From IMG/VR virus record IMGVR_UViG_3300017527_001400, positions 1 to 64,000 of that record: 64,000 nt of DNA; one strand, written 5' to 3'. This stretch comes from a virus. Positions 1-64,000 of the stretch are shown here, in pieces; the first letter of the stretch is position 1; each line of letters starts with the position of its first letter. Position numbers and translations under genes: made by a program. Under the pieces are notes generated by a model. The model was not told the origin of the DNA. It was given only the letters and a program-made list of their open reading frames with translations, and searched no databases.

Positions 1-1
1 G

Positions 2-184
2 GCTGCCTCAATTCTTGCTGATTACAATGTAGACGAGGATGACGGAAGTAAAGAATTATTTTCAGTTAAATATCAACATTTAGCACCGGCCATGTTGAAC
101 GAACTTCAGATCCATGAAACAGAAATCGACAAATTGAAATCAAGAGTAAAAGAACTTGAAGGGAGGATAAAATGCCAGACTTAA
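2..184 (+). CDS. C-terminus of tail fibre/spike with intramolecular chaperone (Peptidase_S74-like), partial
   Basis: Hand translation ...SVKYQHLAPAMLNELQIHETEIDKLKSRVKELEGRIKCQT*; V-x-Y-x-x-L plus coiled-coil end typical of tail chaperone domains; lies just before the lysis genes. Confidence 0.7.
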   Translation, partial: AASILADYNVDEDDGSKELFSVKYQHLAPAMLNELQIHETEIDKLKSRVKELEGRIKCQT

Positions 185-453
185 CAGTAACAATTACAGC
201 AGTTGAAATGGGAGTACTTGAATCTTTTTTTCCGACAGCACAGGAAGGAGCGGAACATGCCATTAGACGCATTGTTCGAGTAAGATCAAAAGATTTAATT
301 TATGACTCGACATCTTTGCTCGATCCGCGTAAGATGACAGATCAAGAGCTTAGAGACGAACTACTGGTAATTCAATCGGAAGTGCCAACATTTTGTGAAC
401 GGCCAGAAAATGCTAACCATCCTGATTGTCAGGATTCAAGCTCTGGTTCTTAA
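172..453 (+). CDS. hypothetical phage protein
   Basis: ORF with GGAGG RBS, coupled to the upstream gene. Confidence 0.6.
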   Translation: MPDLTVTITAVEMGVLESFFPTAQEGAEHAIRRIVRVRSKDLIYDSTSLLDPRKMTDQELRDELLVIQSEVPTFCERPENANHPDCQDSSSGS

Positions 454-482
454 CAATAATCAATAAACGGGGAGAATGAAAA

Positions 483-953
483 ATGAACGAAGTAATTGAC
501 ATTGACGAAAAGAAAAAAGAAAAAAAGAAAAAAGAAATCGAAACCACAGTCGGTGAGGCCGAAGACTTGATGACCAGTCCGATGCTTGACACACTTCTGA
601 AAAGAAGCATGCCATTCAAATTTAACTACTGGTTGAATCGAATCATCAAAAAGGTACGTAAAGAGCTCGAAGACTATTTCGATAAAAAGAAAGAGCTCAT
701 TGATGAACATGTAGAACTGGATGACAAAGGAGAACCGAAAACTGTTGTCAGGGGCAATATTCAGCAGTTTAAATTCAAAACAGCTGAAGACGATGAAGTC
801 TTCAGAAAACGTGTCGCATCTCTCCGGGAAGATCCACTCAAGCTTCCAGGCATCTACAAACTTAAAGTAGATTTAGACGATCATCGTTTCAATGAACTGA
901 ATGGCTATGAAGTACAGCTTCTTATGCCGTTGATTGAGGACATCGATGTATAA
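483..953 (+). CDS. phage protein, DUF1617-like (typical post-tail-fibre gene)
   Basis: MPFKFNYWLNRIIKKVRKELEDYFDKKKELIDEH pattern; GGAG RBS. Confidence 0.55.
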   Translation: MNEVIDIDEKKKEKKKKEIETTVGEAEDLMTSPMLDTLLKRSMPFKFNYWLNRIIKKVRKELEDYFDKKKELIDEHVELDDKGEPKTVVRGNIQQFKFKTAEDDEVFRKRVASLREDPLKLPGIYKLKVDLDDHRFNELNGYEVQLLMPLIEDIDV

Positions 954-1425
954 ATCTAAGTACTTTGGGCTTAAAGAGTTGTTTTCAGAGGATTATTATA
1001 CCTCTCAGCATCCGACTATGGGAGATCTATTGTGGATGGTCTTTGATCAAAAGGGCCTTGAAACAATAGATCTCTTACGGGAGAAGTACGGACCTGCTCT
1101 TATGAATACATGGAGCATGTCACCAGAAAAACAAAGAATGTATGGAACACATAACTGGCGGGGCTATCGTGAAGCAGGCAGCAAATATGTAAAGGGCCGT
1201 AACGGACTGAAGTTCGGTAATGTAAGTCAACACAGATTCGGCAGGGCCTTTGACCTTGCCTTTTTTGATTATACGGCAGAAGAAATCCGCCAGGACATGA
1301 GAAACAATCCAATAAAACCTGAGTTTGAGCACATATCAAGGGTTGAAAACGATGTTAGCTGGCTTCATATTGATTTAGGCAATTACTTACGGGTCGAGCG
1401 TTGGATTAAATTCTTTAATGTGTGA
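946..1425 (+). CDS. endolysin, peptidase M15-like
   Basis: SQHRFGRAFD and WLHID zinc-binding motifs; start chosen after GAGGA RBS. Confidence 0.8.
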   Translation: MYKSKYFGLKELFSEDYYTSQHPTMGDLLWMVFDQKGLETIDLLREKYGPALMNTWSMSPEKQRMYGTHNWRGYREAGSKYVKGRNGLKFGNVSQHRFGRAFDLAFFDYTAEEIRQDMRNNPIKPEFEHISRVENDVSWLHIDLGNYLRVERWIKFFNV

Positions 1426-1432
1426 GGAAGAC

Positions 1433-1894
1433 ATGGAAACCTTGAGACAGAACTGGCCGATCCTAACCTTTCTATTCGGAATACTTTCTTCTGGGCTATT
1501 TACTTTAATTATCTTTGTTTCAAGACGGGAAGCAAAGTTCGAGGCTAACCGTAGGTTGTTTAAAGAAGATGGCACATTGATATACTTGCCATCTGATGAA
1601 TTCGAAAAAGAAATAATCAAGATACACAAAGAAATTGTCAAAAACAAAGACATCATTGATGCAGGCTGTTCTCAACATCGTGAAAACTGTAACAAGCTTA
1701 TATGCATGAAGATTGACGGCGTTCGTAAACAGTTGGACATTATGGACGACATGCGTGAAGATGCTAAAGGTGATACTACTGGCATTCTTCAGGAGCATAC
1801 CAGAACAATAACATCAATTGGACAGTCCGTTGCTGTCATGGCAGCAGCTGTCAAGCGTCTTGAAAAAAAGATAGATAATGGCAAAGGAGGATAA
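1433..1894 (+). CDS. membrane-anchored coiled-coil lysis-cassette protein (holin/spanin-like)
   Basis: One N-terminal TM segment followed by coiled coil; next to endolysin. Confidence 0.5.
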   Translation: METLRQNWPILTFLFGILSSGLFTLIIFVSRREAKFEANRRLFKEDGTLIYLPSDEFEKEIIKIHKEIVKNKDIIDAGCSQHRENCNKLICMKIDGVRKQLDIMDDMREDAKGDTTGILQEHTRTITSIGQSVAVMAAAVKRLEKKIDNGKGG

Positions 1895-2432
1895 CGTGGG
1901 CAAAAATATAATGAATTCAATTTTTGATGGTGTAAAAGCTGTTGCTCCAATGGTAGCCAATGTTGTCTTGCCGGGTTCAGGCAACCTTGTTCACACACTC
2001 ATGCGCGGTGTGGCAGGCGCTGGTCCTGATGTTGAAATCGAAGAAGTAGCCAAAAGGTTTGAACAAGACCCAACGCTCATGGTTGAACTGCAGAGAGTGG
2101 CTGTCGATAAAGAAATTGAGCTGGGTCGACAAGCTGTTGAAAGCCTTCAGATCGTAAACCAAACGATGCAGGTGGAAGCAAAAAGCGAGCATTTCGGACA
2201 ACGCAGCTGGCGTCCATTCAACGGATACATGTTCGGAATAACAATGTTCTGTGTATATTTTCTGCTTCCGGCACTCAAACAGCCTGCACCTGAAATTCCA
2301 CAGTTTGTCTGGGTGGCTTGGGCGTCTGTCCTTGGAGTTACCACCTGGCATCGAGGCAAAGAGAAGCGTGTCAAAGCTGGTGAAAGTGGAGAAGGCATGC
2401 TGAAAGGGTTAATAAAGGCAATTAAAAAATGA
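1878..2432 (+). CDS. holin, 3TM (GTA-holin-like)
   Basis: VNQTMQVEAKSEHFGQRSWRPFNGY motif followed by TM segments. Confidence 0.75.
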   Translation: MAKEDNVGKNIMNSIFDGVKAVAPMVANVVLPGSGNLVHTLMRGVAGAGPDVEIEEVAKRFEQDPTLMVELQRVAVDKEIELGRQAVESLQIVNQTMQVEAKSEHFGQRSWRPFNGYMFGITMFCVYFLLPALKQPAPEIPQFVWVAWASVLGVTTWHRGKEKRVKAGESGEGMLKGLIKAIKK

Positions 2433-2731
2433 AAACATCTAAACGAATCATATCGATTGCATCAGCAATCATTGTTATTGCCAGCATCGTTACTTTGTGT
2501 TTTGGTCTAAACGATTATGTAGCCAAGTCTGCCGATCTGGACTATTGGGTTGGAGACTATCAGCAATATAAAGACTCTCAAAGACTTAAGCTTTTGCAAG
2601 AAAGAGTATGGCAACTCCAGCAGCATTATATGAAGAACCCACCGACACCCCAGTCGGTTCAAGAAGAAATCCTGTTTCTTCAAATGGAAATCGAAGAACT
2701 AAAGATAAAGCTCAACAAAAAAGGAGGATAA
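2429..2731 (+). CDS. membrane-anchored coiled-coil protein (lysis region)
   Basis: N-terminal TM helix, C-terminal coiled coil. Confidence 0.5.
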   Translation: MKTSKRIISIASAIIVIASIVTLCFGLNDYVAKSADLDYWVGDYQQYKDSQRLKLLQERVWQLQQHYMKNPPTPQSVQEEILFLQMEIEELKIKLNKKGG

Positions 2732-2732
2732 T

Positions 2733-3248
2733 ATGTTTAATTTTTTTGAATGGATCAAACAGAGCTCGACAATCAGAGGCATCATAGCCCTTGCTACCGT
2801 GCTTGGATATGGCGGAGCTAAGTGGGCAGATGCTACAACGCTTCAGGCGATCATATTGGCTTTGGGTCCGTTGTTCTATGCCATATATAACATGTTCCGA
2901 AAGGACAGCAATGGCACCGGCAATGGAACGGCAGCTGGTATTGCCATAGTTCTTCTCTTGTTTCCTATAGGGGTTCAAGCGGCAAGCATTAACTTAGCAC
3001 CTATGGCCGGTGTAACAGAATATACTGCAGAAGTAGACGGGAATATACAAGCCCCTCCATTCGTAACGAACGGTGATGGAAGCGCAAGTTATAATCTCGA
3101 GCCTCTAGGCCTACCTGATGGTGTCCATGTTTTCCGATTCATGGTAACCGGAACAGATAATGGTGTACCAACCTGGGGAGGTGGTTGGTCAGCCCCTTTC
3201 GAGGCCGAAAAAGTGGGGGTGCCGACGGTCACTGGACTGTCAAATTAA
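2733..3248 (+). CDS. holin-like N-terminus fused to beta-rich (Ig/FN3-like) domain
   Basis: WIKQSSTIRGIIALA holin-like start, 2-3 TM segments, then GLPDGVHVFRFMV...GWSAPF. Confidence 0.5.
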   Translation: MFNFFEWIKQSSTIRGIIALATVLGYGGAKWADATTLQAIILALGPLFYAIYNMFRKDSNGTGNGTAAGIAIVLLLFPIGVQAASINLAPMAGVTEYTAEVDGNIQAPPFVTNGDGSASYNLEPLGLPDGVHVFRFMVTGTDNGVPTWGGGWSAPFEAEKVGVPTVTGLSN

Positions 3249-3273
3249 AGAAAAAGCCTGACGGAGGTGGCGG

Positions 3274-3663
3274 ATGCTTCATAGAACTTTTGTTTTAGTG
3301 TTGGTTTTTGGCATAATCATCATAACGTTTATGCTAATAGATCAATGTCAAGCTGGCACATGGAAAGTCTCGATGTCTTTCACCCACGACAACCCCCAAG
3401 CTGTGGACTATTTTAATATTTATTGCAAAACAGTTTATCAGACTTGGGAAGAAGGCTATAGGTGGAGTGCTGGCAATGCATTCAAGGAATGGCCCTTCCT
3501 AGAAAAACAAGAATTCACCACACCAAACTTGGCTGACGAAATTTATTATTGTTTTAAAGTAACAGCCGTCTATCCCCATACAGAAACCCGATGCCCAATA
3601 TTAGACCTTGGCTGTTGGGAATGTTTATTTATTAAAGCAGAGTGGATAACTATATCGGAGTAG
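3274..3663 (+). CDS. exported FN3-like protein
   Basis: Signal/TM segment; YFNIY and YCFKVTAV FN3-like strands. Confidence 0.5.
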   Translation: MLHRTFVLVLVFGIIIITFMLIDQCQAGTWKVSMSFTHDNPQAVDYFNIYCKTVYQTWEEGYRWSAGNAFKEWPFLEKQEFTTPNLADEIYYCFKVTAVYPHTETRCPILDLGCWECLFIKAEWITISE

Positions 3664-3666
3664 CTT

Positions 3667-4278
3667 ATGTATTGGATACCTGAACCATGGTGGGAAGGCG
3701 AAACAGCCTTTATTATTGGTGGAGGCCCGAGTGTAAACGACACAGACTTATCTCTTATACACAATCGCAAGGTTATTGGTGTTAACAATGCATTCATGCT
3801 TGGTGACTGGGTCGATGTTGGTTGGTTCGGTGATAAAAAATGGATTACATGGCACGAAAAAGCCTATAAAAAATTCAAAGGCATACCTGCCAGTTGCAAC
3901 CACAACGCAAACATTGTCGGCGTTGAAAGATATAATTGGATCCATTTTATGCGTCGCGGGAAACAGCTTGGAATAGAAACTAACCCCGGGTACATTGCTT
4001 GGAATAAAAGTTCTGGCAACAGTGCCATTAACGTAGCCTATCATTTGGGTGCTGTCAGAATCGTTTTAATCGGTTTTGATTTGCAAGCAATTGGTGGCAA
4101 CAATAATTATCATAAAGACCACAAAAGCGGTGGGAATCCACCGTACAACAGATTTTTGAGCTCCTTAAAACACGTTGAAAAGGATGCTAAAGACCTTGGA
4201 ATCCAGATCTTCAATGCTTCGCCTAAAAGTGCCTGCGAATTCTTTCCAAAAGGAGAGCTCAAGGAGTTCCTGTGGTAA
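3667..4278 (+). CDS. glycosyltransferase-like (DUF115/MAF-like) protein
   Basis: FIIGGGPSV, IGVNNAF, SSGNSAINVAYHLGA, LIGFD motifs. Confidence 0.7.
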   Translation: MYWIPEPWWEGETAFIIGGGPSVNDTDLSLIHNRKVIGVNNAFMLGDWVDVGWFGDKKWITWHEKAYKKFKGIPASCNHNANIVGVERYNWIHFMRRGKQLGIETNPGYIAWNKSSGNSAINVAYHLGAVRIVLIGFDLQAIGGNNNYHKDHKSGGNPPYNRFLSSLKHVEKDAKDLGIQIFNASPKSACEFFPKGELKEFLW

Positions 4279-4814
4279 AATTATTCAGATGGCTCAAATA
4301 TCCTGGCGTTAAGATCGATCCGACTTCAAGGCTTGGAAAGTTTCTTACGATAGAGCCCGGGTGTTCGATCGGAAAGGAATCTTTCATAGGAAACGGATGT
4401 GTTTTAAGGAAAGGTACCTCTATAGGTGATAATACGCTGATAGGTCATCTTACAGTCTTTGAGGGCGGCGGAACCTATGTTGGAAATAATTGCTTGATCC
4501 ATTCACAGTGCCATATTACACGACAAATAATAATAGAAGATTTCGTCTTTATAGCTCCAATGTTCGTAGGCGCCAATGACCCTGTCATGTGCCATGGAAG
4601 GCGTGACATATGTAAGTGGACAGAACGTCCATATCGAATTTGCAGGGGTGCAAGAATAGCTATAAACGTAACTGTGCTACCAGGAATAACAATCGGGGCA
4701 AACTCAGTCATCGGGGCTGGTGCGGTTGTTACAAAAAACATCCCGCCATGTACAAAATGGCGTGGGGTTCCTGCAGTACAATATGGAGAAGTGCCAGAAA
4801 AAGAATGGCTTTAA
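4272..4814 (+). CDS. hexapeptide (LbH) acyltransferase
   Basis: Hexapeptide repeats; VIGAGAVVTKNIP...GVPA. Confidence 0.85.
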   Translation: MVKLFRWLKYPGVKIDPTSRLGKFLTIEPGCSIGKESFIGNGCVLRKGTSIGDNTLIGHLTVFEGGGTYVGNNCLIHSQCHITRQIIIEDFVFIAPMFVGANDPVMCHGRRDICKWTERPYRICRGARIAINVTVLPGITIGANSVIGAGAVVTKNIPPCTKWRGVPAVQYGEVPEKEWL

Positions 4815-4823
4815 GGAGGAGAA

Positions 4824-5585
4824 ATGTTAAATTTCGTTACTATCCTAAGATCAGGCGGTGATTATTCACCCACAGATGTTATCGCTTTAGCTGCTCAAGT
4901 TCGTAAAAACCTGACGATCTCACACGAATTTGTTTGCTATACCGACACACCCATAAACAACGACCTTGTCGTAGAGCTTGAACTGAAAAACCCATGGCCA
5001 AGTAGCTGGGCTGTGCTGGAGATGTGGAAACATGTTGGAACAACGATCGTTACGGGGCTTGATACAATTGTCGTTGATAACATTGACAGGCTCGGAGAGC
5101 TCGCTACCACCTGTCCTGATGATGAAATATACCTATGCAGACCCAGAAACAAAAGAATGCTTAAAATGGGGTTCTGGGCTAACGGAATCACTGTATTTAA
5201 TGGTGATTGGAGCTGGATTTTAAATAATTTTGATCATAGAGAAGCAATAAAGAAGTGGCGATGGGAACAGATGTACATGAGCAACGAAATAAAGAACGCG
5301 AAAAAACGTGTTCACATTGTCCAGGATAACATCGATGGTTGGTACTCATATAAGGTTCTTTTAAAAACTGGCAAGAGTTCAAAAAAACCAAAGGATGCTA
5401 CCATTGTTACCTTTGCTGGAAAGCCTCGTCCAAGCACATGTACTGAAAAATGGGTAATGGATGCTTATAATACACATGAAACGTGGAACTTTACCATTCC
5501 ATTCGAGGAGCTTCACAATGCTAAGTACAATGGCGAAGAACCTGAAGATCAAGAGGACGAGCTCGATAGCGAACCTGAAGAATGA
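4824..5585 (+). CDS. glycosyltransferase (GT-A-like)
   Basis: LRSGGDY, FVCYTD, LDTIVVDNID, FAGKPRP motifs. Confidence 0.7.
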   Translation: MLNFVTILRSGGDYSPTDVIALAAQVRKNLTISHEFVCYTDTPINNDLVVELELKNPWPSSWAVLEMWKHVGTTIVTGLDTIVVDNIDRLGELATTCPDDEIYLCRPRNKRMLKMGFWANGITVFNGDWSWILNNFDHREAIKKWRWEQMYMSNEIKNAKKRVHIVQDNIDGWYSYKVLLKTGKSSKKPKDATIVTFAGKPRPSTCTEKWVMDAYNTHETWNFTIPFEELHNAKYNGEEPEDQEDELDSEPEE

Positions 5586-6252
5586 TTCTGTCGTATGGAT
5601 AAGCAATAATTACTGGCTTCAAGAATTCATAAAGAAAGCTATAACACGATCAAACATAATCGCCATCATGAACAAAAACATGCTCCCAAAGGCTTTTGTT
5701 TATGATGGTTTTACGCCATTCTTTTGTGAAAATCCCCTTGTAGAATTCATCAAATATCACAACAGCATTTACGAAAACAAATCTCCAACAAAAAATAAAA
5801 TACATGGCAGCGCACGTATGCATCCGTCAAGCATCATTGTTTATGGGATGAAATATGCCAGAGAAGACGATGTGATCTACCGAATGTTTCATCAGGGCAA
5901 TGTTGTTATAGAAAAAAACGTTCTAATCGGTCCAATGAATACGATTGTCAGGGCGGAGCTGGATGAAACCAGAATATGCAAATGGGTAAGCATCGGCTCT
6001 CATAATAATATCGGCCATAATTCTTATATTAGCCCCAGAACAATGATCACCACTCATGTTTCTATCGGTGGATCTTCTCGTATAGGTACTGACTGCTGGG
6101 TAGGTATGGGGGCTGTCATCAATGATCATATAAGGATATGCCACAACACGCGAATTGGTGCGGGTTCAGTTGTAACACGAAACATCAATATCCCGGGCAC
6201 ATATTATGGAACCCCTGCCAAAAGAACCGGAGACTACAACGGTGAGCTATGA
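5518..6252 (+). CDS. hexapeptide acyltransferase (LpxD/NeuD-like)
   Basis: IGHN, IGGSSRIG, IGAGSVVTRNI...YYGTPA. Confidence 0.8.
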   Translation: MLSTMAKNLKIKRTSSIANLKNDSVVWISNNYWLQEFIKKAITRSNIIAIMNKNMLPKAFVYDGFTPFFCENPLVEFIKYHNSIYENKSPTKNKIHGSARMHPSSIIVYGMKYAREDDVIYRMFHQGNVVIEKNVLIGPMNTIVRAELDETRICKWVSIGSHNNIGHNSYISPRTMITTHVSIGGSSRIGTDCWVGMGAVINDHIRICHNTRIGAGSVVTRNINIPGTYYGTPAKRTGDYNGEL

Positions 6253-7166
6253 AAATCCTGTGGGTATTCAAAACACGCCGGCACAACCACCTCATGAGCA
6301 GTGCAAAAAGATTACATTATGATTTCATAATGAAGCTTGAAGCATTCGCGGAAATCATAAGAATAGAACCGGAAAAAATATTAAAAAGGGTAAGAGAGCA
6401 CAACCCTGACATCATTCTTGTCTACAGCTATCATTCAATAAAGAAAAGCACAGAGCTCGAAGTCTTTAAGGATATAGATATCCCGAAGCTATGCATCGAG
6501 GTCGATTATTATTCTGTAAAAGATATGGATTGGTATAAGCGAAATGGGTTCTGCCTGGTTCATCGAGGACATATACCAAATGACCCAAACCCATGGCTTC
6601 CATTCTCATGTGATGAACAACTATTAAGATACCAAAGAAACAAGCTTTCTATTCGTGAACACAGAATAGGCTTTACCGGATCATATAAGATAGGCTCAAG
6701 GATCTTGTGGAAAACCAGAGGAAATGCAATACAACAACTTAAAAGAGCTGATCTAATACATATCAACGGAACAAATGGGAACGTTGGGCATAAGTTCTAT
6801 CCTGCCAACCTAGCATCGTCGTTCTGTGCTCTCGCCTGTTCTGGATATGTAGTTAACTCTCCATTTGGCAAGGTGTTTGAGGTAATGGGTTCAGGCACAT
6901 TGCTGATGACGACACCATTAAACGCTTCTAATATTTTATTTGGATGTGATAATTTTTTTTATACATACAAAAAGGATTGCAGCGACGTCGTTGCGGTAGC
7001 CAGAAAAATACTGTCGGACCCAATAAAAAGACAACAGGAGATGGTCGATGAAGCTGCAAACATTATAGGCCAGGCTCACACGGACAGCCACAGGATCGCC
7101 GAACTGCTTGAAATAATATATGCTGTCATGGATAATAGGGAGGTCCCAAGGAGATGGATACCATAG
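6249..7166 (+). CDS. glycosyltransferase GT-B (CgeB-like)
   Basis: IGFTGS, KVFEVMGSGTLLMT, HTDSHRIAEL motifs. Confidence 0.7.
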   Translation: MKILWVFKTRRHNHLMSSAKRLHYDFIMKLEAFAEIIRIEPEKILKRVREHNPDIILVYSYHSIKKSTELEVFKDIDIPKLCIEVDYYSVKDMDWYKRNGFCLVHRGHIPNDPNPWLPFSCDEQLLRYQRNKLSIREHRIGFTGSYKIGSRILWKTRGNAIQQLKRADLIHINGTNGNVGHKFYPANLASSFCALACSGYVVNSPFGKVFEVMGSGTLLMTTPLNASNILFGCDNFFYTYKKDCSDVVAVARKILSDPIKRQQEMVDEAANIIGQAHTDSHRIAELLEIIYAVMDNREVPRRWIP

Positions 7167-7837
7167 ACAAGGTCATAGAAAAAACAACACATAAAGACAG
7201 AAAACAGAGAAACTGGGACTTTTATCGTAATGCATATCTTCGCGGAGACATGACCTTCATGGAGATAAAACGCATAAATGACATATGGTATCCATTATTT
7301 CAGAATCAAGAATTCCATACCACCGAGCAGATCGTAAAAGGTTTTAACATGGTTGGTCCCGCACATCGTCATACTGTTCTCGAGCTTGGATGCTACAGAG
7401 GGGCTCTCGCTGAAAGTATTCTTCAGCAAGTCCCGGACATCGATGCTTGGTTTGGTTATGATATTTGTGATGCAGCACTGGACGAATGCCTTTCTCATCC
7501 AAAATTTGGACCCATCAGGATGGATGATTGGTTTCACAAGCTGGACAATATACCCTCTCATGATATTTTTGTGTCTACACATACTCTAGAACACATGTCA
7601 AACGACGAAGCCATTGCATCATTGGAAAAGGCTATAGAATCTCCACGCTGTAGATACGTAATGCTCGAAATGCCTATCCCAGAAGCAGGTAAGATATGGC
7701 GAGGAGGTGGATCATCGCACGTATTGTCTTTGGGTCGTAAACATTTCAGAAAATTCTTTGACCAGCGGGGCTGGACAAATATGCATGAATATACAAGACA
7801 TATTAATTGGGGGGTAATGTATGGACGTTCATTATAA
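7154..7837 (+). CDS. class I SAM-dependent methyltransferase
   Basis: VLELGCYRGALA, GYDI, HTLEHM. Confidence 0.8.
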   Translation: MDTIDKVIEKTTHKDRKQRNWDFYRNAYLRGDMTFMEIKRINDIWYPLFQNQEFHTTEQIVKGFNMVGPAHRHTVLELGCYRGALAESILQQVPDIDAWFGYDICDAALDECLSHPKFGPIRMDDWFHKLDNIPSHDIFVSTHTLEHMSNDEAIASLEKAIESPRCRYVMLEMPIPEAGKIWRGGGSSHVLSLGRKHFRKFFDQRGWTNMHEYTRHINWGVMYGRSL

Positions 7838-8270
7838 AATCGGATCTTACACTGCGTTAGGAGAAAAATTAATCATTGAAAACAATGTAAAGATAGGAAA
7901 CCACTGTGAGGTAGGCGATGAATCAACAATTAGAGAAGGTGCTTTACTGCAAGGACGCGTTCGTCTTGGACCTTTATGCTATATCGGTCATGATGTTATC
8001 ATCAAGATTGGAGCGATTCTGGCAGATAGAACGCATCTCGAAGAAAACGTATTTATTGGGCCCAATGTTATTACACTTGGAGGTGGGCCCGATCGAACAC
8101 GAGTGAAAGGCGCATACATAGAACGTAATTGTTATATTGGCGCCGGCTCAAAGATTGCTGCTGGGATCAGAATTGTACACGATACAATTATCGGTGCAAA
8201 TTCATTTGTTAACAAGGACATAACCGAACCTGGGACATACGCCGGGACACCTGTAAGGAGACTTAAATGA
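7821..8270 (+). CDS. hexapeptide acyltransferase
   Basis: FIGPNV, IIGANSFVNKDI...YAGTP. Confidence 0.85.
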   Translation: MDVHYKIGSYTALGEKLIIENNVKIGNHCEVGDESTIREGALLQGRVRLGPLCYIGHDVIIKIGAILADRTHLEENVFIGPNVITLGGGPDRTRVKGAYIERNCYIGAGSKIAAGIRIVHDTIIGANSFVNKDITEPGTYAGTPVRRLK

Positions 8271-8938
8271 TCTTTATCACCGGATGTGCACGATCTGGAA
8301 CGAGCATGGTTGCTGGAATTATTGCTAGAAGTGGGGCTTGGGGTGGTAACGTCTGCGATGCTACACGATTCAATCCCAAGGGACAATATGAAAACACCAA
8401 AATCAGGAATACGGTCATTAAGCCCATGTTGAAACTTATGAAATGTGATCCAATGGGCCAAGATCCTCTGCCAACAATGGAACAGTTACTGAAAATGGTT
8501 AATGGTTTCCCGGCAGAGATCCGTGACCATGTTCGCAAGATAATGCGAAATCAAGGTCTTCGTGATGATGGTGAATGGTATTTCAAGGGTGCAAAGGTTT
8601 GTCTTATCTGGCCTATCTGGATGAAAGCTTTCCCAGAAGCACAATACATTATAGTTGAACGTCCAGATGACCTGATCATACAATCCTGCATGCACACATC
8701 ATTCATGAGGAAACGCCAAACGCCTGACGAGTGGCAAAAATGGATCAATATTCATAAAGAACGTTTCGATGAAATGGAAAAACATCTTCCAGAAAATGTA
8801 CATCGTATTGATTCTCTTGAAATCGTAAAGGGAAATTTTGATAACATGAAAAAGCTCGTAGAAAAGATAGGACTTCATTGGGATCAAGCAGCTGTAGAAG
8901 AATTTGTCGACATTGATATATGGAACACTGTAAAATAA
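8267..8938 (+). CDS. sulfotransferase family protein
   Basis: IFITGCARSGTS PAPS-binding loop; FPEAQYIIVER. Confidence 0.8.
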   Translation: MIFITGCARSGTSMVAGIIARSGAWGGNVCDATRFNPKGQYENTKIRNTVIKPMLKLMKCDPMGQDPLPTMEQLLKMVNGFPAEIRDHVRKIMRNQGLRDDGEWYFKGAKVCLIWPIWMKAFPEAQYIIVERPDDLIIQSCMHTSFMRKRQTPDEWQKWINIHKERFDEMEKHLPENVHRIDSLEIVKGNFDNMKKLVEKIGLHWDQAAVEEFVDIDIWNTVK

Positions 8939-9055
8939 ACCAGTATGGGATATGTGGGGCTGAAGGATAATTAACTACTGAAAAATGTAGAGCCTGAGCT
9001 ATTTATCGAAGTAAGCATAATTGATCGGGGCGGGGATCAATAAAACGGAGGCAAT

Positions 9056-9262
9056 ATGTCAGGATTAGAAATGAAGTATTTTGTTTTAAAACCAAAAGGC
9101 AAGGATCGCTATGCCGAAGCATCCAGAAAAGCACTAAGGGCATATGCCCATCATATCGCTATTGAAAATGAAGATTTAGCGAAAGACTTACTAAATTGGG
9201 CAGATAAAGAAACAGATACTATGTCAAAGGTATATGCTGTCAAAAACATAATGAAAGATTAA
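9056..9262 (+). CDS. hypothetical phage protein
   Basis: GGAGG RBS; KYFVLKP...ASRKALRAYA. Confidence 0.6.
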   Translation: MSGLEMKYFVLKPKGKDRYAEASRKALRAYAHHIAIENEDLAKDLLNWADKETDTMSKVYAVKNIMKD

Positions 9263-10029
9263 AAGGTAGGGAATAAGCTGTTTGATTGCGCTAACATAGC
9301 ATCCATTTCTTCATCCATCGGTTTAACATTCATAGGAAAAAATCCATCAGGAGTTAGATGCATCAGCATCATGCGGAAATTCTCTGGTTGAATACCGGGG
9401 AAATAATTCTCCTCTATCATAATTCTTCGGTAGGAATTTAACTGCAATGAGTATTTATTAAAGTCGTGGTCTTGCAAATGAGAAATTGGGCCAAGTCCAT
9501 TCTGGTATGGATTAAAACTTTTAATTTCTTTGTTCTGTTTCCAATCAATGATACAAACGTTTTCATCGTTTTCAGCCAGACAGTCTATAATCCCAGCGAT
9601 ACCAAGCTTCTTAGAGAAGACAATTTTCTCAACCTCTGTCGGAGTATACGTCTCAGCTAACCATTCGATAGCATCTCTTGTACATTCAAATAATAACGAG
9701 CATCTTTTAGATAAAGGCTTTGGTTCTTCGGTCTTGACTCCAAGATACTGAGCCATTATAATATATTCAGCATATGAATGAACGTTATGTCCTTCGTCTC
9801 TACCCTTTTTTGCTTTGGCTGCCCACTCAGCAAGTATCTCTTCGGCAGTGATTTTACGTTCATTCGCTTTTCTCTCAGACCAATACTTAGAATCAAACTT
9901 GCCAAAGAAAGAACTAAGAAATGAGGTAACGCCCTTGAGCTTTAGTCCCGAGTCCTGTAAGGTGAAAGTATGCACATCTTCATCAAACACAACTGTCTGG
10001 CCACTTGGATTGGTCGCTTCTATAGACAT
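9259..10029 (-). CDS. PD-(D/E)XK (Cas4-like) exonuclease
   Basis: GVTSFL, GHNVH, IAGIID, IIDWK, YSLQLNSY; AGGAG RBS before ATG at 10029. Confidence 0.8.
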   Translation of the reverse strand: MSIEATNPSGQTVVFDEDVHTFTLQDSGLKLKGVTSFLSSFFGKFDSKYWSERKANERKITAEEILAEWAAKAKKGRDEGHNVHSYAEYIIMAQYLGVKTEEPKPLSKRCSLLFECTRDAIEWLAETYTPTEVEKIVFSKKLGIAGIIDCLAENDENVCIIDWKQNKEIKSFNPYQNGLGPISHLQDHDFNKYSLQLNSYRRIMIEENYFPGIQPENFRMMLMHLTPDGFFPMNVKPMDEEMDAMLAQSNSLFPTF

Positions 10030-10108
10030 TAATTTCTCCTTGATAGTGTACGAGGTAGGAATGGCAACTGATATAATCAATATAGTGGGAGCTTAAACGT
10101 TTGTCAAT

Positions 10109-10720
10109 ATGAAAGTTCTGGTCGCATGCGAATATAGCGGTAAAGTTAGGGATGCTTTCATCAAGCACAATCATGATGCCATCTCGTGTGATTTTCTACC
10201 CACAGAATCTCCTGGTCCGCATTATCAAGGTGATGTATTTGATATAATAAATGGTGGTTTCGATCTAATGATAGCCCATCCTCCATGCACCTATCTTACG
10301 AACAGTGGAATTAGATGGCTCTATACTGAGAAAGGAAGATGGACAAAGATGTATGATGGTGCATTCTTTTTCAGAAGGCTTCTAGCTGCAGACATAGAGC
10401 TCATAGCAATAGAAAATCCTATTCCACACAACTATGCCTTGGAGATGATCGATGAAAAATATAGTCAAATTATTCAGCCATGGCAATTCGGTCACGGAGA
10501 GACTAAAGCTACATGCTTATGGTTAAAGGGTTTGCCACTATTAAAGCCATCAAATATAGTCGAAGGCAGAGAACAGAAGATGTGGAAACTCCCGCCATCT
10601 GAGGACAGGCAAAAGCTTAGAAGCGAAACTTACGATGGTATAGCTAACGCAATGGCAGTACAATGGGGTAATCTCCGGCCCATGAAATCGAAAAAGTGGA
10701 AAGACGGTAATCTGTTTTAA
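10109..10720 (+). CDS. compact phage DNA cytosine methyltransferase-like protein
   Basis: VLVACEYSG, HPPCTYL, IENP, KATCLWL. Confidence 0.75.
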   Translation: MKVLVACEYSGKVRDAFIKHNHDAISCDFLPTESPGPHYQGDVFDIINGGFDLMIAHPPCTYLTNSGIRWLYTEKGRWTKMYDGAFFFRRLLAADIELIAIENPIPHNYALEMIDEKYSQIIQPWQFGHGETKATCLWLKGLPLLKPSNIVEGREQKMWKLPPSEDRQKLRSETYDGIANAMAVQWGNLRPMKSKKWKDGNLF

Positions 10721-11337
10721 TATTATTTGTCTTTGAATTTATTTTTTCTGGAGGTGGAAATGTCAACAGAATGGAAGGATGGAGTTTTTGTCGATGCAAA
10801 AACATATAAGACAAAAAACCCTAACGCTGCTGCTATTGGGAAAATATTTATGGCCGACTTCAATGCAAACACAATTGAAATCGAAATAAATCTTGTAGGG
10901 ATTCCAGGAATCTTCTGGAGAGGAACAAGTCAAGAGTTTGCATCGATCTGGGAACCAATTGATTAGATGAAAAAAACAATTAAAATCAGTGTAAAGATAA
11001 AAAATTGTGAGCTTGTTTTTAAAGATGGACTAGAGCCCGGAGTAATTGCAACACAAAAGCGGATCTATGATCTTGATGAAGCTGATTATTCCAGCCCTAT
11101 GTTTGCCAAAGAAATAATGGATAAAGGTGAAGAATTTAAAGACAACGTAATCTCTATAAAATATGAAGAGGAGGACTAAAATGAGTCTCGAAGAAGCACT
11201 GGACACTGTCGATGCGTACGTGTTTACTGGAGATATCCTTTACACGGATCCCTCTGCAATCAAATCTATTGAAGAATACATGGGTCGTTGGAAGAGAGAA
11301 ATTGCTACTATCGAACAATCTGAACTAGAAGGAATAA

Positions 11338-12732
11338 ATGAACTATCCACCGAGTAAGACAAAACCGTGGGACCATCAGGTAAAAGCTTGGAACTTAGCC
11401 AAGAATAGAAAGTCCTTCTACTATGCAATGGATATGGGTACGGGTAAAACTAAAGCTGCGATCGATTATTGTAATGGTCTCGGTCTCAGCTCGGTGCTCA
11501 TAGTATGTCCAAAGAACGTCATCGAAGTGTGGCCTGAACAATTCGATTTGCACAGCTACAATAACTACAGCGTGGTATATGATCCAAGCAAATTATCCGT
11601 TGCAAAGAAAACTGAAAACTTCAGAAGACAGATCTCGCATTCGATCATAAAGGGTTTGCCCATCGCATTGGTGGTGAACTATGAATCGTTTTGGCGAGAG
11701 CCTTTGGGTCCCATTAGAAACAAACGCGGCACCATTATCAAGCCCGGATTGCTTATGTCCTATAATTGGGAGGGCTTAATATTAGATGAAGCCCACCGCA
11801 TTAAGTCTCCAGGTGGTAAAGCTTCATGGGGAGCTAAGGCAATCGCTGGCCAAATCGAACACAAGTTGTGGCTATCAGGAACACCTATGCCACACAGTCC
11901 TCTGGACATCTATTCGCAATACCGTGCACTGAGTCCGTATGTATTTGGAACAAATTTCAGCAGATTCAGACAGCACTACTGCATTATGGGTGGTTATGAG
12001 ATGCGACAGGTAATTCAGTGGGTCAATAAACAGGAGATGCATGACAAGATATTCGATCGCATGTACATGGTGAAGAAGCGTGATGTACTTGACCTTCCGC
12101 CGGTACTTCATGTAAACCGTCCAGTGCTCCTATCTCCAAAGATGCAAAAAATATATAACGAATTCGACAAAGAATTTTTTGCAAAAGTTGCTACCGGTGA
12201 AATCACTGCCGATAATGCCCTCGTAAAATTACTGAGGCTGACTCAAATGACCGCAGGAATTGTGCAGCTTGATGATGGGACAAGAACATATCAAGACACT
12301 TCCAAACTTGATGAAATCAAGGAAATCTTGACTGATCTACCAGAAGACGAACCAGTTGTCATCTGTGCAAAATTTACTCCTGAACTCCAGCGTATAAAGG
12401 ATCTATGCAAAAGCCTTAACAGAACATGTGCTGAATTATCTGGTCATGCTAACGAGCTTAAGGAGTGGAAACAAGGAAAATTTAATTCCTTAGCTGTACA
12501 AATTCAGTCTGGAAAAGAGGGCGTAGATTTAACACGAAGCGCGTATGTAATCTTTTCATCTACAGGCTGTAGTCTTGGTGATTATGAACAGTTTTTAGCA
12601 CGTACTGACAGGCCCGGACAGCTAAGATCTGTAACATATTACCATGTAGTCTGCAAAAAAACTGTTGACATTAAAATCTCATATGCGCTAAAGCATAAGA
12701 AAGCTGTCGTACAATCTGTTCTGGGTTATTAA
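11338..12732 (+). CDS. SNF2-family helicase
   Basis: MGTGKT, DEAH, LSGTP, EGVDL, RTDRPGQ. Confidence 0.9.
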   Translation: MNYPPSKTKPWDHQVKAWNLAKNRKSFYYAMDMGTGKTKAAIDYCNGLGLSSVLIVCPKNVIEVWPEQFDLHSYNNYSVVYDPSKLSVAKKTENFRRQISHSIIKGLPIALVVNYESFWREPLGPIRNKRGTIIKPGLLMSYNWEGLILDEAHRIKSPGGKASWGAKAIAGQIEHKLWLSGTPMPHSPLDIYSQYRALSPYVFGTNFSRFRQHYCIMGGYEMRQVIQWVNKQEMHDKIFDRMYMVKKRDVLDLPPVLHVNRPVLLSPKMQKIYNEFDKEFFAKVATGEITADNALVKLLRLTQMTAGIVQLDDGTRTYQDTSKLDEIKEILTDLPEDEPVVICAKFTPELQRIKDLCKSLNRTCAELSGHANELKEWKQGKFNSLAVQIQSGKEGVDLTRSAYVIFSSTGCSLGDYEQFLARTDRPGQLRSVTYYHVVCKKTVDIKISYALKHKKAVVQSVLGY

Positions 12733-12767
12733 TTTTATACCTTTCTGATTTTATTTTTTTGGATATA

Positions 12768-12853
12768 ATCTGGTGGCGTAGATAAAGGGTTACTTCGCTT
12801 ATAATGATACGCATTGCCGAAAGGCAGTCTCCCTTGTCGCCCTTTCCCCAGAT
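12768..12853 (+). ncRNA. Y-RNA-like gene 1
   Basis: ATCTGG...CCAGAT closing stem; TGGCGYAG..GWTACTTCG motif shared with 4 other copies; TATAAT just upstream. Confidence 0.7.
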
Positions 12854-13045
12854 TAACATATATAACAAGGCTCTTGAAAGATGGTTTCGCCTGAGTGACT
12901 AAGCCGTGGAACCCACCTATCGGCAGCAGAGCCTGTAAAGATAAATGAGGGAACTCGGGCTAAGTTAATACTAAGAAATAGAATAGATCAACCAGGCAAA
13001 GATGATGTGCTGGTGGGAATGTCGTCAATGCCTGCAAAAAAACAA

Positions 13046-13195
13046 TTTGCTGATGGCGTAGGAAAGAGATACTTCGCAATAGGATGCCCTAGTCGTGGGT
13101 TCGAGTCCCATCGTTCTCCCCATAATTTTATGGAGAACGTAGCTCAGCTGGTAGAGCAGGTTATAGCTTCTCTCTCCGCCTTTTTCCTCAGCAAA
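13046..13195 (+). ncRNA. YrlA-like Y RNA with circularly permuted tRNA domain
   Basis: TTTGCTGA...TCAGCAAA stem; T-arm GTGGGTTCGAGTCCCAT precedes D-arm GTAGCTCAGCTGGTAGAGCA; upstream of Ro60. Confidence 0.85.
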
Positions 13196-13203
13196 ACTTT
13201 ATA

Positions 13204-13284
13204 TAAGCATTGATGGCGCAGGTCAGAGATACTTCGATACTTCTAATATCACAAAGCTCTCTGCCGTCTCTTCCTCAATGCTTA
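13204..13284 (+). ncRNA. Y-RNA-like gene 3
   Basis: TAAGCATTGA...TCAATGCTTA stem plus shared motif. Confidence 0.75.
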
Positions 13285-13288
13285 CGAT

Positions 13289-13362
13289 TTGCCAGTGGCG
13301 CAGGTCTGGGTTACTTCGCGCAAAACGAAACCATATACCCGAACCACTACTTTCCCTGGCAA
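13289..13362 (+). ncRNA. Y-RNA-like gene 4
   Basis: TTGCCAG...CTGGCAA stem plus shared motif. Confidence 0.75.
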
Positions 13363-13371
13363 GCTCCTTAC

Positions 13372-13437
13372 ATACCGATGGCGTAGACAGGAGATACTTC
13401 GGACATGAAAATACTCCCGTCGCCTGTTCCTCGGTAT
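13372..13437 (+). ncRNA. Y-RNA-like gene 5
   Basis: ATACCGA...TCGGTAT stem plus shared motif. Confidence 0.75.
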
Positions 13438-13474
13438 ACGAGTTTGCCGCAACTTACTTCTAAGGAGAGAAAAA

Positions 13475-14845
13475 ATGAAATTGAATACCGCAACAAAACA
13501 TCGTATCCACACCCACGAAGGCGCTCCTGCCAAAGCAATCAACGCTGAGTTACAACTCGAAAGGTCTATCATGGCTAATATGCTGTGGGAAAACCAGTTC
13601 TATGAGTCCGGTCAGGCAATTGCCGACAGGATCAGCGACCTTTGCAAGCAGGTCTCTCCCGAATTCATCTCTTCCATGGCAGTAAAAGCCCGGCATAAAA
13701 TGTACCTCCGGCATGTTCCTTTGCTGTTGGTTAAAGAGCTTGCAAATCTTTGCAATGCCAACACCGGTAGCGTATGGAGGATGAAGGCTCAGCTCATTCG
13801 CAGAACCCTTGCTTCTGTTATCAATCGCCCCGATGAACTGTCGGAATTTCTGGCTATCTATTGGAAAGACGGCAAGGTACCTCTGTCCAATCAGATCAAA
13901 CGTGGTCTGTCTGATGCCTTCAACAAATTTGATGAATACCAAATTGCGAAATACAATCGCAAAAGCGACATCACGTTGAAGGACGTACTGACGCTATGCC
14001 ATGCGAAGCCTAAAGATCTTGCACAGTCAGGAATCTTTGAACGGCTTTTGAATGACAATCTGGCAACACCCAAGACCTGGGAAGTTGGTCTCTCCGGTGC
14101 AAAGGCTCATGGCGTATCCAAGAAGGATGTCTGGGAAGACCTGCTTCGTGAAAATAAAATGGGTGGCATGGCAGTGCTTCGAAACCTGCGGAACTTTGAC
14201 CGTGATGGTGTCGATCGAAATCTGGTTCGTGAAGCCATAGTGAAAATGAAACCCTATCGCATTTTGCCTTTCAGATTCATTGCAGCTGAAAAGTATGGGC
14301 CCAATTATTCTGATGTCATCGAAGCCAAGATGCTCGAATGTACCGAAAATATGACCAAGCTCACTGGTAGGACCATCTTGCTGGTTGATGTCTCTGGGTC
14401 TATGTTTTCACCTATATCCCAGCGATCTGATATTAATCGGATGAAAGCTGCTGAAGGCCTGGCTATCTTACTTCGGGAAATTTGCACAGAGATCCAGATT
14501 ATATCTTTCTCTTATCATCCTGTGAATGTTCCTAACAGGAGAGGTTTTGCCCTCGGAGAAGCGATCACGAGGTCTCAGGACAACGGTGGAACCAACTTTG
14601 GTGAAGCTGTTTCTCAGGCATATAATATCCCTCATGATCGGTTAATTGCCATCACAGACGAACAATCTCATGATCGTGTGCCTGATCCTAAACATGGCAT
14701 TCCTTCTTATGTGATTAACGTTGCTTCATATCAAAATGGCGTTGGTTACGGGCCTTGGACACATATCGATGGTTGGTCTGAAAATGTTGTTCGATATATC
14801 CAGTCGCTGGAGGGACTCGATGCACATAGTAAAAATGACATGTAG
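13475..14845 (+). CDS. rsr: Ro60/Rsr TROVE-domain RNA-binding protein
   Basis: THEGAPA start, LWENQFYESG, FDEYQIAKY, TWE, AVLRNLRN, LPFRF, VWA VDVSGSM, ITDEQ, IDGWSE. Confidence 0.92.
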   Translation: MKLNTATKHRIHTHEGAPAKAINAELQLERSIMANMLWENQFYESGQAIADRISDLCKQVSPEFISSMAVKARHKMYLRHVPLLLVKELANLCNANTGSVWRMKAQLIRRTLASVINRPDELSEFLAIYWKDGKVPLSNQIKRGLSDAFNKFDEYQIAKYNRKSDITLKDVLTLCHAKPKDLAQSGIFERLLNDNLATPKTWEVGLSGAKAHGVSKKDVWEDLLRENKMGGMAVLRNLRNFDRDGVDRNLVREAIVKMKPYRILPFRFIAAEKYGPNYSDVIEAKMLECTENMTKLTGRTILLVDVSGSMFSPISQRSDINRMKAAEGLAILLREICTEIQIISFSYHPVNVPNRRGFALGEAITRSQDNGGTNFGEAVSQAYNIPHDRLIAITDEQSHDRVPDPKHGIPSYVINVASYQNGVGYGPWTHIDGWSENVVRYIQSLEGLDAHSKNDM

Positions 14846-15037
14846 CAGGAAGACCCTTATTGCTGAGATAGATCATGCTATGATTAAGATTTTTCAACTT
14901 AGAAAGCATGATCCAAACTATAAAAGATACACCAATGCACATAGACAGCTCAAAGCCTTCAACCGGAGGCTGCGAGCTGTGGATAACAACACTGTTGTTT
15001 TATTGTTTCGTGAATAACTTTTTTTTGGAGGAAGATT

Positions 15038-15430
15038 ATGGACACGGATAGGCTTAAGGAGTTCGCGGAACTCGAAGGTGAAAAGGCAGAAATCAAAAAC
15101 CGTCTGAACGAGATCACCAGGCGCCTAGAGGTAATAGGGCCGGAACTACTCGATGACATGATTGATGATGGTATTCAAAATATCAACATCAGCGGCCGGG
15201 CAGTACATATTCGCAAAGACATCTGGGCTAAAGTCGAAAGCACGAAAGAGCAAGTAGTTAAGGCTCTAAAAGAGTCGGGTCTAGAGGAATATGTTACTGT
15301 TGGATTTAATCACCACAGCATTTCGTCTTACATTCGCCATCAGGTTGAAGCTGAAGAACCATTGCCTGATCCTCTTAAAGGCCATCTATCAGCCAATACG
15401 GTTCTGTCTGTTCGCTCAACCAAAGCATAG
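15038..15430 (+). CDS. conserved phage coiled-coil protein
   Basis: GGAGG RBS; N-terminal coiled coil then small globular domain. Confidence 0.6.
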   Translation: MDTDRLKEFAELEGEKAEIKNRLNEITRRLEVIGPELLDDMIDDGIQNINISGRAVHIRKDIWAKVESTKEQVVKALKESGLEEYVTVGFNHHSISSYIRHQVEAEEPLPDPLKGHLSANTVLSVRSTKA

Positions 15431-15577
15431 GCAGGGTGTTGCCATCGACGTCAAATTACCGGACGGTTCTGGAGGTGACAACGGGGTCCCTGCCTATGCT
15501 ATTTGCTTAAAATCGACTGGGTCAGCCTTTGTCGAGAATCATTTATATAAATATCAAGAAAAAGGATTTACGCTGTT

Positions 15578-15853
15578 ATGACATCAAAACAAGTTGATAG
15601 ATTAATTGAAGAAATCGGCAATGTTGCATATAACTTAAAATATTTAGGAAATGGAAATGCTTCAACTCAATTTGGAGCAATTGAAGGCCATTCAATGCAA
15701 GTAAAGGAAGGGCTTGAAACCTTAGCCTCTGCAGTTTCAAGTGCTGGAGGAGAAATAAACATAAGTGATTTACCAACTGCAATCGAGGGTGCTGGTAGAG
15801 ATATTAAAGATGGGCTGCTATCCATAGCGGCTGCGATAAATGATGCGGGGTAA
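15578..15853 (+). CDS. hypothetical protein
   Basis: ORF with LKYLGNGNASTQFGAIE. Confidence 0.55.
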   Translation: MTSKQVDRLIEEIGNVAYNLKYLGNGNASTQFGAIEGHSMQVKEGLETLASAVSSAGGEINISDLPTAIEGAGRDIKDGLLSIAAAINDAG

Positions 15854-15922
15854 GGTAGTCTGGTCTAACCTAGGTGTCTCATAAGCACCTCTTCGCGGGT
15901 TCAAATCCCGCCCCCGCTTCCA
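15844..15922 (+). tRNA. tRNA with CAT anticodon (Met or Ile2)
   Basis: GGTGT-CTCATAA-GCACC anticodon arm, GGTTCAAATCC T-arm, CCA end. Confidence 0.85.
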
Positions 15923-15954
15923 AAATATTAAAAGGAGGCTATATGATGATTCTT

Positions 15955-16230
15955 GTATTCGAATAGTATTCCATATCATGCCTTCAGAAGCGATCAGATC
16001 CGATTTCATTAATAATAGCATGGGATAGCATGCCTTGCCGCATTATCCAGTTTGCTTCGACCCTATCTTATATAATTCAAATTCTATTTGGATTCGGTTC
16101 GATAAAACTCTACGCAATGCACTATCATCAAATGCAAAATCTCATAGGATCCAATAAAATCCTACGTTTATTATTTCAATACTGTACAAACAAGGATTGG
16201 CCTTAACAGTACAATAGTATTGAATGCTTA
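15955..16230 (+). repeat. NNN-AT pentamer array 1 (putative guide RNAs)
   Basis: cgaAT agtAT tccAT atcAT gccTT cagAA gcgAT cagAT ccgAT ttcAT...; continues up to the RBS of the RAMP gene. Confidence 0.8.
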
Positions 16231-16244
16231 TAAGGAGAGAGAAA

Positions 16245-16997
16245 ATGAAAAAGAAAGCACCAGGACCGTACACATTCAGAATTGTTGGACAGGCAGATTC
16301 CGCGTGGCGCGGGGCAGTACCGGACGATTGTGCAGATCTCAAAGTTGCACCCGAGAAAAATGTAAAGGAGCTCCTTTACATGATCGTCAAGGCAGAAGTT
16401 GAAAGACTCACACAAAAGGGTGATACAAAGGGGGCAGCTGAGGCTGTCAAAAAGTATCAAGATCATTCAAAACATCAATATGCGAATCCATTGAATGTTT
16501 TCAAAAAAGACAAGCAAAACGGTGATATCCCATGTATCGGTGCTCATTGTCTTTATGGTGGGTTTCGTGATGCTGCCGTTGAGCTTTTCCCGCAGTATTT
16601 CTATAAAACTGCTGCAGACCGTGGCAAAAAGCCATCGAACAAGCATCTTAGAAAATATGTTCATGTCCGTCCTTATCATGTTTTCTTGCATCGGCCTTCA
16701 ATGAATGGTAATGGTAAGATTATAAAAGAAGTGGATGGTGTTCATGATCAACATCCTACGCCAAAAGTCGGGGCCTTTTGTCGTTATGAATTTATTGATT
16801 CTCCATTTCAATTTGAATATCTTCTAAATGTTTCCATCGAAGGCCCCTTCAAAAAGTTCCTGGAAAATCAACACGAAGTTAAAATGGCAATCGTTCAATC
16901 AGCAAATGCCGGTCAAGGCGGCGGAAGGGCAGCAGGTTATGGAATGTGGAGGATACTCAAGTGCAAGGTTGAAGATGGCCTGTCGTATACGCCGTAA
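16245..16997 (+). CDS. stand-alone Cas7/RAMP-superfamily protein
   Basis: GDIPCIGAHCLYGGFRDAA resembles the RAMP P-x-I-x(4)-L-x-G-x-x-R helix; C-terminal Gly loop GQGGGRAAGYG; no other cas genes in window. Confidence 0.75.
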   Translation: MKKKAPGPYTFRIVGQADSAWRGAVPDDCADLKVAPEKNVKELLYMIVKAEVERLTQKGDTKGAAEAVKKYQDHSKHQYANPLNVFKKDKQNGDIPCIGAHCLYGGFRDAAVELFPQYFYKTAADRGKKPSNKHLRKYVHVRPYHVFLHRPSMNGNGKIIKEVDGVHDQHPTPKVGAFCRYEFIDSPFQFEYLLNVSIEGPFKKFLENQHEVKMAIVQSANAGQGGGRAAGYGMWRILKCKVEDGLSYTP

Positions 16998-17034
16998 AAT
17001 CCCTAAAATCGCAACAAATACGGAAGGAGTAATC

Positions 17035-17229
17035 ATGTCAAAGATCACTGACACGCTAACAGATGCTGCAGATAAGGTTCTCAATGGTGAAATTCCATTG
17101 AAAACCGGTGAAGTCGTTCATAAACTGGGCAATTCGCTTGGAGTCGCAAAAAACTCCGAGTGTCGTGCACAGGAAATTGGACTGGAAGACGACACAAAAG
17201 CCGCACTGGATGCCATCAAAACAGAGTAA
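17035..17229 (+). CDS. small protein downstream of the RAMP gene
   Basis: AAGGAG RBS, 64 aa, followed by hairpin GGGTAAGCGGCAATTGCCGTTTACCC. Confidence 0.6.
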   Translation: MSKITDTLTDAADKVLNGEIPLKTGEVVHKLGNSLGVAKNSECRAQEIGLEDDTKAALDAIKTE

Positions 17230-17271
17230 ACGGAAACCTTGGGTAAGCGGCAATTGCCGTTTACCCATGTC

Positions 17272-18550
17272 TTCCTATCCTGTGTTGTTCGATAGTATGC
17301 ATTTAGATACCATAGACTCGTATTTTATTCATAAGAAATGTCATACGGTTCCGTTCGATCCCTTATCTCAGGATCCGATAATATGCTATGCATTATAGAA
17401 TTTGCCTTGCTTAGGTAGCATATGTTTCTATTTGATCAATGATTGATTCAATACCATCGAATTGAGTCCTCTGTGATACAATGTAATAGAATAAATGTAT
17501 TTAATATCATTGCATGGAGTTCGATAAGCTTCCATCAAATCATATGCATTATTTTATTAACTGGAATTGAAAAAGATCCCTTCGCATGGAATGTATAGTC
17601 CGCTATAGTACCGTTCCATAATACACGATGCTATGCTTTTGAATAAATAATTTGATCTAGTAATATTTGATTCCGTGAGATGCTATCTTATATTATGAAT
17701 TAATCTCATCTCATCAGATATTATGCGTTTCGATTCGATTTGATCCGATCTATAATCTCATGCCATATTATATTAATCGATAACTCAAGGTCCGATCCCA
17801 TTCGATTCGATGAAATAAAATATTATGCAAAATTAAAATACAATAATTTAGAGTGGGACCGTATTTGAACCTATTCTATTTTATATTATCGCTTTAATAC
17901 TCAATACCATCAGACCGTATTATATGCCTTCGCATCTGATCGTATGACATAATCAATTGCATCGCATGCGATCGCGCATAATTGAACCAAATATTATGGA
18001 ATCAATAATTCAATAACATATCATCAGGCTATATGCCATTGAATATGTTCCGATTTTATCCACCAATAGTATGCCATCGGATAGATTGTTTTGTAATGTC
18101 ATAATCTGCCATTCGCAATGTCTTATTTTACAATCGAACATTATGGCTTGGCTTAGTCTTCCATAAAATATATTATTTAATTGGAATTTGATTTTATGCC
18201 TTCAAGAAGTATCCGATCCAATTCATAATTGCATCAGATTTTATACAAATAAATATTGTCTCGTTTAATTCATAAATGTCATCCGTTAATATGGCTTGGA
18301 ATTTGTTGCTATAGCTACTTTACGATTCGATAAACAATTCCATATCATCCAAATACATTGAATTATATGCAATTAATAATCAATTAAAATTGTTCCCAGT
18401 ATTGTTCAATTGGATGCGATCAGTTGAAATAAATCATTCCATTTTATATGACTCATTGATATCGCTTTCTATGACATGGAATATTTCTCTTCATAAAATA
18501 AAATTAATTGGCACATCACGCTTTCTTATGGGATATAATGTTTTACATTA
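17272..18550 (+). repeat. NNN-AT pentamer array 2 (about 20-25 blocks of ~9-11 pentamers)
   Basis: No credible ORF over 1.28 kb; e.g. 17705 ctcAT ctcAT cagAT attAT gcgTT tcgAT tcgAT ttgAT ccgAT; blocks separated by AAT-type phase shifts. Confidence 0.85.
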
Positions 18551-18589
18551 AACTTTACACACACAATAAAATAAAGGAGGAACAAACTC

Positions 18590-18934
18590 GTGGAACTCAT
18601 TAGATTTCACAACGCAATAATCGGCAATAGAAAAAACAACCCAGTTATCACCGAATGTATCATCAAGGACGGCAACAAAATTGCTTCCGGAATTGCTCTC
18701 TGCAGCAAAATGGATAAGTTCAACGAAGTCACCGGTATCAATTTGGCCAGGCGCAGAGCTCTTCGGAAAATCAAAGGTCGCAAGGTCCGTCCAATGGCAA
18801 GACATAAGGCCATCTCTATTTTCATGGAAACCGGATATCCCATACCTGCTGATGGAGCGAAGGCCCTGAACCTGAACCGACAGTGCCTCAGCAAAGTATG
18901 TAAGATCGAAAAAGAAGCTCTCTTTAAGGTCTAA
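18590..18934 (+). CDS. hypothetical phage protein
   Basis: AAGGAGG RBS; GIALCSKMDKFNEVTGINLARRRA. Confidence 0.65.
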   Translation: MELIRFHNAIIGNRKNNPVITECIIKDGNKIASGIALCSKMDKFNEVTGINLARRRALRKIKGRKVRPMARHKAISIFMETGYPIPADGAKALNLNRQCLSKVCKIEKEALFKV

Positions 18935-19243
18935 AATAAAAGCGGGCGTAGCTCAAAGAGGTAATGTCAAAAGGGTGCTTAGCAGAAAGACGTCGACGCT
19001 TGACAGAAGATTAGGACAAGCCAATTTTGGACATTGAGTAGTGGACCAACCAAGACACTGCTGGGTAATACCATCGAGTGCGAGATGGAAATAGTATGCA
19101 TAGAGGTCGAGCTTCGTCAGTCTGGATTAACCAGTGATCCGTTCCACAAGTAACTTGGTGCGCTGACAGTTCCATAATAATAGCTGCCTCTCCTATGTCC
19201 AATAACGTCCGACCACAAAGGTTATCATACTGTGTTAAGCTTT

Positions 19244-19319
19244 GTGGCCGGAGGCATACGGGTACGCCGATAGACTGTGGCTCTATTGCAAGTGGGTTCG
19301 AGCCCCACCGGTCACCCCA
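19244..19319 (+). tRNA. tRNA-His(GTG)
   Basis: ATAGA-CTGTGGC-TCTAT arm, C73, CCA; base at -1 is T, not G. Confidence 0.85.
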
Positions 19320-19323
19320 CAAA

Positions 19324-19402
19324 AGCCCCTTGGTGAAGTGGCTTAACACGACGGGCCTTGGACCCGTAATTTTCCCAGGTTCGAATCCTGGAGGGGCTTC
19401 CA
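19324..19402 (+). tRNA. tRNA-Gln(TTG)
   Basis: ACGGG-CCTTGGA-CCCGT arm (C33), GGTTCGAATCC, CCA. Confidence 0.85.
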
Positions 19403-19420
19403 TCCAAAAAAGGAGTAGGT

Positions 19421-19720
19421 ATGTCAGCTGATTGGTGTGAAACTTGTGGAAACTTTATGCTCTTCCCAAATTCTCATAAATGTCCTCCAATATTCATGGT
19501 TAATGAACCTGAATATGATGAAGAATGGTATAAGATAAGAGCGCGTAGCTTTGAGTCAGCTGCTGAAAAATGGGCTGACAAAACAGATGCCGAAGGTGAT
19601 TATTCAATTATCAGTGGCAACGAAACAGAAGTTATTGTTCGCAATGAAGCCGGCGAAATAAAAAAGTTTAAAGTTTTTGGAGAATCTGTACCCGAATATA
19701 CTGCAACAGAGATCGAATAA
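19421..19720 (+). CDS. hypothetical Cys/His protein
   Basis: AGGAG RBS; CETC...HKC. Confidence 0.6.
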   Translation: MSADWCETCGNFMLFPNSHKCPPIFMVNEPEYDEEWYKIRARSFESAAEKWADKTDAEGDYSIISGNETEVIVRNEAGEIKKFKVFGESVPEYTATEIE

Positions 19721-19721
19721 A

Positions 19722-19817
19722 GCGGGCGTAGCTCAAAGAGGGGTAAGCGCACCCTTACGATAGAGCGCCGTGCCACCAGCACGGAGGTCGGAGGTTTGAC
19801 TCCTCCCGTCCGCTCCA
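19722..19817 (+). tRNA. atypical tRNA-Gly(ACC) with enlarged D-loop
   Basis: GCGGGCG/CGTCCGC-T-CCA Gly acceptor; CCGTG-CCACCAG-CACGG arm; extra GGGT..ACCC hairpin in D-loop. Confidence 0.7.
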
Positions 19818-20018
19818 AGGAAAACCATGCATAAAACAACAAATACAACTACAAAATATATATTCTCTGAGAATGATGTCATTAATATGATTGATGCTTT
19901 CTTGTTGAAACATGAAGAAGGTGGTGAAATTAACTTCATGAATGCGGTTGTTCGGGCAAGAAGTGCCAATTCATCCAATGCATCTGTGCCTGTAGGCCAG
20001 TTGGAACTAACAATCTAC

Positions 20019-20095
20019 GGGTCCCCATGTTCCAAGGCTGGCGAGTCGGGCTCCAAACCCGACTGAGCGAGGTTCAATTCCTCGGGGATTCGCCA
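20019..20095 (+). tRNA. tRNA-Trp(CCA)
   Basis: TCGGG-CTCCAAA-CCCGA arm, G73, CCA. Confidence 0.85.
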
Positions 20096-20505
20096 TAAGG
20101 AGATCTCATGAAACACAAAGAATGTGGAGGAAAATTCGTAAAGGTCCCGATGAAAGACAATCACAACCATTATAGGTGCAATCGTTGCGGCTATAAAATG
20201 GTAAAATATAGGAAGGCTTAACATGCTTCGTAAATACCAAGAGATTCCATCGATGGATTCATATTTAGATGAAGTCTGTGAAAGATGTGGATTCAGATAT
20301 GGGTCTCACCATGGAGGAACATCGCCATGGCCTAGAGACTATTGTCCCGGTCATGAAGACAAAATGGATTGGGATAAAGGCCCTGGGACTGTTTTCAGAG
20401 GTACTGGAAAATATAATAAAAAGTCTTAACCACGTTCGAATCGTGGGCCGAGGGAAGCGAGCCTGAAACAAAGGGCTCTCCCAGAGCAAGCACTCTGGCC
20501 CTTGG

Positions 20506-20606
20506 CATGGACCGAGGGGTCATCCGACAAGCTGAGAGTAAGTGTGATTATTCGGACGCCTGAACACACTGAAACGGGCTTGGCAAAGGGTGGCGTGTGT
20601 AGGCTT
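20506..20606 (+). ncRNA. structured RNA repeat, copy 1
   Basis: ~100-nt near-identical copy at 20925-21026 with a compensatory change. Confidence 0.55.
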
Positions 20607-20694
20607 ACCATTGGTAAGGGGCGCAGGTGAAACAATCTGAGCGTGTGGCAGGTGGCCTTAAACGGGGTGGAGCCTTACCATCAAAATTAAACAT

Positions 20695-20879
20695 GGGCGA
20701 AGTGGCGGAATTGGTATCGAGGGCGAAGTTGGGGTGTAGGGAAGTTCCAAATACGTGTAGATACCATTGATAAGTTTAGATAGACGCAAGGGTATCGGAT
20801 ATATGAGCCGATGAGAGTCAAATCACCTTGAGTACTTTAAAATGACATCGTGCAGGTTCAAATCCTGCCTCGCCCACAC
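20695..20879 (+). ncRNA. tRNA-Leu-like scaffold with insertions in D-loop and anticodon region
   Basis: GGGCGAAGTGGCGGAATTGGTA...TAGACGC...CGTGCAGGTTCAAATCCTGCCTCGCCCA. Confidence 0.6.
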
Positions 20880-20924
20880 AATAAATGAATTTTCGATTAG
20901 TTATTTTTAGGGGGCAACACAAAA

Positions 20925-21026
20925 CATGGACCGAGGGGTCATCCGACAAGCTGAGAGTAAGTGTGATTATCCGGACGCCTGGACACACTGATACGGGATT
21001 GGCAAAGGGTGGCGTGTGTAAGCTTG
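20925..21026 (+). ncRNA. structured RNA repeat, copy 2
   Basis: Repeat of 20506-20606. Confidence 0.55.
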
Positions 21027-21324
21027 TCACTATAACTAGAGGTGCTATCGATGCAAACGATTAAAATGTCAACCAACGGTGTTGCTCGACTGATATCAAT
21101 CAAGTCCAGTCTCGAGAACAAAGATTTCACCGATACATGTCCACGATGGACAGTTTATACCGAACCAAATCCAAAGATCAGCAACTGGTGTGAGGTTTGT
21201 GCTAAATTATTTGACCGGGTCAAAGGATTCAGTGATTGTCCCTGCAATTTATATAAAAGAGAAACATTAATCAAACGATTGGATAAAATTATTCAATACA
21301 ATCTAAAAGTCAAAGGAGGATATC

Positions 21325-22101
21325 ATGGCAGGAAAGCTACACGAGCTCTTGGCGGTAGAAGGGGACCTCGAAGGAATCTGGAGGAAGGTTCTCGCTGAAG
21401 CACTCAACACATTCACCAAGAAGAAGAACCATTTCATCGGCTTTGTTCGTCCGCTCGTTATGTTTGCTGATGAACGGCAGAAAGAAAATACCACGGAGCA
21501 AGTTGCTCGGACTACTACTGTCCGTGAAAAACTTGCTTATGTCTGGGTCTCTACCATTCGCTACTTCAATGCGATCGCTCAAAAAGAAAGCACAAATCAA
21601 ACAGCCTGTGCTGATCTCGTGGTTGGTGGAAAGGTTCTGCTCCCACAGATGCCGGCTACTTTATTGCTTGGTTTGGAAAGCCGCTTGCGTCAAGTCCGCG
21701 AAGTATATGCAGGAATTCCTACGCTTCCACCGGGTATCGAATGGAAATTAGATCCTTCGGTGGCAGATGATGTCTATAAATCTGAGGTTCCAGAGGAAGC
21801 TTTCAAAACTGAAAAGGTTTTCAGGGCTCAGGTTTTATACGAAGCTAAGTTCCCCAAGGATGGGGAAGGTGGGTCTTCGTTGCCGGCTCAGGTCGAGAAA
21901 ATCGCTGAGACGGTAAACATCGGTTTGTATAAAAAGACGTATTGGGCTGGCATGCTGTCGACAGCAGAGAAGTCTGAGTTGCTTGAAAAAGTTGACGAAT
22001 TACTTCGCTCTGTCAAACAGGCCCGGCAGCGTGCCAACTCAACAAAGATCGTGAAGCTTGACATTGGCCAAGTTTTATACGATTATATCCATAAGCCCTA
22101 A
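21325..22101 (+). CDS. conserved phage coiled-coil protein (KLHELLAVE family)
   Basis: AAGGAGG RBS; PATLLLGLESRL, GIPTLPP, VKQARQRAN. Confidence 0.7.
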   Translation: MAGKLHELLAVEGDLEGIWRKVLAEALNTFTKKKNHFIGFVRPLVMFADERQKENTTEQVARTTTVREKLAYVWVSTIRYFNAIAQKESTNQTACADLVVGGKVLLPQMPATLLLGLESRLRQVREVYAGIPTLPPGIEWKLDPSVADDVYKSEVPEEAFKTEKVFRAQVLYEAKFPKDGEGGSSLPAQVEKIAETVNIGLYKKTYWAGMLSTAEKSELLEKVDELLRSVKQARQRANSTKIVKLDIGQVLYDYIHKP

Positions 22102-22220
22102 CCTTCGAAGAAACCCTTACGAGGCAAGGCTGTAACCACTGCTTAACGAAAGGAGTACATGATGTTCTATTGCATAGGAGGTGGCCCATTCTGGTAACTA
22201 TCTAAAGGAGGTGATCCAGA

Positions 22221-22400
22221 ATGCCCAAGTCACGAAAGAAAAGCAGTGGAGACAAGAAACATGGACGTCTTATGAAAAGTCCATCCCATCAACGTTACAA
22301 CGCTGAACGCCGATGGGAAAAGAATAAAGCAAAGCGTGCAAAAAAACAAAATAAAATTGAGGCAAAACACCGTCTCAAAAAAGCTAAGGACTCAGTTTAA
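22221..22400 (+). CDS. small very basic protein (59 aa)
   Basis: AAGGAGGTG RBS; MPKSRKKSSGDKKHGR...; below the ORF-track length cutoff. Confidence 0.55.
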   Translation: MPKSRKKSSGDKKHGRLMKSPSHQRYNAERRWEKNKAKRAKKQNKIEAKHRLKKAKDSV

Positions 22401-22735
22401 TTGCTTAGTGTTAGTGTTAGAAGCCTCAAGCGGCCTCATGGCTTAATCTGTGCTTGTCGCATAGTAACAGTTTATTGAGTCCTCAGTTTTGTCCGGTCTC
22501 TCCTTAAAGCGATTGGCAGTGTAGACTTTAACCATCAAGGTCGCCGGTTCGGATCCGGCCTGGCCCTCCATAAAAAAACTTATGGGCCAGTAGCTCAGCG
22601 GTAGAGCGTGATGAAATTAGTTTTACTACCACTGTTCATGAAGCAATGGAGCGTCCCATTTAGCTCTGTACTTGTAATACAGAAAGCAAATAAAATGGAA
22701 AGGGCGGGTCGAAAGGATATTCGGCCCGTCCATAT
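22385..22735 (+). ncRNA. structured RNA containing a permuted tRNA-like domain
   Basis: T-arm GCCGGTTCGGATCCGGC-CTGGCCC then GGGCCAG-TAGCTCAGCGGTAGAGC; ends in GGGCGGGTCGAA..TTCGGCCCGTCC hairpin. Confidence 0.6.
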
Positions 22736-24826
22736 CACAATCTGAATCCAACTATATCTTCCGGTGCTCGATGATCCGAGCTGTAAACTACTTGGTAATT
22801 ATTTGCAGGCAATCATTATTTATGGACAAAACTTAGCTCTAACGCTGGTTGTCAAGCCAGATCGAGCAGGGTAAAGTTGACTTTTTGTTTAGCATTCGAA
22901 TAGTCAAATGCATTTGTAATCGGTTGAGAAAGACCTGAAGGATCAAATAGGTTGCAAGTAGACCGGATATAAAATGGGATGTTGGGGTGAATAGCACAGG
23001 GAGGATGACCGATGCCCTTATGCATGGTCCAGGCCTCAGCATCCCATCTCAAAAGGATAAAAATGGCAGAATTCATGTTCACTCGCGCGACTAAAAGAAG
23101 GCTGGATGCAGGAAGGAGAATAACTATGGAGCCATGTGTAAATTCAATGTGTACGTTTTGGGATCCTGATCTTTTGTATCAGTGTAATGCTGATTTCTTC
23201 ATTGAAAGCTGCGATTCATATATGGTGTCGCCTGACGTGGAGAAGATGAATTGGTTGAACAGGACAAAAAAGCAAGAGCCAGACTGTGAGCTCATTGACA
23301 GGGCAAAACCAGCAACAAACTATCGCCAGGATATCTTCCATTTTTTAACTGATAATATTCAATCTATTGTAACAGATAAGAACATTATTTACGTCATGGA
23401 TTCAGGGGACTTGCATAAGCTCGTCAATAAATTAAATGATAGGTATAAAGGGAAAATTTTACAAAAGAATTTGCTGAAACACACCATTACATCAGATGTA
23501 TAGATAAGGAAGCCGTGAAAGTATTATGTTTAGATCCTGTCAGTGTCTTCGAAGAAGGCAGACTATATAAATGCGATAATATCAACTCGAGCCTCATTGC
23601 TATTTGGCACCCTGTTGAGTCAGTTAAACCAACACATGAAAAAGATATCATATCTAAATATTATAGCATAAAAGGTCCAGTAAGATATACCATGTCGACC
23701 AAAGTATTTAAAAAACATTTTATTGAATTTGTAAAATAGGAGAAGCAAATGCCATACGATATTACTGGATGGAACGGTAAACCTGATGGAGGACTAAGCT
23801 TAGCATTAAGGAACATATTGTCGATGCCAGACCTTGTCTTCACTACTAATACTTTTGGAAATATCACTATTAGCGGCCCTCTGCATGGATTCCATATAGA
23901 AGGTCTATATAATCCGGAAGCTTTTGAGATTCTTATTGATAAGATAGAGCTCAAAGGCTTGGATAGTGGAAACTATCTTGATAAAATGAAAACTATTTTG
24001 ACTGAAACTACTGGCAAGTATTCAGCTACTCTTATCTGGAACGATGGAGAAAGCATCTCAAAAATCACAGCCGATGACGGCGTGGTTGGGCACATAGAAA
24101 TCGAAATTTGACCAAAATAATTTTTCAAAAAAGGACGCGTAAATTATGCCCTACGATTACAAAAAAGATTTTCAAGATCCATATGAAAAGCTCATGTCTG
24201 ATCTGTTGGGTCACTCTGGTAAGATGATGATCTTTGAAACAATTGGCTGGACACATGCCTATTTTTGTTCTGAGCTCGATAAGGGCAATGATCCAAGGAA
24301 GATCGATGTTTCTGAATTAATTGCAAAGGCACAAAAGGATTTGATTGATGAAAGGCCGGAGACCACGCCGGTTGACTCGGGATAGACGCTTCTATTGTTA
24401 CGGATGTTATTTCCCTGAAAGAAGATCTGGTATTGATAGAAGAGATCAACCCGATCGACGGAAATAAAAGGAGAAATATGAAACCAGCTCGTGTTTTATT
24501 CTGGATAATTGCGGCTATATTTTGCGGAACCTTGTACTGGCAGATGGTTTCTGATATGCTTGCCTCTGAAAACGGCAAGGTTGTTGCCTTTGGAGTCATA
24601 TCTCTTATTGGAATAGCCGCAGGTCTTGTAGGTTATTATGACAGAATATTTAAATGCAAATAATTAGAGATATGGTATTTAAGCTGACGAAAATCTCACA
24701 CGAGATGCATCTTCTTGTTTGCAGATACAATATAGAGCCAACACCAGAACTAATGTTTCAAATCAAAACCTGTTCTAACGCCATGGCAGAGCTCAGCGAC
24801 GAAATAAACGATCTTGTGAGGATGAA

Positions 24827-25225
24827 ATGAAATTAAGAAAACACGCTAAACAGGAACTCGATATCCTGGGATGGTCTCACTCCGATTACAAAGACCTTCT
24901 TAACCTGCTAGACTCCCTTGAAAAGCAAAGTCACTCTGTTCAAGAACTACCCTTCTTTCTTGGTGTATTTGCCAAGCTCGCCCAATTCGAACCACTCGCT
25001 CCATTACAAGGAACCAAAGAAGAATGGATGAATGTGGATCTCGAAACCCTCCAAAACAAAAGATGTTTCCATGTCTTCAAGAACATAAAGACCGGCCAGG
25101 CTTATGATGCTAGAGGCTGTGTGTTCAGGAAGCCCAACGGCGCCTGTTATGTCGACAAGCGAAGCCATGTGAAAATAGTTTTCCCATATACTCCAAAAAC
25201 CAAATATATAGATGTGCTCAAATGA
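24827..25225 (+). CDS. conserved phage hypothetical protein
   Basis: PLAPLQGTKEEW, QNKRCFHVFK, FPYTP motifs. Confidence 0.65.
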   Translation: MKLRKHAKQELDILGWSHSDYKDLLNLLDSLEKQSHSVQELPFFLGVFAKLAQFEPLAPLQGTKEEWMNVDLETLQNKRCFHVFKNIKTGQAYDARGCVFRKPNGACYVDKRSHVKIVFPYTPKTKYIDVLK

Positions 25226-26486
25226 AAGACACTGCAAGAAGCTATTATGACCAAGTTAAAGACCAATATCCAGAATCTGGGATATTTAGAGCTTGCACCG
25301 GACTAACACATTTCTTGGTTGGCGGTGTCATGCATACCACTGTTAAGGAAAGTCGAAAAATAAAAGGTTTGTGGAATGCATGCAAAAAGGCAAAACGAAT
25401 GGCCATATGGCGAGATTTTTGGGCACCACACGAAGAAGAAACTGGAATAGCGTTTTGGGTAGAAAGACAATGAATAATTGTGTTTGTATAAAAGCTCGAG
25501 ATCCATTTCGCCTACTTCGTGTTTATGAGTATATACAGTCCGATGATATCATGCATGTTTATCATAAAACAGTTCATTTTGTAAGAACCCCGCCAAATTC
25601 GCAACGATGGGGATTGGCGTATGCTCCAAACGATGACAGTGGATATCACTTTGAAATTGAAATGAACGCATTTTACCATTATTTTAGGAAATTATGAATC
25701 TCTGGTGGGGATATATACACACTAATGATTCAAAGCAGGTGAAGAGGTTTTTCGATTGGCGAGACATCTCTGAAGCCGAGTGCAGTCCTTTTGTTTCCAA
25801 GGTTGTGAAGAAACCCTACTATGCCGAGAATAGGGCTGACGCGTTAATTAAACTCGAGGAGGAATTATGCTAAAACTTGTACTTTACACAATGCCAAAAT
25901 CAGGACGTTGGCGATGGAAGCTCATGCGGGCCGATAAATGTCTTGCCCGGGCTGATTATCACTGGGCCAATAAGTCGGCAGCCAAGACAGCCTTCAATGG
26001 TCTGGTGAAAAACATACAAAAGCTAGAAGGTAAGCCCGTCGCAATTGCAGAATAAACCGGGCCACCGTAAATAAAATCGACGTAAGCCAAATCACTCAAT
26101 TTTGAGTAAAATTACTCATTATTGAGTGATTTTTTGTTTTTGGAGGTACAAAACATGAATGTTGTCATAAAATTCCTTGCTGTAATAGGTGTTCTTGCAA
26201 TTATTTTCGCTGTTTATGCATATCATATGCCGACAGACAGCACAGATAAAGGTAGATGGAAAAGGTCCGGAATGCGTCTTCATGTGGACCAGGATACTGG
26301 CATAAACTATCTATCTACTCTTAGAGGTGGTCTCGTTCCAAGGCTCCACCCTGACGGCTCCTTGTACATCAGTACAACAAAGTAGTACACCTTCCATAGA
26401 CGAACCCGAATATCAGCCACAACATCTTGTATCTATTAGTTATTTCATTATAGATCTTATTTTTTTCTGGACTAACACGGAGAGAC

Positions 26487-27017
26487 ATGCTACTATCCAA
26501 TACACGATCAAAGTTGGCTGCCATCGCAACGATCTTGTCAATTATGGGGCTCATAACGTTTGCATTGTTCATACTTGAAGAGGCTATGCAAACGATAATG
26601 TTTGGCACTTGGGCTGCTCAAGATGCTGGCGATTGGGCTTTGGTTTTGGCTGGTTGCGAGACAAATCGCAAAATCAACAGAACATTAAAAATTGTGAACT
26701 ATTCCGTCGGGTGGATTCAACCATTCGCATTCATAGCTTATCGAAGTTATGGAGAAGCAATGGATTTTTACATTGAAGCGCTCGAACGTAAAATTCTGAG
26801 GCGGGAGCCAGGATTATTTATCGGCAAAGAATTAACTTTAACCGTACAGCCCGTGAACCACAAGAAACTTGCCGGTGAATACCTTATCAGAACAAAGTCG
26901 AACCTATTGGTACTGTCAACTGAACAGCTGAGACGGGGTCAAGAAGTCAGCGGAATAATAACAAAGTACAAGAACACTGTGGCATTGACCATAGAGACAT
27001 CCAAGAAAGACAACTGA
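26487..27017 (+). CDS. membrane-anchored protein, paralog of 43005-43358
   Basis: GLITFALFILEEAMQT...WIQPFAFIAYRSY vs GLVTFSMFIMQEAQQT...WINPYAHFAYRSY. Confidence 0.6.
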   Translation: MLLSNTRSKLAAIATILSIMGLITFALFILEEAMQTIMFGTWAAQDAGDWALVLAGCETNRKINRTLKIVNYSVGWIQPFAFIAYRSYGEAMDFYIEALERKILRREPGLFIGKELTLTVQPVNHKKLAGEYLIRTKSNLLVLSTEQLRRGQEVSGIITKYKNTVALTIETSKKDN

Positions 27018-27044
27018 ACGGGTTGTAAAATGCAAGGAGACGCT

Positions 27045-27749
27045 ATGACAGGAAAAGATGTTGCTGTAAAGGAGAAGTACGCAATCATGAACCCGGAACA
27101 AAACGTCATGGAAATCATTCAGTTGAACTTGGGTGGAGAGGCTCTGTCAATTTCAGATCTCGACACAATCAAGACGCCAGCTGGTGGTTCTACGATGTGG
27201 ACGATTCCAACGGCTGGAGATGACGAGATCGTAAAGGAATTCTCTGGTGTAATTATTCACTCCCAGATTCAACGAACATATTGGGAAGATGAATATTCCG
27301 GCAAGGGTCAACCGCCCGATTGTTTTTCAAACGATGCCGTAGTTGGTACTGGCATCCCCGGCGGTGATTGCTGTGACTGTCCGAATGATGAATTCGGATC
27401 TGCACGAAAAGGCAAAGGCAAGGCTTGCTCAACGAAACGTATCATGTTCATCCTCCGAGAAGATAGTCTGTTGCCGACGGTTCTTCGGGTTCCAGTTGGA
27501 TCCTTGAAAAACAGTCGAAACTATCTCAGCTCACTTTCCAACAAAGTCCAAGCGATGCACGGTGTTTTCACCGAGTTTGGTCTGGAGAAGGCTACGAATA
27601 CCGGCGGAATCGAATATGCCAAAATCACGTTCAAAAGGACGGGGGTTCTGACACCTGAAGAGGTCAAGGCAGTTGTGGCCTACAAGGAAAAGATCCTGCC
27701 TTATATTGACCAGGCCGCATCAGTTTTCATACCGGAAGAGGCTAAATAA
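27045..27749 (+). CDS. putative ssDNA-binding replication protein with Cys motif
   Basis: PPDCFSND...CCDCPNDEFGSARKGKGKAC; directly upstream of primase. Confidence 0.55.
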   Translation: MTGKDVAVKEKYAIMNPEQNVMEIIQLNLGGEALSISDLDTIKTPAGGSTMWTIPTAGDDEIVKEFSGVIIHSQIQRTYWEDEYSGKGQPPDCFSNDAVVGTGIPGGDCCDCPNDEFGSARKGKGKACSTKRIMFILREDSLLPTVLRVPVGSLKNSRNYLSSLSNKVQAMHGVFTEFGLEKATNTGGIEYAKITFKRTGVLTPEEVKAVVAYKEKILPYIDQAASVFIPEEAK

Positions 27750-27758
27750 GGAGCTACC

Positions 27759-29423
27759 ATGACAACATTTCTTCAGGATCTATACAAAGGTAAACCAAAC
27801 GATCATCACATCTTAATATGGACTCTGAAAGGAAAACGCTCCAAATGGTTTAAGACGGTAAAGGAAGCGGAGGACTTCATAAGTGCCAACCCTGATGATA
27901 CATACTTCGGGGTTGGCACAAGTATTAAGGACTTCGGACCTTCGAAACGATGCACAAAAAGTAAAATTTCAGGAATTCCCGGGCTATATGTTGACATCGA
28001 TATAAAGCCCGATGGCGAAGACAGCAAAGCCCACAAGGGTAAGAAGTATCCCAAAAGTATGAAGGAAGCTCTGTCACTGGTCGAAGGACAGGGCATGGAT
28101 CCAAGCATTATCATAAATAGCGGTTATGGATTACACTGCTATTGGCTATTCGATGATTTCTGGTCATTTGATAATAACGCTGAACGCCAACAAGCTGCAG
28201 AGCTCGAACAACGTATGAACGCCACGATCTTGAACCGTGCGAAACGCAACGGCATGGCGATAGACAGCGTGTTCGACTTGTCTCGGGTTTTGCGGCCTGC
28301 GGGAAGCAATAATTGCAAACGCAAAAAGCCTGCTGCAGTGACTGTACAATCAGACAGTGGTAAAAGATATGATCCTCTTGACCTCGAACGTGACCTCGAC
28401 AAACTCCCTGACAAAAAAATAAAAGATACACATAGAACTTTCTCAGACATAAAGATAGATCCGGGATTAAAGGTCAATCCAAAGGTAGAGATCAAGGCGG
28501 ACGATTTATTCGAGCTATCAGCACAGCAAGATCAATTCAATGCTACATGGGCAGGTAAACGAGGCTTCAAAAGCCCATCAGAATACGATTTAAGTCTGGC
28601 GAATATGGCTGTAGAAGCCGGATGGAGTGATCAAAAGGTCGTCAACCTGATTATCCATCATCGACGCAAAACCGGAGAGCTTGATCCGGTCAAAATGACT
28701 AGAAAAGATTATTTTGATCGAACAATAAGACTTGCAAAAGAAGCTGCTAAAAAAAACGAGTTTGAACGGCTTACAGACAAAATCGTGGCAAGCGGGACGA
28801 TTTTTGATCAAAAAACTATTCAAGATGTTACAAATCACATAAATAAGCTGCTAAAACCTCTCAAGTTTGTAGAAATCAGAAAGCATATCAACGAACCAAA
28901 AGTAGATTATTTTATAGACGTCATTGCACCTGATGGAACGGCTTGGGAGATAAAACTTGAAGGTAGCTTACAAACTAGACTGCTGTTTATAAAAAACCTT
29001 CAAGACAGAACAAATGTACGCCCCAGAATCGGCGTCAAGCAATGGGATGCCTTGTCTCAGGCATTCAGCATCGTTGTTGTAGAGGTTGAGCGATCTCTCC
29101 GGATGGAGCAGATACAAGATGCAACAGTTATCTATGTTGAAAAGTTCATTGCAAATAAAAACGTCAAGCTTAAAGAAGTCTGGTCTTCGGGTCAGCCATT
29201 CAAGCATAAAGGTGAATGGGTCTTAAATGTCAAAAAGTTCCACACATGGTTCACCCTTGCAAACAATGAAGGCGATTACGATCAGAAAAGCCTCAGAGCC
29301 GATCTCAAGGAGGCCGGCTTCAAAGGCATTAACATCTGGCTGGTAGAACATCAAGCAGATGGAAGCTATCTTCGAAAGAAGAAGGCTTATATGAAGATCC
29401 CCAAAAGCTGGCCACTGCCTTAA
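27759..29423 (+). CDS. RepB-type (AEP) DNA primase
   Basis: YVDID, INSGYGLHCYWLF, DLSRVLRPAGSNNCK, SPSEYDLSLA. Confidence 0.85.
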   Translation: MTTFLQDLYKGKPNDHHILIWTLKGKRSKWFKTVKEAEDFISANPDDTYFGVGTSIKDFGPSKRCTKSKISGIPGLYVDIDIKPDGEDSKAHKGKKYPKSMKEALSLVEGQGMDPSIIINSGYGLHCYWLFDDFWSFDNNAERQQAAELEQRMNATILNRAKRNGMAIDSVFDLSRVLRPAGSNNCKRKKPAAVTVQSDSGKRYDPLDLERDLDKLPDKKIKDTHRTFSDIKIDPGLKVNPKVEIKADDLFELSAQQDQFNATWAGKRGFKSPSEYDLSLANMAVEAGWSDQKVVNLIIHHRRKTGELDPVKMTRKDYFDRTIRLAKEAAKKNEFERLTDKIVASGTIFDQKTIQDVTNHINKLLKPLKFVEIRKHINEPKVDYFIDVIAPDGTAWEIKLEGSLQTRLLFIKNLQDRTNVRPRIGVKQWDALSQAFSIVVVEVERSLRMEQIQDATVIYVEKFIANKNVKLKEVWSSGQPFKHKGEWVLNVKKFHTWFTLANNEGDYDQKSLRADLKEAGFKGINIWLVEHQADGSYLRKKKAYMKIPKSWPLP

Positions 29424-30469
29424 TTAAATAATACAAAAAGAGGAATCATGGACAAAGCCTTCGAAAGCACAGCAGAACTGTTTCTGCACATCGCTACCCT
29501 GGCCATCGCAAAGAAGTCTTCGCCAAAGGATTGGCTGGAGACAGATGACAAGATGTTTATACAGCTATTAGTTCCCCGGGCGGTGCAAGATGAACTTGGC
29601 AGAGTGTTCAGATCCGCCAAGGACTCTGGGCTTTTCAAAGAGGACGTTGTACAAACCGATATCGAAACAGACCTGTTTATGGGATACCTCATAACAGGCT
29701 TGTGGCAAAGCATTGAAGAAGAGGAAGAAAAATGGAAGAAGATATCAAAGAAATTAGATATATATTAAGCCGAACAGAATCACACCTTGGCGAGATGTTG
29801 ATGACCTTCAAGACGGCCCTAGAACCAAGGCCAGCTCCAGTCGAGGATGGTCTTCTTCCGTCGGACTTCCATGAAGGCGGCACCAGCGGCCGGATCGGAT
29901 GGCTCCGTGTGGAAAAGGCGTTATCTATTATCAAACAGTCTTTGGCCAGAATGAATAGGATGGATGGTAGTATTAACATAGAACCAGTATTTCAGGAGCT
30001 AATCGAGACGCTAACCAAGTACCAAGAATAGGATAAAAGGAGAGAATTATGAAATTCGAAGGATTTAAACATCAAGAACACGAATCGGCAGCAATTCAAC
30101 TGGGTCAAGCAATCAAAACCATATCAGGCATGACCATGCAGATATTGGCCAAATACGGTCGAAGTTCACTGGCCTACAAGAAAGCCGTTGTTGCGCAGCG
30201 ACGGGCCTTTGGGTTACAGGATGAAATGAACGACCAATATATGTTCGAACGAGCGGAAATCTTAAAGCAGGTTCCGGAAGTAATGCACAACGGTTTTCCG
30301 GTCGATTTGTACCTGAATTGGGATGACCACAATGTGGTGGGCGCAGGCGGCAATGACGCTATGGCGGATACCCACAAAGTAGTACCCATCGATTCTGGCA
30401 AATTCGGCGAATCTCAGTCCGTGTAAGGTGCTACATTGTAGTGTTTTTCTCTGGGTTTTGTGAAAAAGC

Positions 30470-30815
30470 GAAGAAAAAAACATGAAAAAAACGACCGAAA
30501 AAAAGGTTGAATTAGTGGAAAAAAAAGTTGAATTTTCGGGAAAAAAGGTTGAATCAACCAAAAACTTTTTTGGGCTATGCTGAATGATATCACAGACTTA
30601 ACCCAAATTAGGCGTTATTCTATATAGGGTAATAAAACAAGTCATATGGTAGGTGGGTGGAGAAAAGGTTGACAATGAATGATATCAGTAGGTTATGAAG
30701 AATATTCAACTAAAAACACGTATTATTCAACCAAAAAGCAATGAATATTCAACCAAAAAAAGAAAATAATCAACTAAAAAGACATGAAAAAAGAAAAATT
30801 CAACCTTTTTTTATT
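30470..30815. repeat. putative replication origin with GTTGA/TCAAC iteron-like repeats
   Basis: Four AAAARGTTGA and about six TCAACYAAAAA/TCAACCTTTT copies in an A-rich intergenic region between primase and helicase. Confidence 0.6.
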
Positions 30816-30850
30816 GTGGCGCATAAAAAGAGAAAAAATGGAGAAAATAT

Positions 30851-32509
30851 ATGCTAAATGAATACCGACTTTTTGGGCCTCCGGGGACTGGAAAAACGAC
30901 AAGACTTGCAAAAGTGTCAATTCCAAAAGCTGTAAAGAAATACGGGTCTGATGGAGTTGTGGTAACGTCCTTTACAAAAGCTGCAGCAAAGCAAATAATC
31001 AGTAAAGGATTAGAGGTTGACGATAATTGTGTGGGGACTCTTCATTCTCTGTGCTACAGGGCTTTGGGTTTTCCAAAATTGACCGCCCAGGATAACTTCT
31101 CTGAAAAATGGAACACGGCATATCCGAGACTTCGGGTCTTTGGGTCTAAACTCGGATCCTTAGATGAAGGTGGTGTGAATGAGCGTGGTGATACTGATGG
31201 AGACTCGTTGCTGTATAAGATGGACATCGCAAGGGCGAAGATGATTCCAAAAGAAAAATGGTTTCAGCCTGTTGCCAGCTTTTATAACAAGTGGACGGCA
31301 TTCAAAAATCTTCATGCTGTAATGGATTTTACAGATCTTATAGAAGAAGTTGTTAAACAGGGCATACCGCCACCCGGAAAGGCGAAGGTAATGTTTGTGG
31401 ATGAAGCCCAAGACCTGACGCCTCTTCAATTAAGTTTAATCCGAGGTTGGGGAGAAAATATGGACTGGATCATGCTGGTTGGAGATGATGACCAAACCAT
31501 CTATTCTTTCACCGGTGCCAGTCCAGATGCCTTTCTGCAACCAGAAATACCAGACGACAGGAAAATGGTCCTTGATCAATCATATAGAGTGCCCATCTCT
31601 GTGCATAACGTTGCCAAGACTATTACGAATCGTATTAGATATCGTGAGGCCAAGGAATACAAGCCCAGACCTGAGAACGGAGCTGTTAGATCGATCGAAG
31701 AGACATATTCTGGCCCAGACGAAATAATCGATGACATCGAAAAGCAGTTGAAATTGAAAAGAACTGTTATGGTTTTGGCATCGTGTTCATATATGATTGA
31801 ACCGGTAAGGAAGGCACTGGTCGAAAACAACATGCCTTTCGGCAATAAATACAGGTCTACGAGAGGTGACTGGAATCCGCTCGCAAGAGGCGGTGAATCA
31901 AGGACATCCGCAAGAGACCTGCTATTTACATTCCTATCGAGTGGTTCGGATAATAAATATTGGAATGTACCACAGTTTGTAGCTTGGGCTTCACATATAG
32001 GAGTAGGGAAAAACGGCCTAAAGCGTGTTGTTGGTAAAAAGGTCCTGACTAAACTTAAAGAAGAGATCGAAAAGAACTCAAAAGGTCTCAACAGCACAGA
32101 GAACGTTTTAAGCTTGGCTCTTTCTGATGATGCTATAGAGCCGGCATTGGCCAGAGACGTAGACTGGCTGATGACAAGCCTGCTTCAGAAAAGAAGAAAG
32201 CCTCTTGAATATCCAATCAAGTTATATAAGAAATTCAAAACAAAAGACATTCTTGAAGGTCATCCGCCAATAACCATAGGAACGATCCATTCGGTAAAAG
32301 GAGGAGAATCTGATGTGGTTTATCTTTACCCAGATATATCAGCAGCTGCTGCAAGAGAGCAGGCAAATGGCGATATTTCTGAAGATTCTCTGTTTCGATT
32401 ATTTTATGTTGGTGTAACTCGAGCAAAACATGAGCTTGTTCTAATGTCACCATTAATGAAGAGATCTGGTAGAGGAAAGCAAAAATTAGCTTATTTTGTA
32501 GACATATAG
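30851..32509 (+). CDS. UvrD/Rep-family SF1 helicase
   Basis: GPPGTGKT, VDEAQD, VGDDDQTIY, QSYR, TIHSVKGGE, YVGVTRAK. Confidence 0.9.
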   Translation: MLNEYRLFGPPGTGKTTRLAKVSIPKAVKKYGSDGVVVTSFTKAAAKQIISKGLEVDDNCVGTLHSLCYRALGFPKLTAQDNFSEKWNTAYPRLRVFGSKLGSLDEGGVNERGDTDGDSLLYKMDIARAKMIPKEKWFQPVASFYNKWTAFKNLHAVMDFTDLIEEVVKQGIPPPGKAKVMFVDEAQDLTPLQLSLIRGWGENMDWIMLVGDDDQTIYSFTGASPDAFLQPEIPDDRKMVLDQSYRVPISVHNVAKTITNRIRYREAKEYKPRPENGAVRSIEETYSGPDEIIDDIEKQLKLKRTVMVLASCSYMIEPVRKALVENNMPFGNKYRSTRGDWNPLARGGESRTSARDLLFTFLSSGSDNKYWNVPQFVAWASHIGVGKNGLKRVVGKKVLTKLKEEIEKNSKGLNSTENVLSLALSDDAIEPALARDVDWLMTSLLQKRRKPLEYPIKLYKKFKTKDILEGHPPITIGTIHSVKGGESDVVYLYPDISAAAAREQANGDISEDSLFRLFYVGVTRAKHELVLMSPLMKRSGRGKQKLAYFVDI

Positions 32510-32585
32510 CGCCGACATGTTATATTAACCCTTTGGTGATAAGCGCCTATGTATACAATAAACTCGGTAGCAAAAAGCGCAGATA

Positions 32586-32617
32586 CCCGGCTCGTCTAGC
32601 AACCCATGGGAAACGAG
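32586..32617 (+). repeat. single TIGR-like unit
   Basis: CCC-ggctcgtct-AG-caac-CCA-tgggaaacg-AG just before ATG 32619. Confidence 0.55.
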
Positions 32618-32618
32618 T

Positions 32619-32840
32619 ATGAATTTAAGAAGAGAAAGATGCGGATTATGTATTCATTTTCGCCATCATGAAGACTTTAAACAGTTCAGGTTGGCTTATC
32701 AGTGTCAATACTATTATCTTTCATTTCAGCAAAGAAAATATGTGAATTGGAATACAAATAGATGCGAACGTTTTGAACGAAGCTTTAAGAGAATGATTAA
32801 ATACATTGCAAGGAATAGTAAATGTCGCCAATTACGCTAG
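32619..32840 (+). CDS. Cys-rich small protein (RCGLCxH family)
   Basis: RCGLCIH...C...CERF; paralogs at 34735 and 35124. Confidence 0.55.
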   Translation: MNLRRERCGLCIHFRHHEDFKQFRLAYQCQYYYLSFQQRKYVNWNTNRCERFERSFKRMIKYIARNSKCRQLR

Positions 32841-33122
32841 ACGTCGATGAAACAGGCGAAGTAGTACGAACAGATAGACCCAAGCAAGAAGTCGCTGAAA
32901 AAGAGCAATCAGATGCAATTCCGAAGTGTTTTAACACATTTCCGTGCGACCAGTTGACAAAAACGGATGATAAGTGCTACTGTAACGTCTCAAACGGGGC
33001 AATATACTCTCTGGATGAATGTCCAAGAGGATATTGGTATATACCAGAGAGACGAAAACCAAAGATTCAAAATCGAACTTCCTGGTATGAGGAAAATCAT
33101 AGGTTACGCCAGGAGGAAATCA

Positions 33123-33722
33123 ATGGGAAAAATCCTATGGACCGACACGGAGACGACGGGACTGGACTCAAAGAAAAACTCAGCGATTGAAATAGCTGCC
33201 ATTGTTGAAATCGATGAAGAAGTAAAAGATCAATTTTCAATCCAAATCAAACCACTTGAAAATAAAGAAATCAGCGATAGGGCTCTTGAAATAAATGGCC
33301 GCACCCGGGAGGAGATCGCCGAATTCACTCCAGTTGATCTTGCGATATTAAGCTTTAAGAAAAGGCTGGAAAAACATGTCAACAAATTCGACTCGTCAGA
33401 CAAATTTATTGTTGCAGGATATAATATTGGTTTCGACATAAACTTTATTCGAGCTCTTTTCCATGACGTCGGTGATAAGTATTATGGCAGTTACTTCTTT
33501 AATTGTCCTCTTGACGTCTACTCCGACGTTGCAAAGCTCGTGTCAAAAACAGATCTCAGACTCCCTAATTATAAGCTTAGCACAGTCTGTAACCATATTG
33601 GAATCGAGATTGATGCGCACGATCCAGTAAGCGACATAACTGCCACCCGGGAGCTTTATTATCGATTGCAAACAATGACTCCGAAATATGTTCGAAGAAA
33701 AAATCCAGTGACGGCCCAGTAG
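33123..33722 (+). CDS. DEDDh 3'-5' exonuclease (DnaQ-like)
   Basis: DTETTG, AGYNIGFD, AHDPVSDITAT; AGGAGG RBS before ATG 33123. Confidence 0.9.
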   Translation: MGKILWTDTETTGLDSKKNSAIEIAAIVEIDEEVKDQFSIQIKPLENKEISDRALEINGRTREEIAEFTPVDLAILSFKKRLEKHVNKFDSSDKFIVAGYNIGFDINFIRALFHDVGDKYYGSYFFNCPLDVYSDVAKLVSKTDLRLPNYKLSTVCNHIGIEIDAHDPVSDITATRELYYRLQTMTPKYVRRKNPVTAQ

Positions 33723-33831
33723 CTCCCAGAAAACCAACGCGCCAGAGGCCCTTAAAAGGGAAGGTACCCATTAGAGAAAAAGGCCCGCGCTAACCAAGTT
33801 ACCCAAAGAACGCTTGGCCATAAAGGAGTAG
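33713..33831 (+). repeat. TIGR-like array segment A (3.5 units, ~34-nt period)
   Basis: GGC-CCN-N9-AG-N4-CCA-N9-AG at 33713, 33747, 33782, 33816. Confidence 0.7.
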
Positions 33832-33834
33832 ACA

Positions 33835-34050
33835 ATGGAAGGATGGAAATGTCCAGTATGCGGAAGGGGTCTTGCACCATTTGTTAATGAATGCCCATGC
33901 TATAAAGTAGATACTGTACAAGATGGGATCTCATGTATAGATTATTATTGGGAAACTTGTCCATTATGTTGGGTTTCTCATAGAAGAGGTGAGCCATGTA
34001 ATTGCGGATCGGTTTATAGTAGTGGTTCAGCCCCCATGCCGGCCCATTGA
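33835..34050 (+). CDS. small Zn-ribbon protein lying inside the TIGR-like array
   Basis: GWKCPVCGRGLAPFVNECPC; its RBS lies within a repeat spacer. Confidence 0.65.
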   Translation: MEGWKCPVCGRGLAPFVNECPCYKVDTVQDGISCIDYYWETCPLCWVSHRRGEPCNCGSVYSSGSAPMPAH

Positions 34051-34264
34051 AAGAGAGCAATCCAAAGGATAGAAGGCCCTCGGAAACCAAGCAATCCATA
34101 AGACCCTAGGCCAGGAAGTTATATTAACACGGTACGCTGAAGCCTCAAGGGTCAAGTAATCCATAGGATAGTAGCTAAAATAGGCCCTCGGGAACCGAGC
34201 AATCCATAAGACCCTAGGCCACTATTTCGAAGCCATTGTTTAAGAGTAACCCTAAAGGAGGGAG
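34041..34264 (+). repeat. TIGR-like array segment B (5 units)
   Basis: CCN-N9-AG-YAAY-CCW-N9-AG; unit at 34075 is nearly duplicated at 34183. Confidence 0.75.
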
Positions 34265-34267
34265 CTT

Positions 34268-34591
34268 ATCCCAAGAAGAACCGAAAAGGCAGTTGTTAAG
34301 ACCATCAAAGATGCTCTGAATAGTCTCGATCATTGCATGATTAGAAAGCGAAGATTGTATATTAGAGGCGATCCCGACTTAACAGGTTGTTATCTTGGGA
34401 CACGGCTCGAGCTTGAAGTAAAAACAATCGGCGGTAGCCCGACATCACTACAACTCAAGCGAATTGACGACTGGCAAAAGCTCGGATGTGTCTCAGCAGT
34501 TGTCTGGTCATTAAGTGACGTTATTAAAGCGATGGATTCGATTCTTTTAAGTAAAGACAAGAAATTGCTTGCAAATATGATCGAAGACTGA
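34268..34591 (+). CDS. VRR-NUC nuclease
   Basis: GDPDLTGCYLG, LEVK, TSLQ, VVWS; the frame extends upstream (TEKAVVKTIKDAL) to an ATC after an RBS, so the start is uncertain. Confidence 0.75.
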   Translation: MPRRTEKAVVKTIKDALNSLDHCMIRKRRLYIRGDPDLTGCYLGTRLELEVKTIGGSPTSLQLKRIDDWQKLGCVSAVVWSLSDVIKAMDSILLSKDKKLLANMIED

Positions 34592-34696
34592 TATCTTCAA
34601 ATCTCTAACACGGAAAATTTAACATTTCCGCCTCTGATTCATTTCCTCGAAGCCCGTTTGCGTGGCAGCCGCAAGCGGGTTTCCCTCGTTATGGGC

Positions 34697-34732
34697 CCTA
34701 TTCAGGCTAGCAACCCTTATATATACAGGCCA
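34697..34732 (+). repeat. single TIGR-like unit
   Basis: CCT-attcaggct-AG-caac-CCT-tatatatac-AG-g-CCA before ATG 34735. Confidence 0.6.
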
Positions 34733-34734
34733 TT

Positions 34735-35010
34735 ATGAAAAAACCAAATATAAAAGTAAAAAGATGCGGATTCTGTAAACATTACAGGAAACTTCGCATT
34801 TCTATAAATGGAGTCACAAGCGGATACGGCCCAATCATAACATTCTGCAACTTCTATGGAGACGAGCCAGCCCTCGACATAAACCATAACAAGTCGGCAT
34901 GTGAAAACTTCAAACGAGATTTTAAGAAAACTGCTATATATATAATCAACACAAGGAGAAGCCGTTATGACAACCAAAAGAAACGAAGAAAACATCGAAA
35001 GGTTAGCTGA
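34735..35010 (+). CDS. Cys-rich basic protein (RCGxC family)
   Basis: RCGFCKH...FC...SACENFKRD. Confidence 0.55.
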   Translation: MKKPNIKVKRCGFCKHYRKLRISINGVTSGYGPIITFCNFYGDEPALDINHNKSACENFKRDFKKTAIYIINTRRSRYDNQKKRRKHRKVS

Positions 35011-35123
35011 TGAGGTGTTAGATAGCTGGGATATGGAGGCAACGCTTCATTATGCAAGAGAGCGCTTGATCTCCAATTATAAAGCTAACGAATCTTCATT
35101 CCAAGAGGATTGGAAAGCGATGA

Positions 35124-35570
35124 TTGGTTGATATGGATAAATATAAAAAAAGATGCGGCCTGTGTTCTCATTCTATAAAAAAATATTACATAGAAGACGA
35201 TCGAACCTATACTATAAGAGAATCTAATACATGCGACCTCTCTTTAACTCGAACCCGATATGTTGGCGATACAAAAGCTTCATGTAATAATTTTGCAATA
35301 GACATAAGGAAGCTCGCAAAATACCTGCATCGCATCGAAACGGATTCAAGATATAAGCTTATGAATAAGCGAGTCATAGGTCCAGACCCAATGCGAAGGC
35401 GATGTGGACTATGTTGTTCTTTTGTCAAACAATATAGCGGCTTCCATTATTATATAAAAGGGAAATGCAGAAGAAACATTAGAGGTCTTGTCGACCACAA
35501 CGAAGACGCATGTCGAAAATTCAGAAGAAGTAAAAAAAGAGTTGATGCATATATGAAAAAATGCCGTTAG
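35124..35570 (+). CDS. Cys-rich protein with two tandem RCGLC repeats
   Basis: RCGLCSH..ASCNNF and RCGLCCS..DACRKF. Confidence 0.55.
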   Translation: MVDMDKYKKRCGLCSHSIKKYYIEDDRTYTIRESNTCDLSLTRTRYVGDTKASCNNFAIDIRKLAKYLHRIETDSRYKLMNKRVIGPDPMRRRCGLCCSFVKQYSGFHYYIKGKCRRNIRGLVDHNEDACRKFRRSKKRVDAYMKKCR

Positions 35571-35638
35571 AAGTAAGTAACCCATGGCTAAAGAGCATTA
35601 TAAATACCATCCGGAATTAGCAATCCATCACAAACAAG
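35564..35638 (+). repeat. two TIGR-like units
   Basis: CCG-ttagaagta-AG-taac-CCA-tggctaaag-AG and CCA-tccggaatt-AG-caat-CCA-tcacaaaca-AG. Confidence 0.65.
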
Positions 35639-35884
35639 TATAACAAAAAGTCATAGTAACCATAACAAGCGGTAATACCACCCCAAAGAGTGCGGTGACG
35701 ACGAATCGCGGATTTTAAGCCCGAAGATCGTTGTTTTGGCGTAAAAATGCCCGAAAATCCGGTGTTTTTGCGCCTTTTTTTGCTAATTTTGGATGAAAAC
35801 GATGGACGAGGCCAGGGGAACGCAGGGTGAAGGGGTCTTTCTCGTGCAAACTCGGCGTAGTCAGACATAAAGTGGCTCGTAAAT

Positions 35885-35911
35885 TAAGGGGGGCGCCAGG
35901 GTAGGGGGGTT
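35885..35911 (+). repeat. 27-bp G-rich direct repeat, copy 1
   Basis: TAAGGGGGGCGCCAGGGTAGGGGGGTT, identical at 40130-40156. Confidence 0.85.
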
Positions 35912-36165
35912 AAATCTCGTTAAGCGAGAAAAGAGCCTTTGGAAATCGAACAAATACACATTGTAGACACAACTGAAACCTACTGACCCAACAAAACCAA
36001 GAAACACAGCACAAAGAAAGCCTCTCAAAGCCTATTGCTCTAATATTATTATGAATTCTTTTTTCGTTTCAGAGAATCTCAGGTAAAAAGGAGGGATAGA
36101 CATAAAAACCTACTCTGAAACTCAAAAAGAGCAACCCAAAACAATCAAATTCAAAGGAGTTAACA

Positions 36166-36555
36166 ATGGAAATCACAAGCGCACAGAAAGCCGGTCAGCA
36201 GTACTCATTCTACCCCAACGGCCCCGAACGCTCGAGAAGCTTCGTCGTGATCCCCCGTGAAATGATCGACATGACAGACATGGGTCACGTAAAAGCGAAG
36301 TGGAGCCGCGTGGTAGCCTTCGGTGATCTCGCGGAAGCCATCAACAAACTCATGGATGACGGAGTAACGTTGTTCAAAATTGGAAAGGGTCGCATCCGCA
36401 AGAACGATCTGGAGCTGGACGATGGAGAAATCCTGAAATCCAAAGAGATCGTTGCCAAAACCCTGGACATGAAGGGATTCACCAAACTGATGAACTCCAA
36501 GGCTATCAAAGGCTCTGGAATTTACTCAGGCGACGAAGTCCCTGACGCTGGCTAA
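36166..36555 (+). CDS. SSB-like OB-fold protein
   Basis: KWSRVVAFGDLAEAI...GRIR...SKEIVA resembles the SSB core. Confidence 0.6.
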   Translation: MEITSAQKAGQQYSFYPNGPERSRSFVVIPREMIDMTDMGHVKAKWSRVVAFGDLAEAINKLMDDGVTLFKIGKGRIRKNDLELDDGEILKSKEIVAKTLDMKGFTKLMNSKAIKGSGIYSGDEVPDAG

Positions 36556-36650
36556 AATCTGATCCTTAACAATAACCTTGGTAGGGGCGATCGAAGCCCC
36601 TGCCAACAACCCGATTGCAACAAACAAGAAACCCAAACGGAGGAATCACC

Positions 36651-36998
36651 ATGAACTATGCAACGAAACGCATTCTGTCTATCATCACCTTGTCAGTCTC
36701 TCTGGTAATGCTCATATCCTTTGGCATCGCCTTTGGAGCTGAGGAAGTTGTCACTGGAGAAATCACGGACGTTGTCCAAGCCGTCGACAAAAACGGTGAG
36801 AGCTACACTCGCCTCATCGTCACCGTTGAAAGAACCCTCGAAGGCTCTGACTACCAAGTTGGATTACCCTTTATGGCATTCGGAAGCCAAGCGGAACCTG
36901 CTGCAGCACTGCAAGCCGGCGACGTTCTGAAAGCAATCTGTCAAACACGATTGTATCAGGGCAGGGAATCCTTCACCATCGTCAAGATCCTTGAATAA
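36651..36998 (+). CDS. signal-peptide-bearing OB-fold (SSB-like) protein
   Basis: MNYATKRILSIITLSVSLVMLISFGIAFG signal; MAFGSQAEPAAALQAGDVLKA. Confidence 0.55.
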   Translation: MNYATKRILSIITLSVSLVMLISFGIAFGAEEVVTGEITDVVQAVDKNGESYTRLIVTVERTLEGSDYQVGLPFMAFGSQAEPAAALQAGDVLKAICQTRLYQGRESFTIVKILE

Positions 36999-38890
36999 CC
37001 TCACCATGGCGGTGGTAGTGACGTTCACGTTGCTATCACTGCCCGCCGATCTTAGGCACTATGTATCGGAATACTGGTATGACCCGAAAATTGAACTGGT
37101 AACTATCAGGCTCACCGAAGATTTCGAAGGTGGCTCGGATTTCGATGGATACACAGCAGCCAGACTCTTTCATTCAATCTGTAAGCAAGGCTATCTCTTG
37201 AAAGTTTTGCCATACAAGATAGGTGGCTGGGTGCCTAGCGAGGTTAACCCGATGAGGCGGGAATGGACGCAGAAACTGATCGAACAATAACATCTTGCTG
37301 AGCACCTACCGACTGGGCGCTGCCCGGGGCTCGGAAATATAGGGACCATCGGCTTAATGGTGAAAGGCTCCCACTCAGCAATGAACGATGCACTGTGCTC
37401 CCCATACAAGGGACTGCAACCCTCTCTCCGGGAGCATAGTCATTATTTTCACGTTATTTTATTCTAAATTTATTTTTATTTTACGAAGGGGGCACCATGT
37501 ACGACTTGTTCACAATAATAGGTATAGGCACGGTTGCCTTCCTACTGGCTAAAGCAGTTTGCAAATTAATGACATGGAACTCGAAACGAGTTGGGAAACT
37601 CTCAAAATCCTGGAGGTCAAAATGAAACACTGCGGAACTTGTAAGTTTTGGGAAAATGAAGGCACCCCTGACGAAGGCGTATGCACCGAAACAAAGACAG
37701 GCATACCAACATTCAAAATCCCAGTCGGAGGGATGTCTACCCAGGCCTTTATATACACGCATGCCATCTTTGGATGCGTGAACCATAAACTCTCGGAAGA
37801 AGGGGAATAACCATGAATTTCGTAACGATTCCAATGGAAATGATCGATCAAAGCAAAATCGAACGAGCAGGAATGGCTGATCTAATGATATTCGACGAGC
37901 CGCTGGAGCTTGATGAACTCACTTTTCAGCGAGGCATTGCCTTTGGACGCGTTGCGAGCTCTGTTAAATACCTGGTAAGCGAAGGCAAAATGATAACCCC
38001 TAAAATCATCTCGGTGAAATTAAGGGAATTCAATGATCATCCGCCGGTATGGGATATGATTATCGAGAAGTTACACTAACATTCACCCAGGAGGTGTATC
38101 ATGACACTGACCTGGCAACAGGCTAAAGGGAAAACGGCAAGATACATGTAGAGAGCATTTGCCGTTTACCCGGAAAGCTAAGGAGATGTTATGGATAACT
38201 ATCAATACACGCATTTCATGAAGTATTCGCGGATTAAAGGGGAAATCAGGGCAAGGGGTTTGGATCGGCAAACAGCCGAAGGACCTCGCGGAAAGATTAA
38301 CCATTTAACTAAGAGGGGCACGGATCATGGGAAAACTCAAATTCTATCGATCAAAAAACAATCCCACAGTCATTCTTGACAGGGAATGGGCAGAGGAAGC
38401 CGAGGAAATCGATCAGCTGCTGAAAGAGCACTGTGGAGAGAACGCTCGCTGGTCTCAGATATTTGCCTACGGAGACGTTGCGAATTACATCTATTACCTC
38501 TTCAAAAATGGACACACTAAATTCGCATTCGACAAGCTCAGATTCCGACACAACAGGGGCAACACATACACCATCGAGTTGCAAAACAACGTTGTTTTCG
38601 TGGAGGAAGGAAATTCGCCTACATAGCGATTCACAGGTAGGAAAACCACTGCGACATATAACGGCACACAGGGGTCTTCCTCCCAGCGTACGCAAAGAGT
38701 TCTTTTCAGTTTCCATTATATAGTCCGCGATTTTCATTTTGAAAGAAAATTCGGGCACCTCAAAATCTGCGCCAACGGTAAAGATGTTGGCACAGATTTA
38801 TGCATTTACGAAGTTTTCTTGCAAAATGAAAATCGCAGCTATCTTATTCTTTGTAAAAGAACACAAACAATAACAAAGGGAGAGAAAACA

Positions 38891-39970
38891 ATGCAAAAAC
38901 AATTAAAACTTGACGCAGTGGTTGATTTCGAAGAATTCTTGATTACAGAGAAAGTAGCACAGGTTGCCCTGGAAACAGCAAGAAACCTCGCAGACAGACC
39001 CGACGACAAACCCACAGTAACTTACATTAAAAACGGACCTCGAAGAATCATCCATTGGGTCAAAAACATGGAGAAACAATGGGTCCGCAGAGAAAGCATC
39101 ACACACGACAGCTACTGGGCACCAACCGAACTTGTGGAATTCCACGATCTACGCCAAGCCAACAGAGAAGCCCTCCCGGAAGACCGAAGCGTTTCACAGG
39201 GGACAGAGCACCCAAAAACCCCGAAATTCCCATCAGACAAATCCATCTCAGTCGAATGCAAGGTAGGCGATCACAAACGCTTACTTGCTTTCGAAATCAA
39301 AAACAAAGAAGCTCAACCTTTCTGGAAGACGCTCACATGGCTCATGGAACAAACCAACCTATCAAGAAACCGCTGCATCCGGCTGCGAGACGCATTCACC
39401 GCTCTAAGCTTCGATCGAAAATGTATTCTCGGAATCATCGATGACATAGACAAACAATACGTATCCTACCTGGAAGCACTTGTGGAAGACCTGCCAATCC
39501 CACCTCCAATACATTATGACCCAGAATTATACTCCGACCATGGCATCATTGACACAGATTCTCTCATAGCAACCATTTCCGAAGAGACACTGGGCGCCTC
39601 ACTCCCACAGGAATCAATCAGGAAACTCAGAACATTGATCGAACCAGAATTCGAAACTGAGGAAGAAAAGGAAGAAACGCCGGCACAGGTCTTCGGATTA
39701 CGAAAGCTTTACTACGAAGAAGATGGATGTTCTCACGAATTCCTGTCATTTCTGAGATTCGCCACAGTAAGCGAAATCAAAGGCGTTATGAGATCACTCT
39801 TTCCACAGAAAAACTCAAAAGGCTATCTAATCAGAGCAAGATTCTGGTATCTCACAGCATCTCAAAGATCACAAGCTTGGACATACATCAATTGCCGAAG
39901 AGAGGAACTGGGAATGATAAGCGAAGAATCTCAAGATCTCGATTTCACAGCCGACAAAGGAGGAAAATAG
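38891..39970 (+). CDS. hypothetical protein (359 aa)
   Basis: Long ORF with GGAG RBS; no motif recognised. Confidence 0.65.
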   Translation: MQKQLKLDAVVDFEEFLITEKVAQVALETARNLADRPDDKPTVTYIKNGPRRIIHWVKNMEKQWVRRESITHDSYWAPTELVEFHDLRQANREALPEDRSVSQGTEHPKTPKFPSDKSISVECKVGDHKRLLAFEIKNKEAQPFWKTLTWLMEQTNLSRNRCIRLRDAFTALSFDRKCILGIIDDIDKQYVSYLEALVEDLPIPPPIHYDPELYSDHGIIDTDSLIATISEETLGASLPQESIRKLRTLIEPEFETEEEKEETPAQVFGLRKLYYEEDGCSHEFLSFLRFATVSEIKGVMRSLFPQKNSKGYLIRARFWYLTASQRSQAWTYINCRREELGMISEESQDLDFTADKGGK

Positions 39971-40129
39971 AATGTATTACGCATGGATCGAAGATTTATT
40001 CGAAGTCTCAGGAATGAAATTCCATTTATTCCCAATACTGGAATACGCAGCCATCGCAGGGACCAGGATCTCATACAACGACTACTTCCTCGATTACACA
40101 GGAATTAACTGGAGGGCTTACCTATAGCA

Positions 40130-40156
40130 TAAGGGGGGCGCCAGGGTAGGGGGGTT
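40130..40156 (+). repeat. 27-bp G-rich direct repeat, copy 2
   Basis: Identical to 35885-35911. Confidence 0.85.
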
Positions 40157-40224
40157 TGCTCGACCGAGCGGTCGAAGGGACTTCCCTGCAGACAATCCGG
40201 CTTCTTCAGTACAAACAGGCTTTT

Positions 40225-40335
40225 CCCACCATCGAACGACCCAGTAACCAACCCAACCTTTCGATCACGCAGGCACTACCCACCATCGGACTTCCCAGTC
40301 ACCAACCCGGCTGTTCGATTACGCAGGCATCACTC
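40225..40335 (+). repeat. 54-bp tandem repeat (2 copies)
   Basis: CCCACCATCG..CCCAGT.ACCAACCC..TTCGATYACGCAGGCA at 40225 and 40279. Confidence 0.7.
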
Positions 40336-40442
40336 ACCCAAAGATCAAGACCAACCTCGCATGATTAGAGCGACCGGCTAAAAGACCGCCGTCGCTCTCA
40401 AAGCTCGGTACTTGCAGGATAACACAACTCAATTGAGCAGGT

Positions 40443-40863
40443 GATTCTCTCTACCGTTTCGATTTTCGATTTTTTCTGCAAGCTTTTTTTTCTCTCCTTG
40501 TTGAAGACAGGTTTTTGGTGACTACATTAGATTCCGGGAAGAACCGTGCCAGCCGGCGACAAGGCGAGCCCAGCGATGCACCGGTATATGAGGGTGTAAA
40601 ATCTAAGGATGTAAACAGAACATCCTTAGATTTTACACCCTCATATACCTGTCCCTTTGCGGGGGATAAGACATCGCCTTCGCATGCAACTTGCAAACAG
40701 AGCAAGTTGCACGCCAAGCCGATATCCCCCGCAAAGGCACTGCCCTGCTGGATCGCCGCCTGGCACGGTTCTTCCCTAGTGGGTTGATGTTAGTCACCAT
40801 AAACCTTCAACAAGGAGAGAAAAAATGCAGAAAAAATCGAAAATCGAAACGGTAGAGGGAATC
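40443..40863. repeat. ~420-bp branched (T-shaped) inverted repeat
   Basis: Outer arms pair; two inner hairpins each carry an AAACAGA loop. Confidence 0.85.
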
Positions 40864-41250
40864 GTGGATTGGGCGGGAGAGCATAACTGGAAATCCGGCA
40901 AAGGCTGGCACTACAGAGTGAAGCTTGTGTCGAAGCGTGTCGATCAGGTGATCCAAATAGACTGCTACAAAATGGCTCGACAGTCTGCAGCTGGCATGGT
41001 GCGTTCTAAGGCTGGATGGGATCACCGTCCGGAGTTGGCGATTCAGCAGGGCGATCGGGTGAGAGTACGAACGCCTCATTACAAAAGGGAGATGGACACC
41101 AACAAGAACAGCCAGAAATATACTCGCCACATCTACTCGGTCAACTATACCCGAGAAATTGAGGTGTTGGAGAGGTTGGAAGCCTGCTTACCTCCATCCG
41201 CCTACGCAAACCCCAGTAATCAATCGGGTTCAGCACCGAAGCCTGCCTAA
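40825..41250 (+). CDS. possible OB-fold protein embedded in palindromes
   Basis: AAGGAG RBS; beta-rich; IQQGDRVRV motif. Confidence 0.5.
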   Translation: MQKKSKIETVEGIVDWAGEHNWKSGKGWHYRVKLVSKRVDQVIQIDCYKMARQSAAGMVRSKAGWDHRPELAIQQGDRVRVRTPHYKREMDTNKNSQKYTRHIYSVNYTREIEVLERLEACLPPSAYANPSNQSGSAPKPA

Positions 41251-41907
41251 GTCCAATGGATGGTTGGGGTGCGAGCCTCAACCATCCAATCCTCCTAAGC
41301 CAAGCGATTCTCTGACCCAGAAAGAAATCTCAGCGATTCACTACATTTCGACAAGACTCAGCGATGCAATGAATTTGGTGGAAAAGCACCACCAAATCCG
41401 TTGCCCTGCTAAGTCTTGACGAAAAGCAGCTCTCTGCTGTGATTTCTTTCTGGATCAGTTCTCTGCTTGGCTTAGGAGGATTGGATGGTTGAGGCTCGCA
41501 CCCCAGCCATCCATGGGGACTTAGGCAGGCTTCGGTGCTGAACCCGTTGATTACTGGGGTTTGCGTAGGCGGATGGAGGTAAGCAGGCTTCCAACCTCTC
41601 CAACACCTCACTTTCGCGGGTATAGTTGACCGAGTAGATGTGACTCGGTATTTCTGGGCTGTTCTTGTTGGTGTCCATCTCCCTTTTGTAATGATGCGTT
41701 CGTACTCTCACCCGATAGCCATGCTGAAGTCGCCAACTCCGGACGGTGATCCCATCCAGCCTAAGAATGCACTATGCCATCTGCAGACTGTCGAGCCATT
41801 TTATAGCAAAGATGTCTATTTGGATCACCTGATCGACTCGACACAAGCTACACTCTGTAGTGCCAGCCTTTGCCGGATTTCCAGTTATGCTCTCCCGCCC
41901 AATCCAC
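40864..41907. repeat. ~1.04-kb imperfect palindrome centred at 41385
   Basis: GTGGATTGGGCGGGAGAGC.../...GCTCTCCCGCCCAATCCAC; apex ATTTGGTGG-aaaagca-CCACCAAAT; right arm is a frameshifted antisense copy of the ORF. Confidence 0.9.
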
Positions 41908-43550
41908 CCTAGTGCCCAGGCCGTGCGGGTAAAAATATATCACCCGCCCCCTTCTGAGGACGTCGGACAAAATTAGCATGGCTGAAAGTCGACCCTAAAA
42001 AATATTTTTACATTTTTCTGAACTTTTAATTTTTTAAGGAAACCCAAAGCCAATGCGAAAAGCGATCTGCATCAGCCCAACCCAAAGATTCGAGGTCAAC
42101 CAGCTATATAGCTACGAAGTCACGATGGAATTCGAGGACTTATATGAACTTGGCAGACCGATGCCCATAAAGATAGAAACTAAAAAAATTTATATTGTTA
42201 ACGGGTTTCATTTTTCGCAATACGAATTTGACAAGACATTCAGGAAATTCATATGAAACGAGTCTTATGCTTTCAGCGATCGTTGCCATTCAAGGTAGGC
42301 GGATTATATAGATTCATAATAGAAGAATATCAGGACAGAACCTACTATTTAGTTTACATCGGCAAAAGCTATCATGCTTATTCCAAACAATACTTCAAAG
42401 ACCATTTCGTACCATTCATCCAATAGCCATCGGAGATAATATGCCAAGTTACAATGACACAGTAAACATCTTAAAGGACCGCATCAAGGTTCTAATCAAC
42501 GACAACCCGGAGATCCTACAAATCGACGATCCATGGAAGCTGTTCGATTTCGAGGCGCTCGTCGTCTCGGATCTCGACCCGTCCCTTTTCCAAGCACAGT
42601 GGGCCCTATCACGAGCCAAGCAAGAGTGGCGACAAACTCACGGATGAAGGCCCTCTGTATTCAATCGATCATACCGTTTCAAGTCGGCAACCTGTACAGG
42701 TGCACCAAGTTTTTGACACCGCTCGGAACAGCAGAAGCATGGTCGGTGTGGAATATCAGGCAACCAAATACTAAGGTAGGCGGATTATATAGATTCATAA
42801 TAGAAGAATATACAGATGGCGGATATAATTATATTATGTCCGTGAATACCTTCAACCAGTATTTCAGGAGATTCATATGAAAGACTACGATCAGGGCCGC
42901 AGAGACGGCTATGACAAAACAGTCGACGAATCTAAAGAAGCCAAAAACCCAAAGTACAAAGAGGGTGTCATCAAAGGTATACTGGAACGATTAAAGGAGG
43001 AAAAATGAAGACTATATTATCGATTGCCTTCATATATTTGTCTTTGATAGGCTTGGTAACCTTCTCCATGTTCATTATGCAGGAGGCACAGCAAACAACT
43101 CAATGGGCTCTGAGAATATCGGAGCCTGACTTATATATGAAAGGCCAGCAGCTGAACGAAACCTTGTTCAAGCGAATGCGCTTTCTAAACCACATAGCAT
43201 GGATAAATCCTTATGCCCACTTCGCATACAGATCGTACATCGAGAATCGGGGTCCTCATACCAAAAGTGTCAATGTTAATACGTCGACCGACACCACCGG
43301 ACCCTTATGTTCAATTAAGCAAAAGAGAAGCCAAACTTTTGACGTCCTTCTTAATTGAAGAGGGACGGCCATATAATTTCACACCCGCGGGCCACTCTCG
43401 CATAAAGCTTGTGGCTGCACGCAACATGCCTGACAATGTGGAGCCTATTCAAGGCTTCAAATGGAATATCACAGACAAACGCAAGATTATTGTACAGGTA
43501 ACCCAGTTTTTCAGGGATAACGTAATCATCTTTCACGGAAGGCTACCATA

Positions 43551-43850
43551 ATGTTAAAAGTTTTCAAATATCCACTAGAGATTCTGTCTTATCACCAAGT
43601 CGAGCTGCCAGTCGGCGCCAAGGTCTTGAAGTTCGAAAACCAGAACAACGTCCCAACGATCTGGGCCCTGGTTGACCCTTCCCCCTCAGTCCCAAAAGAA
43701 ACCCGGCTCTTTCGGTTGGCCGGCACAGGCCATGAAATCGACGAAGAGCATCTCAAATTCATCGATACCGTCTTCATCAATCAATTTGTCCTCCATTTCT
43801 TTGAAGTCCTGACCGAGAGGGCCGCCCCTCGTGAATCCTGCAATCTGTAA
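43551..43850 (+). CDS. conserved phage protein (FKYPL...LPVGAKVL...IWALVD...GTGH family)
   Basis: Recognisable motif pattern; function unknown. Confidence 0.7.
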   Translation: MLKVFKYPLEILSYHQVELPVGAKVLKFENQNNVPTIWALVDPSPSVPKETRLFRLAGTGHEIDEEHLKFIDTVFINQFVLHFFEVLTERAAPRESCNL

Positions 43851-44449
43851 TGGCCATCATCATACCCAAAAGAAACATCCAGGCACTGGATCTCTACCTG
43901 CTTAAAAAAGGCAAGCCCTACAAAGTGGTAAAACACTCAAAATATTTAAATCTGGTATCTGCTGACTACATACACTCGGCAGGGAAAATGACAATACCAT
44001 TGGGATTCTTTCATTTATCCTCTTCTGATATTATTGTTTTTTCTGGACAAATAAATGCAAAGGGCTTTTGAAAGGCTCAACCAAAAGAATGTAAAGAAAA
44101 TGGTAATTTGATTGATGTTGATACATTACCAATGAAAGCACTTTTGGACATGGTGTTGTGTTGGTTTGTATTAAAAATAAATGTATTTGTAGTTCAAAAG
44201 TATGTAAAGATGAAAGGATTTAATAATGAAAGAAATTAAATATGTATGGGTTGTTGAAGGAGAAGAAGGAGAAGATGTAAGTTGGATAGATACTATATTT
44301 GCTGATGAAAAAGATGCACAGATAGAAATGGATAGACTTAATAAAGAATACAAACAGCATAGTACTGTTTATTTTGTAGAAAAATATCCAATAAAATGAA
44401 AATAATATAGTAAAGATTTAAAATTAGTCCGATTCGATTAACCCAATTA

Positions 44450-44481
44450 CCACAAAAGAGGAGAAACCCATGAGCATCGTG
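44450..44481 (+). promoter_or_regulatory. TIGR-like unit overlapping the RBS and start codon of the Nop-domain gene
   Basis: CCA-caaaagagg-AG-aaac-CCA-tgagcatcg-TG; ATG at 44470. Confidence 0.6.
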
Positions 44482-45264
44482 CTGAAAGCTATCGTCAGAG
44501 GCCATTACGACTTACAAAAACTAAGAATTCAGGCTGGGAATCGAATTATTGCGAATTTTCGGTCAAAATTGGACATTGCGCCGTCCGATAAGGCTGAAAA
44601 AGCTGCCTTATCGTCAATAAAGACCGAATTTGCGGCTCTACCAGCCATAAAGTCCAAGAAACACTTCAAAGGCACGCCAATAATTGCCGAATATCCGGAA
44701 TATGTGCTGGTTAAGAGCTACGTTGCCCTGTTGGAAAGCGAAAAACAAGTCATCAAAGAAATCACCCAGATCGTCAACGAACATCCGCTGTACATCTCGT
44801 TCCTATCCTCCATCAAGGGTATTGGTCCACTCATGACCGGGATCCTCCTGACAGAAATCGATATCTCCAAGGCCGATACGCCGGCAGCCCTGTGGAAATA
44901 TGCTGGACTTGACGTCACCTCAAAAGGTGAGGGCCGCTCCCGCCGGGCAGAGCATCTAGTCGACCGAGAATATACCAAGGCCGACGGAACTGTCGCCACA
45001 AAGAAATCCATTACCTATAATCCACGCCTGAAGACCAAACTTATGGGAGTCCTGGCACCATCCCTTATCAAACAGCAGTCTCCGGACTATGCTCCAGTTT
45101 ATTACGAATACAAAACCCGTCTCGAAACCAGTCGACCGGAAATGGTCAAAGGCCATATGCACATGATGGCCCTGCGATACATGACGAAGCGCTTCCTGAA
45201 GCATCTGTATTTGAATTGGAGGAAACTCGAAAATCTGTCGGTGACTGAACGATGGACATCGTAG
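44470..45264 (+). CDS. Nop-domain / IS110-C-terminal-like RNA-binding protein without nuclease (TasA-like)
   Basis: YDLQKLRIQAGNR coiled coil; FLSSIKGIGP, ALWKYAGL, YNPRLKT, KGHMHMMALRYMTKRFLKHLY; no N-terminal DEDD/RuvC or HNH domain. Confidence 0.75.
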   Translation: MSIVLKAIVRGHYDLQKLRIQAGNRIIANFRSKLDIAPSDKAEKAALSSIKTEFAALPAIKSKKHFKGTPIIAEYPEYVLVKSYVALLESEKQVIKEITQIVNEHPLYISFLSSIKGIGPLMTGILLTEIDISKADTPAALWKYAGLDVTSKGEGRSRRAEHLVDREYTKADGTVATKKSITYNPRLKTKLMGVLAPSLIKQQSPDYAPVYYEYKTRLETSRPEMVKGHMHMMALRYMTKRFLKHLYLNWRKLENLSVTERWTS

Positions 45265-47268
45265 ATGTCCTACATAAAGGAATGGTAATGGGGGCAATAT
45301 CAAAATCAAAAGCTTATGCAGGCGCAGCAGTGCACCAGCCCGAAGTCACAATAAAAGCTGTATGCTTGGAACCGGTCTTTATCTTCGAATTACACAGGCT
45401 TTATAAATTCAAAGTGTTGATACAATCTGACTCCGACGGATACCTAACTGAAGAGAAAACATACAGGCACAACGAAGAAATTGACGACGGCCTCTGCTGG
45501 ATAGCCCTTGGAGAAGAAGCCTTCAAAAAGCATTTCAGAAAGTTTCAATAATGATACTGATAGCAAAAAGAACGATAAAATTACAAGATATAAAGAAATT
45601 GATCCCGGACTCTCATAAGTTCAAGTTGCCACCGAAACGGGAACATTATGAAGGAACGGTCATCTTTACTGAAGGTAAGCCCTACAAAGTCACCATCAGC
45701 GAGACCGGTGTGGGCTCTATCCAAACAGATGCTGGAATATTCTTTATATACGCCAAGGGTGACGGAGAAGTCATTCCAACAGAGTTCTTCAGGATCTTCA
45801 CGAGATGATCCTGATTGCCAGATTTGATATTATGCTCGGCAAAAACATTATCTTTAAAAAAGGCGAAGTATCAAAAGCATGGTTTGATGGAAAAGACATG
45901 GCATATTTTGATGATCCAAAGTGCCATATACGTGTTGATAGAATCGGCTACTATTTCATAATATTTAAAGGTGATAATGGTCATAATAGCTAAAAAAGAC
46001 ATATTGATAAACAAACAGATAGTCTTCAAGAAGGGCCAAGTCATCAATGCCTGGAGAGGAGGCGATAAATTCGTCTATTACAAAGGCGGTCGAATGGGAG
46101 AGACTGTCATGAGAGAGCTTTTCGTAGTCTTTAAGGATGATCCAATATGATCTTGATCTGCAAAAAAACCATATCAAGTAAAACGTTCAAAAAAATAATA
46201 CTCGGCTTTAATTCAAAAATGGGTGATGACTTAAAAAAAGACCTCGAGTCTGACAAAGCTGTATTTATAGAAGGCAAACATTATAAAATGAACGTTAATA
46301 AAGATAGAAGAATCATGAGCAGTGAAATTGGCACAATAACCATGTTTCACTCCAGCAAAATAATGGAAGCTCTATTACAAGAATGCTTCATAATCTTTTC
46401 AAAAGGAGAAAAAGAATGACAACACAAGGCCAACGAAACTATGCAGTAGAAAGAATAAGAGGGAAAGTCGGTGAAAAATTGGAAGCAGCCAAGCATGAGT
46501 TCCATATCGAAGGAAAAGGACTTACAAACATGCAACGGCTGGATCTTATCCGAAAAGGAAAGGTTACGCTTCTCCCAAAGAAAGAATTGAGTTTACTGCG
46601 GAATTGGGACCGTACCAACATCAAAGACGTCTTTGATTTCAGTGAATATGCATGGGAATCCGGCGTAGACAAGAAAAAATACGGCAAACGCGAAAAAGCC
46701 ATTCTCACAGAATCCAACCGGATTATTGACGAAGTTATGCTTGGCGATGCCAAAGAAGCCATGAAACTTCTCAAAGCCTTCGAAACCTTCTAATGAAGTT
46801 TATTTGCCTGAAATCTGTCCATATATTTGTAGAAAACCATTTATATACGCTAACAAGCTGCGAAACAGCTTATGACCTAAAAACAGGCAGAGCAATGGTC
46901 AGATTTAAGTTTTTAGACAATAATACGTTTTATACGGCAAAAGAGAAAGAATTCAAAAAAATGTTCAGGAGATTCGACTAATATGAAGCCCAACGTCAAA
47001 AAGTACATAAAAGACGATACAAGTTGCCCATTTTGCGAATCCATAAAGATCGTACCTGAAGATGCCATCTCAACTGACCTTAAAGGCGCATCCCAGCATA
47101 TCGCATGCCATAACTGCGGAGCTGAATGGTATGATCAGTACACGCTCACGGGGATCAGTGTATGCGTCGAGCCATCTGCATAAAAGATATCTACCCTTAT
47201 TTCAAAGACAATCACCTGAAATTTTTATTATCTTCTGAATTTATTTATTAACCCAAAGGAGAGAGCTT

Positions 47269-48282
47269 ATGAAACCGTCGGAGTTGGTAGAATTGCTGCG
47301 AATAGCCATCAGGAATAAAATTAATGTCCTTATCAAAGGCAAACCCGGGCTTGGTAAAACAGACATTGTCCTCCAGTCCTGTGCACTAGAAGATTTCGAT
47401 GTCGTGCTTTCACATCCGGTTGTGGATGATCCAACTGACTATAAAGGCATGCCGTGTATCATCAAAGACAAAGAAGGTAACGAGAAAGCCCAGTTCATGC
47501 CGTTTGGGAACTTGAACAAGTTGATTGAAGCCACGCGGCCGACAGCCTATTTCATGGATGATCTGGGGCAGGCGCTGCCGGCTGTACAAGCGGCTGCTAT
47601 GCAGTTGCTGCTTGCTCGGGAAATCAACGGCCATGTAATCAGTGACCAAGTGACCTTCATTGCGGCCACCAACAGAAAAGCTGACAAAGCTGGAGTATCT
47701 GGAATCCTTGAACCGGTTAAGTCGAGATTCGGATCTATCGTCGAACTGGAAACCGATCTTGAAGACTGGGTTACCTGGGGATTAACCTCCAAGAAGATCC
47801 CGGTTGATTTAGTGGCCTTCATACGTTTCAGGCCAGAACAGCTCGACACATTCGAAGCGACCTCTGATCTGACGAACTCTTCCTGTCCAAGGACTGTGGA
47901 AAACGTTGCCAAGTGGATGAAAGCTAAAATACCTCGGGACTTGGAATTTGAAACATACGAAGGTGCAGCAGGTAAAGCCTTTGCCTCTGAATTGATATCC
48001 TTCCTGAAAATCTTCAGACAACTTCCGGATCCGATTAAAATTATCAAGGATCCAATGAACGCCAACATCCCCGATGAACCAGCAGCTCTATATGCGACAT
48101 GCGGTGCACTGGCTGCCAGGGCAACAATGAAGAATTTCGAGAACATCTGCCAGTATGCTTACAGGATGCCGAAAGAATTCTCTGTCTTCATGGTCAAGGA
48201 TTGTGTTCGTCAAAATGAAGATGTCGCCCAAACGGACTCGTTCATCGAATGGGTTACCAAGCACAAAAGCTCAATGATATGA
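47269..48282 (+). CDS. MoxR-like AAA+ ATPase
   Basis: GKPGLGKT, FMDDLGQA, AATNR, SRF, CPRT. Confidence 0.85.
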   Translation: MKPSELVELLRIAIRNKINVLIKGKPGLGKTDIVLQSCALEDFDVVLSHPVVDDPTDYKGMPCIIKDKEGNEKAQFMPFGNLNKLIEATRPTAYFMDDLGQALPAVQAAAMQLLLAREINGHVISDQVTFIAATNRKADKAGVSGILEPVKSRFGSIVELETDLEDWVTWGLTSKKIPVDLVAFIRFRPEQLDTFEATSDLTNSSCPRTVENVAKWMKAKIPRDLEFETYEGAAGKAFASELISFLKIFRQLPDPIKIIKDPMNANIPDEPAALYATCGALAARATMKNFENICQYAYRMPKEFSVFMVKDCVRQNEDVAQTDSFIEWVTKHKSSMI

Positions 48283-49061
48283 AAAACGAAGAGACATATA
48301 ACTTAGGGTTCAATGTTAGATACTTAGCTGACTCTTGTGTATCAGTTACCATTGCTGATTTCACGGGCTACTTCTCTTTTGCTATGCCATTCGCATTTAA
48401 AATAAAAGGCAATCCACCAATTGTCGCAGAAGACCGGATGTGGCCAGAAGAAACACTAGGCCATGTCAATATTGTAAAAGTTGGTAAAAGAGCCGTAACA
48501 TATGTTGATATCAAAGCTTTCAAAATCATATGGAAAGAAGAGCTGAACAAAAGCATTCTAAAAGCTGCAGCTTCAATTGCTACGTTCAGGATGAAACTAA
48601 AAAAGCAGCCGGAGGTACAGGAAGATGGGAAAGTACGAATACGACGAAAGCAAAGACCAAGCTCTATCAATAATGGATTCGCTCGTGGGCCATTACCAGG
48701 GAAAAGTTGATGACGAATATATCTTTAAAATGAAAGACAAGAAAATAGTGTCTTTTACATACAGGCCATATGGAATTTTCATAATAAAGGTCAAAACGGA
48801 TAAAGGCGAAAAGACCGTCGAGTTTGGATACGGATCGTCAGGAAGGGATCGAATAGATGGCGGAATTGCCATAATCACTGATATAGGAAGATTCCGGCCG
48901 CAGGCTTTGAAGCTTAACGACGAAACCAAAAGAAGAAAGGTTTCGAGCTTCAGGAGTCTCTCTATTCGCCAATTATGGGAAATTGCAGAAATGGCCCTGG
49001 ATGAATACCGCGAACTTCTCAAGGAAATGTATTCATAAAAAAACAACAAAAGGAGTAAGCC

Positions 49062-49925
49062 ATGAGTATTACACAGAAAGCGATGATAGTCAAACTCCAC
49101 GTTTCGTCATGGAAGGGGCAACAGCATGACGGCGTGGTAACCAGCAAAACCCAGACAGCCCATGGAGCTAAACACGGTTCAGGCGTCTACAACAAATTCC
49201 TGATTGCGAAAAAGCATGTACAGGACATCCAGCGGGCTGAGAACGAAGCACGTAAATTCCACATTGCCATGACCTTACCCTGGAATGACGGTGGAGACAG
49301 GCTTCTGCCATCGAAAAACTATCTGAAATATTCAAAAGGGATGCGCGGTCTGAAACAGAAATTCGAAGTGGCTGCCGGCAAATTTGCCCAGCAATATCCA
49401 GCAATGATTACAGAAGCCAAGAACCTGCTTGGAAGCATGTACAACAAGAACGACTATCCGGCGCCAAGCTATATCGGAGACAAATTTGCCTTCTTCACAG
49501 ACATCACACCGGTTCCGAGTTCCGGGGACTTCAGAGTCGATATGGAAAAAGCCGATCGAGATCAGATCAAACAAGAACTCGATGAAAAGAGCGAAAGAAG
49601 CCACGAGCAGGCGATGGCGGATCTGTGGGAACGACTTTTCAATGTTGTTAAGCCCATGGCGGAAGGTATGGCTGGAAGCAAAGGCAAGGTCTACGACTCA
49701 TATGTCAAGAACATTGAGGAGCTCACAGACATTTTGCCAGACCTGAATATTGCCAATGATCAATCCTTGAATGAGATGTCGGACGAGGTAAGAGATCTTC
49801 TTACAGCCAATACTCCGGGACAGCTCAGAAAAGACAAAAAGCTCAAGGCCAGCACAGCAGCGACTGCTGCAAAAATGATGGACAAGATCGGCATAATGTC
49901 TGGAGGTGGCGGTGTTACTAAATAA
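49062..49925 (+). CDS. DUF3150-like protein of the AAA/VWA module
   Basis: TLPWNDGGDRLLP, LGSMYNKNDYP, DFRV; lies between ATPase and VWA genes. Confidence 0.65.
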   Translation: MSITQKAMIVKLHVSSWKGQQHDGVVTSKTQTAHGAKHGSGVYNKFLIAKKHVQDIQRAENEARKFHIAMTLPWNDGGDRLLPSKNYLKYSKGMRGLKQKFEVAAGKFAQQYPAMITEAKNLLGSMYNKNDYPAPSYIGDKFAFFTDITPVPSSGDFRVDMEKADRDQIKQELDEKSERSHEQAMADLWERLFNVVKPMAEGMAGSKGKVYDSYVKNIEELTDILPDLNIANDQSLNEMSDEVRDLLTANTPGQLRKDKKLKASTAATAAKMMDKIGIMSGGGGVTK

Positions 49926-50295
49926 GAAGGATATCGAGTTCATGTGGAATGAGTTGGTTCTGTTTTTACATCTGTTCCTGATTGCTGCCTTCTTATTTAT
50001 AGGGATTTATGCTTGGGATTTCAATCAGAAATTGGCTTTCATTATCTTTGGAGCAGATATAATCTTTATCTTATCCGTCATGAGCGCTGTCATAAGAAGA
50101 ACAGCCATGTCAAAGATAAAAAATCCGTATAAAACGAAAGAATTCATAGCCGAAACAAATAGATTTGTTAAAACCTTCAAAAGAGCGACGGAAGCGGATA
50201 TAGCAAAGACCTTGCAATCAATAATGTGTTCGGCTTATGAAAAAGGATTAAGTGACGGTAAGAGAAAAGGATAAATAAAAAGAAAGGATTAAGCG

Positions 50296-51501
50296 ATGGC
50301 AAGTGAAATGAGAGAAAAAATCAGTAATGCAATGACAAAGCTTGTTCTGGATCATGCCTTCTTTGCGGCTTTGGCGTTGAGACTAAAGGTTGTCGAAAAC
50401 AAGGCTGTAGAAACCGGTTATGTAAACAGCAAAGAAATCGGATACAATCCGGATTGGGTAGCCAAACTGTCTCTTGAACAGACAAAAGGCTTTATTGCCC
50501 ATGAGGTTATGCACTTGGCCATGTGTCATCATACGAGAATAGAAGATAGAGACCATGGTTGGTGGAACATCGCTGGTGACTTTGCTATCAATGGTATCCT
50601 AGATGAAGCAGGTCTCGAGCTTCCAGATACACAGTGCCTGGATCGAGCATATGACGGAAAGTCTGCTGAAGAGATCTATGAAAAGGTTTATGATCCAACA
50701 AAATCCCCGGGAAACCAAAGTGGTACTCAAGGAGGAGGCTCTGGAGATGGTACCCCGTCACAGGATCCGGGCGGCTGCGGTGGAGTGGAAAAACATACAG
50801 GCCCTGACGGAAACACCGCTTCGAAGAGCGATATCAAGAAAGAAGAAGAAAACTGGAAAATGGCTGCCATTGCCGCGGCGAATGCTGCCAAACAGCAAGG
50901 TGATCTTCCCGGGCATTTAAAGGCCCTAATAGAAGACATGAAACGTGCAAAACTCGATTGGAGAATCTTGCTCAGAGAATTCGTTGAAACCTCTTCGAAG
51001 AACGATTACAACTGGGCCATCCCAAATAGACGATATGCTCAAAGCCGTGTAATCCTGCCGTCACTTCTGTCAAAGGAATTGGGAACGGCCGTAATTGCAG
51101 TGGATACATCAGGTAGTGTGTCGATCGATGAACTCCAGCAATTCGCTGGTGAAATCAGTTCTATCCTTGAAGAATATCAGGACATAACAATCCAAGTACT
51201 ATATTGTGACACCCGGGTTGCAAAAACCAAAGAATTCCATTCCTCAGACCTGCCGATCAATCTCGAGCTTCATGGTGGTGGCGGTACAGATTTCAAACCT
51301 CCATTTGCCTGGGTAAAGAAGCACCTTGATGGAGATCCAACATGTTTGATTTACTTTACGGATCTTGAATGCAACAGCTACCCTAAAGACCCGGGATACC
51401 CAACCATCTGGGTATGGACAAAAACTCAATGGACCAGCTCATATTGGAAGGCGCCTCCATTTGGCCAGATCGTTGCGATGGACATGACGAAAGACGACTG
51501 A
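50296..51501 (+). CDS. metallopeptidase-VWA protein (DUF2201-like)
   Basis: HEVMH, WNIAGDFAIN, VDTSGS, GGGGTDF, YFTD. Confidence 0.85.
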   Translation: MASEMREKISNAMTKLVLDHAFFAALALRLKVVENKAVETGYVNSKEIGYNPDWVAKLSLEQTKGFIAHEVMHLAMCHHTRIEDRDHGWWNIAGDFAINGILDEAGLELPDTQCLDRAYDGKSAEEIYEKVYDPTKSPGNQSGTQGGGSGDGTPSQDPGGCGGVEKHTGPDGNTASKSDIKKEEENWKMAAIAAANAAKQQGDLPGHLKALIEDMKRAKLDWRILLREFVETSSKNDYNWAIPNRRYAQSRVILPSLLSKELGTAVIAVDTSGSVSIDELQQFAGEISSILEEYQDITIQVLYCDTRVAKTKEFHSSDLPINLELHGGGGTDFKPPFAWVKKHLDGDPTCLIYFTDLECNSYPKDPGYPTIWVWTKTQWTSSYWKAPPFGQIVAMDMTKDD

Positions 51502-52009
51502 TGGGCGAATATAAAAGACCGGGGTTCCAAACGTTTGTCGTTAAGATACCACACTCAAACTATCTTGACACTCACATTTGCAGAAATATGAGCGTCAAGC
51601 CTCTGCTTGTCGAAAATAAAAGAGGTAAAGCTGCAGACATTGCCTGGACTATGCATTGTGATGTTGAATACCTTATCGAAGAAATGAACAGCAAATCGAT
51701 AACCTTTCAAAAGCATATGATTGACATGATGCTAAAACATATTCATAGAGAATCTTATGATATCTGGACCTTAATCAATCAACACCTTGAGGAAAAAGAT
51801 GAATAAAGTCTACATAGAAATAATGCTGACCTTTATTGCAGGATTTTTGATATTCATATTGATTGAGCTTTACAGTTTCCACGATGATTTCAGTCATGAA
51901 TATCGTCCTGAAAAACACTATCACAGTACGATCGATGCTCCGGTGGCTGCCGGCGGAAAGATCGTCTTCATCGATCAAGACTGTGACCAACCAGACGAAC
52001 TCGGAGATC

Positions 52010-52474
52010 ATGATGAATGAAAAAGATCCAGATGGCCTAAACCCAAGCGACCCGGGAGCAAAATTAGATGCAGATAAACCCATGGCATCCCTACTGCAAT
52101 TATTTTCAAGAGCACTCATCGAAATTGCCAAGGTGGGGACATTCGGAGCTAATAAGTATAGTCGAGGTGGCTGGCAACACGTTGCTGACGGTGAAGTCAG
52201 ATATTCAGACGCACTCTGGAGACACTTACTTGCGGAAAATCTTGAAGAACGCGACCTTGATTCCGGGCAGCTGCATATGGCTCAGGTAGCATGGAACGCT
52301 TTGGCAAGACTTGAACTTAATTTAAGGAGGAAAGATGGAACATTATCTAGTACAGAACAGCTCTCAGGGAAGGATCAAATTCCTGCACCTATCACTGGTG
52401 GGGGAAGACATGCAGTCAGTTTGGGGTCTCATCGGGGGAAAGACCCAGACCAAGATGACTTCTTACCAACCTAA
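52010..52474 (+). CDS. dATP/dGTP diphosphohydrolase domain protein (DUF5664-like)
   Basis: GAKLDADK, VGTFGANKY, RYSDALWRH, DSGQLHMAQVAWNAL. Confidence 0.8.
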   Translation: MMNEKDPDGLNPSDPGAKLDADKPMASLLQLFSRALIEIAKVGTFGANKYSRGGWQHVADGEVRYSDALWRHLLAENLEERDLDSGQLHMAQVAWNALARLELNLRRKDGTLSSTEQLSGKDQIPAPITGGGRHAVSLGSHRGKDPDQDDFLPT

Positions 52475-53615
52475 AAATGTTGGGCGATCAAATGAAATGT
52501 CAATAATGGACGTTGCAATAGCTGACATCGAACGAAAGGTAGCCAGAAAGGTGAAAAACGGTTATCGAATCGTACCCGATCTGGACAACATTGGCACAGC
52601 TGCTGAGCCAGACAAAATGGACTTTGATAACCCGCCAACGTCATTCTGCCCGTCCAAACCAATCTCACAACCGACGGCCAAGCACATTGAAAAAGCAACT
52701 GCTGGAACACACATATATCAGGTTAAAGAAAACGGCATGTGCCATTATGCCTTTTTTGGCAGCACGGGTAAGGTTCGAATCTTTACCCGAAGAATGAATG
52801 ATCATACAGCTAAATACCCAGGCATCGCTTTGAATCTGAAACAAGCATGCATACCAAAGAACAGCGTCCTTGGAATCGAGCTCGTCGTTTCTCCAGGGAT
52901 TGGCAACCATCAAGAAAATCATAAATATATGCAACAGATCTCAAAGGTCGATACACATAAAGGCGAGCTCAAAGATGATCTTACAGAATCGTTTGCCAGA
53001 CAGCAGAAAAATCAAGTCAGAGGTTGTGTGTTCTCGATTTATTACTGGGATAGTGAAGAGATCTGGAAAAAGAAATCCAATGAATCTCTCATCTTGATTG
53101 AAACGAAGTTTCATAGCAGGGACAACGGAAATCGATTGTATGCTCCAAAATCTATTCCATTGAGAGGAATCGAACAAGCAAGGACATGGTTAAAGCAACA
53201 AAAAGGTATGATCGAAGGACTGGTGCTGTGGGATCTTGATGATAAGGTTGACGTTGGATTCTCTGGCAAACCCAAACGCCGGGCATCATACAAGATAAAG
53301 ATCGTGCTTGAAACAGATGTCATCGCTTATGGTTGGGAAGAAGGAAAGACAAAGGGTGAGATAGGATCCTTACTCATTGGAAAACTTAATAAAGACCATG
53401 GATTACCAGTGGGCGTTTTTGATGCAAGCCAGCTTATTGAGATGGGCAAGGTCGGCTCAGGTTTAAAAGGCGACCTGCTTGATCCAGCCAACTGGGACTT
53501 CCCACAAGTCATAGAGATCAAGTATGACGTTCAAAATCCAAATGGCAGCTTTATTTTCCCACGCTTCAGTAAGGTCCACGAAGACAAGGTGCCGGCCGAA
53601 TGTATCCAAGAATAG
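52335..53615 (+). CDS. ATP-dependent DNA ligase with WGR-like N-terminus
   Basis: KENG (motif I), IEGLVL, YKIK, VGSG, IEIKY, FPRF..HEDK. Confidence 0.8.
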   Translation: MEHYLVQNSSQGRIKFLHLSLVGEDMQSVWGLIGGKTQTKMTSYQPKNVGRSNEMSIMDVAIADIERKVARKVKNGYRIVPDLDNIGTAAEPDKMDFDNPPTSFCPSKPISQPTAKHIEKATAGTHIYQVKENGMCHYAFFGSTGKVRIFTRRMNDHTAKYPGIALNLKQACIPKNSVLGIELVVSPGIGNHQENHKYMQQISKVDTHKGELKDDLTESFARQQKNQVRGCVFSIYYWDSEEIWKKKSNESLILIETKFHSRDNGNRLYAPKSIPLRGIEQARTWLKQQKGMIEGLVLWDLDDKVDVGFSGKPKRRASYKIKIVLETDVIAYGWEEGKTKGEIGSLLIGKLNKDHGLPVGVFDASQLIEMGKVGSGLKGDLLDPANWDFPQVIEIKYDVQNPNGSFIFPRFSKVHEDKVPAECIQE

Positions 53616-54638
53616 AAATAGGGCAAACGCACTATGTATGGATGATAGGTGTAAGCACTGGCATAGTGATTGGATATACGGATAATGCTAAAGAAAAATA
53701 CAAGATAGGAATAGGACACAAGCTAGCTACATGGTCTCCAAGTGTATTTAAAATACCAACAAAAATTCCTGATCGAATTTTAAGGGTCTTTGGTAAAATG
53801 AAATTATTAGGGAAAATATAATGGGATACATATATCAAGCATGGAGGGGTAATGTTAAGAAAGGTAAAATCTTGGTTCTTGGGCATTTTGAAACCTGGGA
53901 AGAAGCCAACAGAAAGCTCAAAAAAACAACCCGACTCTACCCACAACAAGGCGTCGACAGCATCAACCTCGTCACAAACGAACGGAACGAAAATACTCGG
54001 GGGCCCGAGCCGGAAAGCGTTCGGAAAGAAAGACATAATCCCAATGAACTTTACAGACGGAACAGACCCGTTCTGGGATCTCGCCCCAAAGTTAAACGAA
54101 GTCGAAAAGGAAGCAAGAAACGGAAAAACAAACGTGTTAATAATAATCCAAAGAAGTGATGAAGGAATATCTACGTATTGGAGAGGAACAAAGCCACTTA
54201 CAGCTGCACTCGGCTCTTTAGAATTTGGAAAACTCCAATTATACGAAAATGGAGGAGAATAAATGAATAGCCGCAGATTATTCCCAACATACAAAAAAGC
54301 CAAGAAATTCCTGCAACTTCAGCGAATAATGCATCCTATGAAAACTGAAAACTGGAATATCTATGACATGAAGAAATCTCACCCACGAATGACAAAGAAT
54401 CGATATTTTGTTGGAAGCTATTTTGAATGGCTTCAATGCTAATTAAGGCAAGCTTAATGGCAGCTGGTAATGGAGATAACAATGGAAAAAGAAATTTGTC
54501 CACTATTTACAGCAGCCAGCATAGCAGCTGGCGTAATAGGAAAGTCTTATAGAGTTTGTGTTGAAGAATGCAAATGGTATAACAAAAAAGAAAAGACATG
54601 TATTGTTGAGGAATTAGATAGAAGTCTTATGGATATTT

Positions 54639-56099
54639 CTAAGAATCTTCCTTAACTCCGCTACTGTCTAAATCTTCCTCCTCAACTTCAAGCTCAAGTT
54701 TGGCATTAATCAGGATCTCCTCTTCAATGATTTCATAGTCTTCATCAGTTAGATCCGGCAGAACCATCTTGGTCATGTGTTTCTGAGCTTTCTGTTTAAA
54801 GGTCGTACTGCTCACCTCACTAATGCTCTTGATAATATTGTCAAGGCTAAGGCTTAGATCATCGATAGAAAAGTGCGGAGAACGAGTGATGCCAACATCT
54901 TCAAATTGGTCTTCCATGTTTTGCCATTTACACCATAAACGGATTATGTTTTCCTCTGATTCAAGCAGATTGGCATTTTTCTGAATCAAAACACTGTTCA
55001 ACTGTTGAAACTCGTATCGGAGAGCAAGACCCGACGACACTTCGTTGTTACTTTTCCGTTGGCCATGCACACCGGAAAGGTGGGCGATCCGATACGTTTC
55101 ATCGGTCTTTCGGTCAATCCATCTCAATACAGCCTCAATAGGCTCAGCAATGGCCGCCTCCATCCAATCGGGTCTCGCCTGTGGATTGTCTGGCGGGAAC
55201 TCCTGCACAGCACGAACACCTACCGTCTCACCTGCTGGTTCATCACCTTCTTTTTGCATAGGCAATCTCAACATCGGAAACCCAGCGAACTTAATTACCT
55301 CTTCGCCATGAGATAGATTCCTCACGATACTGGCTGTTATATAAGATATTTCACGTATGTCTGATATACCAATGTATGGTGTATAGATATTCTTGATGTT
55401 CGGCAACCATACAAATGGAATCTCATCTAATGGATTTACCCCGGCGCTAACAAGTATTGCCTGGCCTTTATTTACGAATGATGCTTGGGCCATCTCTTTA
55501 TCATTCATGATCCTCCAGATCTCCCATCTATCTTTTCTCCAGATCGTAAAGGTATCTTTATCTTTTTCCCTAAGCTTGAGATATACCAATTCGGGACGAT
55601 GTGTATCTGGATTAGTCTTCCACTCCCAATCATAGATATTAGAAAGGGTATACATACTGCAGTAAGGATACACACCTGCTGATATCTCCTGAGCTTTTGT
55701 CTTCATGTCACCGGCCTTGTTAACCAGGACGCCGGCTGAGCCGTAGACAGAGGCAATCTTCTGTGAATTGTTCAGGAACATATCGAGATCTGTGCCAGAA
55801 AGATCAGCATCTTTTTCAAACATCTTCCATTGCTTATCCTGCTCAACACCACCCATATGACGAACAGGTGCTCTTTCAGTCAGATAAAAATTAAAAAGAT
55901 CAACAATAGCAGCAGAATAGTTAAAGCAGATGCCCTCTTCAATTCGACTTTTCCAATTCTTGAATGATTCCAGTGGATGCTGCGTTAAGGCATTCTCAAT
56001 GAAAGGACGACCACCATCATACGCTAATCTATAAAAATTCCATGAAGTTTCGTTAGCTATATGAATGTCATGTTTTTTTTCTAGCTCTTGCTTATCCAT
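54639..56099 (-). CDS. portal protein
   Basis: AYDGG, FNYSAAIVD, LDEIPFV, SGLALRYEFQQLN; follows TerL. Confidence 0.85.
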   Translation of the reverse strand: MDKQELEKKHDIHIANETSWNFYRLAYDGGRPFIENALTQHPLESFKNWKSRIEEGICFNYSAAIVDLFNFYLTERAPVRHMGGVEQDKQWKMFEKDADLSGTDLDMFLNNSQKIASVYGSAGVLVNKAGDMKTKAQEISAGVYPYCSMYTLSNIYDWEWKTNPDTHRPELVYLKLREKDKDTFTIWRKDRWEIWRIMNDKEMAQASFVNKGQAILVSAGVNPLDEIPFVWLPNIKNIYTPYIGISDIREISYITASIVRNLSHGEEVIKFAGFPMLRLPMQKEGDEPAGETVGVRAVQEFPPDNPQARPDWMEAAIAEPIEAVLRWIDRKTDETYRIAHLSGVHGQRKSNNEVSSGLALRYEFQQLNSVLIQKNANLLESEENIIRLWCKWQNMEDQFEDVGITRSPHFSIDDLSLSLDNIIKSISEVSSTTFKQKAQKHMTKMVLPDLTDEDYEIIEEEILINAKLELEVEEEDLDSSGVKEDS

Positions 56100-56115
56100 T
56101 TTGATTTCCTTTTTT

Positions 56116-57615
56116 TTACTTCCAGAATAACCTTCGTGATCGTTTGTATTGTGGCCGGGCAGCCCACCTAAGATATTGGGATGTCGAATCGACTATATCA
56201 TCAAACTTGCCATATGGAAATTGTGCGATCTGCGTTTCAAATTCTACCCTCCATGAAGCCTTTTCAGGAATAAATAGATTTCCAGCCTCTATGATTGGAG
56301 AAGTTTCGCTCATACGAATTTTTTTGTTCACATCTGCCTTAATTGGCAGAACAGTAAGATCGGGATGCTTTTCACGTAAATCCTGGATAAGGCTTTGTCC
56401 ACTGGCCTTGTCCTCTATTAATATAGGTATAGGACCAAATCCATAAGCCTTCCATTTATCATGAAGACGAATAACGGCCCGTTTAAGTCTTGGATATGTT
56501 AGACGTTTATTGACGAGATCGAGAAGATAATGTTTACCGTTTTTACCAAGACCCCAAACGGTACCTGCTGATGGATCATTAAGCTGAGCCTCTTTGAAGG
56601 CTGTATCCCAGGAACAGACGACCTTTACCAGTTTTGGGAGGATGCCATCGTTGATGTGCTTCCGCCACTTGTTTGATAATCGATCAAGACTGAATAAGGC
56701 TTCGCAGTTAGGGAACATGAAGTACTGCCATTCGTGTAACGGATAATGTTGAAGCCAGTTGATATCAACGATACCTTCACCCTCGGGGATGGGTCGCTGT
56801 TGGTAGAGGGATGACCACTCACGGGTTCCGATGGTAGCTCTGGTGGCTTCAAGTCTCTCCTTGTCATATCTTGATGGCCACAACGGATCGCCTGACTTTC
56901 TGCCAATAATATCCCCATCTTCTTCCGCGATTGCTGGAAGCTCAAGTACCTTCCAATTCTCATGTGCCGCTTCATCTTGTAAGAACCCCGCCAAATCATA
57001 ATAACTCCATCTTGTCATAATTAAAATAATTGCATGTTTATCCATGAGACGAGTATAAGCAACAGCACGAAACCAATTACGTAGATCGGCTTGTGAAGCT
57101 TCCGAATCAGCGTCCTTACGTCCTTTAATTGGGTCATCAATAATAAAAAGATGAGCACCACGCCCAGTAACAGCGCCACCAACGCCTGTGGAAAAGTATG
57201 CTCCGTCTTTTTCTGTGCTGAACTTGTTTGCGCCTTTACTGTCTGTTGAAATCGCAGATCCTGGAAAAATTTCATTGTATGCCGGGTCCGTTAGTTGATT
57301 TCTGACCTTTCTTCCAATGTCTGTTGATCGATCGAAAGAATAGGTAGCTGATATAATTTCTCGTTCTGGATGTCTGCCAAGGTACCAAGCTGGAAAGAAC
57401 TCCGAAACAAGCATTGTTTTTCCGTGTCTCGGAGGCATAAAAATCATTAATCGTTCAATTTTGCCTTGCTCAACCTTTTCAAGATGGGACGCGATAAGAC
57501 GATGGTGAGGAGCTATCTCGTACTTGGGGTATTGTAATTTGACATAGGAAAGAAGTTTGGCATGTGCGTAAGCCCGAACTTTCTGTATAGGATCACTAAA
57601 CAGGCTCTGAGGCAT
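56116..57615 (-). CDS. terL: terminase large subunit
   Basis: MPPRHGKT, TGRGA, IIDDP, MTRW, YQQRP, SWDTAFK, IEDKASG, DDIVDSTSQ. Confidence 0.95.
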   Translation of the reverse strand: MPQSLFSDPIQKVRAYAHAKLLSYVKLQYPKYEIAPHHRLIASHLEKVEQGKIERLMIFMPPRHGKTMLVSEFFPAWYLGRHPEREIISATYSFDRSTDIGRKVRNQLTDPAYNEIFPGSAISTDSKGANKFSTEKDGAYFSTGVGGAVTGRGAHLFIIDDPIKGRKDADSEASQADLRNWFRAVAYTRLMDKHAIILIMTRWSYYDLAGFLQDEAAHENWKVLELPAIAEEDGDIIGRKSGDPLWPSRYDKERLEATRATIGTREWSSLYQQRPIPEGEGIVDINWLQHYPLHEWQYFMFPNCEALFSLDRLSNKWRKHINDGILPKLVKVVCSWDTAFKEAQLNDPSAGTVWGLGKNGKHYLLDLVNKRLTYPRLKRAVIRLHDKWKAYGFGPIPILIEDKASGQSLIQDLREKHPDLTVLPIKADVNKKIRMSETSPIIEAGNLFIPEKASWRVEFETQIAQFPYGKFDDIVDSTSQYLRWAARPQYKRSRRLFWK

Positions 57616-58156
57616 CTATAATATCTCCACCAACGTCTGCTAGCCGTTTAAGGCCATCAAACTCATTGTTAGAAGCATTCACAATTTCATCTATTTGGGC
57701 TGTTGTCAGATTGGCAGTAACACTTTGAACGCGAATATTCCTCGTATTCATCTGACCTGCACCAACAAGTTTGGTTTCAAGCTCTATGATCTTCCGTATT
57801 TCTTCAACAAGCTTTCCTCCAGTAGCATTCTTGGGTAAAGACCTTAGCTTTTCCCAAGCCCACCTATGAAGAACCTCAAGTCTTGCCATACTCCGTGTAA
57901 GCACAATCCCAGCATCAACAAGAGGACTGCTCAAAAGCCTATGCGTTACAACCTTTACATCACGCTTTATAGTGTCGAGACTTACGCTATGATGTGTCGC
58001 CATGTCTTTTTGAGTCCATCCATCAAGCCATTGTCTTTGAACATCTGCACGACGACTTATAATCTGTCTTGACCTAAATTTGTAGTTTTTAACAGCGCGG
58101 GAACTTGCATTAAATTCCTTGCCATAACCAACTGGATTGTTAAGATTAATAGCCAT
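57596..58156 (-). CDS. probable terminase small subunit (HTH)
   Basis: GWTQKDMATHHSVSLDTIKRDV HTH; overlaps the TerL start. Confidence 0.65.
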   Translation of the reverse strand: MAINLNNPVGYGKEFNASSRAVKNYKFRSRQIISRRADVQRQWLDGWTQKDMATHHSVSLDTIKRDVKVVTHRLLSSPLVDAGIVLTRSMARLEVLHRWAWEKLRSLPKNATGGKLVEEIRKIIELETKLVGAGQMNTRNIRVQSVTANLTTAQIDEIVNASNNEFDGLKRLADVGGDIIDASEPV

Positions 58157-58216
58157 ATAGGGTGTCCTTAATAATAGGAATATACAAGATATAGTAGTGA
58201 ATAAAGAAGAAATATG

Positions 58217-58252
58217 TTGACATTTAATAAAATATAAATTAAAAATTGTCAA
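58217..58252. promoter_or_regulatory. candidate overlapping divergent sigma70-type promoters
   Basis: TTGACA on + (58217) and on - (58252) flanking an AT-rich core, between packaging and head operons. Confidence 0.5.
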
Positions 58253-58431
58253 CAATAATATGGTATTGAACCATAGCTTGTGAAGGGGCCATTTAACAAA
58301 TACGGAAGCAAAGAGCGATGGGAAAGCCAAAAGATGCGAGAGGCGTCGGAGGCGGCGGGATGCCCGATTCAATCTAACCTTCTAAGATGGCATTAACGCA
58401 GCGATAGGCTGCACGACGGGAGGTCAAAGCC

Positions 58432-59244
58432 ATGAAACTGAAGCTTAATGAAGATGGAAACGTTGTTGTACAGGATGGAATGCCGGTTTATGTTGATGAC
58501 AAAAACAATGATATCGTTCATGATGCACCAAAATTATTGTTTAAAGTCAATGCGTTAACCCAGGAGAAAGATCGTCACTTCGAAACAGCCAATGGTTTGC
58601 AGAAAAAGCTGGACGTTTTCGACGGTATCGATCCTAAAAAAGCTGCAGATGCGCTTGCGGTTGTCGAAAAACTTGATGGGAAAGAAATGATTGAAGCTGG
58701 TGAATTCGACAAGCTAAAAGGGCAGATGCAGGACATCTCAGACCAGAAACTTGATGAACAAAAGCAAGTATTCGAGGCAAAGATAAGCGACTTATCAGCC
58801 CTGTCTGAAACCCAAAAAGGGACAATAGAACACTTGATTGTCACTAACCACTTCGCTCAAAGCCCATACTTTTCCGGCTCAAAACCAAAGACCGTTTTAA
58901 GTCCGGACCTCGCAGCCAATGTATTCAAAGATTTTTTCAAAGTTGAAGGTGAGGGTCAAACGACAAAGCTCGTCGGGTATATTGACGGAGAAAAAATTCC
59001 ATCCAGAAAAAATGTCGGTGAACCGGCGAATTTCAATGAAGCGATATCCACAATCATTGAGCATCATCCAGAGAAAGATCGTTTTCTTTCCTCCTCAGTA
59101 GGAGGGGGCCCTGGATCAGGGAGCAACTTTAACGTAGACGATGGAGTCGTTATGATCTCTGCAGCTGATGCAAAAGTTCCCGCAAAATATCGAGCAGCGC
59201 GAGAAAAAGCAGAAAAAGCAGGGGTTTTGATAAAGATCGTCTAA
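58432..59244 (+). CDS. head scaffolding protein
   Basis: MKLKLNEDGNVVVQDGMPVYV start, coiled coil, GEPANFNEAI, GGGPGSG; precedes capsid gene. Confidence 0.75.
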   Translation: MKLKLNEDGNVVVQDGMPVYVDDKNNDIVHDAPKLLFKVNALTQEKDRHFETANGLQKKLDVFDGIDPKKAADALAVVEKLDGKEMIEAGEFDKLKGQMQDISDQKLDEQKQVFEAKISDLSALSETQKGTIEHLIVTNHFAQSPYFSGSKPKTVLSPDLAANVFKDFFKVEGEGQTTKLVGYIDGEKIPSRKNVGEPANFNEAISTIIEHHPEKDRFLSSSVGGGPGSGSNFNVDDGVVMISAADAKVPAKYRAAREKAEKAGVLIKIV

Positions 59245-59267
59245 TTTCCTAATAAAGGAGATTTAAA

Positions 59268-60473
59268 ATGCCGAACACAATCGACCCTTATAATCCTATT
59301 TTTTATGCTCAAGAAGCGCTTATCGTTCTGGAAGATGCCCTTGGCATGGCTGCTCGCGTTCATCGTGGATACGATGCAGAACGCAAATCAGCCAACAAAG
59401 GCGATACAATTCAGATCAGTAAACCCGGTACCTTCACAACCGCTGTTGGTGGTAATGGATCCACAGTACAGGATCTCGAACCTACCAGCATCGACATGAC
59501 GCTGGACAATTGGCGTGAGGTGAAGTTTGGCTTGACCGATAAGGAACTGGCCTACACCACAGAAAAAATCATTTCCGATCACCTTTCCCCGGCCACATAT
59601 GCACTGGCCCATTACATCGAAACAACCCTTACAAACCTTTATCAGAAGGTACCGTGGTCTTTCGACATCGCAGCATCTCCTGGTGCTGATGACATCGTCG
59701 ATGCCAGAAAAGTCCTGCGGGACAATGCTGGAACCATTGTTGACTCCGATATGATCCATTTCGGAATCGACTCCACCATGGAAGCAGCCTTCCTGAAAAG
59801 TGAAGTATTTCATGCAGCTCGCATTGCTGGCGCCGATGCCAACAAACAGGCTCTGCTGAATGGTTCCCTCGGGGAACGGTTTGGCTGTGAGCATTTTGTA
59901 CAGCAAACATTGGCTCAGCATACATCTGGTACAGTCGTATCAGTTGCAAGCGATCTGGTAGGTGTTGTAACCGGTGCTCATGCAAAAGGCGTATCATCTC
60001 TGTTAGTTGGATCCCTTGAAGCTGGTGACAGTTCCAGCGTTACCAAGACTCTCAAGGCTGGCGACAGTTTTGTTATTGCTGGCGATACCCAGCGCTACAC
60101 AGTGACAGAAGACGTTGTCCTGTCAGCTGGTGTTGCTACCTTGGCTATTTGGCCCAAACTGGCTGTAGCGATGTCTGGTTCTGAGGTAATTACCTTTGAA
60201 ACAGCCGATTCAACAAATTACGCTGACAGTTATTATCCAAACCTGATGTTCCACAGAAATGCTTTCGCATTGGCTCTTGCCCCTCTCCCCGATCTGGGCA
60301 ACAACGCCGGAGCGCGCATGGCTGTGGCAACCGATCCGAGAACCGGACTCTCGATCAGATCACGCCTTGCATATGATGATTCCTATGCAAAGGTACTGAT
60401 TACCCTTGATGTTCTGTTTGGTGTCAAATGTCTTGACCCGAACTTGGCGGTTGTAGCTCGAAGAAACGCTTAA
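59268..60473 (+). CDS. major capsid protein (P22 coat-like, with insertion domain)
   Basis: KGDTIQISKP, LKAGDSFVIAG, NLMFHRNAFALA, LDVLFGVKCLDP. Confidence 0.9.
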   Translation: MPNTIDPYNPIFYAQEALIVLEDALGMAARVHRGYDAERKSANKGDTIQISKPGTFTTAVGGNGSTVQDLEPTSIDMTLDNWREVKFGLTDKELAYTTEKIISDHLSPATYALAHYIETTLTNLYQKVPWSFDIAASPGADDIVDARKVLRDNAGTIVDSDMIHFGIDSTMEAAFLKSEVFHAARIAGADANKQALLNGSLGERFGCEHFVQQTLAQHTSGTVVSVASDLVGVVTGAHAKGVSSLLVGSLEAGDSSSVTKTLKAGDSFVIAGDTQRYTVTEDVVLSAGVATLAIWPKLAVAMSGSEVITFETADSTNYADSYYPNLMFHRNAFALALAPLPDLGNNAGARMAVATDPRTGLSIRSRLAYDDSYAKVLITLDVLFGVKCLDPNLAVVARRNA

Positions 60474-60501
60474 TCCATAACATTCAGTCTTCAACCTGAT
60501 A

Positions 60502-60540
60502 TAAAAAAGGCGGGTGGATTTAATCCGCTCGCCTTTTTTT
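60502..60540 (+). terminator. intrinsic terminator (possibly bidirectional)
   Basis: AAAAAAGGCGGGTGGA-tttaa-TCCGCTCGCCTTTTTTT. Confidence 0.8.
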
Positions 60541-60574
60541 CTATACCAAAATTTTAACCAAATGGGGGCAAAGA

Positions 60575-60958
60575 ATGAGACTCGAGACAGTTGAGTGTGT
60601 ACATCCTGCGAATAGCACGCAGAAAATGATTATCAATAAGTCGGACTATAACCCACTCGTTCATGTTTTGTGGGAAGACCGTGTCAATGAAGCCTTAAAA
60701 GAAAAGGCCATTAAAGAAAAAAAGGCCGAAGAAAGAAAGGCAGCTAAAAAAGAGAAAGATCGAAAAGAAGCTGAGCTGAAAAAGGCTGCTGAAAACGAAA
60801 AGAAAAAGGCTGACAAAGAGAAGGCCGACAAAGAGGCCAAAGAAAAGGCTGACGAAGAAGCCAAGGCTGAAAAAGAAGCCAAGGAAAAGGCCGACAAAGA
60901 GGCCAAGGCTGAAAAAGAAGCCAAAGACAAGAAAAAAACGTCCGGGGCAAAACGATAA
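60575..60958 (+). CDS. small head-region protein with K/A/E-rich repeat tail
   Basis: MIINKSDYNPLVHVLW then EKADKEAKAEKEAK repeats. Confidence 0.65.
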   Translation: MRLETVECVHPANSTQKMIINKSDYNPLVHVLWEDRVNEALKEKAIKEKKAEERKAAKKEKDRKEAELKKAAENEKKKADKEKADKEAKEKADEEAKAEKEAKEKADKEAKAEKEAKDKKKTSGAKR

Positions 60959-60983
60959 CTTTTAATAGACAGGAGATATTCCC

Positions 60984-62687
60984 ATGGCAATTACAGCAGC
61001 GGACGTATCCGTAGCCACGAACGGTGATATCCGATGGGAGGATGGTGGGGCGGGAGATGGCCCCTACACCGTTCTTGAACTCCATAGGTATCTGCAGAGC
61101 TTGGCTGATGACCAGCAAGCGTCTGGTGATGATCTGCTCGACATCACCAGTCCAACCCCTTCCGAGCGTTCAACCGATAACATTATTACCCTGAATGGAA
61201 CTTACAATATTGATGCTGAAATGGCTCAGCATCTTTATGACGGCTCCATCACGCAGGGTTCTGGGGACGAAGTTTATTCGGGTCTGGTAGTTGTGGGCGC
61301 GGTAAACTTATCTACCACCCTGATGATTGTTCAAGACAATGCCCTTTACGATGATGGTGTTCATACACCTTCTTCACCCTTCTGGGGCACTGGTTTAAAC
61401 AGTGATGCAACGGCAAATATTCTGATGCGCTGTATGATTCTCACCAGATCAGGTGGTACAGATGTTGATGGAAAAAAGATCCGTGTTCAGGCTCGAGAGT
61501 ATTTGGACACCTATGCTGAGTTCTCTGTAACACTTGGTCTTGGAAATTCCACGGCAGCTATTTTTACCAGTGACGATCTCAATAACACAACTGCTGCCGG
61601 TACAGTGGCAACATGGGATACCATTGTCAACAACACAGAAGGATACGTTGCGATTGATCTGGGTGGTGGTGATGGTGATAAGTATTACTATTCAGAATGG
61701 GACCGTGCAGCTTATACGATCAATCAGCTCTATGAACGGGCCAAGTGGCTGCAGAGAAGAGGAGCGACCTCAGATTCGTCAGGCGACCTTGAAGATCTCT
61801 ATGGCATGGATGGTGAGTTGTTTCGAGGTATTACCCATCAGATTGCTGTAGATAATCCAGGCGGCACCTTCGATGCTTTTGAGCCCGTGTCGTGGAGTGG
61901 CGGGACCGGATATATGCTTGCCATCAACAGTCCTGGGGCAGCCACAGCAATGTGGATTCAGTTAACCAGTGGGGCTATTGTTACCGAAGATCAGGAAATC
62001 ACAGGGACAAATTCATCAGCGACCTGTGACGCGGACGCAACCATTACTTCTCGGCTGCTTTCGCCTTGTTTCCTTGGGCAGTCAACTGGTACAGCTATCA
62101 TCGGTGGTTACGGTGTTGGCATTGAGTCAGCTGATTTGACCAGTTCGGACCTTCTTTTTGACCTTGCAAATGCAAGCCAGCAGCCTCCAAACAATGTGAC
62201 ATTCACTGTGTCCGGTTTGGTGGCTGGTGAAGATTATGTCTTGGTTACCAATGATGAGTCCACTGATATTGATTATGACCAATTGACTCTTGATACGGAT
62301 TTGACCGCTTCTGGTCAGGTAGCCATTGTCTGTTCCGGCGCAATCCCTGTAGATACCCCAGCAGCAGGAACGGTGCGAGTTAATTTGGACTCCGGTATTT
62401 ACCGGAGAGTAGCGTATACGTCTTATTCCGGTGTGACGTTTACCACGGCATCCACAGACTGGACCGATCCATTGGATGCTCAAGGAGCCAAGAACATCTT
62501 TATCAGTTACATTGATAAATTGGCTGGCGCCACCTCTGAGGAGTTCACCACAATCTACAATGCGCCGAGAACACTGTTTATTCGGGTGCGCGACGGCGGT
62601 GGTTCTCCGATCAAGACTTACGAGACCACTGGTACCCTTGGGACTGCAGGCGGCTCAGCTACAGCAACAAGAACGCCTGACGCCTAA
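60984..62687 (+). CDS. virion structural protein (acidic, T/G/D-rich)
   Basis: 567 aa, beta-rich; AGGAG RBS; within the structural operon. Confidence 0.65.
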   Translation: MAITAADVSVATNGDIRWEDGGAGDGPYTVLELHRYLQSLADDQQASGDDLLDITSPTPSERSTDNIITLNGTYNIDAEMAQHLYDGSITQGSGDEVYSGLVVVGAVNLSTTLMIVQDNALYDDGVHTPSSPFWGTGLNSDATANILMRCMILTRSGGTDVDGKKIRVQAREYLDTYAEFSVTLGLGNSTAAIFTSDDLNNTTAAGTVATWDTIVNNTEGYVAIDLGGGDGDKYYYSEWDRAAYTINQLYERAKWLQRRGATSDSSGDLEDLYGMDGELFRGITHQIAVDNPGGTFDAFEPVSWSGGTGYMLAINSPGAATAMWIQLTSGAIVTEDQEITGTNSSATCDADATITSRLLSPCFLGQSTGTAIIGGYGVGIESADLTSSDLLFDLANASQQPPNNVTFTVSGLVAGEDYVLVTNDESTDIDYDQLTLDTDLTASGQVAIVCSGAIPVDTPAAGTVRVNLDSGIYRRVAYTSYSGVTFTTASTDWTDPLDAQGAKNIFISYIDKLAGATSEEFTTIYNAPRTLFIRVRDGGGSPIKTYETTGTLGTAGGSATATRTPDA

Positions 62688-62698
62688 AGAGGTGGTTT

Positions 62699-64000
62699 GT
62701 GGCTTATTCAGACGATATATCCACTCTGGGGGCGGATCATCATTGGGACTTCGATGGTGATTCGCTCGACCAGATTGGTTCTATAGATGGCACAGATACG
62801 ACCATGGACTATACCCATTCTGCCATAGCCAAGGATGCCACATTCTGTGCTACTATAGATGCAAGGTCGGATAAAGTCTTATTATCCACGGCCACCACAA
62901 TTGAGAATGCAGCGAATGCCAGAAAAGCTGTGGGTGGATGGTTCGCAGTAGATTCTGTAGAGCTCCCTATGTGTGTTATTTATTCCGAAGGAACCTATCT
63001 AATCGGTTGTCACATGTATTTAATGCCTGGGAATAGTGTCGTTGCTGAAATACGTGATGGTGCAAATTTTCAGGTTCAAGTCTATTCTGACATGATTCTT
63101 GCGCCCGACCGATCATACCATCTTTGTTTAATATTTGAAGGAACAGGATATGCAAATGAAGTTCGCTTTTATATAGATGGAATATCTCAATTAGACGCTG
63201 ATCCTTCAGATCGACAACCCGATGTGGCCACCATAACTGCAAGAGCTCAAGTAGGCGTATTTGGAGATCCTACGCATACTGATGTTGGGATGGGTGGTAC
63301 CGACTTTGCTGATGATATTCAAAGTCCCGGAGACAACAGATCAACTGAACAAGTTATTGATGCTTACTATCAGCACTGGTGTTGCTGGGGGGATGAAGCC
63401 GATGCAGTTCTAACGACTACTGAAGTAAGAGAAACATTGTTTGAACGTGGAGCCTTAGCGGATGTTACAATTAGCACCGGAACTGAATCCGCAATGCAAA
63501 CTGCTTTAGATGTTTATGCCGATACAGTAAGAGGAAATGCGGCTTGCTGTATAGAAGTCGAAGCTGTTTCTGGCGGCGGCGATTTTACATTGGATTTAGA
63601 TAATATCACATTTAACAGCTTGGCATCGATTCATATCAGATATAATGGCACGGCTGATACATTAACTCTTATAAACAAAAACGGAGCTAATTGCTCCATT
63701 GTAGCCAATCCCTTTGGTGGTAGTACTCAGGTCTTTACTGAAGTGGATATTGATGTTGCGATTCTGGACATTACTGATTCTGCTGGAATAGATGATGCAA
63801 GAGTTCTTGTCGAGGCTGATTCAGGAGGTGCCTTGCCTTCAGATGATGTTGTTACGATTACAAGATCAGTAAGAACCGCCACGGTATCGCATACAGCTCA
63901 TGGGTTATCCACTGGAGATTACATTGGCATCCGAAATGCGAATCAAGGAGACTATAACGGCATAAAACAAATCACAGTGACCACAGTTGATGCTTATACC
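62699..64000 (+). CDS. LamG/concanavalin-like virion protein, partial (runs off window)
   Basis: GTG start after GAGGTG; MAYSDDISTLGADHHWDFDGDSLD...YHLCLIFEG...RFYIDG. Confidence 0.7.
   Translation, partial: MAYSDDISTLGADHHWDFDGDSLDQIGSIDGTDTTMDYTHSAIAKDATFCATIDARSDKVLLSTATTIENAANARKAVGGWFAVDSVELPMCVIYSEGTYLIGCHMYLMPGNSVVAEIRDGANFQVQVYSDMILAPDRSYHLCLIFEGTGYANEVRFYIDGISQLDADPSDRQPDVATITARAQVGVFGDPTHTDVGMGGTDFADDIQSPGDNRSTEQVIDAYYQHWCCWGDEADAVLTTTEVRETLFERGALADVTISTGTESAMQTALDVYADTVRGNAACCIEVEAVSGGGDFTLDLDNITFNSLASIHIRYNGTADTLTLINKNGANCSIVANPFGGSTQVFTEVDIDVAILDITDSAGIDDARVLVEADSGGALPSDDVVTITRSVRTATVSHTAHGLSTGDYIGIRNANQGDYNGIKQITVTTVDAYT

Follow-up and report, generated by a model that had tools for sequence, protein, structure and literature searches.

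TIGR-Tas systems were first described in 2025 (Faure et al. 2025, PMC12045711), and the dual-repeat TIGR-TasA of Flavonifractor plautii (FpTasA) from the same study is the one that resembles the phage locus analyzed here. As in the phage, its protein is a solo coiled-coil plus Nop protein, and its array is built of an edge repeat, a 9-nt spacer A, a loop repeat, and a 9-nt spacer B, with a CCA-like box C and the same box D in edge and loop (AG in the phage). The period is 36 nt in the described system, and 34-35 nt in the phage, with a 7-nt edge AGGCCCn. Furthermore, dual-repeat relatives have a long array beside tasA, and nearly all keep a C-terminal Tyr/His tail, whereas the phage has two mini-arrays and solo units 9-12 kb off, and a TasA without this tail.

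In TasR, the two protomers divide the guide between them: according to the structure, one reads boxes D and C of the loop repeat, and the other reads the two edge halves (PMC12045711). Full edge repeats are necessary for processing (Faure et al., PMC12045711). In SpTasH, Y289 and H296 form a metal-independent dyad, which processes the pre-tigRNA (PMC13421893). Xu et al. 2026 (bioRxiv 10.64898/2026.09.09.750476) reported TIGR units that overlap the tas coding sequence or lie within it, and suggested that tigRNA maturation and Tas translation are linked.

The window, that is, the whole stretch of 64,000 nucleotides that was analyzed, forms part of a tailed phage genome of 78,408 bp (42.6% G+C), which encodes a terminase, a portal protein, a major head protein, helicases, and a primase. 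The gene of interest is the following.

44470..45264, + strand: tasA, 264 aa, coiled coil plus Nop domain, nuclease-free TIGR-associated protein without the C-terminal Tyr/His processing tail

Profile searches and a predicted structure identify ORF 44470-45264 as tasA, and its product as the nuclease-free effector in a TIGR-Tas system of the dual-repeat type. The first-pass annotation had placed a nuclease-less TasA-like ORF here, and this is borne out by the match to NCBIfam NF052498 (TIGR_Tas_endo, equivalog), with 141.5 bits over residues 6-251 (cutoff 100). The best sequence match to a solved structure is TaTasR (PDB 9mty; E 1.2e-14, residues 89-262), followed by SpTasH, and Pfam recognizes only a short Transposase_20 core (residues 111-161). 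The AlphaFold2 model, built with 36 sequences, has a pLDDT of 92.8. It opens with a coiled-coil helix (residues 2-30), the first of three long N-terminal helices, and continues with the Nop domain. In Foldseek, this model matches TasR and TasH first (TM 0.66, probability 1.00) and then IS110-family recombinases, with IS621 next in rank and Prp31 and Nop56/58 as weak matches after it, so the structural check proposed with the first-pass annotation came out in favor of its assignment. No RuvC or HNH counterpart was found in TasA by HMM, in the AlphaFold2 model, or in the alignment with TaTasR, of which residues 1 to about 110 are unmatched. The ORF upstream of tasA (44226-44399) has no nuclease match either. 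RNA-guided DNA binding by TasA is putative.

An IS110-family RNA-guided transposase was rejected as the identity of this ORF: the model NF033542 reaches 38 bits, far below its cutoff of 140, and matches the C-terminal part only, and there is no N-terminal DEDD/RuvC-like match. The first-pass annotation had also counted two unrelated nuclease-free RNA-guided systems in this phage, a claim that is not supported, since the alleged Cas7/RAMP ORF (16224-16997) has no match in Pfam, PHROGs, or NCBIfam.

The metagenome scan returned no TasA relative above 50% identity, and for the neighboring helicase a single relative, at 39% identity, was found in IMG/VR. The region directly upstream of tasA (43900-44450) is AT-rich, with 29-32% G+C, compared with 44-53% in tasA and 42.6% genome-wide. 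Small paralogous ORFs ending in F(R/K)KF lie on both sides of the gene (42053-42880, 45252-45551, 46793-46981); the one member of this family that was tested had no family match.

Array units occur on the + strand between 32.6 and 36 kb, as two mini-arrays and several solo units with genes in between. The bit scores below refer to a weight matrix built from 10 units of this distant array only, with the tasA leader outside the training.

22094..22128, + strand: isolated candidate unit AGCCCT-N9-AGAAACCCT-N9-AG, 20.1 bits, outside the training set, 10 kb from the others
32583..32617, + strand: solo unit ATACCC-N9-AGCAACCCA-N9-AG, 21.3 bits, or 16.3 when left out of the matrix
33713..33831, + strand: mini-array 1, three 34-35-nt units with edge AGGCCCn, 9-nt spacers, and loop AGnnAnCCA
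34041..34264, + strand: mini-array 2, about six units, with loops AGCAATCCA, AGTAATCCA, and AGTAACCCT
34694..34728, + strand: solo unit GGCCCT-N9-AGCAACCCT-N9-AG, 23.6 bits, outside the training set
35561..35638, + strand: two solo units with loops AGTAACCCA and AGCAATCCA, and 5' edges ATGCCG and ATACCA, similar to the tasA leader

The units are built from a 7-nt edge, which reads AGGCCCn, or ATACCn in solo units, and a 9-nt loop, AGyAAyCCA, each followed by a 9-nt spacer, and they have a period of 34-35 nt. Edge and loop repeats both start with AG and end with CCN, which corresponds to the box D/box C covariation rule of Faure et al., with AG replacing UG. Alternating edges and loops, spacers of about 9 nt, and common boxes C and D are thus those of a dual-repeat array, in a short and scattered form. 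In the arrays of TasA relatives, the loops include AGAAAACCA (340 units), AGAAACCCA (191 units in 52 of 112 loci, the second commonest of the clade), and AGCAACCCA (58 units), and the AGCAATCCA loop is identical to one in the canonical array of relative L052. Because their loops are the same 9-mers as in canonical 36-nt arrays beside homologous tasA genes, the distant repeats represent cognate TIGR repeats. Their transcription and processing into tigRNAs are putative. A DNA search of INPHARED with positions 27001-35000 returned no match.

Several units abut genes. The truncated fourth unit of mini-array 1 (33816-33831) holds the Shine-Dalgarno (SD) sequence of ORF 33835, and a spacer in the last unit of mini-array 2 (34230-34264) carries the SD for 34268. 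The solo unit at 32583-32617 stops 2 nt short of the ATG of ORF 32619, and the one at 34694-34728 is followed by GCCATT and then by the ATG of ORF 34735. Further downstream, AGAAACCCA is followed by a 9-mer holding the SD of the ATG at 36651 (36627-36653), and AGCAACCCA precedes, at a somewhat greater distance, the SD that serves the ATG at 36167 (36130-36170). As no box C lies upstream of them, these two look like half-units.

Other features of this region are recorded here for completeness. Paralogous small CxxC (zinc-finger-like) genes are found among the TIGR units (32619-32840, 34735-35010, 35134-35570), and in two cases a solo unit immediately precedes the start of the gene. ORF 34256-34591 encodes a VRR-NUC-like endonuclease (phrog_93, E 1.3e-12), in which the match begins at residue 5 if the frame is read from 34268, while its first ATG, GTG, or TTG comes no earlier than 34337. 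An ATC start at 34268 is possible, because a strong SD, AAAGGAGGG, lies in the last array unit 5 nt before the ATC codon. An identical 22-nt G-rich motif, GGGGGGCGCCAGGGTAGGGGGG, is present at 35888-35909 and 40133-40154 (0 expected). Both copies precede a short hairpin and are sited in the two large non-coding stretches. A long near-perfect inverted repeat at 40440-40865, with an inner hairpin at 40581-40651, overlaps the start of ORF 40825 with its right arm. The region 40225-40329 was rejected as an array, as it has a C-rich 54-nt unit in two diverged tandem copies (TRF score 147) and no box/spacer pattern.

A unit of the same type lies over the translation start of tasA itself.

44447..44481, + strand: TIGR-like unit over the tasA translation start, TTACCA / caaaagagg / AGAAACCCA / tgagcatcg / TG
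44450-44452, + strand: box C-like CCA of the leader unit
44453-44461, + strand: first 9-mer of the leader unit, caaaagagg
44462..44470, + strand: intact loop repeat AGAAACCCA, read from the sequence
44471-44479, + strand: second 9-mer of the leader unit, tgagcatcg
44480-44481, + strand: 3' TG of the leader unit

The unit is as the first-pass annotation had described it, and can be read directly from positions 44450-44481. The motif link which that annotation drew between the gene and the distant array also stands, since the leader carries the same repeat type. The SD, GAGGAG (44458-44463), takes GAGG from the first 9-mer, which ends there, and AG from AGAAACCCA, whose final A doubles as the A of the tasA ATG (44470). 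Thus, a single loop repeat provides the end of the SD, the spacing between SD and ATG, and the first base of the start codon. By position, the cognate loop repeat overlaps SD and start codon of tasA as an autogenous operator would. The 3' box of the leader unit is TG, instead of the AG that is box D in this clade. Together with a coding-side half that is not conserved (see below), this leaves box C, 9 nt, and the intact loop repeat as the solid part of the unit. The leader RNA folds no better than its shuffles (z 0.6), and promoter-like sites in the leader are not above chance. The lack of both RNA structure and a promoter counts against the proposal that the unit serves in autorepression of tasA.

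An ordinary start, with an SD, an A-rich spacer, and CC before the ATG, might merely resemble a TIGR unit. The literal CCA-caaaagagg-style pattern of the first-pass annotation occurs once in the window, compared with 0.10 expected. On the array matrix, the leader unit scores 13.5 bits (rank 15 in the 78-kb genome), below all true array units, for which leave-one-out scores are 15-29 bits. Among candidates outside the training, it comes after those with 23.6 (34694), 20.1 (22094), 15.4, and 14.3 bits, and is followed by evident noise at about 13 bits. In dinucleotide shuffles, 1.08 matches of at least 13.5 bits are expected per genome (157 kb, both strands), and therefore the leader unit is borderline and not significant genome-wide on its score. 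A score lower than that of any bona fide array unit, at the upper limit of the genome noise, speaks for a fortuitous resemblance and against autorepression alike. Position adds to the score. The per-position probability of a match with at least 13.5 bits is 7e-6, and with 1.08 matches expected per genome, a match at the tas start (about 50-400 positions) has a p of about 3e-4 to 3e-3. It is unlikely that the unit came to lie on the tas start by chance.

The start style of the phage bears on the same two readings. CC precedes the ATG at 11 of 129 starts, and an SD with A-rich spacer and CC-ATG is common, for example at 49062, where AGTAAGCC-ATG is of the AG-N4-CC-ATG type. This favors a chance resemblance and weakens the case for autorepression, but it does not explain the CCA at -20 and the exact consensus 9-mer. 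The combination of this CCA with an exact AGAAACCCA and with a site on the gene of a repeat-binding protein has a p of roughly 5e-4 to 5e-3.

Start sites were compared among 137 loci with TasA relatives of at most 50% identity, a set to which neither the identical P0001 (on an 87-kb contig) nor the 69%-identical P0002 belongs. In most of the 57 viral loci, 36-nt arrays adjoin or overlap tas, upstream or downstream, and the phase-aligned leaders indicate that arrays extend into the tas start site. Among 112 dereplicated loci, 10 have the terminal box D at a distance of 7-12 nt upstream of the tas ATG, compared with 13 of 1145 random positions. The spacer before this box usually ends in AGG, and hence forms AGGAG with it. 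Four of 105 homologous tas starts match the layout [CT]CA-N9-AG-N4-CC-ATG exactly, compared with 4 of 2869 other ORF starts (0.14%). This recurrence in four relatives is a further argument against a fortuitous resemblance, which we consider unlikely.

The four relatives with the exact layout differ in register. L002 and L061 have an edge repeat at the start (AGCGnGCC-ATG), and L025 and L088 are in the loop register, as in the phage. The leader of L025 reads ATACCA aaccacagg AGGAAACCA TG and comes after two degenerate units, and that of L088 reads AACGCATCA cacacaagg AGAACACCA TG. The first-pass annotation would have counted an absence of the motif from homolog leaders against itself, and this refutation fails; arrays commonly enter tas starts, and the four relatives share the identical placement. 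On the coding side, box D is missing in all four (AC, GA, AA, GT). The complete two-site unit is thus not conserved, and the TG of the tasA leader may be accidental. This, and the fact that the 3' box of the phage is TG and not AG, argues against autorepression. In the light of these leaders, the phage unit most likely stems from an array that formerly adjoined tasA, as arrays do in the relatives today, and would represent its last unit.

Such a descent could be all there is to explain. The unit would then be a neutral relic, the last unit of the ancestral array, in which the purine-rich repeat was co-opted as SD, spacer, and start and was kept for initiation only, without regulation by TasA. 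We regard this account as a serious, if tentative, contender, about equally likely as autorepression, and it explains most of the comparative pattern equally well. The arrays of the relatives end in truncated or degenerate repeats, 7-50 nt from the ATG, as compaction predicts, and the half of the unit on the coding side lacks conservation. Where tas has no array upstream of it, solo 9-mers of the loop type show only a weak enrichment at the ATG (2 of 50 vs 17 of 1767), which fits a relic and weakens the case for autorepression. Compaction alone predicts that arrays enter the start of the next gene, and in the phage this is seen at other genes, namely those that draw their SD from the terminal unit of either mini-array and ORFs 32619 and 34735 with a solo unit directly before them. 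On the other hand, initiation requires neither a 5' CCA at exactly 9 nt nor a CC in front of the ATG, yet the phage has both. The loop repeat is intact and not truncated, and L025 retains CCA-N9-AGGAAACCA-TG behind its degenerate units. Taken together, we consider that a real array-derived element lies at the tasA start, and that autorepression through it is plausible.

The median length of the TasA relatives is 288 aa, and their C-terminus reads LEGLPVxxxY(S/H)EAKLGxxH, a tail (Y-x(5-9)-H) that aligns with Y289/H296 of SpTasH. The phage protein, the 3' end of whose gene is at 45244-45264, is about 12 residues shorter and ends in LENLSVTERWTS-stop. W262 occupies the Tyr column. The protein stops two residues later, ahead of the K-L-x3-H columns, and so has no His. 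Inspected by eye, the tail is missing in four of 225 unique relatives: the phage TasA, L024, and two truncated records. A frameshifted tail was also sought by eye, and nothing resembling KLGxxH follows the tasA stop in any of the three frames. TasA and SpTasH (PMC13421893) have the same Nop fold, and the relatives of TasA keep the aligned tyrosine and histidine, but the phage protein has W262 in place of the first and lacks the second. With W262 and no His, it represents a TasA of the dual-repeat clade without the known self-processing residues. The loss of the tail, which had gone unnoticed in the first-pass annotation and is new here, is read from the predicted protein. In the phage, the tail-less TasA is paired with a shortened edge repeat.

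The missing dyad bears on whether the leader unit is an active guide. In that case, it would be processed into a tigRNA with the spacers CAAAAGAGG and TGAGCATCG, directed at DNA of the host or of a competing element, and one tasA mRNA would be lost per event. All four box positions are filled at the correct 9-nt spacing, 5' edges of a similar, ATACCn-like kind are seen in the solo units at 32583, 35561, and 35604, and units inside tas genes are still processed in other systems (Xu et al.). Nevertheless, the SD and the first codons fix the spacers, which leaves these no freedom to fit a target. Moreover, the 3' end has TG as its box and no full edge repeat, and TasA is without the processing dyad. 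Finally, no target was found in the phage genome or in related loci. A search of the 78-kb genome for 18-bp self-targets of 15 units, in either split-strand geometry, gave none with up to 2 mismatches, and matches with 3 mismatches were as frequent as in controls. In 1.24 Mb of related loci, targets with up to 2 mismatches were at control level. An active guide at this position is improbable.

We favor autorepression by occupancy. The loop repeat is probably the sequence that one TasA protomer reads, via box D and box C. On the leader of its own mRNA, TasA would therefore shield SD and AUG alike and compete with the ribosome, which would result in a negative feedback on TasA synthesis. As TasA is without the Tyr/His tail, the feedback would act by occupancy and not by cleavage of the leader. 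Three steps of this scheme are inferred: the position of the unit within the tasA transcript, the binding of TasA to the leader RNA, and translational repression as a result. Where relatives combine the edge register with an intact dyad, a cut inside the edge repeat would instead part the SD from the AUG. We assign a probability of roughly 0.4 to a negative feedback of TasA through the leader repeat by occupancy.

A wider version of this scheme would treat TIGR repeats as cis-acting RNA operators, through which a tail-less TasA that binds and cannot cut controls its own and neighboring mRNAs in a post-transcriptional regulon. The genes in its scope would be the ORFs from 32619, 33835, 34268, and 34735, and those with half-units before 36167 and 36651. 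We find such a regulon rather unlikely. Apart from regulation, the missing tail, the short edge, and the scattered units point to a dual-repeat lineage that matures its guides otherwise, or not at all. If true, the autorepression of tasA would be the first regulatory circuit for the TIGR-Tas family, in which a guide-RNA repeat is reused as an mRNA operator.

Among RNA-binding proteins, several autoregulate their translation by recognizing a mimic of their main RNA target in their own leader, such as the archaeal L7Ae (K-turn), RegA and gp32 of T4, and the MS2 coat protein. In the phage, as in these cases, the RNA motif cognate to a protein overlaps SD and AUG of the gene that encodes it. The phage locus differs in the nature of the putative operator, which is a guide-RNA repeat and not a hairpin or K-turn.

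Among TIGR-Tas systems, the loci of Xu et al. 2026 come near to this arrangement, as there too a guide-array element overlaps the tas 5' end. The SD, the ribosome, and autoregulation are not mentioned in that study, and our literature search found no TIGR paper that mentions them. The units described there are mainly stem-loop units within the ORF, in disordered protein segments. In the phage, by contrast, the loop repeat of a dual-repeat system is itself the segment from SD to AUG, in a solo unit whose array lies elsewhere.
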